From assembly GCA_000002445.1 (NCBI GenBank), contig AE017150.2:1088001-1152000 (forward strand): a stretch of 64,000 nt of DNA, given 5' to 3'. The stretch comes from Trypanosoma brucei (lineage: Eukaryota). Position 1 is the stretch's first letter. Every line of letters starts with the position of its first letter. Both the position numbers and the translations under genes were made by a program. The notes below the pieces were generated by a model. It did no database searches. It worked only from the letters and a program-made list of their open reading frames with translations, and had not been told where the DNA came from. Shown here one piece after another: positions 1-64,000 of the stretch.

Positions 1-175
1 TATTAATATAATTATAATTATTATAATTATTAAGATTATTATTATTATTATCCAGTTCTCCCCGTGTTTTGTGCTTACGTTTCTTTCCTAATTTCTTTCT
101 TTTTTAAAGTAGCGGCCAAGCCCCGTGGTGCTGGAATTTTCTTCATAAACGTGATTAGGTGTGACTAAAGCACCT

Positions 176-250
176 TCTGGCTGTCGTCGTAGTTGTTGTT
201 ATTGCTTCTTCTTCCTTTTTTTTCTTTTTATTTTGTTTGTTTGTCGTTTG
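176..250 (+). promoter_or_regulatory. Polypyrimidine tract upstream of the GPI-PLC ATG; candidate SL trans-splicing signal
   Basis: A C/T-rich run (cttcttcttccttttttttctttttattttgtttgtttgtcgtttg) is followed by AG dinucleotides before the ATG at 353, as expected for kinetoplastid trans-splicing. Confidence 0.4.
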
Positions 251-278
251 TGTGTGGGTGCGTGTGGGTGTGTGAGAG

Positions 279-280
<2 letters not shown>

Positions 281-309
<29 letters not shown>

Positions 310-312
310 AAA
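281..312. repeat. (AAAG)n microsatellite in the GPI-PLC 5' region
   Basis: aaagaaagaaagaaagaaagaaagaaagaaag read directly from the sequence. Confidence 0.9.
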
Positions 313-352
313 AGAGGGGAAGGGGACTTTGAGACGGTTAAGAATCTTTGTA

Positions 353-1429
353 ATGTTTGGTGGTGTAAAGTGGTCACCGCAGTCATGGATGAGTGACACG
401 CGGTCTTCCATTGAGAAGAAATGTATTGGTCAAGTATATATGGTAGGAGCACATAATGCAGGAACACACGGCATACAAATGTTTTCCCCGTTTGGATTAG
501 ATGCCCCTGAAAAGTTACGAAGCCTCCCTCCATATGTGACCTTTCTTTTAAGATTTCTTACTGTTGGTGTGAGCAGCAGATGGGGACGTTGTCAAAATCT
601 TTCTATTCGACAGCTTTTGGATCATGGGGTGCGTTATCTCGACTTACGCATGAACATAAGTCCGGATCAGGAAAATAAAATTTACACAACGCATTTCCAT
701 ATTTCTGTTCCACTACAAGAGGTTCTGAAGGATGTCAAGGATTTCTTGACCACACCTGCAAGCGCCAACGAATTTGTCATCCTCGATTTCTTGCATTTCT
801 ACGGATTTAATGAGAGCCATACGATGAAGCGCTTTGTTGAGGAGCTGCAAGCACTTGAGGAGTTTTACATTCCCACAACCGTCTCTTTAACCACACCACT
901 TTGTAACCTCTGGCAGTCAACCAGACGTATTTTTCTTGTTGTGAGACCTTATGTAGAATACCCTTATGCACGACTCCGCAGTGTTGCGCTTAAATCCATT
1001 TGGGTTAATCAAATGGAGTTGAATGATCTTCTCGACCGGTTGGAGGAACTCATGACGCGTGATTTGGAAGATGTCAGTATTGGCGGGGTTCCATCTAAAA
1101 TGTACGTCACGCAAGCTATCGGTACGCCGCGAAATAACGACTTTGCGGTGGCAGCGTGTTGTGGCGCGTGTCCCGGTTCACATCCCGATTTGTATTCCGC
1201 TGCAAAGCATAAAAATCCACATCTTTTGCAGTGGTTTTATGATTTAAATGTTAATGGTGTTATGCGAGGGGAGCGTGTGACTATAAGACGGGGAAACAAT
1301 ACACATGGAAATATACTTTTGCTTGATTTCGTGCAAGAAGGCACTTGTACCGTTAAGGGAGTCGACAAACCGATGAATGCCGTTGCGTTATGCGTTCATT
1401 TAAACACCAACCAAACCGCAAGGTCATAA
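353..1429 (+). CDS. GPI-PLC: Glycosylphosphatidylinositol-specific phospholipase C (VSG lipase), PI-PLC X-domain protein, 358 aa
   Basis: Reading frame from the ATG at 353 (MFGGVKWSPQSWMSDTRSS...GAHNAGTHG...YLDLRM...) to the stop at 1429 gives 358 aa, which matches my recalled length and N-terminus of T. brucei GPI-PLC. The supplied ORF (161..) begins at a GTG and reads through an (AAAG)n/polypyrimidine tract; I reject that extension. Confidence 0.88.
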   Translation: MFGGVKWSPQSWMSDTRSSIEKKCIGQVYMVGAHNAGTHGIQMFSPFGLDAPEKLRSLPPYVTFLLRFLTVGVSSRWGRCQNLSIRQLLDHGVRYLDLRMNISPDQENKIYTTHFHISVPLQEVLKDVKDFLTTPASANEFVILDFLHFYGFNESHTMKRFVEELQALEEFYIPTTVSLTTPLCNLWQSTRRIFLVVRPYVEYPYARLRSVALKSIWVNQMELNDLLDRLEELMTRDLEDVSIGGVPSKMYVTQAIGTPRNNDFAVAACCGACPGSHPDLYSAAKHKNPHLLQWFYDLNVNGVMRGERVTIRRGNNTHGNILLLDFVQEGTCTVKGVDKPMNAVALCVHLNTNQTARS

Positions 1430-2024
1430 AAATGTGGGAAAAAAAACAAATCTCTGCTGCGTTTGTGACTGAAACAAGGGTTTAAAAGTAAAAAAAAAGT
1501 TAAGTGGACGACGAAATAACAACAAAGGGAAGGAAGGAAAATTAAAATTAAAAAAAAAATTAAAAAAAAAAGGGCGACAACGACGTTGGAAGAGTGTGAA
1601 CTATATACATATATATATATGTATTCCTCCTGTTTTTTTTTGATTTGTCTCTTGCTTAAAAAAGAAAGAAGAAGAAGAGGAGGAGGGGGAGAGAAAAGAA
1701 AAAAGAAAGCGATCAAATGAAAGGTCAGTGGATTATTGAGGGGGACGGTGTTTGAAAGAGAGAGTGAATGCGAATACATGTGCCAGTGGTACTGCTGCTA
1801 TATTAAAAAAAAAAATTATACGGGTATGGTGTGGAAGCAAATGTGGGGGTTTTTATTTTTAATCCTTAAAAAGCAAAAGCAAAAGCAAAAAACGGGAAAC
1901 TAATACGCTATGCGTTTTGTGCCTTAAATGTACGGGCCCTCACATGCTTTATTTTCCATTCTGGTTTTTACCCGTATTCAACTTTTATTCCATTTTTTCT
2001 TTATTTTTATATATGCATGCGTGC

Positions 2025-2044
2025 ATATATATATATATATATAT
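2025..2044. repeat. (TA)n microsatellite
   Basis: tatatatatatatatatata seen in the sequence. Confidence 0.85.
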
Positions 2045-2847
2045 TTATATGTTGATTTATTTATTTATGCATTATTGTGTCCCTTATTATGCTTTCTTTT
2101 CTTCCCAAATTTCTTCCATTTTGCTTTGAAAATTTGTGGTCATACGGAATTGGTATGAAAGGAGGAGTTTTACAACAGCAACAAAAAAAAAAAGAAAAAG
2201 AAAAAAAAGAGAAAAGAAAAGAATAATTTAAAGAAAATAAAATAAAATAAAGAAAAGAAAAGAGAGATGATGTCGGTTAAAAAAAAAAGGGAAGGATGTT
2301 GAGTGGAGAAGTGGAGGAAATAAATAACAACAATGCACCAAACAGCAGTTTAGTTTTTTTTTTTTGCTACACATATTTCTACATGTATATTTACTTATGT
2401 TTCCGTACGAATACAAAATGAATACATTTCTATATTTTTGTATTTGTAATCGCCACTCTTTTGAATTTAAACAGAAAAGAAAAAAAAAATTAAAAAGAAG
2501 AGAAGGAGTGAAAAGTGCGAAGTGAAAGAGGGGGAAAAAAAAAAAGAAATCGGAAGGGAATTGCACGTGTCTCCCGTGAAGGAATGTTTTTTTTTTTTTA
2601 ACGTAAAAGTAAATAAATAATGCAAGGAAAAGAGTGAAAATCTAATAAAAATAAAATGAACTTTTAGATATTGATGAAACGGCTGCTGCAAAACAAATGA
2701 TATGTTTTTTTTTTTAAATGCACCACCTCATCAAAGTAGAGAATTAAAGTTTTTTTTTTTTAGAAAAAAAAGCGGAAAATATACGTATGGAATTGGGAAT
2801 GGAATAAGAGGAGGAGAAAGAAGAAGAGGAAGAAGAAAAGTGGTGCT

Positions 2848-2887
2848 TTTTTGTTTGTTTGTTTGTTTGTTTGTTTGTTTGTTTGTT
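2848..2887. repeat. (TTTG)n microsatellite
   Basis: ttttgtttgtttgtttgtttgtttgtttgtttg seen in the sequence. Confidence 0.9.
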
Positions 2888-3581
2888 AGGTTGCGTAAAA
2901 CATATACGCATCAATAGAAAACAAATAAAAAGTGAAGTGAAGTGAAGGGGAAGGGGAAGAAACAAAAAAAAAAAGAAAGAAAGAAACAAAGGAAAGAGCA
3001 CCTTTTTGGTTTTTTTGTTTAAATTTTATTTTTACTGAAAAGAAAAAAAGTGCAAGAACGAAGTTTGGTGTGCAGATCCTGTGAGGTTTATATTCCTTAT
3101 TTAACTTCCACCTAGTTTGGTGCATGTTTAATTTTTTTTTCTCTTTTTCTACTTGGTATTTAATTTGGTTTCTGTCTATTTTCGTTTTGATGCACTTATG
3201 CATTTGTTTGCTTACGCCTTTTGCCTTCCTTTGCTTTGTTTTGTCTCAACCTCTCTTCCATTCGGTTGCTATCATTGATTATTAAATAAATATCTAAATA
3301 TTTATATTTTTATGGTGATTTTGATTATCACGATTATCATCATCATTATTATTAGTATTAGTATTATTGGTGATTTGTTTATTTGTGGGTACAACCACCG
3401 TATGATTATTGCCGTTATTGTTGTACTTATTATCCTTTAAAAAAAATAATAATAATAATTGTGTAGGCTGTTTCTTCTCCTCTCTTCTCCCCTCTTCTTC
3501 TTCTTTTTTTTTAAACTTCGTCTTTTCAATTTTTTTCTTTTTGAGGAAGGGGGAGGAGAGGGGAGGGGCGTTGTCACTCGT

Positions 3582-3608
3582 ACACACACACACACATACA
3601 CACATACA
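3582..3608. repeat. (CA)n imperfect microsatellite
   Basis: acacacacacacacatacacacatac seen in the sequence. Confidence 0.8.
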
Positions 3609-3652
3609 TATGTATACGTATATTGTATATACATATGTATCTGTGTACGCTT

Positions 3653-3676
3653 ATATATATATATATATATATATGT
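3653..3676. repeat. (TA)n microsatellite
   Basis: tatatatatatatatatatatat seen in the sequence. Confidence 0.85.
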
Positions 3677-4539
3677 ATATTTATTATATAGTTAAATAAT
3701 AGCTAATAAATGAATAATATAAATAATAATAATAATTGATTAATTAAATTATTAAAGCGTGAATTCCATTGTGTTACTTCTATATTTACCGTGTTTTCTT
3801 GTTTGACATGGTGTGGCGATTATAATTCGTCTTCTTCTTATCCCTTTTTCACTCGCTTTCTCATTTTCTCTGACTTCTCTTTCATATTTTTCTTTTGGTT
3901 ATTGAAATGTTATTGAAGTTTAAGTATCCGATAGTGTGTAACCCCCTTTTCCCTCTTTTTCATTCTCGTTGTTTTTGTTTATTTTAATATTTACATCCAA
4001 TTTCTCTTTTACGATTTTTCTTTTTTTTTTTTCCTTTTTTAATCACTTCATAATATTTCCCTCCTTTAAGGAATAATAGTAATGTGAATAATAAAAAGGA
4101 AAGGATTAAAGGATGGAAATACATACATATGTGTATACATACATAAATAAATATATATATCTACACATGCATATATTAAAATGTGCTTCAAATGTGTGAA
4201 GTGATGTGACATGCCGGTTTAATGTCAAATGAAATATTTATTCGTTTAATTGTGGTTGTTGCAGTCGTAACTTCAGGAGGAAATGAGAGAGGTATATTTA
4301 TACAGGTGACACAGATCCCTTTCAATGCTTCATGAAATTTAAAATAATTCGGGAAACTACACACGCACAGTAGATGATACGAGACAAAAATGTAATTTAA
4401 TACAATTTTAATATACATGTGCACATACACTTATTTATTTATTGAAGTGGGGCCTTTATTTTTCACCTAACTTCCTTAATTTATTTACTGTTTTGCAATT
4501 CGTGTGAGTGACCTTTTGTTAACTGTTAACTGCACCCTT

Positions 4540-4615
4540 TTCTTTTCTTGTTTTTTTATTTTTGTCTTTTATCATTATTATTATTTTCTTATTCATATTC
4601 TTTGAAGGGGGAAAA
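4540..4615 (+). promoter_or_regulatory. Polypyrimidine tract upstream of the coatomer beta' gene; candidate trans-splice signal
   Basis: A T/C-rich run (ttcttgtttttttatttttgtcttttatcattattattattttcttattcatattctttg) lies about 320 nt upstream of the ATG at 4934. Confidence 0.35.
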
Positions 4616-4933
4616 AAGAAAGAAAAGAAACCTAACGGTTGGAAGGTTAAATAGAGTGAAAGAGAAGCACGAAACTTTTCACCACCAAATTGGAGGGAAG
4701 GGAAGAAAGAAAAAGAAGAAAAAACAAATCAGAAAGAATATTAAGGAAAAAAAAAATACTGAAAAAAGAAAAAAAAAGAAGGAAGAGCAGAAGTTCTTGT
4801 AGGTGTTATTATTTGCTGTTTTTGTTGTTGTTTTGTTTGTAGAAAAGTAGAAGAAGAGCACAAAAGGAAGAGAAGCAACAGCAGATAAAAAAAGAAAAAT
4901 AAAGAAGAGAGAAAAGGAGAAGGAGAAGGAAAA

Positions 4934-7501
4934 ATGTCGTCAAAAATGATGTCACCGCCCGAAACATTAATGGTAGCAAATAGTGACCGTGTCAAGATGG
5001 TTGACATGCATCCGAAAGAACCACTTTTTCTTTGCTCGCTGTACTCCGGCATCATTAACTTGTGGAACTTTGAGACCCAAGCGCTGCTCAAATCATTTGA
5101 TACGGGCACGGGACTTCCCGTTCGTTGTGTTCGGTTTATACCCCGATTGCAATCGTTTGCCTGCGGTACGGATGATATGCAAGTCCGTGTATTTAACTAT
5201 AACACAATGGAGAGGACACGAACCTTTCAGGCTCATGACGATTACATTCGTGGAATTGTTGCACATGAGACTCTTCCGATTTTACTGACATGTTCGGATG
5301 ACATGACAATTAGACAATGGGATTGGAGTCGTGATTGGGCACTTGTAGAGACTTATGAGGGGCATCAACACTACGTTATGGGTATTGCAATGAACCCAAA
5401 GGACCCTTCCACATTTGCCACTGCTTCATTGGATTGCACAGTAAAGGTATGGAGTTTGAATAGTCCCGTGTCAAACTTCCAGCTCGAGGGACATGAAGAT
5501 GGTGTGAATTGTGTGGATTATTATCCGGGAGGTGACAAGCCATATTTATTGAGTGGAGCGGATGATCGTACTGTGCGACTCTGGGACTATCAAACCAAAG
5601 CTTGCCTGCAAGTTTTCTCGCATCATACGGCAAATGTCACCGCTGTTCTGTTTCACCCCAGCCAACCGCTATTGTTTACACTTGCAGAGGACATGGAAAT
5701 GAAGGTGATCACCACCGACACGCACCGTTTAGTACTTAATCTCGATCATTCTCGTATGAATCGTGGTTGGTCCATGACAACGAAGAAACACGCGAGTGCT
5801 CTGGTGGTTGGTTATGATGGTGGTACTGTTGTATACAAAGTGGGTGATGACAGGCCCGTTTTTACGATGGATTCCAATGGAAAGATCCTATTGGTGGTTG
5901 GTAATGATGTAAGACGTGTAGATGCAAAGGGCATTCCAGCGGATGTGACTGACGGTGACGTGTTGGCACTTCCTTCGAAGGAAATGGGAACGTTGGAGTC
6001 GCGTCCAACCGCTATTGTGTATGGACCCAGTGGGCAGTTCGTAGCAGCGCTTGGGGAAAGTGACTTCACTATACTTTCATCGCTTTCCATGCGGTCAAAA
6101 GCATTCGGTAAATGCATGTCGTTCGTTTGGGGTCCGGACAACGGTTCGTATGCTGTGATGTTGTCGCCTAGGGAGGTACGTATTTGCAAAAATTTCAAAG
6201 ATCGTGGGGCCATATCTCTTGTAGACAGTGCTGAGAGGTTGTTTGCTGGACCGCTGCTTGGTGTTTGCACGGCATCCAGCCTAGCGTTTTATGATTGGGC
6301 GACGTTAAGTTTTATACGGCAAATTGATGAGAGCCCCAAGGCGGTGCAGTGGACTGAAAACGGTGAGTTTGTTGCGATAGTCACCGACTCAGCCTTCTTT
6401 ACATTGCGGTTCAATAGTGACGATGTGGTGGATTATTTTGATGCGCATGACACCACACCGGAGGAGGGGCTTGATTTTGCTTTTGAAGTTGTGGAGGAGG
6501 TTATGGAGAGCGCGAAGGAAGTGTTATGGGTAAGTAACTGTGTTGTGTTCATCAACCAAGCGCATCGACTTTGTTATTACGTTGCGGGAGAAATCAACAG
6601 CATTGCGGTGGTGTCCCGTGATCAATACCTCCTTGGGTACTTGCCCAAGGAGAACAGGGTTCTTTGCATTGATAAGGACCTGAACATTACAAGTTACCTA
6701 ATTCCTCTCGGTATAATTGAATGCATGACTGCTGTGGCTCGGGGAGATTTGGTGGCCGTTCAAGCGCTGGTTCCTCCGCTTGGGGCACGTGAGAAATTAT
6801 TGGTCGCACGTTTCCTGCAGTCAAGGAAATACCTGGAGTTGGCGCTGGAGGTTACATCAGAAGATGACCATCGGTTCGAATTGGCACTGCAACTGGGTCG
6901 ACTGACGATGGCGGAGGAAATCGCTAAACAATCGGGTTCAGTTGGCCATTGGAAGCAGCTTGCGGACGTGGCACTTACGAAGGGCGCGTTTCAACTGGCG
7001 AAGGAGGCCTTATGTAAATGTGGGGATAGTAATGGTCTGCTTTTGCTTTACTCATGCGTGGGTGATATGGAAGCTATTTCAAAGTTGGGTGACACCTGCG
7101 TGGCGAATGGGAGGCTAAATATCGCTTTCACTTGTTTCCACCTAACAAGGCGTTACGCAGATAACGTGGATTTGCTTTGCCGCACAGGCAAACTTGCGGA
7201 AGCTGCCTTTTACGCTCGCACACACTGCCACGGAAAAGTTGACGAAGTTGTAGAAAAGTGGAAACTGGGGCTTGTCCGACTTCCGCGTGTATCGGAAGCT
7301 ATTGCGAATCCCACGGCATATCCCAATCTTTTCCCTAACATGCGGATGAACGCACCGGCGGCTGCGGTGGTGGAGGGCAGCACCATTAAATTCGAAAATG
7401 ATTTAGCGGCGACCAAAAACGGCAGTGCGGTGTTGTCAGCCAGTGGTGTTGGTGTTGGTGTTGGTGTTGGTGGTGACGACGACGAATGGGGTGAGCAGTA
7501 A
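4934..7501 (+). CDS. Coatomer (COPI) beta' subunit, 855 aa: N-terminal WD40 propellers plus C-terminal alpha-solenoid
   Basis: Blocks conserved with metazoan COPB2: SDRVK, DDMQVRVFNYNT.ER, DDM.IRQWDW, EGHQHYVMGIAMNPKD, ASLDCTVKVW, LEGHEDGVNCVDYYPGGDKPYLLSGADDRTVRLWDYQTK. The ATG at 4934 follows a purine-rich leader, and the length is right for beta'-COP. Confidence 0.93.
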   Translation: MSSKMMSPPETLMVANSDRVKMVDMHPKEPLFLCSLYSGIINLWNFETQALLKSFDTGTGLPVRCVRFIPRLQSFACGTDDMQVRVFNYNTMERTRTFQAHDDYIRGIVAHETLPILLTCSDDMTIRQWDWSRDWALVETYEGHQHYVMGIAMNPKDPSTFATASLDCTVKVWSLNSPVSNFQLEGHEDGVNCVDYYPGGDKPYLLSGADDRTVRLWDYQTKACLQVFSHHTANVTAVLFHPSQPLLFTLAEDMEMKVITTDTHRLVLNLDHSRMNRGWSMTTKKHASALVVGYDGGTVVYKVGDDRPVFTMDSNGKILLVVGNDVRRVDAKGIPADVTDGDVLALPSKEMGTLESRPTAIVYGPSGQFVAALGESDFTILSSLSMRSKAFGKCMSFVWGPDNGSYAVMLSPREVRICKNFKDRGAISLVDSAERLFAGPLLGVCTASSLAFYDWATLSFIRQIDESPKAVQWTENGEFVAIVTDSAFFTLRFNSDDVVDYFDAHDTTPEEGLDFAFEVVEEVMESAKEVLWVSNCVVFINQAHRLCYYVAGEINSIAVVSRDQYLLGYLPKENRVLCIDKDLNITSYLIPLGIIECMTAVARGDLVAVQALVPPLGAREKLLVARFLQSRKYLELALEVTSEDDHRFELALQLGRLTMAEEIAKQSGSVGHWKQLADVALTKGAFQLAKEALCKCGDSNGLLLLYSCVGDMEAISKLGDTCVANGRLNIAFTCFHLTRRYADNVDLLCRTGKLAEAAFYARTHCHGKVDEVVEKWKLGLVRLPRVSEAIANPTAYPNLFPNMRMNAPAAAVVEGSTIKFENDLAATKNGSAVLSASGVGVGVGVGGDDDEWGEQ
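7445..7474 (+). repeat. (GGTGTT)n hexanucleotide repeat inside the coatomer C-terminus, encoding (GV)n
   Basis: ggtgttggtgttggtgttggtgttggtggt encodes ...SGVGVGVGVGG... . Confidence 0.85.
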
Positions 7502-8359
7502 TTACGTAAATAATCGGCTTAAGATGGAGTGGTGGACCCGTTATTATTTTTTTTTCCCAATAGCGAGAGACGTCCCGTTTTTGTTTTTGTTTTTGCTTCT
7601 TCTTATACGGAAGGGAAGATTTTTCCTTTTTTTTTTTCAAAGAAGAAAGATGCAGGAAACCAGACAGTAAACACAAATACGGAGGAAAAAGAGCTGATAT
7701 TTACGCATTTTGTTTTCTTTTCCCCCTCCTTCTGAGATTTCCACTCCTTGGAGAGCAAGGCAGGGAATGGGAGGGGAAAAAAGAAAAAAAAAGTTGAAAG
7801 AGGCGGAAACGGACCTGCAGCGGGCGGGAATTGGTAAAGAACAACTTCCCAAACGATTTTATATAAACACACACACACATAAAAAAGAAAACGGTTGGTG
7901 TGATTTGGTTTAGTGCGTCCAGGGGGGGGGGTTGAAAGGATAGTTACTGAATAAGTTAGTAAAATACTAACCCTGTGTTGTATCGCGTTCGACTGTGTTT
8001 TTTTGGCGGTCACGAGGTGTTATAAATTCTGCGGACTAAAAGTGGGGCCCTCTGCTACGCTAATGTGTAAAACAGACGCATTATTTTTCTTTTTCAAACG
8101 AGTCACTGCCACACTTTCGTCATTTTGCCTTTATATGATTTGCTACCGTCACAAACTCTGTACCGTCAGAAGGCCTCTTTCTTTTTCTTTTTTTGTTTGT
8201 CTTGTTATGCATATATCCCTCCTCCTCCTCCTTCTCCCCAGGATTTGCATCTGTGCTATATACTTTCCTCTCTACGCCCTGTTTTTTTTCTTTTTTCCTC
8301 ATGATGTAAACCTAAAGTTGTGTGGCCCCTTGACTGTAGAGGGAAATTTGGGTCTTCAT

Positions 8360-9217
8360 ATGTTCAGCGGGCTTCAGCGTGCACTAACGGTTGTAGGATC
8401 GCCGTTAAGGTACTGCAGACGCTTCCACCATGTAACGGCAGTGCGTTTCTTCGCACGCGTGTCAGGCGACTGGAGCTGCCCGTGTGGTTTCTCAAATTTT
8501 GCGTCACGTTCCGTCTGTTTTCAGTGCCACAGGCAGAAACCTGTTTTTCTCCGTGCTGCTGGTGAGACGTATGAGACAGACATTGGTGTTGCACGTTTTG
8601 CCAACTACAAACGTGGTGATTGGGTGTGTACCTGCGGGTCCCACAACTTTGCTAGACGTGAGACTTGCATGTTGTGTTGCGCGCCGTGTCCCTCAGGTGG
8701 CGGAAAGGCTGAAGCGAAAAGGGCCCGACTGCTTCCAGGTGATTGGATTTGTCCCAAATGTACGACACACAACTTCAGAGGGCGCAAGGAATGCATGCTT
8801 TGTAGTGCAGGGGTTCCAGTAGGGGTGGAGAATGCTACAAATCTTAGCAACGAAACTACTAGTGATTTAAAGGGTAAAGAAAACAGTGAAGAATCACAGC
8901 AACCCCCATGGACATGTGTCGCGTGCCACACAGTTAATGTGAAGGCGGATAAACTTTGTGAAGTGTGCGGCGCTTCCCGGACCGAGTCATCGCGGAGCAC
9001 CTATTCGTCAGTAACGCGACCGGATGATTGGACATGCACGGGGTGTAGTTTCTTAAATTTCTCCTCTAGGGTTAAGTGTAAGAACTGCAAAGCACTCCGG
9101 TCGTCTGGTGAGGTTGAAACGAGTGAGGCCATGTGGATTTGTAACTGTGGGTATAAAAACTTTAAGGACCGTTCCTCCTGCCGTGAGTGTGGAGCCTCTA
9201 AAGAATCAGATTCTTAG
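8360..9217 (+). CDS. Protein with six RanBP2-type zinc fingers (zf-RanBP/ZnF_RBZ), 285 aa from the ATG at 8360
   Basis: Six repeats of W-x-C-x(1-2)-C-x3-N-x6-C-x2-C: DWSCPCGFSNFASRSVCFQC, DWVCTCGSHNFARRETCMLC, DWICPKCTTHNFRGRKECMLC, WTCVACHTVNVKADKLCEVC, DWTCTGCSFLNFSSRVKCKNC and WICNCGYKNFKDRSSCREC. The supplied ORF starts at 8003 but runs through a polypyrimidine tract (8160-8300), so I prefer the first ATG after that tract (8360, MFSGLQ...). The start call is uncertain. Confidence 0.75.
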   Translation: MFSGLQRALTVVGSPLRYCRRFHHVTAVRFFARVSGDWSCPCGFSNFASRSVCFQCHRQKPVFLRAAGETYETDIGVARFANYKRGDWVCTCGSHNFARRETCMLCCAPCPSGGGKAEAKRARLLPGDWICPKCTTHNFRGRKECMLCSAGVPVGVENATNLSNETTSDLKGKENSEESQQPPWTCVACHTVNVKADKLCEVCGASRTESSRSTYSSVTRPDDWTCTGCSFLNFSSRVKCKNCKALRSSGEVETSEAMWICNCGYKNFKDRSSCRECGASKESDS

Positions 9218-9578
9218 CATGCCGCGCGTCGAATACCGTGCACATCCCTCGAGGCGTCTATTTTTCTTTCTCTTTTTCTTCTTTACTTTACTTCTTCTTT
9301 AATTTTTGTCGTTTTGTTATTGTATGGGACTGAATATTGTTTTCCTCCTCCTCCTACTCCACTTTCTTGAGGAATTAACGAACCTGTGTATGTTGCTCCT
9401 CTAAGTTTTAAAACCACATTGTAGGGGTAAACTCTGTGTCTGTACCCGTCCATGCGCTTGTGCATTTGTTGGTTGGGTTAGAGGTATTCCTCTATTCCTT
9501 TCATGCATTTTCGTCCCTTTTCTCTTTTTTCTCTCTCTCTTTTTTTTTTCGTTGGTTCGCATTAGAAAGCACTTTGCC

Positions 9579-11165
9579 ATGCTAACGTTTCCCGGATTTG
9601 TGCCGTTAGGTGAAAAACAGTCTGTTCAAGCGGCATGTGAGGCTCGGCGACGATATCTGGCTGCACATCTTGTGCCTCTGTACGCTAATACGAACCCAAC
9701 CGAACTCTGGAATAACATCGTTAAGTATAGGGAACATAGTGGTACAGATTCAAATGACTGTGTAGAAACATACGAAGAACTGAGGATATCATACAAGGGG
9801 TATAAGAGTATGGTATATAACCTTGTTTTCCACATGACCATTGAAGAAGATAAAGCGGCACCGGCATCCGAGCGCGAGTCCCGCAAGCGGCTGTACTTTA
9901 GTCACCCGTTTCTTTCCCCTGCCACTTTTTTATCCTTCCCGCGCGCAGAGGATGGAACGATATCTGCCGTTCCCATGTATGCTTTCGCAGCTAAGCGGCT
10001 ACTTCTCTATAGGTTGCGAATTAAACTTGAACTAACTGCGAGGGTTGTTCCTATGGTTCTGCAGGATCCCGTTTCTAAAGTAGCGGGGCAGCTGCGATGC
10101 CCACCGAGTGCATCATCTCCCCTTTCCAATGGTTTAACGCAGGATGATATTGAAAACTTTCTAGTGGAGTTGGTGCCGAATTTGCGCCTCGTGCGGGATA
10201 TACCGCCATGGATGCAACCGTATTATCTCTGTCATGCATCGAGAAAGTTTATGTTCATGTGTGATACGAGACGTACTGGGGCTATAGCCATCGACACCAT
10301 GATGAAGAGCGATGTCTTCTCAGAGCTGCTGCGCATGTATGAGAGTGACGCACAAGATGCCATCACAACTTTTCCAGAGGGTTGCACGGTGGATGTGGCT
10401 GCCTCACATTTAGTGGCAGATACTGGCGTTGATGACACGGTGGCAGCATTAGTTATTTCTTATGAGGGAGAAGGGAATCATCCAGACGACATGTACACTG
10501 TGAAGGCACTGGAGGAAGAAACTGTACTTCGCGTCCGCAGAAGTCAGTTATATTGGAACCCGGGCTCTACCGAGTTCCTCACACAAGATGTGTTGAGTAT
10601 GGACAACTGGTTTTCTCTTCCCCTCATGGGTCGAATTTATGAGCACTACACGAGTTTGGACCTTGATGGTGATGGCGTTCTTTCTATAGATGAACTTGCC
10701 CGCTACTGTGACAGTAGTTTTACCAGTTTAGTGGTTGAGCGGGTATTTGAGTGCCACGTCCCGCACAGCGGCAAGCATCATGTAATGGATTATAAGACAT
10801 ATTTGGATTTTGTCATTGCAACGGAACACGCGGCGACCCTTCCTGCTATGAAATACATTTGGAGCATTCTAGATTTAGAAGGAACAAAGTCGTATGTTAC
10901 TGTAGATACCCTGCGGGGTTTCTGCAAAGAGGTTGCAAGTGAACTCATTGCTAATGGTCTCATGACTGATATTTCAGCGCAATCAATTCTATCAGAAGTG
11001 ATTGATATGATCAATCCTAAGTGGCACGAATGGGTAGAATTTGATGACATTGTACGATCTGGTCACCAGGCAACTGTGTTGCCCATCTTGTTGAGTTACC
11101 GTAATTTCTACGCATATGATTGTCGCGAGCAAACGGCAGCTGAAGCCAATGATGAATATGCGTAG
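9579..11165 (+). CDS. EF-hand domain protein, possibly a PP2A B''(PR72)-type regulatory subunit; 528 aa
   Basis: Long, clean ORF. The supplied start (9552) is a TTG; the first in-frame ATG is at 9579 (MLTFPGF...). It carries a canonical EF-hand loop, DLDGDGVLSIDELARY. Assignment to the B'' family is my weak recollection of the architecture, not a motif-level match. Confidence 0.6.
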   Translation: MLTFPGFVPLGEKQSVQAACEARRRYLAAHLVPLYANTNPTELWNNIVKYREHSGTDSNDCVETYEELRISYKGYKSMVYNLVFHMTIEEDKAAPASERESRKRLYFSHPFLSPATFLSFPRAEDGTISAVPMYAFAAKRLLLYRLRIKLELTARVVPMVLQDPVSKVAGQLRCPPSASSPLSNGLTQDDIENFLVELVPNLRLVRDIPPWMQPYYLCHASRKFMFMCDTRRTGAIAIDTMMKSDVFSELLRMYESDAQDAITTFPEGCTVDVAASHLVADTGVDDTVAALVISYEGEGNHPDDMYTVKALEEETVLRVRRSQLYWNPGSTEFLTQDVLSMDNWFSLPLMGRIYEHYTSLDLDGDGVLSIDELARYCDSSFTSLVVERVFECHVPHSGKHHVMDYKTYLDFVIATEHAATLPAMKYIWSILDLEGTKSYVTVDTLRGFCKEVASELIANGLMTDISAQSILSEVIDMINPKWHEWVEFDDIVRSGHQATVLPILLSYRNFYAYDCREQTAAEANDEYA

Positions 11166-11299
11166 AGCGAATGATGATGAGAAGTATCAGAGTGCCGGTT
11201 GCATTTGTAGTGCTGAGGCGGTAAAACCCTCATGCACATTTTTTTTTTCCAAAACAAAAAAAGTAATAATAATTTATTTTGGAACCCTTACGAGCAAAT

Positions 11300-11365
11300 A
11301 TTCAAGCACCCTATTTTTTTTTTCTGTTTCCGTTTCTGTTTTTTTTTTTTTCGTCCTCCTGTCTG
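11300..11365 (+). promoter_or_regulatory. Polypyrimidine tract plus AG upstream of RPL44; candidate trans-splice signal
   Basis: tttttttttctgtttccgtttctgtttttttttttttcgtcctcctgtctgctcaaacgtag sits upstream of the ATG at 11561. Confidence 0.4.
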
Positions 11366-11468
11366 CTCAAACGTAGGTGCATAATGTCTCCCTGAATTAT
11401 GTAACTCAACCCTCTTTTTCATTTTCTTTCCTTTTACATTCACATATAAAAAAAAAATGCGTATATAT

Positions 11469-11478
<10 letters not shown>

Positions 11479-11508
<30 letters not shown>
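11479..11508. repeat. (TA)n microsatellite
   Basis: atatatatatatatatatatatatatatat seen in the sequence. Confidence 0.9.
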
Positions 11509-11512
<4 letters not shown>

Positions 11513-11560
11513 TTATTTATTATTTCTTGTGTTATAAAGGGCAGAGGAGGAGGAAAGGAG

Positions 11561-11881
11561 ATGGTTAACTACCCCAAAAAGAAGAAAATGCATTGCCCTG
11601 ATGAAAGGTGCAATGCTCACAAGAGTTTTAAGGTAGTTCAGTATAAAGCTGGTAAGGCACGTTTGTATGCCAGAGGTAAGCGCCGTTACGACCGCAAACA
11701 GTCCGGTTATGGTGGTCAGACGAAACCTATTTTCCACAAGAAGGCGAAAACGACAAAAAAAATTGTTTTGAAGCTTCAGTGCTCCAACTGCAAGTCGATT
11801 ATTCAAAATGTCTTGAAGCGCACGAAGCACTTTGAGCTGAATGACAAAAAGAAGACTGGCAACAAGGATCCTACATGGTAA
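11561..11881 (+). CDS. RPL44: 60S ribosomal protein L44 (eL42/L36a), 106 aa
   Basis: [79 protein letters not shown]... is a near-universal eL42 sequence that includes the C4 zinc ribbon. Confidence 0.95.
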
Positions 11882-12374
11882 ACGTAGGTTAAACCTTCGA
11901 TTCGCGATATCGTTGTGGGGTCCGATTATTTTCTATCTTGACTTCAGTCCTTCTTTTACCTTTCGTCTTATCTTATTCTGACCCTCTTGTTCATTTCCTT
12001 CTTTCTTTTTTTTTTTTAAAAAAGAGACTGACTCTTTCCGTATTTACTTTTACACCTGATGGTGTGGGAGTAATAATGCATGTGACAACATATGAGTAGG
12101 GCAGGCAGCGCTGTGCACTTTTTTTTTTTGGGGGGGGCACAAAACTATGGTTTCCCCATCCATTCCTTTACTTTTGTTAGGCAAGAGTGGATGCGTTATG
12201 GTTAAAGGGGGATGCACGTGTGCGTTTCTTTTATCTGTAGTAATTAAGGAGGTTCACTTTAACTTCCTTTTATTTTCTCTTCTTTTTTTTCTTTTTGACT
12301 GGAAATGAAGTCATATTGTAACATACAACAACAACAACAAAGGAAAAAAGAAATAGAGAGGAAATAGGAGGAGA

Positions 12375-12406
<32 letters not shown>
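12375..12406. repeat. (TA)n microsatellite
   Basis: tatatatatatatatatatatatatatatata seen in the sequence. Confidence 0.9.
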
Positions 12407-12409
<3 letters not shown>

Positions 12410-12462
12410 GTGTGTGTATTTATTCACCTACTTCAGTCCTAAAAGGGAGTGAGTAGGCGAAG

Positions 12463-13926
12463 ATGCTGCGGTCCTTGTTGTTACGAGGAGCCGCGGTGCT
12501 TCGTGGTTTGCCATCCGTTAAAAAGAAGGAGTTGAAAGGGATGGTAAAAGCCAAAAAAGCAGCGAAGTTGAATGCAAAGGGATCATCAGAACCCGTAGTG
12601 AAAACAAAAGAGAAAACTAAACCAAAAGCGGAGCAGCGAGTAACAGCTGCGGACAAACAACGAAAGCAACGTGAAAGAGAAGCAGAGCGGTTGTTTCTGC
12701 AAATGGTGAGGGAAGAGCGGAAGCGGCGCCGGTTAGTCATTCGGGCTGCCATACGGAAAGCGGTATCGAAGGAGAAGGAGGAAGAATCCAAACTTGTTCG
12801 TCACTATGCCGCCAATAAACGAAAGGCCATTGCAGAGTTGCAGAGATTAAAGCAAGAAGATGTGGCAGCATCCGTTTCACCAGCTCCTCCACGGAAGACT
12901 ACTCGAGGGCGCCGCGCGGCGAAAGCAGCTGATGCCGAAGCGGAACGTGCATTCAAAAAGAAAATAGAATCTGAAGCAGAACAAAAGTTTTTACTTCTGA
13001 TTGAAGAATTGAGCAAGAAGAGACGCGAGGAACTACAGAATGCGGCTGCGCTTTTGAAGAAACAAAAGGAGGCCGAAAGCGCGCCACCGGTGATGGCTGT
13101 GGCAAATGAGGCTCCGTTAGCGGCACCTGAAGCAGCGGAAGCTGTTGAGGCTCTAGCAGCAGAGGAAATGGCAACAACAAAAACGAAACGTAGAAGACGA
13201 GTGAAGTCAGAGACACAACCTGAAGTAGTGGCGGCGGTTGTGGAAGAGGGGAATGAGGAAGAAATAATTCATGCTCCAGTTATCGAAGCGAAGGGAAGAA
13301 GAAACAGAAGTCCACGCAAGGAGGGACCAAAAACTGTTGTAGCACCCGCTGTAATAGCGCCTGTTGTTGAGGGGGAGGATCTGCTTCCAGTAGTTGTTGC
13401 AACTGCAGCCGAAGAGGAACCAGTCATAAAAGATGTGACTGTAGAAGCTGTGGATGATGTGCAGGAGGTGGCGCCAGTGGAGAAAAGTGAAGTGAAAAAA
13501 ACACCACGGCAGCGTCGCTCGTCGCCGAAGGCGGTGAAACTTCCGTCCGTAGCAGCCCCAGTTACTCCTGTTGTGGATCATACACCTCCATTAGTTGCAT
13601 ATGCCGAAGTTCCAGCAACCCAACAGCAACAACAGCAACAGCAACAACAGCAACTGAGTCATGCATTTTCTCTAGCAGGTTTTGCTGATGCACCGTTAGT
13701 TCCTCTCACGGGCCCCACTACTCCATTTGTGCAGCGGGGCCTTACCGGAGTTCCCTCCTTTGATATTCCCGTCGTTCCGTTACGTGCAAATCCCGTGGAA
13801 ACTTTGGTTCACAACACGAGGGGTGTTGTGCCCGCCCCACCAGCGCAATTTACTCTTAACATTCCCGCCGCTCAACCAGCGACAACACCTCAAAGAATAA
13901 CAAATACCGGACTTCTTCGACTTTAA
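12463..13926 (+). CDS. Hypothetical basic, lysine/alanine/glutamate-rich low-complexity protein with a C-terminal polyQ tract, 487 aa
   Basis: ATG at 12463 after a polypyrimidine tract (12240-12300). The 1.46 kb ORF has strong compositional bias (KKAAKLNAKG..., EAERAFKKKIESEAEQKF, (Q)13). I recognise no domain. Moderate GC and a codon-like third-position pattern support coding. Confidence 0.65.
   Translation: MLRSLLLRGAAVLRGLPSVKKKELKGMVKAKKAAKLNAKGSSEPVVKTKEKTKPKAEQRVTAADKQRKQREREAERLFLQMVREERKRRRLVIRAAIRKAVSKEKEEESKLVRHYAANKRKAIAELQRLKQEDVAASVSPAPPRKTTRGRRAAKAADAEAERAFKKKIESEAEQKFLLLIEELSKKRREELQNAAALLKKQKEAESAPPVMAVANEAPLAAPEAAEAVEALAAEEMATTKTKRRRRVKSETQPEVVAAVVEEGNEEEIIHAPVIEAKGRRNRSPRKEGPKTVVAPAVIAPVVEGEDLLPVVVATAAEEEPVIKDVTVEAVDDVQEVAPVEKSEVKKTPRQRRSSPKAVKLPSVAAPVTPVVDHTPPLVAYAEVPATQQQQQQQQQQQLSHAFSLAGFADAPLVPLTGPTTPFVQRGLTGVPSFDIPVVPLRANPVETLVHNTRGVVPAPPAQFTLNIPAAQPATTPQRITNTGLLRL
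13621..13653 (+). repeat. (CAR)n trinucleotide repeat encoding polyQ
   Basis: caacagcaacaacagcaacagcaacaacagcaa seen in the sequence. Confidence 0.9.
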
Positions 13927-14287
13927 CAATGTTGGAATTGCGAGTACGGAGACTTTCATGGTGAGAATGTTGGGTGGAGTGGCGTTGGTAAAAAGGCATG
14001 GGGAGAGGAAAGGAAAAACAAAACAAAACAAAAGCAAACAAAGAGAACCAGTAAAAAAACAACAACAACAACAAAAAAAAAAAGGAAGAAACGAAAGCAG
14101 CAAGAAGAACCTCACAAGGGAGAGGGGGGGGGGTGGAAATATAGATAGAAAAGAGGCATATGATATTGAAAACGAAAAAAAAAATAAATGAAAAGAAGTA
14201 AATAGGGGGGGGGGGGGAAATTTAGATAAGGGTGGGTCTCACACGCTGCTGTTGGTAGTTTCTGTGTGTTGCTTGTTCATAGATTTA

Positions 14288-14289
<2 letters not shown>

Positions 14290-14318
<29 letters not shown>
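14290..14318. repeat. (TA)n microsatellite
   Basis: atatatatatatatatatatatatatat seen in the sequence. Confidence 0.9.
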
Positions 14319-14322
<4 letters not shown>

Positions 14323-14732
14323 GTGTGAACAAGGGGAAATGGAAGTGCTGTTAAACTTCTTTTTTTTCCCCTTTAACCGCTCCACACGTCATCGTGCACG
14401 CAAAAAACTTTTTGGCACAGGAAAAAATGACATCAGTAAGAGTACGCTGTTCGTCATTTTTCAGTTTATGTCGATTTTACTATTTTAATCACTCAATTTT
14501 TTATCTTTTGTTTATTTGGTGTAATGTGGCTGTTGTTTTATGTTTTGTTTACCGACTAAAGTTTATTTCAACTGTGCTGCTCTCGCTTCCACATTTTCAC
14601 ATTGAAAAGAAAAAAAAAAAAGAAACATCCCTCCCAAACTCGTTTCGTTCTTTTTTCCATTTCTGTTTTTTTTTTTTTACTTGGCTATTGTTTACCATTC
14701 TTATATTAGTAGCGTGCGTGCAGGTGTGTGTG

Positions 14733-17700
14733 ATGCACGCGAGAATAAATATACGTAACGCCGTGTTTGTACCACTTGGCATTTCCATATGCGCCGCTGC
14801 CGTTGTTATCGCAGCTCGAGCATTATTACGCGAAAGGGCGAGGCCTGCGGTTCTTTTGGATTGCGAGCGGAAGGCATATGAAATACTTGAGATGCTTACG
14901 AGGGCAACAATAAAAACAGATGGGCACGACAGTAAGCAGACGGAATGCAAAGATGACGCCTCCATCGCCATTTTTTTGAATTGCAACGGGGTGGAGTCCA
15001 TACACGTGAGGACTTTAGTGTTTAACCACAATATCATGCAACTTCCGTCCGTGTTTGCAGTTCACTGCGGCTTGATGAAGAATTCGCACCCGGACCATCT
15101 TCTTGTTTGCGACATTTGGAACTGTCTCATGGCGTTGATGAACTGCAGCATCCGTGACATTTTATTGGATGATGGCGTTGCATTGTGTATCCTCGACGAT
15201 GTAAAAGCTGAGGAAGTCTTGGCACTGTGCATGCTGCTGCGAGGTAAATACTCAATCGCGCGGTATCCGCCTGCTGCTCAAGCCGATGTTGTGGTACAGG
15301 AGTTTCCTGAAGAGCTGTATTTGGGTTTAATTACTGCCTATAACAGAAAACGCTCGCTTCAATCCGGAATAACTTCTTTTTGGAAGCTAATGTGCTCCTC
15401 GTGCTCCATTCCGCAACTTGTCACCTTGGCGGCTACCGTATTGTTCTCACCAGAGGTTATTCTGAAATGTATTCTGGGGATGCATGCTTTCGTCCACTGG
15501 CGACCTATCTACGCGGCGGAGATTGGAAAGAGTCTAAACGGCGATGTGTCACCCAAGCTGTCGCCATTCCGGTTTATCATAAAGCAACTTATGGGGCTTC
15601 CAGCGACTTTTGTGTCGATGGCGGTTGCGTCAACGTTTGCCTTTGAGTCGTTGTACTGCATCCGTGGATTTGTTATCCAATCCATCCTATCGGATATTAT
15701 TACTTCTATTCACATTGATGCCTATTTGGCGCTGGCTACGGCCGACTACGATCCTTCTGATGATTGGCTTCTCTCCCGTTGTGTATCGCAGGCTCTTTGG
15801 CAGGCCTCAGGTTCGGTGATGGATGAGCTGCAGAGTCGAGTGCCTGCACTACTTGAAGTGATGCACGGGTGTCGAGTCGTCTTCAGTTTTCCAGTGGTTT
15901 CTCTAGTCATGTGGTTAGGGACTCAATGGAGTAATTTCCTGTACTTTCTTAATGAAAGCCTTTACATGGAGTCGCAGTTTACAAAGAGCCAATTAGCTTC
16001 AGTCACTAATATCGCTACTTCCACTTATGCAGGAAATGGAGAGGAAAATCAGGTGTCTCCCACCTGCTCATTTCCCGTCCAAAATTCCTTGACCTCGTCG
16101 CCCCTAACCCTTCTACAGAAACAGAAGGATGACGGAATAAAGTGTATGTTATCATCTACGGACAACAAAATGTTGTTTCAACAGACTTTCTCCCACCCCT
16201 CCCGTCACGACAAGTCGTCAGTGCAGTACGGTTTGGTGCTCTTTTCAATGGTATTCGTGGAGTCCGGTAGACCACTTGGCTACATGTGGGACCTTCTCAC
16301 ACAACACGTGATATGGCCTTTAGTACCTTCCGTGTTCAGCGGATGCGTTGTGGACGCATTGAAGCGGAAATTACAAGCAGGCGGCCACACATGCGCTGTA
16401 AGTGTGCGACGGCTTGGATGGATAAAAGACGTCATTCAAAACTCACCGCGACCAGCGACTGCGAGTCCGTCCACTTGTGTTTGGCAGTGCCGTCAGGATT
16501 ATCTTCAGGGATTTGCAGCACTTCGTCTTTCCGGGTGGGAGTTGATGGCAGCCACGGCGGCTGCCGCCTTCGCAACAGCGTCGGAGCGGAATGATCGTTA
16601 TGAGCAGTGCGGGCGTGATGTTTTGCACGGGTTGTTTCAGATGGCTGACACGTTGCCACTTTTGCTTGTTTCAGCAGTGGCTCTACGTTTCTCACCTAAC
16701 TTTTTTACGCAATCGGTGTTGGATCAAACCGAGATAGTGAATCAGTTGCGTTCAATTCAACACTGGTGTCCATTGTATCACGCATTCCTCGGCTCTTTTT
16801 ACGACGAGTGCGGTATGAGTGAAGCGCAAGTCGATGAGGCTCACCTCCGGCGGCACCTCGCTTTTAGCGGAAGTTCACTGGGGTGTTATCAAGTTTTGGA
16901 GGGTTTGCAATCAGTTCAGCGGAAAATTGATCGACCCGTACGAGGCATTGTCCCTCCTTCACTGGATGGACCATGGAGTGTGGAGTTTCGTGAAGTTTCT
17001 TTTAGATACAGCGACAGACATCCTTATGTCCTCCGGCGAGTCTCATTTGTCGTAAACAAGGGAGAGTTCCTTGGCATTGCCGGCTACAGCGGGTCTGGGA
17101 AAACAACACTTCTCCGTCTGCTCAATCGAACATATGCTCCAACGGAAGGAGACATTTTTGTGAATGGAGTACATATAAGCCAATACCCTGCTCGCATGTT
17201 GAGGCGCCGAATAGCCAACGTGTGGCAAGAAGAGAACAACTTGAGATTCATTGAGGATCTTTCCATCGGGGGAAATATTGCGTTGGGTAATCTCTGGGAT
17301 TGCAGCGATGAAAACATTTGCGCGGCACTTTCCGCTTCACGTGCGCTCAGCTTCGTGCAGAAGCGTTCATCCGGAATTCATGCACCTTTAAATGTGCGTG
17401 AGTTTAGTGGCGGTGAAGTGGAACGTCTTTGCATCGCACGTGCTTTCGTAAAAGCCGGCTCAGCTGTTGGTCTCTGCATTTTCGATGAACCTACAAGTGC
17501 AATTGATACCATAACTGAAGGAGAAATCTTCGATACGCTGCGGCTCCGTGAGGGAAACAATTTACTACGGGATTCTACCATTATTATTGTGGCGCATCGT
17601 CTTGCAACATTAAAGCATGCGGATAAAATTGTCGTTCTTAATGAAGGAATGGTTGCTGAGGTGGGAAGTTGGGAGACACTTTCCAGAACAGGGCCTCACT

Positions 17701-17753
17701 CATGCTTTTCGAGGATGCGTCAGTCGCAGCAATTGCCCCACTTTGTGAAATAA
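14733..17753 (+). CDS. ABC-ATPase family protein: a single C-terminal nucleotide-binding domain after a ~700 aa N-terminal region with scattered hydrophobic segments; 1006 aa
   Basis: Walker A GIAGYSGSGKTTLLRLL; an ABC-signature-like FSGGEVERLCIARAF; Walker B LCIFDEPTSAID; H-loop IIIVAHRLATL. The supplied ORF (14394..) reads through a polypyrimidine tract (14600-14700), so I prefer the ATG at 14733 (MHARINIR...). Confidence 0.82.
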   Translation: MHARINIRNAVFVPLGISICAAAVVIAARALLRERARPAVLLDCERKAYEILEMLTRATIKTDGHDSKQTECKDDASIAIFLNCNGVESIHVRTLVFNHNIMQLPSVFAVHCGLMKNSHPDHLLVCDIWNCLMALMNCSIRDILLDDGVALCILDDVKAEEVLALCMLLRGKYSIARYPPAAQADVVVQEFPEELYLGLITAYNRKRSLQSGITSFWKLMCSSCSIPQLVTLAATVLFSPEVILKCILGMHAFVHWRPIYAAEIGKSLNGDVSPKLSPFRFIIKQLMGLPATFVSMAVASTFAFESLYCIRGFVIQSILSDIITSIHIDAYLALATADYDPSDDWLLSRCVSQALWQASGSVMDELQSRVPALLEVMHGCRVVFSFPVVSLVMWLGTQWSNFLYFLNESLYMESQFTKSQLASVTNIATSTYAGNGEENQVSPTCSFPVQNSLTSSPLTLLQKQKDDGIKCMLSSTDNKMLFQQTFSHPSRHDKSSVQYGLVLFSMVFVESGRPLGYMWDLLTQHVIWPLVPSVFSGCVVDALKRKLQAGGHTCAVSVRRLGWIKDVIQNSPRPATASPSTCVWQCRQDYLQGFAALRLSGWELMAATAAAAFATASERNDRYEQCGRDVLHGLFQMADTLPLLLVSAVALRFSPNFFTQSVLDQTEIVNQLRSIQHWCPLYHAFLGSFYDECGMSEAQVDEAHLRRHLAFSGSSLGCYQVLEGLQSVQRKIDRPVRGIVPPSLDGPWSVEFREVSFRYSDRHPYVLRRVSFVVNKGEFLGIAGYSGSGKTTLLRLLNRTYAPTEGDIFVNGVHISQYPARMLRRRIANVWQEENNLRFIEDLSIGGNIALGNLWDCSDENICAALSASRALSFVQKRSSGIHAPLNVREFSGGEVERLCIARAFVKAGSAVGLCIFDEPTSAIDTITEGEIFDTLRLREGNNLLRDSTIIIVAHRLATLKHADKIVVLNEGMVAEVGSWETLSRTGPHSCFSRMRQSQQLPHFVK

Positions 17754-19374
17754 AAAAAAAATAAAAATAATGTCATAATGATACCTTCAGTGCATTTGCA
17801 GTACGCCGCGTCCATAAAGAAGAAATGGTGTTGATGAATTTATTATTAATTTTTTAAAAGGAAGGAAGGGTGGAAGAAAAGACAAGAAGAAGAACAAGAG
17901 CCGCTTTTGTTCTTTTTCTTTTTGTTTCGTCTGTTTGTTTCTCCATGGTACATAAAAACTGTGCAGTATTGTTTTCCACCCATTAAAAAAAAATGAGTGT
18001 TAACGCATGAAGTTCCATACAACTGTTTAATTTCATCCAGAAAGAATTCGCCCCAACGTGCCCTACTTCTCAAAATAAAACCCGTTAATTCTTTCGCTAT
18101 CATCCGTTTTGTGTTTTTTTTTCCTTTTCTCATTACTGAATCAGCACTCCTAAAAAAAAGTGCGCCATTCCCCAAAATAGCACGGTAAAGGGCGAATGTT
18201 TGTGTAATTTCGAAAAAAAAAATAAAGGAAGATGTTATAAATGCATGCAGCCCAATACTTGAGAAATGTGTATTTTCTACACCTTAACATCAATTTTTTT
18301 TTTGTAAAGGACAAACTCACTGAGTGTTTAGTGACTGCGCTTCTTCAAACTTTTCTCCCTCAAGGCGTATTATGCAGTTGCAGAGAGTCATCTGTTTTCT
18401 GCTCCTTCTCCGCTTGCTAATGATTTGTGTTTATGCGTGTTGCTTCCTTTTTTATATTGTAAGTAATAGAAGACAAAAAAGGGGATATTACATATTACAT
18501 ATTTTATTTCGTATGTTAGCATGGTTGCATAATTTATGCTGCTGTAGAGGCGTGTGTTATGGATTGTAGTATTTGGAGAAGTTGTTTGACTAAAAGTTAC
18601 AAAAGCTAACCCTGTGTGTGATGGATTGTTAATTTATATAAACTTGTTTAACTTTACATTAGAATATAAATTTATTTATTGTCATTTAAATAGTTCCCCC
18701 ATATGAGAAAACTAAATGAACACGTATATGCACGTACATGTATGTGTATATTTGCATATTTGTTGTTTATGTATATTATATTTGAGTAATGTTAGTAAGG
18801 TGAGAAAACGGCTGTGTAATAAATCATTTTTATTTGGTATGCTTTGAGTGCGCGCGCGTGGGTTCTTTATTTCTATTATTAGAAAAGGAAACTGCAATAA
18901 TTGTTTCATTATTAAAAGTTCTTCATGACTCTTGTTTTTAAGTTTAGCATTTTGCTATTACTCAAATCATGTGAATTAAGGGAGGACTCATATCAGTATC
19001 ATATGATGATATTTGAAACAATTTAGAGACGCCTGATATTACTCAATACTCTAACTCTTTTTTTTCCTTTCATATCCATTGCATTTATATTGTGATATGA
19101 TAAGTTGATTTGTGTTAGCATTCAAATGCAGCATTGTTATTATTAATATTAACTTCCTTAAGGGAAATTAATTCGAAAGGAATGTTATTGTAAAAGGATT
19201 CAAATTGCAAGTAGTTATTCAGATAATGTTAATAATTTATACACAATTTTATATTTATTGTAGTTGTAGTAGTGTGCGTATTTCAACAAAGGTACCACTA
19301 ATTTTGCAGTTACTAAAAAGTTATAATGACACAATTCTATTTCTTGATAATGTGAGTCCCTGAATTTGTTGTTC

Positions 19375-19445
19375 TCTTTATATTTTTCACTTTGCTTTTC
19401 TTTTCTTTCATTTCATATATGTTTTTCTTTTTGTTATATAGACAA
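19375..19445 (+). promoter_or_regulatory. Polypyrimidine tract plus AG upstream of NT copy 1; the same element sits upstream of every NT copy
   Basis: ttctctttatatttttcactttgcttttcttttctttcatttcatatatgtttttctttttgttatatagacaaac occurs ~40 nt before each NT ATG. Confidence 0.4.
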
Positions 19446-19480
19446 ACTTATTATATCACTATTTCAAGTAATTCAAAAAG

Positions 19481-20869
19481 ATGGCAATGCTTGGTTTCGA
19501 GTCGACAGCTGAATTTTTCGTCTATCTCACCTTTATCTTTTTTGGGATGTCGGTGATGAATGTGACGAATGCCATTTACTCCAATTATGATTATTTCTCG
19601 GAATATTACAAGTTTGCGCAGCGTAATGCAGATGCGATATCCTCCAATCCATCATTCTGGAAGCACATGTTCACGTATTATAATGTTGTTGTGTTTACGA
19701 TGCAAGTGCTTTTGGAGGCTTTTATGCTCACACCATTGGGCCGACGCATTCCTATTAGTTGGCGTCTCATCTTTGGACTCACAATTCCTATGGTGGAGAT
19801 TATTGTGATTTTAGTGATCCCTGAAGTTGGAGGAAGCGAAGATGGTGCAATCGCAACTATGATGATAGTTGCTTTTGTTGGTGGTATTTCCAAAACACTT
19901 TGTGACTCCAGCAATGCTGCACTTGCGGGACCGTTTCCGACTAAATTCTATGGTGCCATCGTGTGGGGTCTTGCTGTCTCTGGCCTCATGACTTCATTTA
20001 TGTCTATTGTTATCAAAGCATCGATGGACAGCAGTTTTGAAAGCAAGAGAGTTCAGTCCCAAATATACTTTGGATTAGTCATGCTTCTTCAGGTGGTTGC
20101 ATGCGTGCTTCTTGTCCTTCTGAGGAAAAACCCATATGCCATTAAATATGCTGCAGAATTTAGGTATGCTGCGAGGAAGGATGGAGCAACAGGTGAAGAA
20201 GATGACACCGATTTTAAAGGAAGGGGCCCAGCAGATGAGAATAGATATCCCGATGAAAAGGATGACAAGAATGTGCTGAATGCTGATATTGATCCAGATA
20301 AGATGAAGGATACGGATCAGGTTGAAGGCACTACCAACGCTCAGCAGATGCTTGATGCGAGTGTTATGGTTGTGGTGAAACGCATTTGGCCCATGTTACT
20401 TTCATGCTTCTTTGTGTTCTTTGCGACACTTCTTGTATTCCCTGGTGTATTCTTTGCCGTTAAAGGCTCGATGGATCTTAATAACTTTTGGTACTTTCCC
20501 GTTGCCATTGCCATGTTCAACTTGGGTGATTTCTTGTCTCGTCTGGTGCTGCAGTTCAAGCAATTGCATGTGTCTCCGCGTATGGTTTTGATTGGTTCAT
20601 TTGCACGTGCACTTTTGATAATTCCTCTTTCTCTTTGTGTGTCCGGTGCAATTCCTGGTGTGGGGGTTCCTTTTACCGTTTCTCTCCTTTGGGGTCTCAC
20701 AAATGGTTACTTTGGTGGCCTTTCAATGATTTATGGACCACGTACGGGATCCCTCACCACAGCGGGTCAACGCTCTCTTGCTGCCATTTGCATTAATGTT
20801 GCCCTTCTTATGGGTCTTTTTGCTGGTGCTATGTTTGCCTTGGCTGTTAAGGAGGGACTTCCTAAATAA
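19481..20869 (+). CDS. Equilibrative nucleoside transporter (ENT family), TbNT2-family purine nucleoside transporter, copy 1; 462 aa
   Basis: Multi-pass membrane protein (MAMLGFESTAEFFVYLTFIFFGMSVMNVTNAIYS...) with a large charged central loop (KDG..EDD..PDEK..NADIDPDKMKD) and about 11 hydrophobic segments. It matches my recollection of the TbNT2-7 ENT proteins. Which TbNT number each copy carries cannot be decided from the sequence alone. Confidence 0.92.
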   Translation: MAMLGFESTAEFFVYLTFIFFGMSVMNVTNAIYSNYDYFSEYYKFAQRNADAISSNPSFWKHMFTYYNVVVFTMQVLLEAFMLTPLGRRIPISWRLIFGLTIPMVEIIVILVIPEVGGSEDGAIATMMIVAFVGGISKTLCDSSNAALAGPFPTKFYGAIVWGLAVSGLMTSFMSIVIKASMDSSFESKRVQSQIYFGLVMLLQVVACVLLVLLRKNPYAIKYAAEFRYAARKDGATGEEDDTDFKGRGPADENRYPDEKDDKNVLNADIDPDKMKDTDQVEGTTNAQQMLDASVMVVVKRIWPMLLSCFFVFFATLLVFPGVFFAVKGSMDLNNFWYFPVAIAMFNLGDFLSRLVLQFKQLHVSPRMVLIGSFARALLIIPLSLCVSGAIPGVGVPFTVSLLWGLTNGYFGGLSMIYGPRTGSLTTAGQRSLAAICINVALLMGLFAGAMFALAVKEGLPK

Positions 20870-20956
20870 ATTTCTCAAAACTTGTAAATACTTTAAGTAA
20901 TGACATATCATTAGTTTTTAATTTATTAATGAAAAAGAAGATAAATGATACTCGAT

Positions 20957-20978
20957 GCTGGTATCAGCTAGGAGTGGT
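20957..20978 (+). promoter_or_regulatory. Conserved 3'-flank hairpin motif GCUGGUAUCAGCUAGGAGUGGU, 88 nt after the NT copy 1 stop
   Basis: The motif is conserved downstream of all five NT genes while the flanking 3' sequence has diverged. GCUG/CAGC can form a 4-bp stem with a GUAU loop. Confidence 0.35.
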
Positions 20979-23589
20979 GTGAATGATGCAATAAAAAGAA
21001 GGGTAAGGATAGTAAAGAGATGAGCGAGAAATTGAAATATGAGGAATAAGAATAAATTCTAGTTAGAAAAGAATTATATGATATTTGAGAGTAATGAAGC
21101 ATATGCGTGCACACGTTATGTTGTTTTAAATGTGATAAATGGTATAAAAGAAGAAAGTACGTCTTTCCCTTTTCGTTTCTCTAAACTTGTGACTGAGTAT
21201 AAATAAACATATCTGCAATCATTTTAAAAGAGAGAGAAGTGGACGGAGGACCGCAGGTGCGCGTTCATATAATTGTCTTTTTCTTTTTTCCCGTTTTCAT
21301 TATGTTGTGATTGACTCCCTACAAATATCATAATTTCCTCCAATGTTTTGTGTAGCTTTCGTAATTTTTAACAGGAGAAATGATGGTGCAGATCCATTCT
21401 TTGGTGTATACTCAATTTTTGTCTTCTGTTGGATCAATTTCTTTTTGTTGAAACAAAAAAGCAAAAAGGAGGAAATAAAATATACGACTGTAGAAACATA
21501 AACGAACTATCAAAAAAAAAACACATATACATATTTATAATATGTGTTCTTTCTGCACAAAAAAAAAAAGAAAAAAATTGTATTAGTTACAATAATAAAA
21601 AATAGTGAAGCCAGCAGGAGGTGATAATTACAATTTGAACTCATCCCCTCTTGCCTATTTCACTATTCCCTTTGTTTCTTGAGAAAATAACTAAAACAGT
21701 AAAACAAGAGAGAGGATAGTAATAAATTGAATGAAATCAACAATACATTATTTTAAGAGGAAATTTGATTTTACTTTTTCTTTACTTTTCACTGTTTCTG
21801 TTTTTTGATTACTTTTACTTCCTTTCATTTCTTACTTTTTATTCCCATGACTGTGCTATGGTGTTACGGATATGTGTGTGTAAGTGAGGAATGTTGTGTG
21901 GATTTGCTTCTATTATTGTTTACTTGCCTTTGGTTGTATATCACACGCCTGCTTATGTTTTCCCATATGTGTACGCCTGCAGCAAACAGTGTGGGAATTT
22001 ACTCCGTGACTTTTTCTCATAAATGTCGGGAGGCAAATAATTAAATTAATTTTTTGTTTAATGTATCTGTATATGTTTGTCTGTTTATGTGTATGTGTTT
22101 GTGTGTACGTATTTGACATGTTCAGCAATATGTTTAGATTATCCAATAATAACTTCTCTTCCTTTCTATCTCTTATACAGTTATGTTGTTTACTTGTCAC
22201 TGTTTTACTTTCAGGAAAGTGTATAAATTAAGCTGAAGCAACGTTATGTTTATTTGTGTATTAGGCGCATGAATTCATTTTCTAGCAGTTAATGTACGTA
22301 TGCATACACGCATGTGTTTAACTTTATAATGTCTTATACTAAAAATGTATTCAAATATTGCCATGTGAATACCGTGTGAGGCTTATTGTATTTTTGTGTC
22401 GTGAAATAGTCAAGTAGTTGCTGTGTAACTTTTGTGTTTTTTCTTAAATAGATGACGTGTGTTTCCTTAGTTTAAAATATTTAATAAATGATTTGACAGC
22501 TGCTTGCATGTGAGAGTTTCATTCCTCTTCTTTGCTTAAAAATGTGCAGAGACTGGAATCCTTCATATAAATGATGTGAAATGCATAACTTATAAATTGC
22601 ATTTCCACTTTCACATATTGTAATATTATTGAGTATCAAAAGGGAAATGATGAATTACGTAATAGGAAGTTATTCACAACATGTTAATAGAGCAATTTAA
22701 CTTCGCAGCTATCACAGAACAGGCTTTTTATTGTAATGCTTATTTGTGGAATAGCTCATGCTTTATGAATTCTTGAGGATGGAGCGTTGTAATATTTTTA
22801 AAAGTAAACATAAGTAAACAAATAAATAAACAGTTTATCATTTTTGTATTTGCCTTCATAATCACTATAAGCTAAGCTATTAGTCTATTAACAATAATTA
22901 ATATGGCTACTAGTAAGGCAAAAGACGAGAAATAAGAAATTAATTTATAGGAATGATTTGATAGTTTGACGAATGTGTAATTATCATGTCTCTGATACTA
23001 GTGACGGATTATGATAGAGAGAATATGATTTGTGAGGTAGTTTTGATTCTCTGAAGTGATACAGCGGCGCATGGGAACTCGTCGTAAGAAAAAAAGAAAT
23101 AAATAATGTGCGGTATGTAATTTTTAAACCTCACATTGATGAGGTTGTGAGGCATAAAATAACTCTTGCCATTTTCCCAACGTGGCCAACAGTCGAAGAA
23201 CTGGTGCAACACTGCAGTAATGATACAGTGATGTTAAATTGAAAGCGAAAAATAAATATGAATGGCGTAAAAAGGGGGAAGGAAGTAGTGATGGTGGCGT
23301 AATCGATTTGGATTGTTTTTCGTGACAAATTCTCTACATTCAATGATTCTAGAGGAAACAAGTACGTACCATAGCAGTGGTTACTGTGTTTCCATAAGGA
23401 GTAAGTTATATTTACTGGAAAATGTGGTATTAAGAAATGTTATATGTGAGTAGTAATATACCTCAACACAGAGATGTACGCTCATGTAATCACTACACAA
23501 AAACCTTCCGAATGTTTTGAACGCACTGAGCGGATTGATGCGTCTCTCCAACCTTGAGTTGAAATGCACAACCCTTGAGTGTTGAGTTG

Positions 23590-26100
23590 GGATACATATT
23601 TTTAGATGTCACTAGAGCTTGATGTGTGGAATGAAACTCTAGAGCTCATGCATATGGCTAATGCTTATCATCGTCGTAACTTCCATGTTGGTACGATGAT
23701 GTGCAGTTTGCTGTTAGTGATAGCCTTCAGTGGATTGTATGGTAGGTGGTGTTTCTCTGTTTGTTTTCTGTCACAGATGGCAATGGAAGCGTCGACTATC
23801 TTTTGTATTACTCAGAAGGGAAAATTCTCTTTTTAAGTAATGGTAATGTTGAATCGTTGATAAAATCAACGGAATTATCCATAAGCTAGTTTTAATTGGA
23901 GGAAAGGAGAATAGGAGAACTGCCCACTTTGATGTGTTGCCAACAAACGAAAACAAGTGGTATGTATATTTTAGAACCCAGTATTTTTCTTTCTTATCCG
24001 ATGTACTTCCCTAATGTTTGGATCTGAGAAATACCTAATGATGATTAATACGGTTAGAGTTAGGGCATTCTTTTGTGATGCTGAATATCGCATCTATTGA
24101 TAACAGCAATCGATACGCCATACTCAAACATAAATGAATTCTCACACATTAACGCTGCTTCTGGTATCGCCAACCGTTATGTTCAATAGCTCGTTACGTG
24201 GGAGCATGAGTGGATGTAATGATGGATGCCGCTTCATCAAAGGCAGCTGCGTGATACTTATCTCAGAATATGTCAATGGTGTCGTATTATAGCCAAGTTT
24301 AAGTCTAATAATTAATCATAGTGATGTGTGTGGAAAAAGTGAGATTGTACCATTGCAGTGAGTGAACCGCTTTGCTTGGGACGTATTGCATTGTGCTGTG
24401 TGATTAAGCGCCGAGTTTGTTCACATCATACGTATGATATTTAGTTACTGTCAACCCACCGGATTGGTGTGGGAGGAGTGTAAGGCATCGTGCGAGCATG
24501 GGACATATGTTTCATCGCAGTGTCACGGAGGTTTTAAGGTATGGTGGAATATGGGAGGTGGATTAGCTATAGATCTCTTTGTGCCTCCATCCCTTCGTGC
24601 TATGCTTTTTCTTTTCCCCTGAAACTGATACAGTCTGGGGAGGCAGTGTGCTGAAGCTTCGCTAAGGTTTTGAAAGCAGGACTCACGACCCATCCCCCAC
24701 TGTGTAATGTATGATGACCAGATTTGTTCTGAGGGAGCATCAAACCAATCGTGTACGATGGAAGTGTAGAATAGGAAGTAAAGGAAAGTGTATTATTATG
24801 TGCAGATGCGTATGAGGCACTGCTCACAACACCTAAAGAAAGCAAAGTCACTCCTGACGGTTTTGATCATTTTATCAGTGTATCACAATCTAATCATTTC
24901 TGCTGTAGAAGGTTCGTTGCATAGTTGTGTGTATTCTGCTTTCAGAGTTGACATTCTGTCACTTACCACTGTGGAGAGTGATCACGATAATATCGTCGGC
25001 TTTCCGGTATGGAAGGAAGTATCACTTTACTCTTCTGCTCGTATAAGCGTGCTTTGTTCATCCGTGGAGCGGTGTTGTTATTGAAAAGGGGATGCTGAGT
25101 AGAGTGGTGACTCAACACTTTTTCTTGTACTGAAGACATACTAAGAGGTTCTGTCAGCAGGACAGACTTGCGGTGGCCAGGTGGTTTCGCGACCTCAGGG
25201 ACAACTTCCATATTGCACAAGGGGAACTTCTTCGTTTTGAGGTGACAGGGCGCATGCTAGTGTTGGGATATCTGTACATTGGAATGGCAAGGTCTTCCAG
25301 GGAAGGAAGGGAGGTGTATAAACCAGTGAAGGGCTGCACAGGTACTGTGTCAGGTATGAAAGTGATAGAGGTCTCTAAGGAAGTGTCAGATGTGATTATA
25401 CTCGGCAAGAGGTTGCTGCTCAAGGTTTTGATTATATACTTTCCGAAACAATCAAATGTTGCGAAAATTACGTTGAAAGAAAGTTTAGGGGGAGCAATGG
25501 GATAAGGGAAACCCTCACTGGATTGTTTTGTCGGGTATACAGCATGATAAGTGGAAGGTTTGGTGGAGAAGCACGCAGGTACACCACACCCAATTGGTGG
25601 GAGAGTAGTAATGGCCGGGAGCATTTACCGTGAGTGACAACTCCAACAATGGATGCTAAGTAGTTAATGTTGAAATGTTTTAAAACGTTAGAGAAAGGAA
25701 TGACTAAATGGTTGTAGGTACGTAAATTGTGGGAAGCACTGAGGGAAAATGATGTAATGATGCGACGGACCAAGGGACTCGAATACCCAATATATTACAA
25801 GAAACGCTACTATTGAGTTGGGTGCAGAAACAAGTGAGAGACAAGCTGTTTGGGTAGTTGAAGTATCGACCACTGGGAAGGGTGAAGCGTGGGCAGGAAG
25901 GATCATCAAATCTTATCCTCCTTTCAGTTAATATGACTGAAGAAGCGAGAAAAGAAAAAGAATGGTTGTGAAAAGAGAAATTAGCGAAAAAGAATTAGTA
26001 GAAGCAATTGTGGCGTCAAAAAAGACGTTAAGGGTAGCGTTAGTACAAATAGAAAAGCAGCCAACTCTAAAAAATTGGTTTCCGACGTAAAGGAAGCGGG
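23590..26100. other. Conserved ~2.5 kb block of relatively GC-rich spacer, open on both strands (overlapping 85-156 codon ORFs); function unknown; copy 1
   Basis: Recurs at about 34008-36520, 44104-46610 and 54160-57130. I recognise no protein motif in any frame. It could be a decayed gene, a retroelement relic or an ncRNA locus. Confidence 0.3.
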
Positions 26101-26389
26101 GACAGGTGAATAAAACTATTTAATTTGTACCAGTTTACATGTATGAAAATGACCTCATATGTGTGTGATTTGCTCCTGTTAACTCGGTGAACATCGGAAC
26201 TGACACGTTGCTCTGTGCTATTGTAGCAATGCACTCCAGTGTGATATCACTGGAACTATGAAACCTTATATTTCTTATGGCGTTGTATCAGTGCTTCCAC
26301 TATGGTATCATTATGTTAACGTGAGCAGTATATTGTCACGTGGTGGACAACATGTCAACTAGTTTGTTTAAACTGTTGCTCTCTTGACA

Positions 26390-26475
26390 GCTTGTAATTC
26401 GTATCATTCTGTTGTGTTCTTTTCCTTTCTTGTTTATTCTTCCAAAATACTGTTATCGGAAGGACCCCCTTTATC
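26390..26475 (+). promoter_or_regulatory. Polypyrimidine tract upstream of 2OG-oxygenase copy A; conserved upstream of all copies
   Basis: ttctgttgtgttcttttcctttcttgtttattcttccaaaatactgttatcggaaggaccccctttatccttatttttgcatctgc sits upstream of the ATG at 26587. Confidence 0.35.
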
Positions 26476-26586
26476 CTTATTTTTGCATCTGCACTGGCTG
26501 TTTAAGCGGACCCTTTCCAATTGTTAGGCACAAAACGGTACATATATATATATTTCAAGAAAGCAACAGTGTGTAATTTAGAAACC

Positions 26587-27546
26587 ATGACACGCGCCTC
26601 GCTTCCTGTTATTGATGTTTCGCCCCTATTTGGTGGCGAATCCGCAGAAAAGGAAAGGGTCTCCAAGCAGATTGATAATGCATGCAGAACATGGGGCTTC
26701 TTCTACATTGTGGGGCATCCGATCCAGCAGGAGCAGATTGAGAGGGTGCTAGATGTAGCGAAGAATTATTTTTCACTCCCCATGGAAGAGAAGCTCAAAT
26801 TGGACATTCGTAAAAGTAAGCTGTATCGTGGTTATATTGCTTTTGGGGCCGAGGACCCCGATGATGCTAAGGTCTACGGCTACGAGGGGTTCAATATGGG
26901 GCACCATCTTCCGAAGCACCACCCAGAGGTTATGGCAGGAGTGCCGCTCCGAGGACCGAACATCCACCCCACTCAGGTAAAGGGCTGGGCGGAGGAAATG
27001 GAAAATCAATATGACGATATGTGGGCCCTTTCACTTGTTATCCTGCGCGCTATGGCACTGGGACTCGGCCTGCGGGAAGATTTCTTCGACTCCAAGTTTA
27101 TGGATCCGATGTGTGAATTGAATATAAAGCATTACCCTTCCCCAACCACTACAGGCAAAAAATCTCATTTGCTTATTGAGCACGCTGACTTTTGCGCTAT
27201 TACATTACTCTATCAAGACGGTGTGGGTGGCTTGCAAATTCGAGGACTTTCCGGAGAGCTGATGGATGTGCCACCTGTTGAAGGAAGTTTTGTTGTCAAC
27301 ATTGGAGACATGATGGAGATGTGGACCAATGGCCAATACCGTTCTACCATGCACCGTGTTGTTCCGAGAAGTGGCACACGGTACTCCATGCCTTTTTTCT
27401 GTGTCCCAAACCCGAATGTCATTATTAAGTGCCTCGACAACTGTCATTCGGAGGAGAATCCACCAAGGTACCCTCCAGTGCGGGCTGTTGACTGGATTTT
27501 GAAGCGATTCGCGGAAGTGTTTTCGCTTGCAAAACCTAAAATGTAG
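26587..27546 (+). CDS. 2-oxoglutarate/Fe(II)-dependent dioxygenase, isopenicillin-N-synthase-like ('iron/ascorbate oxidoreductase' family), copy A (type I, with a divergent C-terminal tail); 319 aa
   Basis: DIOX_N-like N-terminus (LPVIDVSPLFGG...WGFFYIVGHPI). Iron-binding facial triad H-x-D...H (LLIEHADF ... STMHRVV) and the 2OG-binding R-x-S (RYSMPFF) are all present. The supplied ORF begins 66 nt earlier; the ATG at 26587 (MTRASLPV) is conserved in all four copies. Confidence 0.9.
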   Translation: MTRASLPVIDVSPLFGGESAEKERVSKQIDNACRTWGFFYIVGHPIQQEQIERVLDVAKNYFSLPMEEKLKLDIRKSKLYRGYIAFGAEDPDDAKVYGYEGFNMGHHLPKHHPEVMAGVPLRGPNIHPTQVKGWAEEMENQYDDMWALSLVILRAMALGLGLREDFFDSKFMDPMCELNIKHYPSPTTTGKKSHLLIEHADFCAITLLYQDGVGGLQIRGLSGELMDVPPVEGSFVVNIGDMMEMWTNGQYRSTMHRVVPRSGTRYSMPFFCVPNPNVIIKCLDNCHSEENPPRYPPVRAVDWILKRFAEVFSLAKPKM

Positions 27547-29940
27547 GAGTTCCTCTTAGTTTGCATTTCTTTTAGTATTTGCTTTATCAAGAATGGTATC
27601 AGGCCCTACGATTAGTAGTTGGTTTCAGATATGAATGATTTACATATGCGTAGTATCTGTCGTAATGCAAAAAGTTCTGTGATTTAAAATCTGTGTGAAG
27701 ACAGTACGGTAACGTATCTAGTCAGAATGAATATATTTCGCTCACTCTTTATTTTCAATGTAGGGAATTGTTAAAGGGGTAATAATATTTCTTTCACCTT
27801 TCCTCTTCTTTTTTCATTATCATCTTTGTAATGAATGCTGTAAGGCTATCTTTTATCCTACTTTGATATCTTCATCTATTTCCTTATTACATTGGATAAT
27901 GGATTGATATCTTCACTACGATGACAACTGAAGTATTCTGACAAACAATGGGTGCATGCTATTGTATGTTAGTTTGTGATGCAGTAGAGTCCTCCTTGGA
28001 AATATTTGTCTTTTTTTCCCTCTCTGAGGGGTTTCTACCTTTTTCTTTTCTCATTGCATTTTAAGGGTTAATTACGCATTAGAAATGCTACCCTTCACTT
28101 TGAAGTCATTCCTTCTTACACAGGTATTATTTTGATGCGATCTCATGCGAGGAGAATGGAGGTAGATGGAGAATGAAAAAAACTCACATTCTCCACCCAC
28201 CCAATGGAGAGCATACGTTTTACCATGGAAGTCGCGCTTGAAGTATCTCCCCAAGTAGAGCAAACTAATGAGGAATTAGCACCTAAGGGTTGCGTTGTTA
28301 AATATGTTGAAAGAGTGATGTGTATGTGGGGTTCGTACGTGAAGGATAAGGGATTTTGAGGGTGCTTACTCTTATTGTGTTTTTAATTTTTTTTCTTGAG
28401 AAAGGAGGGTGGCCAATTATATAATGTCACCTGACGAATGGGATTGCTGTGTATCACGCTGTTTGTAATTGTTACATATATTGGTAAGAAATAATTTTTT
28501 TTGTTATGTGAATTTCAATGCGTTTGATGTTTTTTGCCACCGCACTTATGTTGAGTCTGTTCTGTACCTCTTACTGTATGTTGAACATACCATTCTCTAT
28601 TATTTTCTCATTTTTTTGCCTCAGCTTTCCAGGGGAAACACATGTGGTACATATGAGATGGAATACACTAAACGACACCTAACACTGTGGGAGAATGTGA
28701 TAAATGCATGCAACTCAATAGTTGAGAAATGTGTATTTTCTACACCTTAACATCAATTTTTTTTTTGAAAAAGACAAACTCACTGAGTGTTTAGTGACTG
28801 CGCTTCTTCAAAAATTTTTCCCTCAAGGCGTATTATGCAATCGCGGAAAGTTATTTGTTTTCTGCTCCTTCTCCGCCTACTAATGATTTGTGTTTACACA
28901 TGTAGCTTCCTTTTTTATATTGTAAGTAATAGAAGACAAAAAAGGGGATATTATATATTACATATTTTATTTTGTATGTTAGCATGGTTGCATAATTTAT
29001 GCTGCTGTAGAGGCGTGTGTTATGGATTGTAGTATTTGGAGAAGTTGTTCGACTAAAAGCTATAAAAGCTTGCCCTGTGTGTGATGGATTTTTAATTTAT
29101 ATAAACTTGTTTAGCTTTATATTAGAATATAAATTTATTTATTGTCATTTAAATAGTTCCCCCATATGAGAAAACTAAATGAACACGTATATGTAAGTAT
29201 ATGTATATTTATATTCGCATATTTGTTGTTTATGTATATTATATCTGAGTAATGTTGGTAAGGTAAGAAAACGGCTGTGTAATAAATCATTTTTATTTGG
29301 TATGCTTTGAGTGCGCGCGCGTGGGTTCATTAGTTCTATTATCAGAAAAGGAAACTGCAATAATTGTTTCATTATTAAAAGTTCTTCATGACTCGTGTTT
29401 TTAAGTTTAGCATTTTGCTATTACTCAAATCATGTGAATTAAGGGAGGACTCATATCAGTATCATATGATGATATTTGAAACAATTTAGAGACGCCTGAT
29501 ATTACTCAATACTCTAACTCTTTTTTTTCCTTTCATATCCATTGCATTTATATTGTGATATGATAAGTTGATTTGTGTTAGCATTCAAATGCAGCATTGT
29601 TATTATTAATATTAACTTCCTTAAAGGAAATTAATTTGAAAGGAATGTTATTTTAAAAGGATTCAAATTGCAAGTAGTTATTCAGATAATGTTAATTGAT
29701 ACATAATTTTATATTTATTGTAGTTGTAGTAGTGTGCGTATTTCAACAAAGGTACCACTAATTTTGTAATTACTAAAAAGTTATAATGATACAATTCTAT
29801 TTCTTGATAATGTGAGTCCCTGAATTTGTTTTTCCCTTCATATTTTTCACTTTGCTTTTCTTTTCTTTCATTTCATATATGTTTTTCTTTTTGTTATATA
29901 GACAAACTTATTATATTATTATTTCAAGTAATTCAAAAAG

Positions 29941-31335
29941 ATGGCAATGCTTGGTTTCGAGTCGACAGCTGAATTTTTTGTCTATCTCACCTTCATCTTT
30001 TTTGGGATGTCGGTGATGAATGTGACGAATGCCATTTACTCCAATTATTATTTTTTTTGGGAATACTACAAGTTTGCGCAGGGTAATGAACATGCTGTTT
30101 CTGCAAATCCATCATTCTGGAAGCACATGTTCACGTATTATAATGTTGTCGTGTTTACCATGCAAGTGCTTTTGGAGGCCTTTATGCTCACACCATTGGG
30201 CCGACGCATTCCTATTAGTTGGCGTCTCTTTTTTGGACTCTCACTTCCCATGGTTGAAATCATTGTAATTTTGGTTATTCCTGCTGTTGGAGGAACAAGT
30301 GAGGGCGGTGCGATGGCAACTATGATGATAGTTGCTTTTGTTTGTGGTATTTCCATGACACTCTGTGACTCCAGCAATGCTGCACTTGCGGGACCGTTTC
30401 CAACTAAATTCTATGGTGCCACCGTGTGGGGTCTTGCTGTCTCTGGCCTCATGACTTCATTTTTGGCTATTGTTATCCAAGCATCAATGAAGGATAACTT
30501 TGAAAGCAGACGAACTCAGTCCCAAATATACTTTGGATTAGTCATGTTTCTTCAGGTGGTTGCATGCGTCCTTCTTGTCCTTCTGAGGAAAAACCCATAT
30601 GCCATTAAATATGCTGCAGAATTTAGGTATGCTGCGAGGAAGGATGGAAAGACAGATGATGGCGAAGATGAAAACGATGCAAAGGGAACAGGACCAGCAG
30701 ACGAAGATGGGTATCCTGATGAAAAAGAGAATAAGAATGTATTGAATGCTGATATTGATCCAGATAAGATGAAGGATACGGATCAGGTTGAAGGCACTAC
30801 CAACGCTCAGCAAATGCTTGATGCGAGTGTTATGGTTGTGGTGAAACGCATTTGGCCCATGTTACTATCTTGCTTCTTTGTATTCTTTGCGACACTTCTT
30901 GTATTCCCTGATGTATTTGTTGCTGTTAAAGAAGGGTTCCCAACTCATGGGGGATGGTACTTTACAATTGTTGTTGCCATGTTCAACTTGGGTGATTTCT
31001 TGTCTCGTCTTGTGCTGCAGTTCAAGCGGTTGCATGTGTCTCCGCGTATGGTCATGATTGGTTCATTTGCACGTGCACTGCTGATAATTCCTCTTTCGCT
31101 TTGTGCTGCCGGAACCATTCCTGGTGTGTGGCTTCCCTACACCGTTTCTCTCCTTTGGGGTCTCACAAATGGTTACTTTGGTGGCCTTTCAATGATTTAT
31201 GGACCACGTACGGGATCCCTCACCACAGCGGGTCAACGCTCTCTTGCTGCCATTTGCATTAATGTGGCTCTTTTACTCGGTCTTTTTGCTGGTGCTATGT
31301 TTGCATTGGCTGTTAAAGAGGGACTTCCTGAATAA
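29941..31335 (+). CDS. ENT-family nucleoside transporter, TbNT2-family, copy 2; 464 aa
   Basis: About 85-90% identical to copy 1. It is a mosaic of segments shared with the other copies. Confidence 0.92.
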   Translation: MAMLGFESTAEFFVYLTFIFFGMSVMNVTNAIYSNYYFFWEYYKFAQGNEHAVSANPSFWKHMFTYYNVVVFTMQVLLEAFMLTPLGRRIPISWRLFFGLSLPMVEIIVILVIPAVGGTSEGGAMATMMIVAFVCGISMTLCDSSNAALAGPFPTKFYGATVWGLAVSGLMTSFLAIVIQASMKDNFESRRTQSQIYFGLVMFLQVVACVLLVLLRKNPYAIKYAAEFRYAARKDGKTDDGEDENDAKGTGPADEDGYPDEKENKNVLNADIDPDKMKDTDQVEGTTNAQQMLDASVMVVVKRIWPMLLSCFFVFFATLLVFPDVFVAVKEGFPTHGGWYFTIVVAMFNLGDFLSRLVLQFKRLHVSPRMVMIGSFARALLIIPLSLCAAGTIPGVWLPYTVSLLWGLTNGYFGGLSMIYGPRTGSLTTAGQRSLAAICINVALLLGLFAGAMFALAVKEGLPE

Positions 31336-31409
31336 GTTTTGAAAATTTATGATACCTTCAAATAATGTGAAAAATTTTTTGTAACTAGTGAAATAAAAAA
31401 AAGCTCCGT

Positions 31410-31430
31410 GCTGGTATCAGCCAGGAGTGG
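31410..31430 (+). promoter_or_regulatory. Conserved 3'-flank hairpin motif (gctggtatcagccaggagtgg), 75 nt after the NT copy 2 stop
   Basis: Same motif as at 20957. Confidence 0.35.
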
Positions 31431-34400
31431 TTTTAATAATTTAAGAAAAAAAAGTAAAAAGGAGGAAATGAAGAATGGGAAATAACAATAAATTGTACGA
31501 ATAAGGATAATAGGGGACCCGGAAGCGAGCAAGCATGGATTTTATCTGTTTTATTCATGTTTATGGGGAATTTCTTTAAACATTATCGTATGTGTTTATC
31601 AATTTTTTTGCGGTGTATATACGTGTTGTTGAAGATACATTTTACATGGTCTAAAGAATATTGTGAGGAACTGAAGTTGTTGTCATGTTGCACTTATGTT
31701 GTTACCTTCTTATTTGTTATTATGCTGTTGTACAATCGATTCTAATAACATAATTTCTTTGAGTATCTTTTGAAGGTTATGTAATGTTCATATGGGAAAA
31801 TGAAGGTGCAGAACCATTCTTTGGTGTATACTCAATTTTTGTCTTCTGTTGGATCAATTTCTTTTTGTTGAAACAAAAAAGCAAAAAGGAGGAAATAAAA
31901 TATACGACTGTAGAAACATAAACGAACTATCAAAAAAAAAACACATATACATATTTATAATATGTGTTCTTTCTGCACACACAAAAAAAAAAGAAAAAAA
32001 TTGTATTAGTTACAATAATAAAAAATAGTGAAGCCAGCAGGAGGTGATAATTACAATTTGAACTCATCCCCTCTTGCCTATTTCACTATTCCCTTTGTTT
32101 CTTGAGAAAATAACTAAAACAGTAAAACAAGAGAGAGGATAGTAATAAATTGAATGAAATCAACAATACATTATTTTAAGAGGAAATTTGATTTTACTTT
32201 TTCTTTACTTTTCACTGTTTCTGTTTTTTGATTACTTTTACTTCCTTTCATTTCTTACTTTTTATTCCCATGACTGTGCTATGGTGTTACGGATATGTGT
32301 GTGTAAGTGAGGAATGTTGTGTGGATTTGCTTCTATTATTGTTTACTTGCCTTTGGTTGTATACCACACGCCTGCTTATGTTTTCCCATATGTGTACGCC
32401 TGCAGCAAACAGTGTGGGAATTTACTCCGTGACTTTTTCTCATAAATGTCGGGAGGCAAATGATTAAAGTGTTTTTTTTTGTTTAATATATCTGTATATG
32501 TTTGTCTGTTTATGTGTGTGTGTTTGTGTGTACGTATTTGACATGTTCAGCAATATGTTTAGATTATCCAATAATAACTTCTCTTCCTTTCTATCTCTTA
32601 TACAGTTATGTTGTTTACTTGTCACTGTTTTACTTTCAGGAAAGTGTATAAATTAAGCTGAAGCAACGTTATGTTTATTTGTGTATTAGGCGCATGAATT
32701 CATTTTCTAGCAGTTAATGTACGTATGCATACACGCATGTGTTTAACTTTATAATGTCTTATACTAAAAATGTATTCAAATATTGCCATGTGAATACCGT
32801 GTGAGGCTTATTGTATTTTTGTGTCGTGAAATAGTCAAGTAGTTGCTGTGTAACTTTTGTGTTATTCTTAAATAGATGACGTGTGTTTCCTTAGTTTAAA
32901 ATATTTAATAAATGATTTGACAGCTGCTTGCATGTGAGAGTTTCATCCCTCTTCTTTGCTTAAAAATGTGCAGAGACTAGAATCCTTCATATAAATGATG
33001 TGAAATGCATAAATTATAAATTGCATTTCCACTCTCACGTATTTTAGTATTATGAAGTATCAAATAGGGAAATGATGAAATATGTAATAGGAAGTTATTC
33101 ACAACATGTTAATAGAGCAATTCAACTTCGCAGCTATCACAGAACAGGCTTTTTATTGTAATGCTCAATTGTGGAATAAGACATGCTTTATGAATTCTTG
33201 AGGATGGAGCGTTGTAATATTTTTAAAAGTAATATAAGTAAACAAGCAAACAAATTATCGTTTTTGTTTCTTCCTTCATAATCACTATAAGCTAAGCTAT
33301 TAGTCTATTAACAATAATTAATATGGCTACTAGTAAGGCAAAAGACGAGAAATAAGAAATTAATTTATAGGAAAGATTTGATAGTTTGACGAATGTGTAA
33401 TTATCATGTCTCTGATACTAATGACGGATTATGATAGAGAGAATGTGATTTGTGAGGTAGTTTTGATTCTCTGAAGTGATACAGCGGCGCATGGGAACTC
33501 GTCGTAAGGAAAAAAAATAAATAATGTGCGGTATGTAATTTTTAAACCTCACATTGATGAGGTTGTGAGGCATAAAATAACTCTTGACATTTTCCCAACG
33601 TGGCCAACAGTCGAAGAACTGGTACAACACTGCAGTAATGATACAGTGATGTTAAATTGAAAGCGAAAAATAAATATGAATGGCGTAAAAAGGGGGAAGG
33701 AAGTAGTGATGGTGGCGTAATCGATTGTTACTGTGTTTCATGACAAATTCTCTACATTCAATGATTCTAGAGGAAACAAGTACGTACCATAGCAGTGGTT
33801 ACTGTGTTTCCATAAGGAGTAAGTTATATTTACTGGAAAATGTGGTATTAAGAAATGTTATATGTGAGTAGCAATATACCTCAACACAGAGATGTACGCT
33901 CATGTAATCACTACACAAAAACCTTCCGAATGTTTTGAACGCGTTGACCGGATTGATGCGTCTCTCCAACCTTGAGTTGAAATGCACAACCCTTGAGTGT
34001 TGAGTTGGGATACATATTTTTAGATGTCACTAGAGCTTGATGTGTGGAATGAAACTCTAGAGCTCATGCATATGGCTAATGCTTATCATCGTCGTAACTT
34101 CCATGTTGGTACGATGATGTGCAGTTTGCTGTTAGTGATAGCCTTCAGCAGATTGTATGGTAGGTGGTGTTTCTCTGTTTGTTTTCTGTCACAGATGGCA
34201 ATGGAAGCGTCGACTATCTTTTGTATTACTCAGAAGGGAAAATTCTCTTTTTAAGTAATGGTAATGTTGAATCGTTGATAAAACCAACGGAATAATCCAT
34301 AAGCTAGTTTTAATTGGAGGAAAGGAGAATAGGAGAACTGCCAACTTTGATGTGTTGCCAACAAAGGAAAACGAGTGGTATGTATATTTTAGAACCCAGT

Positions 34401-37002
34401 GTTTTTCTTTCTTATCCGATGTACTTCCCTAATGTTTGGATCTGAGAAATACCTAATGATGATTAATACGGTTAGAGTTAGGGCATTCTTTTGTGATGCT
34501 GAATATCGCATCTATTGATAACAGCAATCGATACGCCATACTCAAACATAAATGAATTCTCACACATTAACGCTGCTTCTGGTATCGCCAACCGTTATGT
34601 TCAATAGCTCGTTACGTGGGAGCATGAGTGGATGTAATGATGGATGCCGCTTCATCAAAGGCAGCTGCGTGATACTTATCTCAGAATATGTCAATGGTGT
34701 CGTATTATAGCCAAGTTTAAGTCTAATAATTAATCATAGTGATGTGTGTGGAAAAAGTGAGATTGTACCATTGCAGTGAGTGAACCGCTTTGCTTGGGAC
34801 GTATTGCATTGTGCTGTGTGATTAAGCGCCGAGTTTGTTCACATCATACGTATGATATTTAGTTACTGTCAACCCACCGGATTGGTGTGGGAGGAGTGTA
34901 AGGCATCGTGCGAGCATGGGACATATGTTTCATCGCAGTGTCACGGAGGTTTTAAGGTATGGTGGAATATGGGAGGTGGATTAGCTATAGATCTCTTTGT
35001 GCCTCCATCCCTTCGTGCTATGCTTTTTCTTTTCCCCTGAAACTGACACAGTCTGTAGAGGCAGTGTGCTGAAGCTTCGCTAAGGTTTTGAAAGCAGGAC
35101 TCACGACCCATCCCCCACTGTGTAATGTGTGATGACCAGATTTGTTCTGAGGGAGCATCAAACCAATCGTGTACGATGGAAGTGTAGAATAGGAAGTAAA
35201 GGAAAGTGTATTATTATGTGCAGATGCGTATGAGGCACTGCTCACAACACCTAAAGAAAGCAAAGTCACTCCTGACGGTTTTGATCATTTTATCAGTGTA
35301 TCACAATCTAATCATTTCTGCTGTAGAAGGTTCGTTGCATAGTTGTGTGTATTCTGCTTTCAGAGTTGACATTCTGTCACTTACCACTGTGGCGAGTGAT
35401 GACGATGATATCGTCGGCTTTCCGGTATGGAAGGAAGTATCACTTTACTCTTCTGCTCGTATAAGCGTGCTTTGTTCATCCGTGGAGCGGTGTTGTTATT
35501 GAAAAGGGGATGCTGAGTAGAGTGGTGACTCAACGCTTTTTCTTGTACTGAAGACATACTAAGAGGTTCTGTCAGCAGGACAGACTTGCGGTGGCCAGGT
35601 GGTTTCGCGACCTCAGGGACAACTTCCATATTGCACAAGGGGAACTTCTTCGTTTTGAGGTGACAGGGCGCATGCTAGTGTTAGGATATCTGTACATTGG
35701 AATGGCAAGGTCTTCCAGGGAAGGAAGGGAGGTGTATAAACCAGTGAAGGGCTGCACAGGTACTGTGTCAGGTATGAAAGTGATAGAGGTCTCTAAGGAA
35801 GTGTCAGATGTGATTATACTCGGCAAGAGGTTGCTGCTCAAGGTTTTGATTATATACTTTCCGAAACAATCAAATGTTGCGAAAATTACGTTGAAAGAAA
35901 GTTTAGGGGGAGCAATGGGATAAGGGAAACCCTCACTGGATTGTTTTGTCGGGTATACAGCATGATAAGTGGAAGGTTTGGTGGAGAAGCACGCAGGTAC
36001 ACCACACCCAATTGGTGGGAGAGTAGTAATGGCCGGGAGTATTTACCGTGAGTGACAACTCCAACAATGGATGCTAAGTAGTTAATGTTGAAATGTTTTA
36101 AAACGTTAGAGAAAGGAATGACTAAATGGTTGTAGGTACGTAAATTGTGGGAAGCACTGAGGGAAAATGATGTAATGATGCGACGGACCAAGGGACTCGA
36201 ATACCCAATATATTACAAGAAACGCTACTATTGAGTTGGGTGCAGAAACAAGTGAGAGACAAGCTGTTTGGGTAGTTGAAGTATCGACCACTGGGAAGGG
36301 TGAAGCGTGGGCAGGAAGGATCATCAAATCTTATCCTCCTTTCAGTTAATATGACTGAAGAAGCGAGAAAAGAAAAAGAATGGTTGTGAAAAGAGAAATT
36401 AGCGAAAAAGAATTAGTAGAAGCAATTGTGGCGTCAAAAAAGACGTTAAGGGTAGCGTTAGTACAAATAGAAAAGCAGCCAACTCTAAAAAATTGGTTTC
36501 CGACGTAAAGGAAGCGGTAACAGGTGAATAAAACTATTTAATTTGTACCAGTTTACATGTATGAAAATGACCTCATATGTGTGTGATTTGCTCCTGTTAA
36601 CTCGGTGAACATCGGAACTGACACGTTGCTCTGTGCTATTGTAGCAATGCACTCCAGTGTGATATCACTGGAACTATGAAACCTTATATTTCTTATGGCG
36701 TTGTATCAGTGCTTCCACTATGGTATCATTATGTTAACGTGAGCAGTATATTGTCACGTGGTGGACAACATGTCAACTAGTTTGTTTAAACTGTTGCTCT
36801 CTTGACAGCTTGTAATTCGTATCATTCTGTTGTGTGCTTTTTTTTGTCTTGTTTATTCCCCTGAGATATTACTGGTAAGTCCCCCTTTATCCTAATTTTT
36901 GCATCTGCACTGGCTGTTTAAGCGGACCCTTTCCAATTGTTAGGCACAAAACGGTACATATATATATATTTCAAGAAAGCAACAGTGTGTAATTTAGAAA
37001 CC

Positions 37003-37962
37003 ATGACACGCGCCTCGCTTCCTGTTATTGATGTTTCGCCCCTATTTGGTGGCGAATCCGCAGAAAAGGAAAGGGTCTCCAAGCAGATTGATAATGCATG
37101 CAGAACATGGGGCTTCTTCTACATTGTGGGGCATCCGATCCAGCAGGAGCAGATTGAGAGGGTGCTAGATGTAGCGAAGAATTATTTTTCACTCCCCATG
37201 GAAGAGAAGCTCCAATTGGACATTCGTAAAAGTAAGCTGTATCGTGGTTATATTGCTTTTGGGGCCGAGGACCCCGATGATGCTAAGGTCTACGGCTACG
37301 AGGGGTTCAATATGGGGCACCATCTTCCGAAGCACCACCCAGAGGTTATGGCAGGAGTGCCGCTCCGAGGACCGAACATCCACCCCACTCAGGTAAAGGG
37401 CTGGGCGGAGGAAATGGAAAATCAATATGACGATATGTGGGCCCTTTCACTTGTTATCCTGCGCGCTATGGCACTGGGACTCGGTCTGCGGGAAGATTTC
37501 TTCGACTCCAAGTTTATGGATCCGATGTGTGAATTGAATATAAAGCATTACCCTTCCCCAACCACTACAGGCAAAAAATCTCATTTGCTTATTGAGCACG
37601 CTGACTTTTGCGCTATTACATTACTCTATCAAGACGGTGTGGGTGGCTTGCAAATTCGAGGACTTTCCGGAGAGCTGATGGATGTGCCACCTGTTGAAGG
37701 AAGTTTTGTTGTCAACCTTGGAGACATGATGGAGATGTGGACCAATGGCCAATACCGTTCCACAAAGCATCGTGTGGTAGCCACAGACAAGGAACGGTAC
37801 TCCATGCCTTTCTTTTGCAATCCCAATCCGAATGTCATCGTCAAGTGCCTCGACAACTGTCACTCGGAAGAGAATCCACCAAGGTACCCTCCAGTGCGGG
37901 CTGTTGATTGGGTTTTGAAGCGGTTCGCGGAGGCATATGGGAAAGATTACTCAAAAATGTAG
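37003..37962 (+). CDS. 2OG-Fe(II) dioxygenase, IPNS-like family, copy B (type I); 319 aa
   Basis: Identical to copy A over residues 1-270 except K/Q at position 71. The HxD...H and RxS motifs are present (IEHADF, STKHRVV, RYSMPFF). Confidence 0.9.
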   Translation: MTRASLPVIDVSPLFGGESAEKERVSKQIDNACRTWGFFYIVGHPIQQEQIERVLDVAKNYFSLPMEEKLQLDIRKSKLYRGYIAFGAEDPDDAKVYGYEGFNMGHHLPKHHPEVMAGVPLRGPNIHPTQVKGWAEEMENQYDDMWALSLVILRAMALGLGLREDFFDSKFMDPMCELNIKHYPSPTTTGKKSHLLIEHADFCAITLLYQDGVGGLQIRGLSGELMDVPPVEGSFVVNLGDMMEMWTNGQYRSTKHRVVATDKERYSMPFFCNPNPNVIVKCLDNCHSEENPPRYPPVRAVDWVLKRFAEAYGKDYSKM

Positions 37963-40352
37963 GAGTGGTTCCTAGTTTGCATTTCTTTTAGCATTTGCTT
38001 TATCAAGAATGGTATCAGGCCCTGCAATTAGTAGTTGTTTTTCAGACGTGGCTGACTTACATATGCGTAGTATCTGTCGTAATGCAAAAAGTTCTGTGAT
38101 TTAAAATGTGGGTGAAGACAGTACGGTAACGTATCTAGTCAGAATGAATATATTTCACTCACTCTTTATTTTCAATGTAGGGAATTGTTAAAGGGGTAAT
38201 AATATTTCTTTCACCTTTCCTCTTCCTTTTTTTTAATTGCCATCTTTGTAAGGGGTGCTGTAAGTCCATCTTTTCTCATACTTTGATATCTTCATCTATT
38301 TCCTTATTACATTGAATAATGCATTAACATCTTCATTGCGATGCCAACTGAAGTATTCTGACAAGCAATAGGTGTATGCTATTGTATGTTAGTTTATGCT
38401 GCAACAGAGTTCTCCTTGGAAATGCTTGTCTTTTTTTTTCACTTTGAGGGGGTTCTACAATTGTCTTTCCCCATTCTATTCTAAGGGTTAATTACGCATT
38501 AGAAATGCTACCAGTCACTTCAGAGGTATTCCTTCTTACACAAGTATTATTTTGATGCGATCTCATGCAAGGAGAATGGAGGTAAATGGAGAATGAAACA
38601 ACTCACATTCTCCACCCACCCAATGGAGAGCATACGTTTTACCATGGAAGTCGCGCTTGAAGTATCTCCCCAAGTAGAGCAAACTAATGAGGAATTAGCA
38701 CCTAAGGGCTGCGTTGTTAAATATTTTGAAAGAGTGGGGGTTCGTACGTGAAGGATAAGGGATTTTGAGGGTGCTTACTCTTATTGTGTTTTTAATTTTT
38801 TTTTTGAAAAGGGGGGTGGTGGCCAATTTTATTATGTCACCCGACGAATGGAATTGCTTTGTACCACGCTGTTTGTGTTTGTTACATATATTGGTAAGGA
38901 ATAATGTTTTTTATGTGAATTTCAATGCGTTTGATGTTTTTTGTCACCGCACTTATGTTGAGTCTGTGCAATTTCTTTTCCCTCCATGCTGAACATACCA
39001 TTCTCTATTATTTTCTTATCTTTCATTGTTTCAGCTTTTCAGGGGAAACACATGCATACCCACGAGATGGAATACACTAAACGACACGTAACACTGTGGG
39101 AGAATGTTATAAATGCATGCAGTCCAATACTTGAGAAATGTGTATTTTCTACACCTTAACATCAATTTTTTTTTTTGTAAAGGACAAACTCACTGAGTGT
39201 TTAGTGACTGCGCTTCTTCAAACTTTTCTCCCTCAAGGCGTATTATGCAGTTGCAGAGAGTCATCTGTTTTCTGCTCCTTCTCCGCTTGCTAATGATTTG
39301 TGTTTATGCGTGTTGCTTCCTTTTTTATATTGTAAGTAATAGAAGACAAAAAAGGGGATATTACATATTACATATTTTATTTTGTATGTTAGCATGGTTG
39401 CATAATTTATTCTGCTGTAGAGGCGTGTGTTATGGATTGTAGTATTTGGAGAAGTTGTTTGACTTAAAGCTATAAAAGCTTGCCCTGTGTGTGATGGATT
39501 TTTAATTTATATAAACTTGTTTAACTTTATATTAGAATATAAATTTATTTATTGTCATTTAAATAGTTCCCCCATATGAGAAAACTAAATGAACACGTAT
39601 ATGCACGTACATGTATATTTATATTTGCATATTTGTTGTTGATCTGAGTCATATTTGAGTAATGTTGGTAAGGTAAGAAAACGGCTGTGTAATAAATCAT
39701 TTTTATTTGATATGCTTTGAGTGCGCGCGCGTGGGTTCATTAGTTCTATTATTTGAAAGGGAAACTGCAATAATTGTTTCATTATTAAAAGTTTTTCATG
39801 ACTCGTGTTTTTAAGTTTAGCATTTTGCTATTACTCAAATCATGTGAATTAAGGGAGGACTCATATCAGTATCATATGATGATATTTGAAACAATTTAGA
39901 GACGCCTGATATTACTCAATACTCTAACTCTTTTTTTTCCTTTCATATCCATTGCATTTATATTGTGATATGATAAGTTGATTTGTGTTAGCATTCAAAT
40001 GCAGCATTGTTATTATTAATATTAACTTCCTTAGGGAAATTAATTCGAAAGGAATGTTATTGTAAAAGGATTCAAATTGCAAGTAGTTATTCAGATAATG
40101 TTAATAATTGATATACAATTTTATATTTATTGTAGTTGTAGTAGTGTGCGTATTTAAACGAAGGTACCACTAATTTTGTAATTACTAAAAAGTTATAATG
40201 ATACAATTCTATTTCTTGATAATGTGAGTCCCTGAATTTGTTTTTCCCTTCATATTTTTCACTTTGCTTTTCTTTTCTTTCATTTCATATATGTTTTTCT
40301 TTTTGTTATATAGACAAACTTATTATATTATTATTTCAAGTAATTCAAAAAG

Positions 40353-41741
40353 ATGGCAATGCTTGGTTTCGAGTCGACAGCTGAATTTTTTGCTTATCTT
40401 ACTTTTATGTTTTTTGGGATGTCGGTGATGAATGTGACGAATGCCATTTACTCCAATTATAATTTTTTCTCCCAGTACTACAAGTTTGCGCAGGGTGATG
40501 CGGATGCTGTATCAAAAAATACATCATTCTGGGAGCACATGTTCACGTATTATAATGTTGTCGTGTTTACCATGCAAGTGCTTTTGGAGACTTTTATGCT
40601 CACTCCACTGGGTAGACAGATTCCTGTTACATGGCGTTATGTCTTTGGACTCACGATTCCCATGGTTGAAATCATTGTAATTTTGGTTATTCCTGCTGTT
40701 GGAGGAACAAGTGAGGGCGGTGCGATGGCAACTATGATGATAGTTGCGTTCGTCGACGGTATTTCGAAAACACTTTGTGACTCCAGCAATGCTGTCACTA
40801 CAGGACCGTTTCCGACTAAATTCTATTCTGCGATGGTTATGGGTCTTGCTGTCTCCGGCATTATGACTTCATTTTTGTCCATTGTTATCAAAGCATCAAT
40901 GAAGGATAACTTTGAAAGCAGACGAACTCAGTCCCAAATATACTTTGGATTAGTCATGCTCTCTCAAGTAGTTGCATGCGTCCTTCTTTTTCTTCTGAGG
41001 AAAAACCCATATGCCATTAAATATGCTGCAGAATTTAGGTATGCCGCGAGAAAAAAAGGAACAGTGTGTGACTTTGATGTAAAGGGAACAGGGCCGGTAA
41101 GCGGAAATAGATATGCTGATGAAAAAGAGAACAAGAATGTATTGAATGCTGATATTGATCCAGATGATATGAGGGATACGGATCAGGTTGAAGGCACTAC
41201 CAACGCTCAGCAAATGCTTGATGCGAGTATTATGGTTGTGGTGAAACGCATTTGGCCTGTGTTACTATCTTGCTTCTTTGTATTCTTTGCGACACTTCTT
41301 GTATTCCCTGGTGTATTCTTGGCAGTTAGGGATTCACTTACAATAAAAGACTTTTGGTATTTTAACATCGTCGTTGCCATGTTCAACTTGGGTGATTTCT
41401 CGTCACGTTTTGCTTTGCAGTTCAAGCGGTTGCATGTGTCTCCACGCATGGTTATGATTGGTTCATTTGCACGTGCACTTTTGATAATTCCTCTTGCTCT
41501 TTGCGTTCCTGGGACCATTCCTGGTGTATGGCTACCATGTATTCTTTGTCTCCTTTGGGGGTTCACAAATGGTTACTTTGGTGGCCTTTCAATGATTTAT
41601 GGACCGCGTAACGGATCGCTCACCACAGCGGGTCAACGCTCTCTTGCCGCCGTATGTATCAATGTATCACTTCTTATGGGTCTTTTTGCTGGTGCTATGT
41701 TTGCGTTGGCTGTTAAGGAGGCTCTTCCTAAAACAGAGTAG
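40353..41741 (+). CDS. ENT-family nucleoside transporter, TbNT2-family, copy 3 (the most divergent copy); 462 aa
   Basis: Same architecture as the others. Unique substitutions include ...AVTTGPFPTKFYSAMVMGLAVSGIM... and a distinct central loop (KKGTVCDFDVKGTGPVSGNRYADEK). Confidence 0.92.
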   Translation: MAMLGFESTAEFFAYLTFMFFGMSVMNVTNAIYSNYNFFSQYYKFAQGDADAVSKNTSFWEHMFTYYNVVVFTMQVLLETFMLTPLGRQIPVTWRYVFGLTIPMVEIIVILVIPAVGGTSEGGAMATMMIVAFVDGISKTLCDSSNAVTTGPFPTKFYSAMVMGLAVSGIMTSFLSIVIKASMKDNFESRRTQSQIYFGLVMLSQVVACVLLFLLRKNPYAIKYAAEFRYAARKKGTVCDFDVKGTGPVSGNRYADEKENKNVLNADIDPDDMRDTDQVEGTTNAQQMLDASIMVVVKRIWPVLLSCFFVFFATLLVFPGVFLAVRDSLTIKDFWYFNIVVAMFNLGDFSSRFALQFKRLHVSPRMVMIGSFARALLIIPLALCVPGTIPGVWLPCILCLLWGFTNGYFGGLSMIYGPRNGSLTTAGQRSLAAVCINVSLLMGLFAGAMFALAVKEALPKTE

Positions 41742-41812
41742 TAAGTATTTTCTAAACTCTAAGTAATGTCATAACATTTTTTTTAATTAATGAGAAAGAA
41801 CATTAAATATAT

Positions 41813-41833
41813 GCTGGTATTAGCTACGAATGG
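41813..41833 (+). promoter_or_regulatory. Conserved 3'-flank motif, variant (gctggtattagctacgaatgg), 72 nt after the NT copy 3 stop
   Basis: Variant of the motif at 20957. The stem remains possible with a G-U pair. Confidence 0.3.
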
Positions 41834-44800
41834 TTTGGGTACTGCGGTAAATAAGGAAGTAGAGATGGTAAAAGAGGAATGAAAGGAAAAACAGGTAAAT
41901 TTAAGATGTGATGACGATAAATTATAGGAAGTATCACACCTGGCAGCAAGCAAGTATATGCGTGTACACGTAATGTTTTTTAAATGTAAAGGTGACGCAA
42001 AGAGAAGTGTTAGTGGGTTACAAACGCACCACGTAAGGTACGATACGGCGGAGTTCTGCAAGCTTGTACCATGACAGTATTTCACTATTTTGTTTATTAG
42101 CATAGACTTCCCCTCTAAAATATGATTTTTATGGTAAGGGTCGTAAATTGTGAGATTGTATTTACGGTCTCACTCATTGGTGCAAACCTCCGACACACTT
42201 TACTTCCTACCTTTCTTAATGGTCCACAATATTTGTGTGAAAGAAAGAGTTATTCTTCAGCTTGTGGGATGCCTTGTGTTTTCTGCCCATATGTGTAAAG
42301 AACATTTAAAAGAAAAATAATAAACTGTTAAAGCTTAAGGTAACTTCAGCCTTACTTGTTTTTCATCTCTTTTTTTCCCTTTGTAACTGTGCTATGGTGT
42401 TACGGATATTTGTGCCTAAGTTAGGAAAGCTGTGTGGATTTGTTTTTTTCTATTTCATGTCTTTCGTTGTATACCACACGCCTGCTTATGTTTTCCCATA
42501 TGTGTACGCCTGTAGATAACAGTGTGGGAGTTTACTCCGTGACTTTTTCTCATAAATGTCGGGAGGCAAATGATTAAAGTATTTTGTTTAATATGTCTGT
42601 ATATGTTTGTCTGTTTATGTGTGTGTGTGTTTGATATGTTCAGCAATATGTTTAGATTATCCAATAATAACTTCTCTTCCTTTCTATCTCTTATACAGTT
42701 ATGTTGTTTACTTGTGACTGTTTTACTTTCAGGAAGGTATATAAATTAAGCTGAAGCAACGTTATGTTTATTTGTGTATTAGGCGCATGAATTCATTTTC
42801 TAGCAGATGATATATGCGTGAACGCATGTGTTTAACTTTATAATGTCTTATACTAAAAATGTATTCAAATATTGCCATGTGAATACCTTGTGAGGCTTAT
42901 TGTATTTTTGTGTCGTGAAATAGTCAAGTAGTTGCTGTGTAACTTTTGTGTTTTTTCTTAAATAGATAATGTGTGTTTCCTTAGTTTAAAATATTTAATA
43001 AATGATTTGACAGCTGCTTGCATGTGAGAGTTTCATTCCTCTTCTTTGCTTAAAAATGTGCAGAGACTGGAATCCTTCATATAAATGATGTGAAATGCAT
43101 AACTTATAAATTGCATTTCCACTTTCACATATTGTAATATTATTGAGTATCAAAAAGGAAATGATGAATCATGTAATAGGAAGTTATTCACAACATGTTA
43201 ATAGAGCAATTTAACTTCGCAGCTATCACAGAACAGGCTTTTTATTGTAATGCTCAATTGTGGAATAAGACATGCTTTATGAATTCTTGAGGATGGAGCG
43301 TTGTAATATTTTTAAAAGTAAACATAAGTAAACAAATAAATAAACAGTTTATCATTTTTGTATTTGCCTTCATAATCACTATAAGCTAAGCTATTAGTCT
43401 ATTAGAAATAATTAATATGGCTACTAGTAAGGCAAAAGACGAGAAATAAGAAATTAATTTATAGGAATGATTTGATAGTTTGAAGGGTGTGTAATTATCA
43501 TGTCTCTTATACTAATGACGGATTATGCTAGAGAGAATGTGATTTGTGAGGTATTTGTGATTCTCTGAAGTGATACAGCGGTGCATGGGAACTCGTCGTA
43601 AGGATAAAAAAAATAAATAATGTGCGGTATGTAATTTTTAAACCTCACATTGATGAGGTTATGAGGCATAAAATAACTCTTGCCATTTTCCCAACGTGGC
43701 CAACAGTCCAAGAACTAGTGTAGTACTGCAGTAATGATACAGTGATGTTAAATTGAAAGCGAAAAATAAATATGAATGGCGTAAAAAGGGGGAAGGAAGT
43801 AGTGATGGTGGCGTAATCGATTTGGATTGTTTTTCGTGACAAATTCTCTACATTCAATGATTCTAGAGGAAACAAGTACGTACCATAGCAGTGGTTACTG
43901 TGTTTCCATAAGGAGTAAGTTATATTTACTGGAAAATGTGGTATTAAGAAATGTTATATGTGAGTAGCAATATACCTCAACACAGAGATGTACGCTCATG
44001 TAATCACTACACAAAAACCTTCCGAATGTTTTGAACGCGTTGACCGGATTGATGCGTCTCTCCAACCTTGAGTTGAAATGCACAACCCTTGAGTGTTGAG
44101 TTGGGATACATATTTTTAGATGTCACTAGAGCTTGATGTGTGGAATGAAACTCTAGAGCTCATGCATATGGCTAATGCTTATCATCGTCGTAACTTCCAT
44201 GTTGGTACGATGATGTGCAGTTTGCTGTTAGTGATAGCCTTCAGTGGATTGTATGGTAGGTGGTGTTTCTCTATTTGTTTTCTGTCACAGATGGCAATGG
44301 AAGCGTCGACTATCTTTTGTATTACTCAGAAGGGAAAATTCTCTTTTTAAGTAATGGTAATGTTGAATCGTTGATAAAATCAACGGAATTATCCATAAGC
44401 TAGTTTTAATTGGAGGAAAGGAGAATAGGAGAACTGCCCACTTTGATGTGTTGCGGACAAAGAAAAGTGAGTGGTATGCATATTTTAGAACCCAGTATTT
44501 TTCTTTCTTATCCGATGTACTTCCCTAATGTTTGGATCTGAGAAATACCTAATGATGATTAATACGGTTAGAGTTAGGGCATTCTTTTGTGATGCTGAAT
44601 ATCGCATCTATTGATAACAGCAATCGATACGCCATACTCAAACATAAATGAATTCTCACACATTAACGCTGCTTCTGGTATCGCCAACCGTTATGTTCAA
44701 TAGCTCGTTACGTGGGAGCATGAGTGGATGTAATGATGGATGCCGCTTCATCAAAGGCAGCTGCGTGATACTTATCTCAGAATATGTCAATGGTGTCGTA

Positions 44801-47098
44801 TTATAGCCAAGTTTAAGTCTAATAATTAATCATAGTGATGTGTGTGGAAAAAGTGAGATTGTACCATTGCAGTGAGTGAACCGCTTTGCTTGGGACGTAT
44901 TGCATTGTGCTGTGTGATTAAGCGCCGAGTTTGTTCACATCATACGTATGATATTTAGTTACTGTCAACCCACCGGATTGGTGTGGGAGGAGTGTAAGGC
45001 ATCGTGCGAGCATGGGACATATGTTTCATCGCAGTGTCACGGAGGTTTTAAGGTATGGTGGAATATGGGAGGTGGATTAGCTATAGATCTCTTTGTGCCT
45101 CCATCCCTTCGTGCTATGCTTTTTCTTTTCCCCTGAAACTGATACAGTCTGGGGAGGCAGTGTGCTCAAGCTTCGCTAAGTTTTTGGAAGCAGGACTCAC
45201 GACCCATCCCCCACTGTGTAATGTATGATGACCAGATTTGTTCTGAGGGAGCATCAAACCAATCGTGTACGATGGAAGTGTAGAATAGGAAGTAAAGGAA
45301 AGTGTATTATTATGTGCAGATGCGTATGAGGCACTGCTCACAACACCTAAAGAAAGCAAAGTCACTCCTGACGGTTTTGATCATTTTATCAGTGTATCAC
45401 AATCTAATCATTTCTGCTGTAGAAGGTTCGTTGCATAGTTGTGTGTATTCTGCTTTCAGAGTTGACATTCTGTCACTTACCACTGTGGCGAGTGATGACG
45501 ATGATATCGTCGGCTTTCCGGTATGGAAGGAAGTATCACTTTACTCTTCTGCTCGTATAAGCGTGCTTTGTTCATCCGTGGAGCGGTGTTGTTATTGAAA
45601 AGGGGATGCTGAGTAGAGTGGTGACTCAACACTTTTTCTTGTACTGAAGACATACTAAGAGGTTCTGTCAGCAGGACAGACTTGCGGTGGCCAGGTGGTT
45701 TCGCGACCTCAGGGACAACTTCCATATTGCACAAGGGGAACTTCTTCGTTTTGAGGTGACAGGGCGCATGCTAGTGTTGGGATATCTGTACATTGGAATG
45801 GCAAGGTCTTCCAGGGAAGGAAGGGAGGTGTATAAACCAGTGAAGGGCTGCACAGGTACTGTGTCAGGTATGAAAGTGATAGAGGTCTCTAAGGAAGTGT
45901 CAGATGTGATTATACTCGGCAAGAGGTTGCTGCTCAAGGTTTTGATTATATACTTTCCGAAACAATCAAATGTTGCGAAAATTACGTTGAAAGAAAGTTT
46001 AGGGGGAGCAATGGGATAAGGGAAACCCTCACTGGATTGTTTTGTCGGGTATACAGCATGATAAGTGGAAGGTTTGGTGGAGAAGCACGCAGGTACACCA
46101 CACCCAATTGGTGGGAGAGTAGTAATGGCCGGGAGTATTTACCGTGAGTGACAACTCCAACAATGGATGCTAAGTAGTTAATGTTGAAATGTTTTAAGAG
46201 ATTAGAGAAAGGAATGACTAAATGGTTGTAGGTACGTAAATTGTGGGAAGCACTGAGGGAAAATGATGTAATGATGCGACGGACCAAGGGACTCGAATAC
46301 CCAATATATTACAAGAAACGCTACTATTGAGTTGGGTGCAGAAACAAGTGAGAGACAAGCTGTTTGGGTAGTTGAAGTATCGACCACTGGGAAGGGTGAA
46401 GCGTGGGCAGGAAGGATCATCAAATCTTATCCTCCTTTCAGTTAATATGACTGAGGAAGCGAGAAAAGAAAAAGAATGGTTGTGAAAAGAGAAATTAGCG
46501 AAAAAGAATTAGTAGAAGCAATTGTGGCGTCAAAAAAGACGTTAAGGGTAGCGTTAGTACAAATAGAAAAGCAGCCAACTCTAAAAAATTGGTTTCCGAC
46601 GTAAAGGAAGCGGGGACAGGTGAATAAAACTATTTAATTTGTACCAGTTTACATGTATGAAAATGACCTCATATGTGTGTGATTTGCTCCTGTTAACTCG
46701 GTGAACATCGGAACTGACACGTTGCTCTGTGCTATTGTAGCAATGCACTCCAGTGTGATATCACTGGAACTATGAAACCTTATATTTCTTATGGCGTTGT
46801 ATCAGTGCTTCCACTATGGTATCATTATGTTAACGTGAGCAGTATATTGTCACGTGGTGGACAACATGTCAACTAGTTTGTTTAAACTGTTGCTCTCTTG
46901 ACAGTTTGTAGTTCGTATCACTCTGTTGTGTGCTTTTTTTTGTCTTGTTTATTCCCCTGAGATATTACTGGTAAGTCCCCCTTTATCCTTATTTTTGCAT
47001 CTGCACTGGCTGTTTAAGCGGAACCCTTCCAATTATTAGGCACAAAACGGTACATATATATATATTACAAGAAAGCAACAGTGTGTAATTTAGAAACC

Positions 47099-48058
47099 AT
47101 GACACGCGCCTCGCTTCCTGTTATTGATGTTTCGCCCCTATTTGGTGGCGAATCCGCAGAAAAGGAAAGGGTCTCCAAGCAGATTGATAATGCATGCAGG
47201 ACATGGGGCTTCTTCTACATTGTGGGACATCCGATTCAGCAGGAGCAGATTGACAAAGTACTTAAGTTAGCTGATACTTTTTTCTCTCTTCCTATGGAGG
47301 AGAAGCTCAAATTGGACGTTCGCAAGGGTAGACTTTATCGTGGTTACACTGCCCCTGGAGTAGAGGAAGCTGATGTAGGGAAGGTTTACACGTACGAGAC
47401 CTTTACGACGGGATACCATCTTCCTAAGCACCATCCAGACGTCATGGCAGGCAAACCGCTCCGAGGACCGAATATCCACCCCACTCAAGTGAGGGGATGG
47501 ATGGAGGGTATGGAAGGTCATTACCGCGATATGTGGGCACTTGCGCTTGTCCTCCTGCGCGCTATGGCGCAAGCTATCGGTTTGCAGGAAGATTTCTTCG
47601 ACTCCAAGTTTATGGATCCCCTTTGTGAATTGAATATAAAGCACTACGTTCCCTTATCTCAAACGAAAGAAGAAACTACTTTGCTCATTGAGCACAGCGA
47701 TTTCGGTGTTATGACGTTACTCTATCAAGACGCTTCAGGTGGCTTGCAAGTACGTGATAGTTCCGGAGAGCTGATGGATGTGCCACCTATTGAAGGAAGT
47801 TTTGTTGTCAACCTTGGAGACATGATGGAGATGTGGACCAATGGCCAATACCGTTCCACAAAGCATCGTGTGGTAGCCACAGACAAGGAACGGTACTCCA
47901 TGCCTTTCTTTTGCAATCCCAATCCGAATGTCATCGTCAAGTGCCTCGACAACTGTCATTCGGAGGAGAATCCACCAAGGTACCCTCCAGTGCGGGCTGT
48001 TGATTGGATTTTGAAGCGATTCGCGGAGGCATATGGGAAAGATTACTCAAAAATGTAG
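47099..48058 (+). CDS. 2OG-Fe(II) dioxygenase, IPNS-like family, copy C (type II central region); 319 aa
   Basis: The N-terminal 55 aa and C-terminal ~100 aa match copy B. The central ~165 aa belong to a different sequence type (DKVLKLADTFF...GYTAPGVEEADVGKVYTYETFTTGYHLP...IEHSDFGVMTLLYQDASGGLQVRDSSG). Catalytic motifs are retained. The supplied ORF starts at a GTG at 47081; the ATG is at 47099. Confidence 0.9.
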   Translation: MTRASLPVIDVSPLFGGESAEKERVSKQIDNACRTWGFFYIVGHPIQQEQIDKVLKLADTFFSLPMEEKLKLDVRKGRLYRGYTAPGVEEADVGKVYTYETFTTGYHLPKHHPDVMAGKPLRGPNIHPTQVRGWMEGMEGHYRDMWALALVLLRAMAQAIGLQEDFFDSKFMDPLCELNIKHYVPLSQTKEETTLLIEHSDFGVMTLLYQDASGGLQVRDSSGELMDVPPIEGSFVVNLGDMMEMWTNGQYRSTKHRVVATDKERYSMPFFCNPNPNVIVKCLDNCHSEENPPRYPPVRAVDWILKRFAEAYGKDYSKM

Positions 48059-50451
48059 GAGTGGTTCCTAGTTTGCATTTCTTTTAGCATTTGCTTTATC
48101 AAGAATGGTATCAGGCCCTGCAATTAGTAGTTGTTTTTCAGACGTGGCTGACTTACATATGCGTAGTATCTGTCGTAATGCAAAAAGTTCTGTGATTTAA
48201 AATGTGGGTGAAGACAGTACGGTAACGTATCTAGTCAGAATGAATATATTTCACTCACTCTTTATTTTCAATGTAGGGAATTGTTAAAGGGGTAATAATA
48301 TTTCTTTCACCTTTCCTCTTCCTTTTTTTTAATTGACATCTTTGTAATGAATGCTGTAAGTCCATCTTTTCTCATACTTTGATATCTTCATCTATTTCCT
48401 TATTACATTGAATAATGCATTAACATCTTCATTGCGATGACAACTGAAGTATTCTGACAAGCAATAGGTGTATGCTATTGTATGTTAGTTTATGCTGCAA
48501 CAGAGTTCTCCTTGGAAATGCTTGTCTTTTTTTTTCACTTTGAGGGGGTTCTACAATTGTCTTTCCCCATTCTATTCTAAGGGTTAATTACGCATTAGAA
48601 ATGCTACCAGTCACTTCAGAGGTATTCCTTCTTACACAAGTATTATTTTGATGCGATCTCATGCAAGGATAATGGAGGTAAATGGAGAATGAAACAACTC
48701 ACATTCTCCACCCACCCAATGGAGAGCATACGTTTTACCATGGAAGTCGCGCTTGAAGTATCTCCCCAAGTAGAGCAAACTAATGAGGAATTAGCACCTA
48801 AGGGCTGCGTTGTTAAATATTTTGAAAGAGTGGGGGTTCGTACGTGAAGGATAAGGGATTTTGAGGGTGCTTACTCTTATTGTGTTTTTAATTTTTTTTT
48901 TGAAAAGGGGGGTGGTGGCCAATTTTATTATGTCACCCGACGAATGGAATTGCTTTGTACCACGCTGTTTGTGTTTGTTACATATATTGGTAAGAAATAA
49001 TGTTTTTTTATGTGAATTTCAATGCGTTTGATGTTTTTTGCCACCGCACTTATGTTGAGTTTGTGCAATTTCTTTTCCCTCCATGCTGAACATACCATTC
49101 TCTATTATTTTCTTATCTTTCATTGTTTCAGCTTTTCAGGGGAAACACATGCATACCCACGAGATGGAATACACTAAACGACACGTAACACTGTGGGAGA
49201 ATGTTATAAATGCATGCAGCCCAATACTTGAGAAATGTGTATTTTCTACACCTTAACATCAATTTTTTTTTTTGTAAAGGACAAACTCACTGAGTGTTTA
49301 GTGACTGCGCTTCTTCAAACTTTTCTCCCTCAAGGCGTATTATGCAGTTGCAGAGAGTCATTTGTTTTCTGCTCCTTCTCCGCTTGCTAATGATTTGTGT
49401 TTATGCGTGTTGCTTCCTTTTTTATATTGTAAGTAATAGAAGACAAAAAAGGGGATATTACATATTACATATTTTATTTTGTATGTTAGCATGGTTGCAT
49501 AATTTATTCTGCTGTAGAGGCGTGTGTTATGGATTGTAGTATTTGGAGAAGTTGTTCGACTTAAAGTTATAAAAGCTTGCCCTGTGTGTGATGGATTTTT
49601 AATTTATATAAACTTGTTTAACTTTACATTAGAATATAAATTTATTTATTGTCATTTAAATAGTTCCCCCATATGAGAAAACTAAATGAACACGTATATG
49701 CACGTATATGTATATTTATATTTGCATATTTGTTGTTTATGTATATTATATCTGAGTAATGTTGGTAAGGTAAGAAAACGGCTGTGTAATAAATCATTTT
49801 TATTTGGTATGCTTTGAGTGCGCGCGCGTGGGTTCATTAGTTCTATTATCAGAAAAGGAAACTGCAATAATTGTTTCATTATTAAAAGTTCTTCATGACT
49901 CGTGTTTTTAAGTTTAGCATTTTGCTATTACTCAAATCATGTGAATTAAGGGAGGACTCATATCAGTATCATATGATGATATTTGAAACAATTTAGAGAC
50001 GCCTGATATTACTCAATACTCTAACTCTTTTTTTTCCTTTCATATCCATTGCATTTATATTGTGATATGATAAGTTGATTTGTGTTAGCATTCAAATGCA
50101 GCATTGTTATTATTAATATTAACTTCCTTAAAGGAAATTAATTCGAAAGGAATGTTATTGTAAAAGGATTCAAATTGCAAGTAGTTATTCAGATAATGTT
50201 AATAATTTATACACAATTTTATATTTATTGTAGTTGTAGTAGTGTGCGTATTTAAACAAAGGTACCACTAATTTTGTAATTACTCAATAGTTATAATGAC
50301 ACAATTCTATTTCTTGATAATTTGAGTCCCTGAATTTGTTTTTCCCTTCATATTTTTCACTTTGCTTTTCTTTTCTTTCATTTCATATATGTTTTTTCTT
50401 TTTGTTATATAGACAAGCTTATTATATTATTATTTCAAGTAATTCAAAAAG

Positions 50452-51843
50452 ATGGCAATGCTTGGTTTCGAGTCGACAGCTGAATTTTTTGTCTATCTCA
50501 CCTTCATCTTTTTTGGGATGTCGGTGATGAATGTGACGAATGCCATTTACTCAGTCCCTGATTTTTTTTCTGATTATTATAAATTTGTTAAAAATGAGGA
50601 AAAAGCGAAACCTGTCAATGCATCGTTCTGGAAGCACATGTTCACGTATTATAATGTTGTTGTGTTTACGATGCAAGTGGTTTTGGAGGCTTTTATGCTC
50701 ACACCATTGGGCCGACGGATTCCTATTAGTTGGCGTCTCATCTTTGGACTCACAATTCCTATGGGTGAGATCATTGCAATTTTAGTGATTCCTGCTGTTG
50801 GAGGAAGTGAAAATTGTGCAATTGCAACTGTTATGATGGTTGCTTTTGTTGGTGGTATTTCCAAAACACTTTGTGACTCCAGCAATGCTGCACTTGCGGG
50901 ACCTTTTCCGACTAAATTCTATGGTGCCATCGTGTGGGGCCTTTCCGTGTCCGGTATGATTACTTCATTTATGGCTATTGTCATTAAAGCATCGATGAAG
51001 GATAGTTTTGAAAGTAAGAGAGTTCAGTCCCAAATATACTTTGGATTAGTCATGCTTCTTCAGGTGGTTGCATGCGTGCTTCTTGTCCTTCTGAGGAAAA
51101 ACCCATATGCCATTAAATATGCTGCAGAATTTAGGTATGCTGCGAGGAAGGATGGAAAGACAGATGATGGCGAAGATGAAAACGATGCAAAGGGAACAGG
51201 GCCAGCAGACGAAGATGGGTATCCTGATGAAAAAGAGAATAAGAATGTATTGAATGCTGATATTGATCCAGATAAGATGAAGGATACGGATCAGGTTGAA
51301 GGCACTACCAACGTTCAGCAAATGCTTGATGCGAGTGTTATGGTTGTGGTGAAACGTATTTGGCCCATGTTACTTTCATGCTTTTTTGTGTTCTTTGCGA
51401 CACTTCTTGTATTTCCTGGTGTATTCTTTGCTGTTAAAGATGGATTAAATGTTAAAAATGGATGGTACTTTACTATTGTCATTGCCATGTTCAACTTTGG
51501 TGATTTCCTTACGAGGCTTCTTCTTCAGTTCAAGCAGCTGCACCTGTCTCCACGCATGGTTATGATTGGTTCATTTGCACGTGCACTTTTGATAATTCCG
51601 CTTTCATTATGTGCAGCTGGTACCATTCCTGGTATATGGCTTCCCTACACCGTTTCTCTCCTTTGGGGTCTTACGAACGGTTACTTTGGTGGTTTAACAA
51701 TGATTTATGGACCACGTACGGGATCCCTCACCACAGCGGGTCAACGCTCTCTTGCTGCCATTTCTACAAATGTATCACTACTTTCGGGTCTCTTTGTTGG
51801 TGCTATGTTTGCATTGGCTGTTAAGGAGGGACTTCCTGAATAA
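50452..51843 (+). CDS. ENT-family nucleoside transporter, TbNT2-family, copy 4; 463 aa
   Basis: Distinct TM1-TM2 loop (SVPDFFSDYYKFVKNEEKAKPVNASFWKHM). Its central loop is identical to those of copies 2 and 5. Confidence 0.92.
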   Translation: MAMLGFESTAEFFVYLTFIFFGMSVMNVTNAIYSVPDFFSDYYKFVKNEEKAKPVNASFWKHMFTYYNVVVFTMQVVLEAFMLTPLGRRIPISWRLIFGLTIPMGEIIAILVIPAVGGSENCAIATVMMVAFVGGISKTLCDSSNAALAGPFPTKFYGAIVWGLSVSGMITSFMAIVIKASMKDSFESKRVQSQIYFGLVMLLQVVACVLLVLLRKNPYAIKYAAEFRYAARKDGKTDDGEDENDAKGTGPADEDGYPDEKENKNVLNADIDPDKMKDTDQVEGTTNVQQMLDASVMVVVKRIWPMLLSCFFVFFATLLVFPGVFFAVKDGLNVKNGWYFTIVIAMFNFGDFLTRLLLQFKQLHLSPRMVMIGSFARALLIIPLSLCAAGTIPGIWLPYTVSLLWGLTNGYFGGLTMIYGPRTGSLTTAGQRSLAAISTNVSLLSGLFVGAMFALAVKEGLPE

Positions 51844-51903
51844 ATTCTCAATAATTGTAAAAATTACAATTAATACAATTTTTTTTTTTAAAAAAGGCTC
51901 CAT

Positions 51904-51924
51904 GCTGGTATCAGCTAGGAGTGG
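51904..51924 (+). promoter_or_regulatory. Conserved 3'-flank hairpin motif (gctggtatcagctaggagtgg), 61 nt after the NT copy 4 stop
   Basis: Same motif as at 20957. Confidence 0.35.
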
Positions 51925-54900
51925 TTTTAACGATGAAAATAATAAAAAAAATAAAATAGGAAAAGATAAGACAAAAAGGGGTTAATTCTAGGAAAGTGAA
52001 TAATATGACACATGGCAGCAAGCAAGCATATACGTGCATATGTTATGTAGTTTTGAGGTAAAAGTGACGCAAAGAAAAGTGTTAGTCGGTTACAAACGCA
52101 TCGCGCAAAGTACGATACGGCGGAGTTCTGCAAGCTTGTACCATGACAGTATTTCACTATTTTGTTAACTAACATGGATTTCACCTCTAAGATATGGTTT
52201 TAAGGGTAAGGGTTGTAAATTGTGAAATTGTATTGACGATCTCACTCATTAGTGCAAACCTTTGATACACTTTACTGTTTACTTTTGATGCAACACAAAA
52301 TTTGTGTGAAAGAAAGAGCTATACTTCAGCTTGTAGCGTTTTCAGTGCGCTTATTTTCATCACATGTGTGCAAACGAGTAAAAAAATGATGTGAACCCGA
52401 AAAGTCTTATTACTTTTCCTTTTATTCCCATGACCGTGCTATGGTGTTACGGATATGTGTGTAAGTGAGGAGTGTTGTGTGGATTTGCTTCTATTATTGT
52501 TTACTTGCCTTTGGTTGTATACCACACACCTGCTTATGTTTTCCCATATGTGTACGCCTGTAGATAACAGTGTGGGAGTTTACTCCGTGACGTTTTCTCA
52601 CAAATGTCTAGAGGCAAATGATTAAAGTAATTTTTTTGTTTAATGTATATCTGTATATGTTTGTCTGTTTATGTGTATGTGTGTTTGTGTGTACGTATTT
52701 GACATGTTCAGCAATATGTTTAGATTATCCAATTATATCTTTTCTTTTCTATTTTCTTATATTGTTTACTTGTCACTGTTTTACTTTCAGGAAGGTATAT
52801 AAATTAAGCTGAAGCAACGTTATGTTCATTTGTGTATTAGACACATGAGTTTATTTCCAAGCAGATGATATATGCGTGAACGCGTGTGTTTAACTTTATA
52901 ATGTCTTATACTAAAGATGTATCCAAATATTGCCATGCTAATACCTTGTGAGGCTTATTGTACTTTTGTGTTGTGAAATAGTCAAGTAGTTGCTGTGTAA
53001 CTTTTGTGTTATTTTTTAGATAATGTGTGTTTTCTTAGTCTAATATCTTTAATAAATGATTTGACAGCTGCTTGCATGTGAGGGTTTCATTCCTCTTCTT
53101 TGCTTAAAAATGTGCAGAGACTGGAATCCTTTATATAAATGAAGTGAAATGCATAACTTATAAATTGCATTTCCACTTTCACATATTGTAATATTATTGA
53201 GTATCAAAAGGGAAATGATGAATCATGTAATAGGAAGTCATTCACAACATGGTAATAGAGCAATTCATCTTCGAAGCTATAACGGAACAAGCTTTTTATT
53301 GTAATGCTTATTTGTGGAATAGCTCATGCTTTATGAATGCTTGAGGATGGAGCGTTGTAATATTTTTAAAAGTAATATAAGTAAACTAGCAAACAAATTA
53401 TCGTTTTTGTTTCTTCCTTCATAATCACTATAAGCTAAGCTATTAGTCTATTAGCAATAATTAATATGACTACTAGTAGGGCAAAAGACGAGAAATAAGA
53501 AATTAATTTATAGGAATGATTTGATAGTTTGAAGGGTGTGTAATTATCATGTCTCTTATACTAATGACGGATTATGCTAGAGAGAATGTGATTTGTGAGG
53601 TATTTGTGATTCTCTGAAGTGATACAGCGGTGCATGGGAACTCGTCGTAAGGATAAAAAAAATAAATAATGTGCGGTATGTAATTTTTAAACCTCACATT
53701 GATGAGGTTGTGAGGCATAAAATAACTCTTGCCATTTTCCCAACGTGGCCAACAGTCCAAGAACTAGTGTAGTACTGCAGTAATGATACAGTGATGTTAA
53801 ATTGAAAGCGAAAAATAAATATGAATGGCGTAAAAAGGGGGAAGGAAGTAGTGATGGTGGCGTAATCGATTGTTACTGTGTTTCATGACAAATTCTCTAC
53901 ATTCAATGATTCTAGAGGAAACAAGTACGTACCATAGCAGTGGTTACTGTGTTTCCATAAGGAGTAAGTTATATTTACTGGAAAATGTGGTATCAAGAAA
54001 TGTTATATGTGAGTAGCAATATACCTCAACACAGAGATGTACGCTCATGTAATCACTACACACAAAAAAGTTCTGAAAGTTTTGAACGCGTTGAGCGGAT
54101 TGATACGTCTCTCCAACCTTGAGTTGAAATGCGCAACCCTTGAGTGTTGAGTTGGGATACATATTTTTAGATGTCACTAGAGCTTGATGTGTGGAATGAA
54201 ACTCTAGAGCTCATGCATATGGCTAATGCTTACCGTGGGCAAAACTTGTCGATGTTGGTACGATGATATGCGATTTGTTGGCAGTGATAGCTTTCAGCGG
54301 ATTGTATGGTAGGTGGTGTTTTTTTTTCTGCCACAGGCGGCAATGGCAGTGTTGACTAATTTTTGAATTACTCAGAAGGGAAATTTCTCTGTTTAAGTGA
54401 TGATCATGTTGAATCGTTGATAAAATCAACGGAATTATCCATAATTAGTTTTAATTGGAGGAAAATGAAATAGGAGAACTGCCCACGTTGATGTGTTGCG
54501 GACAAAGAAAAGTGAGTGGTATGCATATTTTAGAACCCAGTATTTTTCTTTCTCATCTGATGTGCTTCCCTAATGTTTGGATCTGAGGAATACCTAATGA
54601 TGATTAATGCGGTTAGAGTTAGGGCATTCTTTTGTGATGCTGAATATTGTATCTATTGATAACAACAATCGATACGCCATACTCAAACATAAATGAATTC
54701 TCACACATAAACGCTGCTTCTGGTATCGCCAACCGTTATGTTCAATAGCTCGTTACGTGGAGCATGAGTGGATGTGACAGTGAATGTTCCTTCATCAAAG
54801 ACAGCTGCGTGATGCTTAACTCAGAATATGTCAATGGTATCGTATTATAGCCAAGTTTAAGTTTAATAATTAATAATAGTGATGTGTGTGGGAAAAGTGA

Positions 54901-57622
54901 GATTGTACCATTGCAGTGGGTGAACCGTTTCGTTTGGGACGTATTGCATTCTGCTGTGTGATTAAGCGCCGAGTTTTTCTGCAAATATACGTATGATATT
55001 TAGTTGCTGTCGACCCGCCGAATCGGTGTGTGGTTAGTGTAAAGCATTATGCGAACATAGGTTAGTAATGCACAGTGTTTAGAAGGCGAATGTGCCATTC
55101 AAGTAACCTTGATTTATACGTAACGTTTCTTACCTTTTTGTGGTGTTTCACTGTGATCATTCCGAGCGATGTAGTTTATGCTGTTAATGTCACTCAAAGC
55201 AATCTGATATTTTTTATGATTGTCACTGCAGCATCTCTTTCTACAAGTTTCTTTACTTTTTTTAAAAAAAGGCATCATTATAAAGCTTGAAAAAGATGTC
55301 ATAGCTCTTTAACCCTTTACACCCTCTCAAAATATGCCATGAAAAATGTAAAACTTGCCAGTTGTTTTCACGGTTGCGGCTCTGTAAGAAAGTGAATATT
55401 TCACACTTTGGAGAGCTAATTTTGCTACGAAGTGGTTAAGGCCACCTATTCGCAGTGGCAGCCCTTGAGGTGAAAACCACATATACTAACGTATCGACAG
55501 CAGTAATGAGGACATGTGTCAGCATGGGACGTATGTTTCACTACAGTGTCACAGAGGTTTTAAAGCACAGTGGGCACGGGAGGTGAATTAGTTGTAGATC
55601 TCTTTGTGCCTTAACCTTTCGTGCTATTCTTTTTTTTCTCTCTGGAACTGATACAGTCTGGGGAGGCAGTGTGCTCAAGCTTTGCTAAGTTTTTGGAAGC
55701 AGGACTCACGACCCATCCCCCACTGTGTAATGTATGATGACCAGATTTGTTCTGAGGGAGCGTCAAACCAATCGTGTACGATGGGCGTGTAGAACAGGAA
55801 GTAAAGGAAGGTGTGTTATTATATGCAAATGCAGATGAAATACTGCTCACAACACCTAAAGAAAGCAAAGTCACTCCTGACGGTTTTGATCATTTTATCA
55901 GTGTATCACAATCTAATCACCTTTGCTGCTGTAGAAGGCTCATTGCATAGTTGTGTGTATTTTGCTTTCAGAGCTTGAGACAACCAGTCACTTACCGACC
56001 ACTGTGGAGAGTGATCACGATGATGTCGTCGGCTTTCCTGTATGGAAGGAAGTATCATTTTGCTCTTCTGCTCGCGTAATTGTGTTCCTTTGTGTATCCG
56101 TGGAGTAGCGTTGTTATTGAAAAGAGGGATGATGAGTAGAATGGCGACTCAACACTTTTTCTTGTACTGAAGAAATACCAAGAGTTTTTTTCAGCAGGAC
56201 AGACCTGCGGTGGCCATGTGGTTTAGATACCTCAGGGACAACTTCCATATTGCACAAGGAGAACTTCTGCGTCTTGAGGTGGCATGGCGCATGCTAGTGT
56301 TGGGATATCTGTACATTGGAATAGCAAGGTCTTCCAGGGAAGGAAGAGGGATACATAAGCCAGTGAAGGGCTGCACAGGTGCTGTGTCAGGTGTGAAGGT
56401 GATAGATGGCTCTAAGGAAGTGTCAGATGTGATTATACTCGGCAAGAGGTTGCTGCTCAAGGTTTTGATTATATACTTCCCGAGACGATCAAATGTCGCG
56501 TAACTTACGTTGGAAGAAAGTTTAGGGGGAGCAATGGGATGAGGGAAGTCCCCACTGGATTGTTTGGTCGGATATACAACATGATAAGTGGAAGGTTTGT
56601 TGAAGAAGAACGCAGGTACACCACATCCAATAGGTGAGAAGGCAGTAATGGCCGGGTGCATTTGCTGTGAGTGAAAACTTTAACAATGGATGCTAAGTAG
56701 TTAATGTTGAAATGTTTTAAAACGTTAGAGAAAGGAATGACTAAATGGTTGTAGGTACGTAAATCGTGGGACGCACTAAGGGAAAATGATGTAGTGGTGC
56801 GATGGAGCAAGGGACTCGAATACCCAATATATTACAAGAAACGCTACTGTTGAGTTGGGTGCAGAAACAAGTGAGAGACAAGCTGTTTGGGTAGCTGAAG
56901 TATCGACCACTGGGAAAGGTGAAGCGTTGGCAGGAAGGATCATCAAATCTCATCCTCATTTCATTTAGTATGACTGAGGAAGCGAGGGAAGGAAAGGAAT
57001 GGTTGTGAAGGGAGCAAGTAGTGAAAGCAAAATAGTAGAAGCAATTGTGGCGTCAAATAAGATGTGAAGGGTAGCGGTAGTACAAATAGAAAAGCAAAAC
57101 CAAGTTAAAAAAATTGGTTGCCGACGTCAAGGAAGCGGGGACAGGTGAATAAAATTATGTAATTCGTACCAGTTTAAATGTATTAAAATGAACTCTGATG
57201 TGTGTGATTTGCTACTGTTAACTCGGTGAACATCGGAACTGATACGTTGCTCTGTGCTATTGTAGCAGTGCACTCCAGTGTGGTATCACTGGAACTATAA
57301 AACCTTATATTTCTTATGGCGTTGTATCAGTGCTTCCACTATGGCATCATTGTGTTAACGTGAGCAGTATATTGTCACGTAGTGGACAACATGTCAACTA
57401 GTTTGTTTAAACTGTTGCTCTCTTGACAGTTTGTAGTTCGTATCACTCTGTTGTTTGCTTTTCTTGTCTTGTTTATTCCCCTGAGATATTACTGGTAAGT
57501 CCTCCTTTATCCTAATTTTTGTATTTACGCCGGCTGTTGAAGCGGAACCCTTCCAATTATTAGGCACAAAACGGTACATATATATATATTACAAGAAAGC
57601 AACAGTGTGTAATTTAGAAACC

Positions 57623-58582
57623 ATGACACGCGCCTCGCTTCCTGTTATTGATGTTTCGCCCCTATTTGGTGGCGAATCCGCAGAAAAGGAAAGGGTCTCC
57701 AAGCAGATTGATAATGCATGCAGGACATGGGGCTTCTTCTACATTGTGGGACATCCGATTCAGCAGGAGCAGATTGACAAAGTACTTAAGTTAGCTGATA
57801 CTTTTTTCTCTCTTCCTATGGAGGAGAAGCTCAAATTGGACGTTCGCAAGGGTAGACTTTATCGTGGTTACACTGCCCCTGGAGTAGAGGAAGCTGATGT
57901 AGGGAAGGTTTACACGTACGAGACCTTTACGACGGGATACCATCTTCCTAAGCACCATCCAGACGTCATGGCAGGCAAACCGCTCCGAGGACCGAATATC
58001 CACCCCACTCAAGTGAGGGGATGGATGGAGGGTATGGAAGGTCATTACCGCGATATGTGGGCACTTGCGCTTGTCCTCCTGCGCGCTATGGCGCAAGCTA
58101 TCGGTTTGCAGGAAGATTTCTTCGACTCCAAGTTTATGGATCCCCTTTGTGAATTGAATATAAAGCACTACGTTCCCTTATCTCAAACGAAAGAAGAAAC
58201 TACTTTGCTCATTGAGCACAGCGATTTCGGTGTTATGACGTTACTCTATCAAGACGCTTCAGGTGGCTTGCAAGTACGTGATAGTTCCGGAGAGCTGATG
58301 GATGTGCCACCTGTTGAAGGAAGTTTTGTTGTCAACCTTGGAGACATGATGGAGATGTGGACCAATGGCCAATACCGTTCCACAAAGCATCGTGTGGTAG
58401 CCACAGACAAGGAACGGTACTCCATGCCTTTCTTTTGCAATCCCAATCCGAATGTCATCGTCAAGTGCCTCGACAACTGTCACTCGGAAGAGAATCCACC
58501 AAGGTACCCTCCAGTGCGGGCTGTTGATTGGGTTTTGAAGCGGTTCGCGGAGGCATATGGGAAAGATTACTCAAAAATGTAG
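57623..58582 (+). CDS. 2OG-Fe(II) dioxygenase, IPNS-like family, copy D (type II); 319 aa
   Basis: Identical to copy C except residue 285 (V/I) and residue 305 (V versus I). Confidence 0.9.
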   Translation: MTRASLPVIDVSPLFGGESAEKERVSKQIDNACRTWGFFYIVGHPIQQEQIDKVLKLADTFFSLPMEEKLKLDVRKGRLYRGYTAPGVEEADVGKVYTYETFTTGYHLPKHHPDVMAGKPLRGPNIHPTQVRGWMEGMEGHYRDMWALALVLLRAMAQAIGLQEDFFDSKFMDPLCELNIKHYVPLSQTKEETTLLIEHSDFGVMTLLYQDASGGLQVRDSSGELMDVPPVEGSFVVNLGDMMEMWTNGQYRSTKHRVVATDKERYSMPFFCNPNPNVIVKCLDNCHSEENPPRYPPVRAVDWVLKRFAEAYGKDYSKM

Positions 58583-60973
58583 GAGTGGTTCCTAGTTTGC
58601 ATTTCTTTTAGCATTTGCTTTATCAAGAATGGTATCAGGCCCTGCAATTAGTAGTTGTTTTTCAGACGTGGCTGACTTACATATGCGTAGTATCTGTCGT
58701 AATGCAAAAAGTTCTGTGATTTAAAATGTGGGTGAAGACAGTACGGTAACGTATCTAGTCAGAATGAATATATTTCACTCACTCTTTATTTTCAATGTAG
58801 GGAATTGTTAAAGGGGTAATAATATTTCTTTCACCTTTCCTCTTCCTTTTTTTTAATTGCCATCTTTGTAAGGGGTGCTGTAAGTCCATCTTTTCTCATA
58901 CTTTGATATCTTCATCTATTTCCTTATTACATTGAATAATGCATTAACATCTTCATTGCGATGCCAACTGAAGTATTCTGACAAGCAATAGGTGTATGCT
59001 ATTGTATGTTAGTTTATGCTGCAACAGAGTTCTCCTTGGAAATGCTTGTCTTTTTTTTTCACTTTGAGGGGGTTCTACAATTGTCTTTCCCCATTCTATT
59101 CTAAGGGTTAATTACGCATTAGAAATGCTACCAGTCACTTCAGAGGTATTCCTTCTTACACAAGTATTATTTTGATGCGATCTCATGCAAGGAGAATGGA
59201 GGTAAATGGAGAATGAAACAACTCACATTCTCCACCCACCCAATGGAGAGCATACGTTTTACCATGGAAGTCGCGCTTGAAGTATCTCCCCAAGTAGAGC
59301 AAACTAATGAGGAATTAGCACCTAAGGGCTGCGTTGTTAAATATTTTGAAAGAGTGGGGGTTCGTACGTGAAGGATAAGGGATTTTGAGGGTGCTTACTC
59401 TTATTGTGTTTTTAATTTTTTTTTTGAAAAGGGGGGTGGTGGCCAATTTTATTATGTCACCCGACGAATGGAATTGCTTTGTACCACGCTGTTTGTGTTT
59501 GTTACATATATTGGTAAGGAATAATGTTTTTTATGTGAATTTCAATGCGTTTGATGTTTTTTGTCACCGCACTTATGTTGAGTCTGTGCAATTTCTTTTC
59601 CCTCCATGCTGAACATACCATTCTCTATTATTTTCTTATCTTTCATTGTTTCAGCTTTTCAGGGGAAACACATGCATACCCACGAGATGGAATACACTAA
59701 ACGACACGTAACACTGTGGGAGAATGTTATAAATGCATGCAGTCCAATACTTGAGAAATGTGTATTTTCTACACCTTAACATCAATTTTTTTTTTTGTAA
59801 AGGACAAACTCACTGAGTGTTTAGTGACTGCGCTTCTTCAAACTTTTCTCCCTCAAGGCGTATTATGCAGTTGCAGAGAGTCATCTGTTTTCTGCTCCTT
59901 CTCCGCTTGCTAATGATTTGTGTTTATGCGTGTTGCTTCCTTTTTTATATTGTAAGTAATAGAAGACAAAAAAGGGGATATTACATATTACATATTTTAT
60001 TTTGTATGTTAGCATGGTTGCATAATTTATTCTGCTGTAGAGGCGTGTGTTATGGATTGTAGTATTTGGAAAAGTTGTTCGACTAAAAGTTATAAAAGCT
60101 AACCCTGTGTGTGATGGATTTTTAATTTATATAAACTTGTTTAACTTTATATTAGAATATAAATTTATTTATTGTCATTTAAATAGTTCACCCATATGAG
60201 AAAACTAAATGAACACATATACGCACGTATATGTATATTTATATTTGCATATTTGTTGTTTATGTATATTATATTTGAGTAATGTTGGTAAGGTAAGAAA
60301 ACGGCTGTGTAATAAATCATTTTTATTTGGTATGCTTTGAGTGCGCGCGCGTGGGTTCTTTATTTCTATTATTAGAAAAGGAAACTGCAATAATTGTTTC
60401 ATTATTAAAAGTTCTTCATGACTCTTGTTTTTAAGTTTAGCATTTTGCTATTACTCAAATCATGTGAATTAAGGGAGGACTCATATCAGTATCATATGAT
60501 GATATTTGAAACAATTTAGAGACGCCTGATATTACTCAATACTCTAACTCTTTTTTTTCCTTTCATATCCATTGCATTTATATTGTGATATGATAAGTTG
60601 ATTTGTGTTAGCATTCAAATGCAGCATTGTTATTATTAATATTAACTTCCTTAAAGGAAATTAATTCGAAAGGAATGTTATTGTAAAAGGATTCAAATTG
60701 CAAGTAGTTATTCAGATAATGTTAATAATTTATACACAATTTTATATTTATTGTAGTTGTAGTAGTGTGCGTATTTAAACAAAGGTACCACTAATTTTGT
60801 AATTACTCAATAGTTATAATGACACAATTCTATTTCTTGATAATTTGAGTCCCTGAATTTGTTTTTCCCTTCATATTTTTCACTTTGCTTTTCTTTTCTT
60901 TCATTTCATATATGTTTTTCTTTTTGTTATATAGACAAGCTTATTATATCACTATTTCAAGTAATTCAAAAAG

Positions 60974-62374
60974 ATGGCAATGCTTGGTTTCGAGTCGACA
61001 GCTGAATTTTTTGTCTATCTCACCTTCATCTTTTTTGGGATGTCGGTGATGAATGTGACGAATGCTATTTACTCTATTCCTGACTATTTTTCAGTGTATT
61101 ATCAATTTGTTAAAAATGATGAAAAAGCGAAACCTGTCAATGCATCGTTCTGGGAGCACATGTTCACGTATTATAATGTTGTTGTGTTTACGATGCAAGT
61201 GGTTTTGGAGGCTTTTATGCTAACACCATTGGGCCGACGCATTCCTATTAGTTGGCGTCTCATCTTTGGACTCACAATTCCTATGGGTGAGATCATTGCA
61301 ATTTTAGTGATCCCTGAAGTTGGAGGAAGTGAAGCTGGTGCGATGGCAACTGTTATGATAGTTGCTTTTGTTGGTGGTATTTCCAAAACACTTTGTGACT
61401 CCAGCAATGCTGCACTTGCGGGACCGTTTCCGACTAAATTCTATGGTGCCATCGTGTGGGGTCTTGCAGTCTCTGGCCTAATCACTTCATTTATGTCTGT
61501 TGTCATCAAAGCAGCGATGGAATACAGCTTCAAAAGCAGACGAGTTCAGTCCCAAATATACTTTGGATTAGTCATGCTTCTTCAGGTGGTTGCATGCGTG
61601 CTTCTTGTCCTTCTGAGGAAAAACCCATATGCCATTAAATATGCTGCAGAATTTAGGTATGCTGCGAGGAAGGATGGAAAGACAGATGATGGCGAAGATG
61701 AAAACGATGCAAAGGGAACAGGGCCAGCAGACGAAGATGGGTATCCTGATGAAAAAGAGAATAAGAATGTATTGAATGCTGATATTGATCCAGATAAGAT
61801 GAAGGATACGGATCAGGTTGAAGGCACTACCAACGCTCAGCAAATGCTTGATGCGAGTGTTATGGTTGTGGTGAAACGTATTTGGCCCATGTTACTTTCA
61901 TGCTTCTTTGTGTTCTTTGCGACACTTCTCATCTTCCCTGGTGTATTCTTTGCTGTTAAAGATAAAACAACGGTAAAAAACTTTTGGTATTATACAATTA
62001 TTGTTGCCATGTTCAACTTGGGTGATTTCTTGTCTCGTCTGGTGCTGCAGTTCAAGCGGTTGCATGTGTCTCCGCGCATGGTTATGATTGGTTCATTTGC
62101 ACGTGCGTTGCTGATAATTCCTCTTGCCCTTTGCGTTCCTGGTACCATTCCTGGTGTATGGCTTCCCTACACCGTTTCTCTCCTTTGGGGTCTCACAAAT
62201 GGTTACTTTGGTGGCCTTTCAATGATTTATGGACCACGTACGGGATCCCTCACCACAGCGGGTCAACGCTCTCTTGCTGCTATTTGCATTAATGTGGCTC
62301 TTTTACTCGGTCTCTTTGCTGGTGCTATGTTTGCATTGGCTGTTAAGGAGGGACTTCCGAAGGAAAAAAAGTAG
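60974..62374 (+). CDS. ENT-family nucleoside transporter, TbNT2-family, copy 5; 466 aa
   Basis: Its TM1-TM2 loop is of the copy-4 type (SIPDYFSVYYQFVKNDEKAKPVNASFWEHM). Its C-terminus is of the copy-2 type, with an extra KEKK tail. Confidence 0.92.
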   Translation: MAMLGFESTAEFFVYLTFIFFGMSVMNVTNAIYSIPDYFSVYYQFVKNDEKAKPVNASFWEHMFTYYNVVVFTMQVVLEAFMLTPLGRRIPISWRLIFGLTIPMGEIIAILVIPEVGGSEAGAMATVMIVAFVGGISKTLCDSSNAALAGPFPTKFYGAIVWGLAVSGLITSFMSVVIKAAMEYSFKSRRVQSQIYFGLVMLLQVVACVLLVLLRKNPYAIKYAAEFRYAARKDGKTDDGEDENDAKGTGPADEDGYPDEKENKNVLNADIDPDKMKDTDQVEGTTNAQQMLDASVMVVVKRIWPMLLSCFFVFFATLLIFPGVFFAVKDKTTVKNFWYYTIIVAMFNLGDFLSRLVLQFKRLHVSPRMVMIGSFARALLIIPLALCVPGTIPGVWLPYTVSLLWGLTNGYFGGLSMIYGPRTGSLTTAGQRSLAAICINVALLLGLFAGAMFALAVKEGLPKEKK

Positions 62375-62442
62375 GAGTTTTTAAAACATTAAATAATGTC
62401 TAAACTTTTTTTAAATTAATAAAATAAAAAAATAAACTCCAT

Positions 62443-62463
62443 GCTGGTATCAGCTAGGAGTGG
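62443..62463 (+). promoter_or_regulatory. Conserved 3'-flank hairpin motif (gctggtatcagctaggagtgg), 69 nt after the NT copy 5 stop
   Basis: Same motif as at 20957. Confidence 0.35.
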
Positions 62464-64000
62464 TTTTAACGATGAAAATAATAAAAAAAATAAAATAGGA
62501 AAAGATAAGACAAAAAGGGGTTAATTCTAGGAAAGTGAATAATATGACTCATGGCAGCAAGCAAGCATATACGTGCATATGTTATGTAGTTTTGAGGTAA
62601 AAGTGACGCAAAGAAAAGTGTTAGTCGGTTACAAACGCATCGCGCAAAGTACGATACGGCGGAGTTCTGCAAGCTTGTACCATGACAGTATTTCACTATT
62701 TTGTTAACTAACATGGATTTCACCTCTAAGATATGGTTTTAAGGGTAAGGGTTGTAAATTGTGAAATTGTATTGACGATCTCACTCATTAGTGCAAACCT
62801 TTGATACACTTTACTGTTTACTTTTGATGCAACACAAAATTTGTGTGAAAGAAAGAGCTATACTTCAGCTTGTAGCGTTTTCAGTGCGCTTATTTTCATC
62901 ACATGTGTGCAAACGAGTAAAAAAATGATGTGAACCCGAAAAGTCTTATTACTTTTCCTTTTATTCCCATGACCGTGCTATGGTGTTACGGATATGTGTG
63001 TAAGTGAGGAGTGTTGTGTGGATTTGCTTCTATTATTGTTTACTTGCCTTTGGTTGTATACCACACACCTGCTTATGTTTTCCCATATGTGTACGCCTGT
63101 AGATAACAGTGTGGGAGTTTACTCCGTGACGTTTTCTCACAAATGTCTAGAGGCAAATGATTAAAGTAATTTTTTTGTTTAATGTATATCTGTATATGTT
63201 TGTCTGTTTATGTGTATGTGTGTTTGTGTGTACGTATTTGACATGTTCAGCAATATGTTTAGATTATCCAATTATATCTTTTCTTTTCTATTTTCTTATA
63301 TTGTTTACTTGTCACTGTTTTACTTTCAGGAAGGTATATAAATTAAGCTGAAGCAACGTTATGTTCATTTGTGTATTAGACACATGAGTTTATTTCCAAG
63401 CAGATGATATATGCGTGAACGCGTGTGTTTAACTTTATAATGTCTTATACTAAAGATGTATCCAAATATTGCCATGCTAATACCTTGTGAGGCTTATTGT
63501 ACTTTTGTGTTGTGAAATAGTCAAGTAGTTGCTGTGTAACTTTTGTGTTATTTTTTAGATAATGTGTGTTTTCTTAGTCTAATATCTTTAATAAATGATT
63601 TGACAGCTGCTTGCATGTGAGGGTTTCATTCCTCTTCTTTGCTTAAAAATGTGCAGAGACTGGAATCCTTTATATAAATGAAGTGAAATGCATAACTTAT
63701 AAATTGCATTTCCACTTTCACATATTGTAATATTATTGAGTATCAAAAGGGAAATGATGAATCATGTAATAGGAAGTCATTCACAACATGGTAATAGAGC
63801 AATTCATCTTCGAAGCTATAACGGAACAAGCTTTTTATTGTAATGCTTATTTGTGGAATAGCTCATGCTTTATGAATGCTTGAGGATGGAGCGTTGTAAT
63901 ATTTTTAAAAGTAATATAAGTAAACTAGCAAACAAATTATCGTTTTTGTTTCTTCCTTCATAATCACTATAAGCTAAGCTATTAGTCTATTAGCAATAAT

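What the first reader, a model, noticed from the sequence alone, without database searches (positions are those of the whole stretch)
26587..27546. Hypothesis: the cassette dioxygenase acts on substrates related to the adjacent nucleoside transporters
Within the IPNS-like branch of the 2OG oxygenase superfamily, fungal thymine-7-hydroxylase and pyrimidine deoxyribonucleoside 2'-hydroxylase act on nucleobases and nucleosides. Here a catalytically intact member of that branch is duplicated in lock-step with purine nucleoside transporters, giving four or more copies. Trypanosomes are purine auxotrophs, and this locus is their main high-affinity adenosine and inosine uptake system. Co-amplification and shared polycistronic expression would fit a nucleoside- or nucleobase-modifying role, or an oxidative salvage role. 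This is inference only: the family is annotated 'iron/ascorbate oxidoreductase' and has no assigned substrate.
Basis: inference. Interest (0 to 1): 0.55.

Follow-up and report, generated by a model that had tools for sequence, protein, structure and literature searches.

The report
Purine-linked oxygenase beside nucleoside transporters
A repeated trypanosome gene of unknown function encodes an iron/2-oxoglutarate oxygenase whose close relatives sit in purine-uptake gene clusters in bacteria and are switched on when Leishmania is starved of purines, so it is probably an unrecognised step in how these parasites scavenge purines.

Summary
Window 26587-27546 is an intact 319-aa Fe(II)/2OG oxygenase (DIOX_N + 2OG-FeII_Oxy). 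It is one of four copies alternating with five ENT nucleoside transporters in a ~10.4-kb cassette. This is the T. brucei chr2 NT2-7 array, whose alternation and joint bloodstream-form up-regulation were published in 2009.

The cassette formed once, and the T. cruzi, Leishmania and T. vivax relatives checked lie nowhere near a transporter. The idea nevertheless gains independent support:
- Trypanosomatid orthologues are 61-62% identical to Pseudomonas proteins. In 80/80 species loci these follow a purine-base-binding ABC solute-binding protein, and 62/80 are followed by an adenine-deaminase-type gene.
- The Leishmania orthologue, LinJ.29.0260 (shown here by primer mapping), is the most strongly induced mRNA tabulated under purine starvation (10.3x).
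- A T. brucei protein listed as thymine-7-hydroxylase is recorded as glycosomal, alongside purine-salvage enzymes. The window copies end in PTS1-like -PKM/-SKM.
- The base-stacking Phe, Tyr/Phe and lid-helix Arg of thymine-7-hydroxylase are kept.

The window copies are a T. brucei-specific paralogue with five remodelled pocket residues but under purifying selection (dN/dS 0.27). The substrate is unknown. A purine base, or possibly a nucleoside, is most likely.

The parts
26587..27546 (+). Oxygenase copy 1 (type A; the finding), 319 aa, ends -PKM
   Evidence: ORF and translation. Pfam DIOX_N + 2OG-FeII_Oxy. AF2 model pLDDT 87.7, pTM 0.89.
27181..27192 (+). H199-A-D201-F202: two of the three Fe(II) ligands, plus the aromatic residue equivalent to T7H Tyr217 that caps the base
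   Evidence: T7H residue roles from PMC4787775.
27352..27354 (+). H256, third Fe(II) ligand
27379..27387 (+). R265-Y-S267, 2OG C5-carboxylate clamp (with Y183 at 27133-27135)
27394..27405 (+). F270-F271-C272-V273. F271 is equivalent to T7H Phe292 (base stacking). Position 273 is equivalent to T7H Asn294: Glu in nearly all ancestral-type proteins, Val in copy 1, Asn in copies 2-4.
27121..27129 (+). N179-I-K181. Position 179 is equivalent to T7H Arg190 and is Arg in all ancestral-type proteins but Asn here. Position 181 is Ile/Val/Leu in ancestral-type proteins but Lys here.
27493..27507 (+). W303...R307 on the C-terminal lid helix (equivalent to T7H Tyr324 and Arg328)
27535..27543 (+). C-terminal -PKM, a PTS1-like glycosome-targeting tripeptide (copies 2-4 end -SKM)
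   Evidence: A T. brucei 'thymine-7-hydroxylase' is listed as glycosomal with a PTS1.
37003..37962 (+). Oxygenase copy 2 (type A body, type B 3' end; identical to TREU927 protein P0001)
47099..48058 (+). Oxygenase copy 3 (type B)
57623..58582 (+). Oxygenase copy 4 (type B)
19481..20869 (+). ENT nucleoside transporter, copy 1 of 5
   Evidence: Pfam PF01733, E 3.6e-31.
29941..31335 (+). ENT nucleoside transporter, copy 2
40353..41741 (+). ENT nucleoside transporter, copy 3
50452..51843 (+). ENT nucleoside transporter, copy 4
60974..62374 (+). ENT nucleoside transporter, copy 5
18294..64000 (+). Tandem array of the ~10.4-kb cassette (transporter + oxygenase), about 4.4 units within the window
   Evidence: the repeat finder spacings 10463, 10410, 10097 and 10523 nt.

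Best explanation
The ORF encodes an active Fe(II)/2-oxoglutarate oxygenase that is probably glycosome-targeted. It belongs to the trypanosomatid T7H-like family, here called 'ancestral type' when the substrate pocket matches the Pseudomonas one. That family was most likely acquired from a Pseudomonas-like bacterium and takes part in purine acquisition.

Shown here:
- The fold and the complete metal and 2OG-binding set.
- Retention of the flat base-stacking platform of thymine-7-hydroxylase (F271, F202, lid-helix R307).
- A PTS1-like C-terminus.
- Purifying selection on both isoforms.
- A family association with purine import or purine starvation in three separate systems.

Inferred mechanism:
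- A purine taken up by the neighbouring NT2-7 carriers enters the glycosome.
- It stacks on F271 beside the Fe(II)/2OG centre.
- It is oxidised by the ferryl intermediate. The reaction is either C-hydroxylation or hydroxylation of an N- or C-substituent followed by its loss.
- The product is a purine that the salvage enzymes can use.

The chr2 copies are a T. brucei-specific, neofunctionalised paralogue, so their exact substrate probably differs from that of the ancestral enzyme. Pocket changes are H80Y, D103N/T, R179N, I181K and E273V/N. Cassette amplification raises transporter and oxygenase dosage together in bloodstream forms.
For: Catalytic apparatus and fold.

Bacterial orthology and context:
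- T. cruzi and L. donovani orthologues are 61-62% identical to Pseudomonas P0043. T. cruzi versus Leishmania is only 68%.
- The 15-position pocket and cofactor signature is essentially the same from Pseudomonas to Leishmania.
- In 80 species-level loci of Pseudomonadaceae, a Bmp solute-binding protein lies directly upstream on the same strand in 80/80 (median gap 147 nt).
- An adenine-deaminase-type gene lies directly downstream in 62/80, and xdhA in 6/80.
- ABC permeases occur in 59-60/80 and an 8-oxoguanine deaminase (NCBIfam, 703 bits) in 53/80.
- Two further arrangements exist: Stutzerimonas Bmp-DIOX-xdhABC-guanine deaminase, and a 65%-identical lineage with ABC ATPase-permease-permease-Bmp-DIOX-adenosine deaminase.
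- That solute-binding protein scores 417 bits against 3S99 (adenine modelled) and 372 bits against AtzT. AtzT binds guanine at 0.11 uM, adenine at 2.5 uM and pyrimidines at 620 uM or weaker. All 7 ligand residues equal those of 3S99.
- The downstream deaminase scores 648 bits against Pa0148.

Leishmania regulation: LinJ.29.0260 mRNA rises 10.34x (SL RNA-seq) and 4.3x (qRT-PCR). The protein is detected only in starved cells, and a UTR reporter rises 5.8x, alongside LdNT1-3, 3'NT/NU and XPRT. The published primers map inside and immediately flanking the orthologue CDS.

T. brucei:
- Array oxygenases are 3.3-13.2x up in bloodstream forms, together with NT2-7.
- A T. brucei 'thymine-7-hydroxylase' is in the high-confidence glycosome enzyme set with a PTS1, alongside HGPRT, APRT, IMPDH, GMPR and AMP deaminase.
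- dN/dS between isoforms is 0.27.

T7H platform.
Against: - No substrate is known for any member. The nearest natural solved structure (PaIPNS, 6JYV) binds 2OG but is an orphan.
- Five pocket positions that are invariant in the purine-linked orthologues are changed in the window copies. One of them is the equivalent of T7H Arg190, whose mutation abolishes T7H activity. The window enzyme may therefore have left the ancestral substrate class.
- Transporter adjacency was seen only in T. brucei, and gene order in trypanosome polycistrons usually carries no functional meaning.
- Two bacterial lineages (Corticibacter and P0052) show no purine neighbours.
- The 80 loci are nearly all from one family, so they are not independent observations.
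- Induction under purine starvation could be a general stress effect.
- No shared element of 25 nt or more links the transporter and oxygenase UTR regions.
Confidence: 0.6

Rival explanations
1. The oxygenase acts on a compound unrelated to purines. It lies next to the transporters only because one segmental duplication happened to capture both genes, and joint bloodstream-form expression reflects regional or UTR effects.
For: The ancestral position is TTL-oxygenase-RIO1 in T. cruzi and L. donovani, with no transporter within +-10 kb there or at the T. vivax locus. The pocket of the array copies is remodelled at 5 positions. Corticibacter and P0052 homologues have no purine neighbours. There is no shared UTR element.
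Against: It does not explain why the family is tied to purine import in Pseudomonadaceae and a second lineage. It does not explain purine-starvation induction in Leishmania. It does not explain the glycosomal record of a T. brucei family member alongside purine salvage enzymes. The base-stacking platform is retained.
Confidence: 0.25
2. It is a true thymine-7-hydroxylase, oxidising thymine to 5-carboxyuracil for pyrimidine salvage, as several database entries for the orthologues state.
For: Sources name the T. cruzi, T. theileri, L. donovani and Leptomonas orthologues 'thymine-7-hydroxylase'. NcT7H is the best-scoring enzyme of known function, and is the top PDB hit for the catalytic half of the T. 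cruzi protein (119 bits). The equivalents of Phe292, Tyr217 and Arg328 are kept.
Against: Identity is only 32-37%. The equivalents of T7H Asn87, Glu122 and Asn294 differ throughout the clade, and the essential Arg190 is Asn in all window copies. Bacterial neighbours are purine genes, not pyrimidine genes, and the linked binding-protein family binds thymine about 5,000-fold more weakly than guanine. Regulation follows purine, not pyrimidine, supply.
Confidence: 0.07
3. The array copies are decaying or catalytically dead duplicates carried along with the transporter genes.
For: The T7H Arg190 equivalent is lost. Copy number differs between subspecies, 5 versus 2.
Against: All Fe and 2OG ligands are intact in four copies. 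dN/dS is 0.26-0.30 between isoforms, with dS 0.37-0.59. mRNAs are regulated 3-13x, and up-regulation at protein level in bloodstream forms has been reported. K181 lies two residues along the same strand and could replace the lost Arg (inference).
Confidence: 0.03
4. It modifies a macromolecule (DNA, RNA or protein), or serves an ascorbate or antioxidant role, as the 'iron/ascorbate oxidoreductase' name and some genome papers imply.
For: Name-based readings appear in two genome papers. Many 2OG oxygenases act on nucleic acids or proteins.
Against: The name is inherited from the ACC-oxidase family and is not based on an assay. The closed, lidded small-molecule pocket resembles T7H. Thymidine hydroxylation in DNA is attributed to JBP1/2, a distant branch. 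A PTS1 points to a metabolic organelle.
Confidence: 0.05

Closest known systems
Neurospora crassa thymine-7-hydroxylase (T7H; PDB 5C3P-5C3S)
   Same: It has the same two-domain DIOX_N/DSBH fold (Foldseek E 5e-30, TM 0.83). The HxD...H, RxS and Tyr cofactor set is the same. The stacking Phe292 (F271), capping Tyr217 (F202) and lid-helix Arg328 (R307) are kept. It is the closest enzyme of known function.
   Different: Identity is 32%. Arg190 becomes Asn, Asn87 becomes Tyr, Glu122 becomes Asn/Thr and Leu192 becomes Lys in the window copies. The context and regulation of the family are purine, not pyrimidine.
Uncharacterised Pseudomonadaceae '2OG-Fe(II) oxygenase' encoded between a purine-base solute-binding protein and an adenine deaminase-type gene (by my inference the PA0147 position, next to Pa0148)
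   Same: It is 48-50% identical to the window copy and 61-62% to the T. cruzi and Leishmania orthologues. It has the same length and domains, and forms a sister clade (bootstrap 81 and 89).
   Different: It has the ancestral pocket (H/D/R/I/E where the window has Y/N/N/K/V), has no PTS1, and is organised in an operon-like cluster. No biochemical characterisation was found.
Trypanosomatid ancestral-type paralogues and orthologues (T. brucei chr5/chr7 copies including TLP7 Tb927.7.7500; L. donovani LinJ.29.0260)
   Same: Same family and same clade. They are 54-58% identical. The T. brucei copies also end in a PTS1-like tripeptide (-TKM).
   Different: They are single-copy genes at a different locus (TTL-RIO1 in the T. 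cruzi and L. donovani loci examined). The T. brucei chr5 and chr7 copies are not bloodstream-up-regulated. The pocket matches the Pseudomonas one, apart from the E122-equivalent in the chr5 copy and two positions in the L. mexicana protein. The window copies form a separate chr2+chr9 clade (bootstrap 100).
PaIPNS (P. aeruginosa, PDB 6JYV)
   Same: It is the best natural structural and sequence match in the PDB (E 3e-55; Foldseek TM 0.86). It binds Fe and 2OG and shows uncoupled turnover.
   Different: It is only 33% identical to the window copy (42% to the T. cruzi and Pseudomonas ancestral-type proteins). It is a different paralogue that lacks the alignable C-terminal lid. Its function is unknown, and it has no EFE or IPNS activity.
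Fungal xanthine/2OG dioxygenase XanA (own knowledge, not tested here)
   Same: It is the precedent for an Fe(II)/2OG enzyme hydroxylating a purine base.
   Different: It belongs to the TauD family, not the DIOX_N/IPNS-like family. Any similarity would be analogy, not homology.

Membership tests
Fe(II)/2OG oxygenases of the DIOX_N + 2OG-FeII_Oxy (IPNS/ACCO/T7H-like) group | Both Pfam domains above the gathering score | tested here: met
   114.1 and 84.6 bits against cut-offs of 27.3 and 23.
Fe(II)/2OG oxygenases of the DIOX_N + 2OG-FeII_Oxy (IPNS/ACCO/T7H-like) group | 2-His-1-carboxylate facial triad (HxD...H) | tested here: met
   H199, D201 and H256 are invariant in 4 copies and 33 aligned relatives.
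Fe(II)/2OG oxygenases of the DIOX_N + 2OG-FeII_Oxy (IPNS/ACCO/T7H-like) group | 2OG C5-carboxylate clamp (RxS plus Tyr) | tested here: met
   R265, S267 and Y183.
Fe(II)/2OG oxygenases of the DIOX_N + 2OG-FeII_Oxy (IPNS/ACCO/T7H-like) group | Double-stranded beta-helix fold | tested here: met
   AF2 model pLDDT 87.7. Foldseek TM 0.81-0.86 to 6JYV, 5C3P and IPNS.
Fe(II)/2OG oxygenases of the DIOX_N + 2OG-FeII_Oxy (IPNS/ACCO/T7H-like) group | 2OG-dependent turnover | not testable with these tools
   Needs an enzyme assay. The homologue PaIPNS binds 2OG.
Thymine-7-hydroxylase (T7H) | Stacking Phe292 and capping Tyr217 (Phe or Trp allowed) | tested here: met
   F271 and F202.
Thymine-7-hydroxylase (T7H) | Arg190 bridging 2OG C1-carboxylate and substrate (strictly conserved; R190K/A inactive) | tested here: not met
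   Asn179 in all four window copies. It is Arg in the ancestral-type relatives.
Thymine-7-hydroxylase (T7H) | Uracil-recognising Asn87, Glu122 and Asn294 | tested here: not met
   Tyr80, Asn/Thr103 and Val273 (Asn in copies 2-4). The ancestral type has His, Asp and Glu.
Thymine-7-hydroxylase (T7H) | C-terminal lid helix with Tyr324 and Arg328 | tested here: met
   W303 and R307. Helix 300-313 is present in the model.
Thymine-7-hydroxylase (T7H) | Thymine to 5hmU, 5fU and 5caU activity, with an iso-orotate decarboxylase partner | not tested
The partner gene was not searched for.
Ancestral-type oxygenases (Pseudomonas purine-cluster proteins and trypanosomatid T7H-like orthologues) | Membership of the clade | tested here: met
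   The window copies nest inside the kinetoplastid clade (bootstrap 81), which is sister to the bacterial clade (bootstrap 89).
Ancestral-type oxygenases (Pseudomonas purine-cluster proteins and trypanosomatid T7H-like orthologues) | Pocket signature H/D/R/I/Y/F/E/[YW]/R, shared by nearly all members | tested here: not met
   The window has Y/N(T)/N/K/F/F/V(N)/W/R. Five positions are changed.
Ancestral-type oxygenases (Pseudomonas purine-cluster proteins and trypanosomatid T7H-like orthologues) | Linkage to purine import, catabolism or purine-stress regulation | tested here: inconclusive
   This is met by adjacency to NT2-7 and joint bloodstream-form regulation. Purine-starvation regulation of the T. 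brucei copies themselves is unknown.
PTS1-targeted glycosomal matrix proteins | C-terminal tripeptide fitting the PTS1 pattern | tested here: met
   -PKM and -SKM. The pattern itself is from my own knowledge. A T. brucei 'thymine-7-hydroxylase' is listed with a PTS1 and experimental evidence.
PTS1-targeted glycosomal matrix proteins | Demonstrated glycosomal localisation of the array proteins | not testable with these tools
   Needs tagging or fractionation.
Ethylene-forming enzyme (a name carried by some database entries for homologues) | Ethylene or P5C formation from 2OG and L-Arg | not tested
   The closest natural solved homologue, PaIPNS, lacks it. The best 'EFE' hit, 9OVH, is a reconstructed ancestor without EFE activity.

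The most novel reading that the evidence does not exclude
Purine salvage in trypanosomatids, usually regarded as fully mapped, contains an unrecognised oxidative step. The enzyme is an Fe(II)/2OG oxygenase acquired from a Pseudomonas-like bacterium. It would convert otherwise unusable purine bases (for example N-methylated or otherwise substituted adenine- or guanine-type bases) into salvageable ones. T. brucei then evolved a second specificity and amplified it in one unit with its P1 nucleoside transporters for life in blood. This would be the first purine-acting member of the IPNS/T7H-like family, and it would assign a function to a widespread orphan gene of Pseudomonas purine clusters.
Probability: 0.4. 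Interest if true: 0.8.

Novelty: new variant of a known kind. Interest (0 to 1): 0.62.

Why it matters
Trypanosomatids cannot make purines, so uptake and salvage are long-standing drug targets and the route of entry for several nucleoside-analogue drugs. An extra oxygen- and 2OG-dependent enzyme has no human counterpart in this pathway. It is induced by purine hunger in Leishmania and amplified with the bloodstream-form transporters in T. brucei. It would change the pathway map and could affect how purine analogues are metabolised.

The same result would give a function to an orphan gene conserved across Pseudomonas purine clusters. It would also document a bacterial gene transfer that was later neofunctionalised. 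The question is now directly testable with a short substrate panel and existing knock-out tools.

Tried and rejected
- 9OVH looked like the closest natural homologue, named 'ethylene-forming enzyme'. It is a reconstructed ancestral protein, and neither it nor PaIPNS has EFE activity. An EFE-like role was dropped.
- Name-based readings (ascorbate synthesis, antioxidant role) were rejected because they are not based on assays.
- A role in base J synthesis was rejected, because that activity is assigned to JBP1/2.
- NCBIfam has no model for the oxygenase.
- No paper among those listed mentions PA0147.
- The Hausinger-lab review that I recall discussing T. brucei T7H-like proteins could not be fetched.
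- A search for the gene identity of pyrimidine deoxyribonucleoside 2'-hydroxylase found nothing.
- A look-up of the chr9 paralogue's locus failed.
- A search for a sequence element shared by the transporter and oxygenase UTR regions within one cassette found none of 25 nt or more.
- No further protein-coding ORF with a family match was found inside the cassette.
- I did not run the large representative-protein search or a metagenome scan, because the genome scan already answered the context question.
Full report
**What is there.** The window is the right-hand part of T. brucei chromosome 2. The protein of copy 2 is identical to a TREU927 protein on a 1.19-Mb contig. A PI-PLC-domain gene, a COPA/B-type coatomer subunit, a RanBP-type zinc-finger protein and an ABC protein come first. 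They are followed by five ENT nucleoside transporters (PF01733) alternating with four 319-aa ORFs.

The finding's ORF (26587-27546) carries DIOX_N (E 7.5e-33) and 2OG-FeII_Oxy (E 6.7e-24). The cassette repeats every 10.1-10.5 kb. It holds no other ORF with a family match.

All four copies keep H199-x-D201, H256, R265-x-S267 and Y183. An AlphaFold model is confident (pLDDT 87.7, pTM 0.89).

It is not new. Jensen et al. 2009 described the alternation with NT2-NT7, noted that the oxygenases were uncharacterised, and showed both gene sets to be higher in bloodstream forms (3.3-13.2x). Jackson et al. 2010 counted 5 copies in T. b. brucei and 2 in T. b. gambiense.

- The cassette formed once and was then amplified, so four copies are one association.
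- Polycistronic co-transcription applies to every trypanosome gene.
- In T. cruzi and L. donovani the orthologue is a single gene between a tubulin-tyrosine-ligase gene and RIO1.
- No transporter lies within +-10 kb there or at a T. vivax locus.

**Relatives.** The closest proteins are other trypanosomatid sequences and, unexpectedly, Pseudomonadaceae proteins.
- T. cruzi and L. donovani orthologues are 61-62% identical to Pseudomonas P0043. T. cruzi versus Leishmania is only 68%.
- The window copies are the divergent ones: 48% to Pseudomonas and 54% to T. cruzi.
- A neighbour-joining tree puts all kinetoplastid sequences in one clade (bootstrap 81), sister to the bacterial clade (89). PaIPNS and T7H lie outside.
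- The chr2 array plus the strain-specific chr9 gene form a long-branched clade (bootstrap 100) within African trypanosomes.
- A bacterial origin by gene transfer is the simplest reading.

**Bacterial context.** One genome per species was scanned, and the 80 best loci were kept. Nearly all are Pseudomonas, Stutzerimonas, Azotobacter or Paucimonas.
- In 80/80 a Bmp-family solute-binding protein lies directly upstream on the same strand (median gap 147 nt).
- In 62/80 an adenine-deaminase-type gene follows (median gap 98 nt). In 6/80 xdhA follows.
- ABC permeases (59-60/80) and an 8-oxoguanine deaminase (53/80; NCBIfam NF006055, 703 bits) lie within 8 kb.
- Stutzerimonas has Bmp-oxygenase-xdhABC-guanine deaminase.
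- A lineage only 65% identical has ABC ATPase-permease-permease-Bmp-oxygenase-adenosine deaminase in one direction.
- Two other homologues (Corticibacter and P0052) have no purine neighbours.

The binding protein scores 417 bits against 3S99 (adenine modelled) and 372 bits against AtzT. AtzT binds guanine at 0.11 uM, adenine at 2.5 uM, pyrimidines at 620 uM or weaker, and GTP not at all. All seven ligand-contacting residues equal those of 3S99.

The deaminase scores 648 bits against Pa0148. I recall that Pa0148 is a characterised adenine deaminase; this is my own knowledge. The bacterial orthologue therefore sits in a purine-base import and catabolism unit.

**Leishmania regulation.** Martin et al. 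2014 starved L. donovani of purines. 'Oxidoreductase LinJ.29.0260' was the most induced mRNA in their Table 1.
- It rose 10.34x by SL RNA-seq and 4.3x by qRT-PCR.
- Its protein was detected only in starved cells.
- A reporter flanked by its UTRs rose 5.8x.
- It changed alongside LdNT1-3, 3'NT/NU and XPRT.

Their qRT-PCR primers match positions 10777-10794 and 10828-10845 of locus L008, inside the orthologue CDS (10001-10960). Their targeting primers match 9966-9987 and 10961-10982, immediately flanking it. LinJ.29.0260 is therefore this family.

**Compartment.** The window copies end -PKM (copy 1) or -SKM. Other African-trypanosome paralogues end -SKM, -AKM or -TKM. The T. cruzi, Leishmania and bacterial proteins do not. 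A meta-analysis lists a T. brucei 'thymine-7-hydroxylase' among high-confidence glycosomal enzymes with a PTS1. The same list holds HGPRT, APRT, IMPDH, GMP reductase and AMP deaminase.

**Active site.** NcT7H is the closest natural enzyme of known function. Its E-value is 2e-40 against the window copy. It is the top PDB hit for the catalytic half of the T. cruzi protein, and its Foldseek TM-score is 0.83.

I mapped the residues defined in the T7H structure paper onto an alignment.
- The cofactor set is universal in this clade, as are the stacking Phe292, the capping Tyr217 and the lid-helix Arg328. This fits a flat heteroaromatic substrate.
- The polar pocket residues differ from T7H. They are essentially the same from Pseudomonas to Leishmania: His, Asp, Arg, Ile and Glu.
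- The chr2 and chr9 clade alone has changed five of them: H80Y, D103N/T, R179N, I181K and E273V/N. Two acidic residues are lost, and the basic residue moves two positions along the strand.
- Between the two isoforms in the window, dS is 0.56 and dN/dS is 0.27, so both are maintained by selection.
- The first 150 nt of all four copies, and the last ~240 nt of copies 2-4, are homogenised by gene conversion.

**Interpretation.** The family is tied to purine acquisition by three independent lines: a bacterial operon-like context, the Leishmania starvation response, and the T. brucei transporter cassette with joint stage regulation. Compartment and pocket architecture are consistent with this.

The window gene is a derived, neofunctionalised member, so its exact substrate cannot be read off from the orthologues. 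I put 0.6 on a purine base or nucleoside substrate. I put about 0.25 on an unrelated substrate with accidental linkage, and little on a true T7H, a dead duplicate or a macromolecular role.

The chemistry (C-hydroxylation or oxidative removal of a substituent) is inference from T7H and from general Fe/2OG mechanism. It should not be filed as T7H. Arg190 and the uracil-recognising residues, which define that enzyme, were tested and are not met.

**Limits.**
- The 80 bacterial loci come almost entirely from one family.
- The tree is distance-based with modest sampling.
- The PTS1 pattern, the identity of Pa0148 as an adenine deaminase, and the transport properties of NT2-7 rest on my own knowledge.
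- No biochemical data exist for any member of the clade in the literature I could search.

Noticed in passing
window 26587-27546 and homologues P0007, P0020 and P0043: Trypanosomatid orthologues are 61-62% identical to Pseudomonas proteins, almost as close as T. cruzi is to Leishmania (68%). No other eukaryote appears among the 120 best hits. This looks like a bacterium-to-trypanosomatid gene transfer.
   Followed up: partly
window 27535-27543, 37951-37959, 48047-48055, 58571-58579: A PTS1-like C-terminus (-PKM or -SKM) is present only in African-trypanosome members (-SKM, -AKM, -TKM). It is absent from T. cruzi, T. rangeli, Leishmania, Leptomonas and bacteria. Glycosomal targeting may have been gained in Salivaria.
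   Followed up: partly
window 26587-26736 versus the same part of the other three copies; window 37723-37962: The first ~150 nt are almost identical in all four copies, although the rest of types A and B has dS 0.56. Copy 2 is a chimera with a type A body and a type B last ~240 nt. Copy 1 has a unique 3' end. These are gene-conversion tracts within the array.
   Followed up: yes
window 27121-27129 (N179-I-K181) and the equivalents in copies 2-4: The Arg that is invariant in the family (T7H Arg190, essential there) is Asn. A Lys appears two residues along the same strand. This may be a compensating shift of the positive charge.
   Followed up: partly
window 25157-25624, 35575-36042, 45671-46138, 56194-56661 (minus strand): A 156-codon minus-strand ORF about 1 kb upstream of each oxygenase gene is kept open in all four cassettes (99%, 99% and 81% amino-acid identity). 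It has no Pfam match. It lies antisense to the transcription unit, so it may simply reflect recent duplication.
   Followed up: partly
L091 1057-8436 (Stutzerimonas-type contig): An alternative bacterial arrangement places the oxygenase between the purine-binding protein and xdhA-xdhB-xdhC-guanine deaminase. This is next to the molybdenum xanthine dehydrogenase rather than an adenine deaminase.
   Followed up: partly
L088 3941-5296 and 52 other bacterial loci: An 8-oxoguanine deaminase (NCBIfam equivalog, 703 bits) lies within 8 kb upstream of the oxygenase in 53/80 species. This raises the untested idea that the oxygenase makes an oxidised purine for it.
   Followed up: no
window 50203-50502: The 5' flank of the fourth transporter copy is much more divergent (72-73% identity) than the same segment of the other cassettes (94-97%). 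That copy may be regulated differently.
   Followed up: no
whole window: GC skew is positive in every 2-kb bin and all long ORFs with a protein-family match are on the + strand. This fits a single polycistronic transcription unit running into the array.
   Followed up: no
T. vivax and T. congolense proteins in the P0004 cluster: T. vivax carries many near-identical ancestral-type copies on different contigs. The one locus examined (L009, assembly GCA_021307395.1) lies beside an ISG65/75 gene. The family has expanded independently, without transporters, in that species.
   Followed up: no
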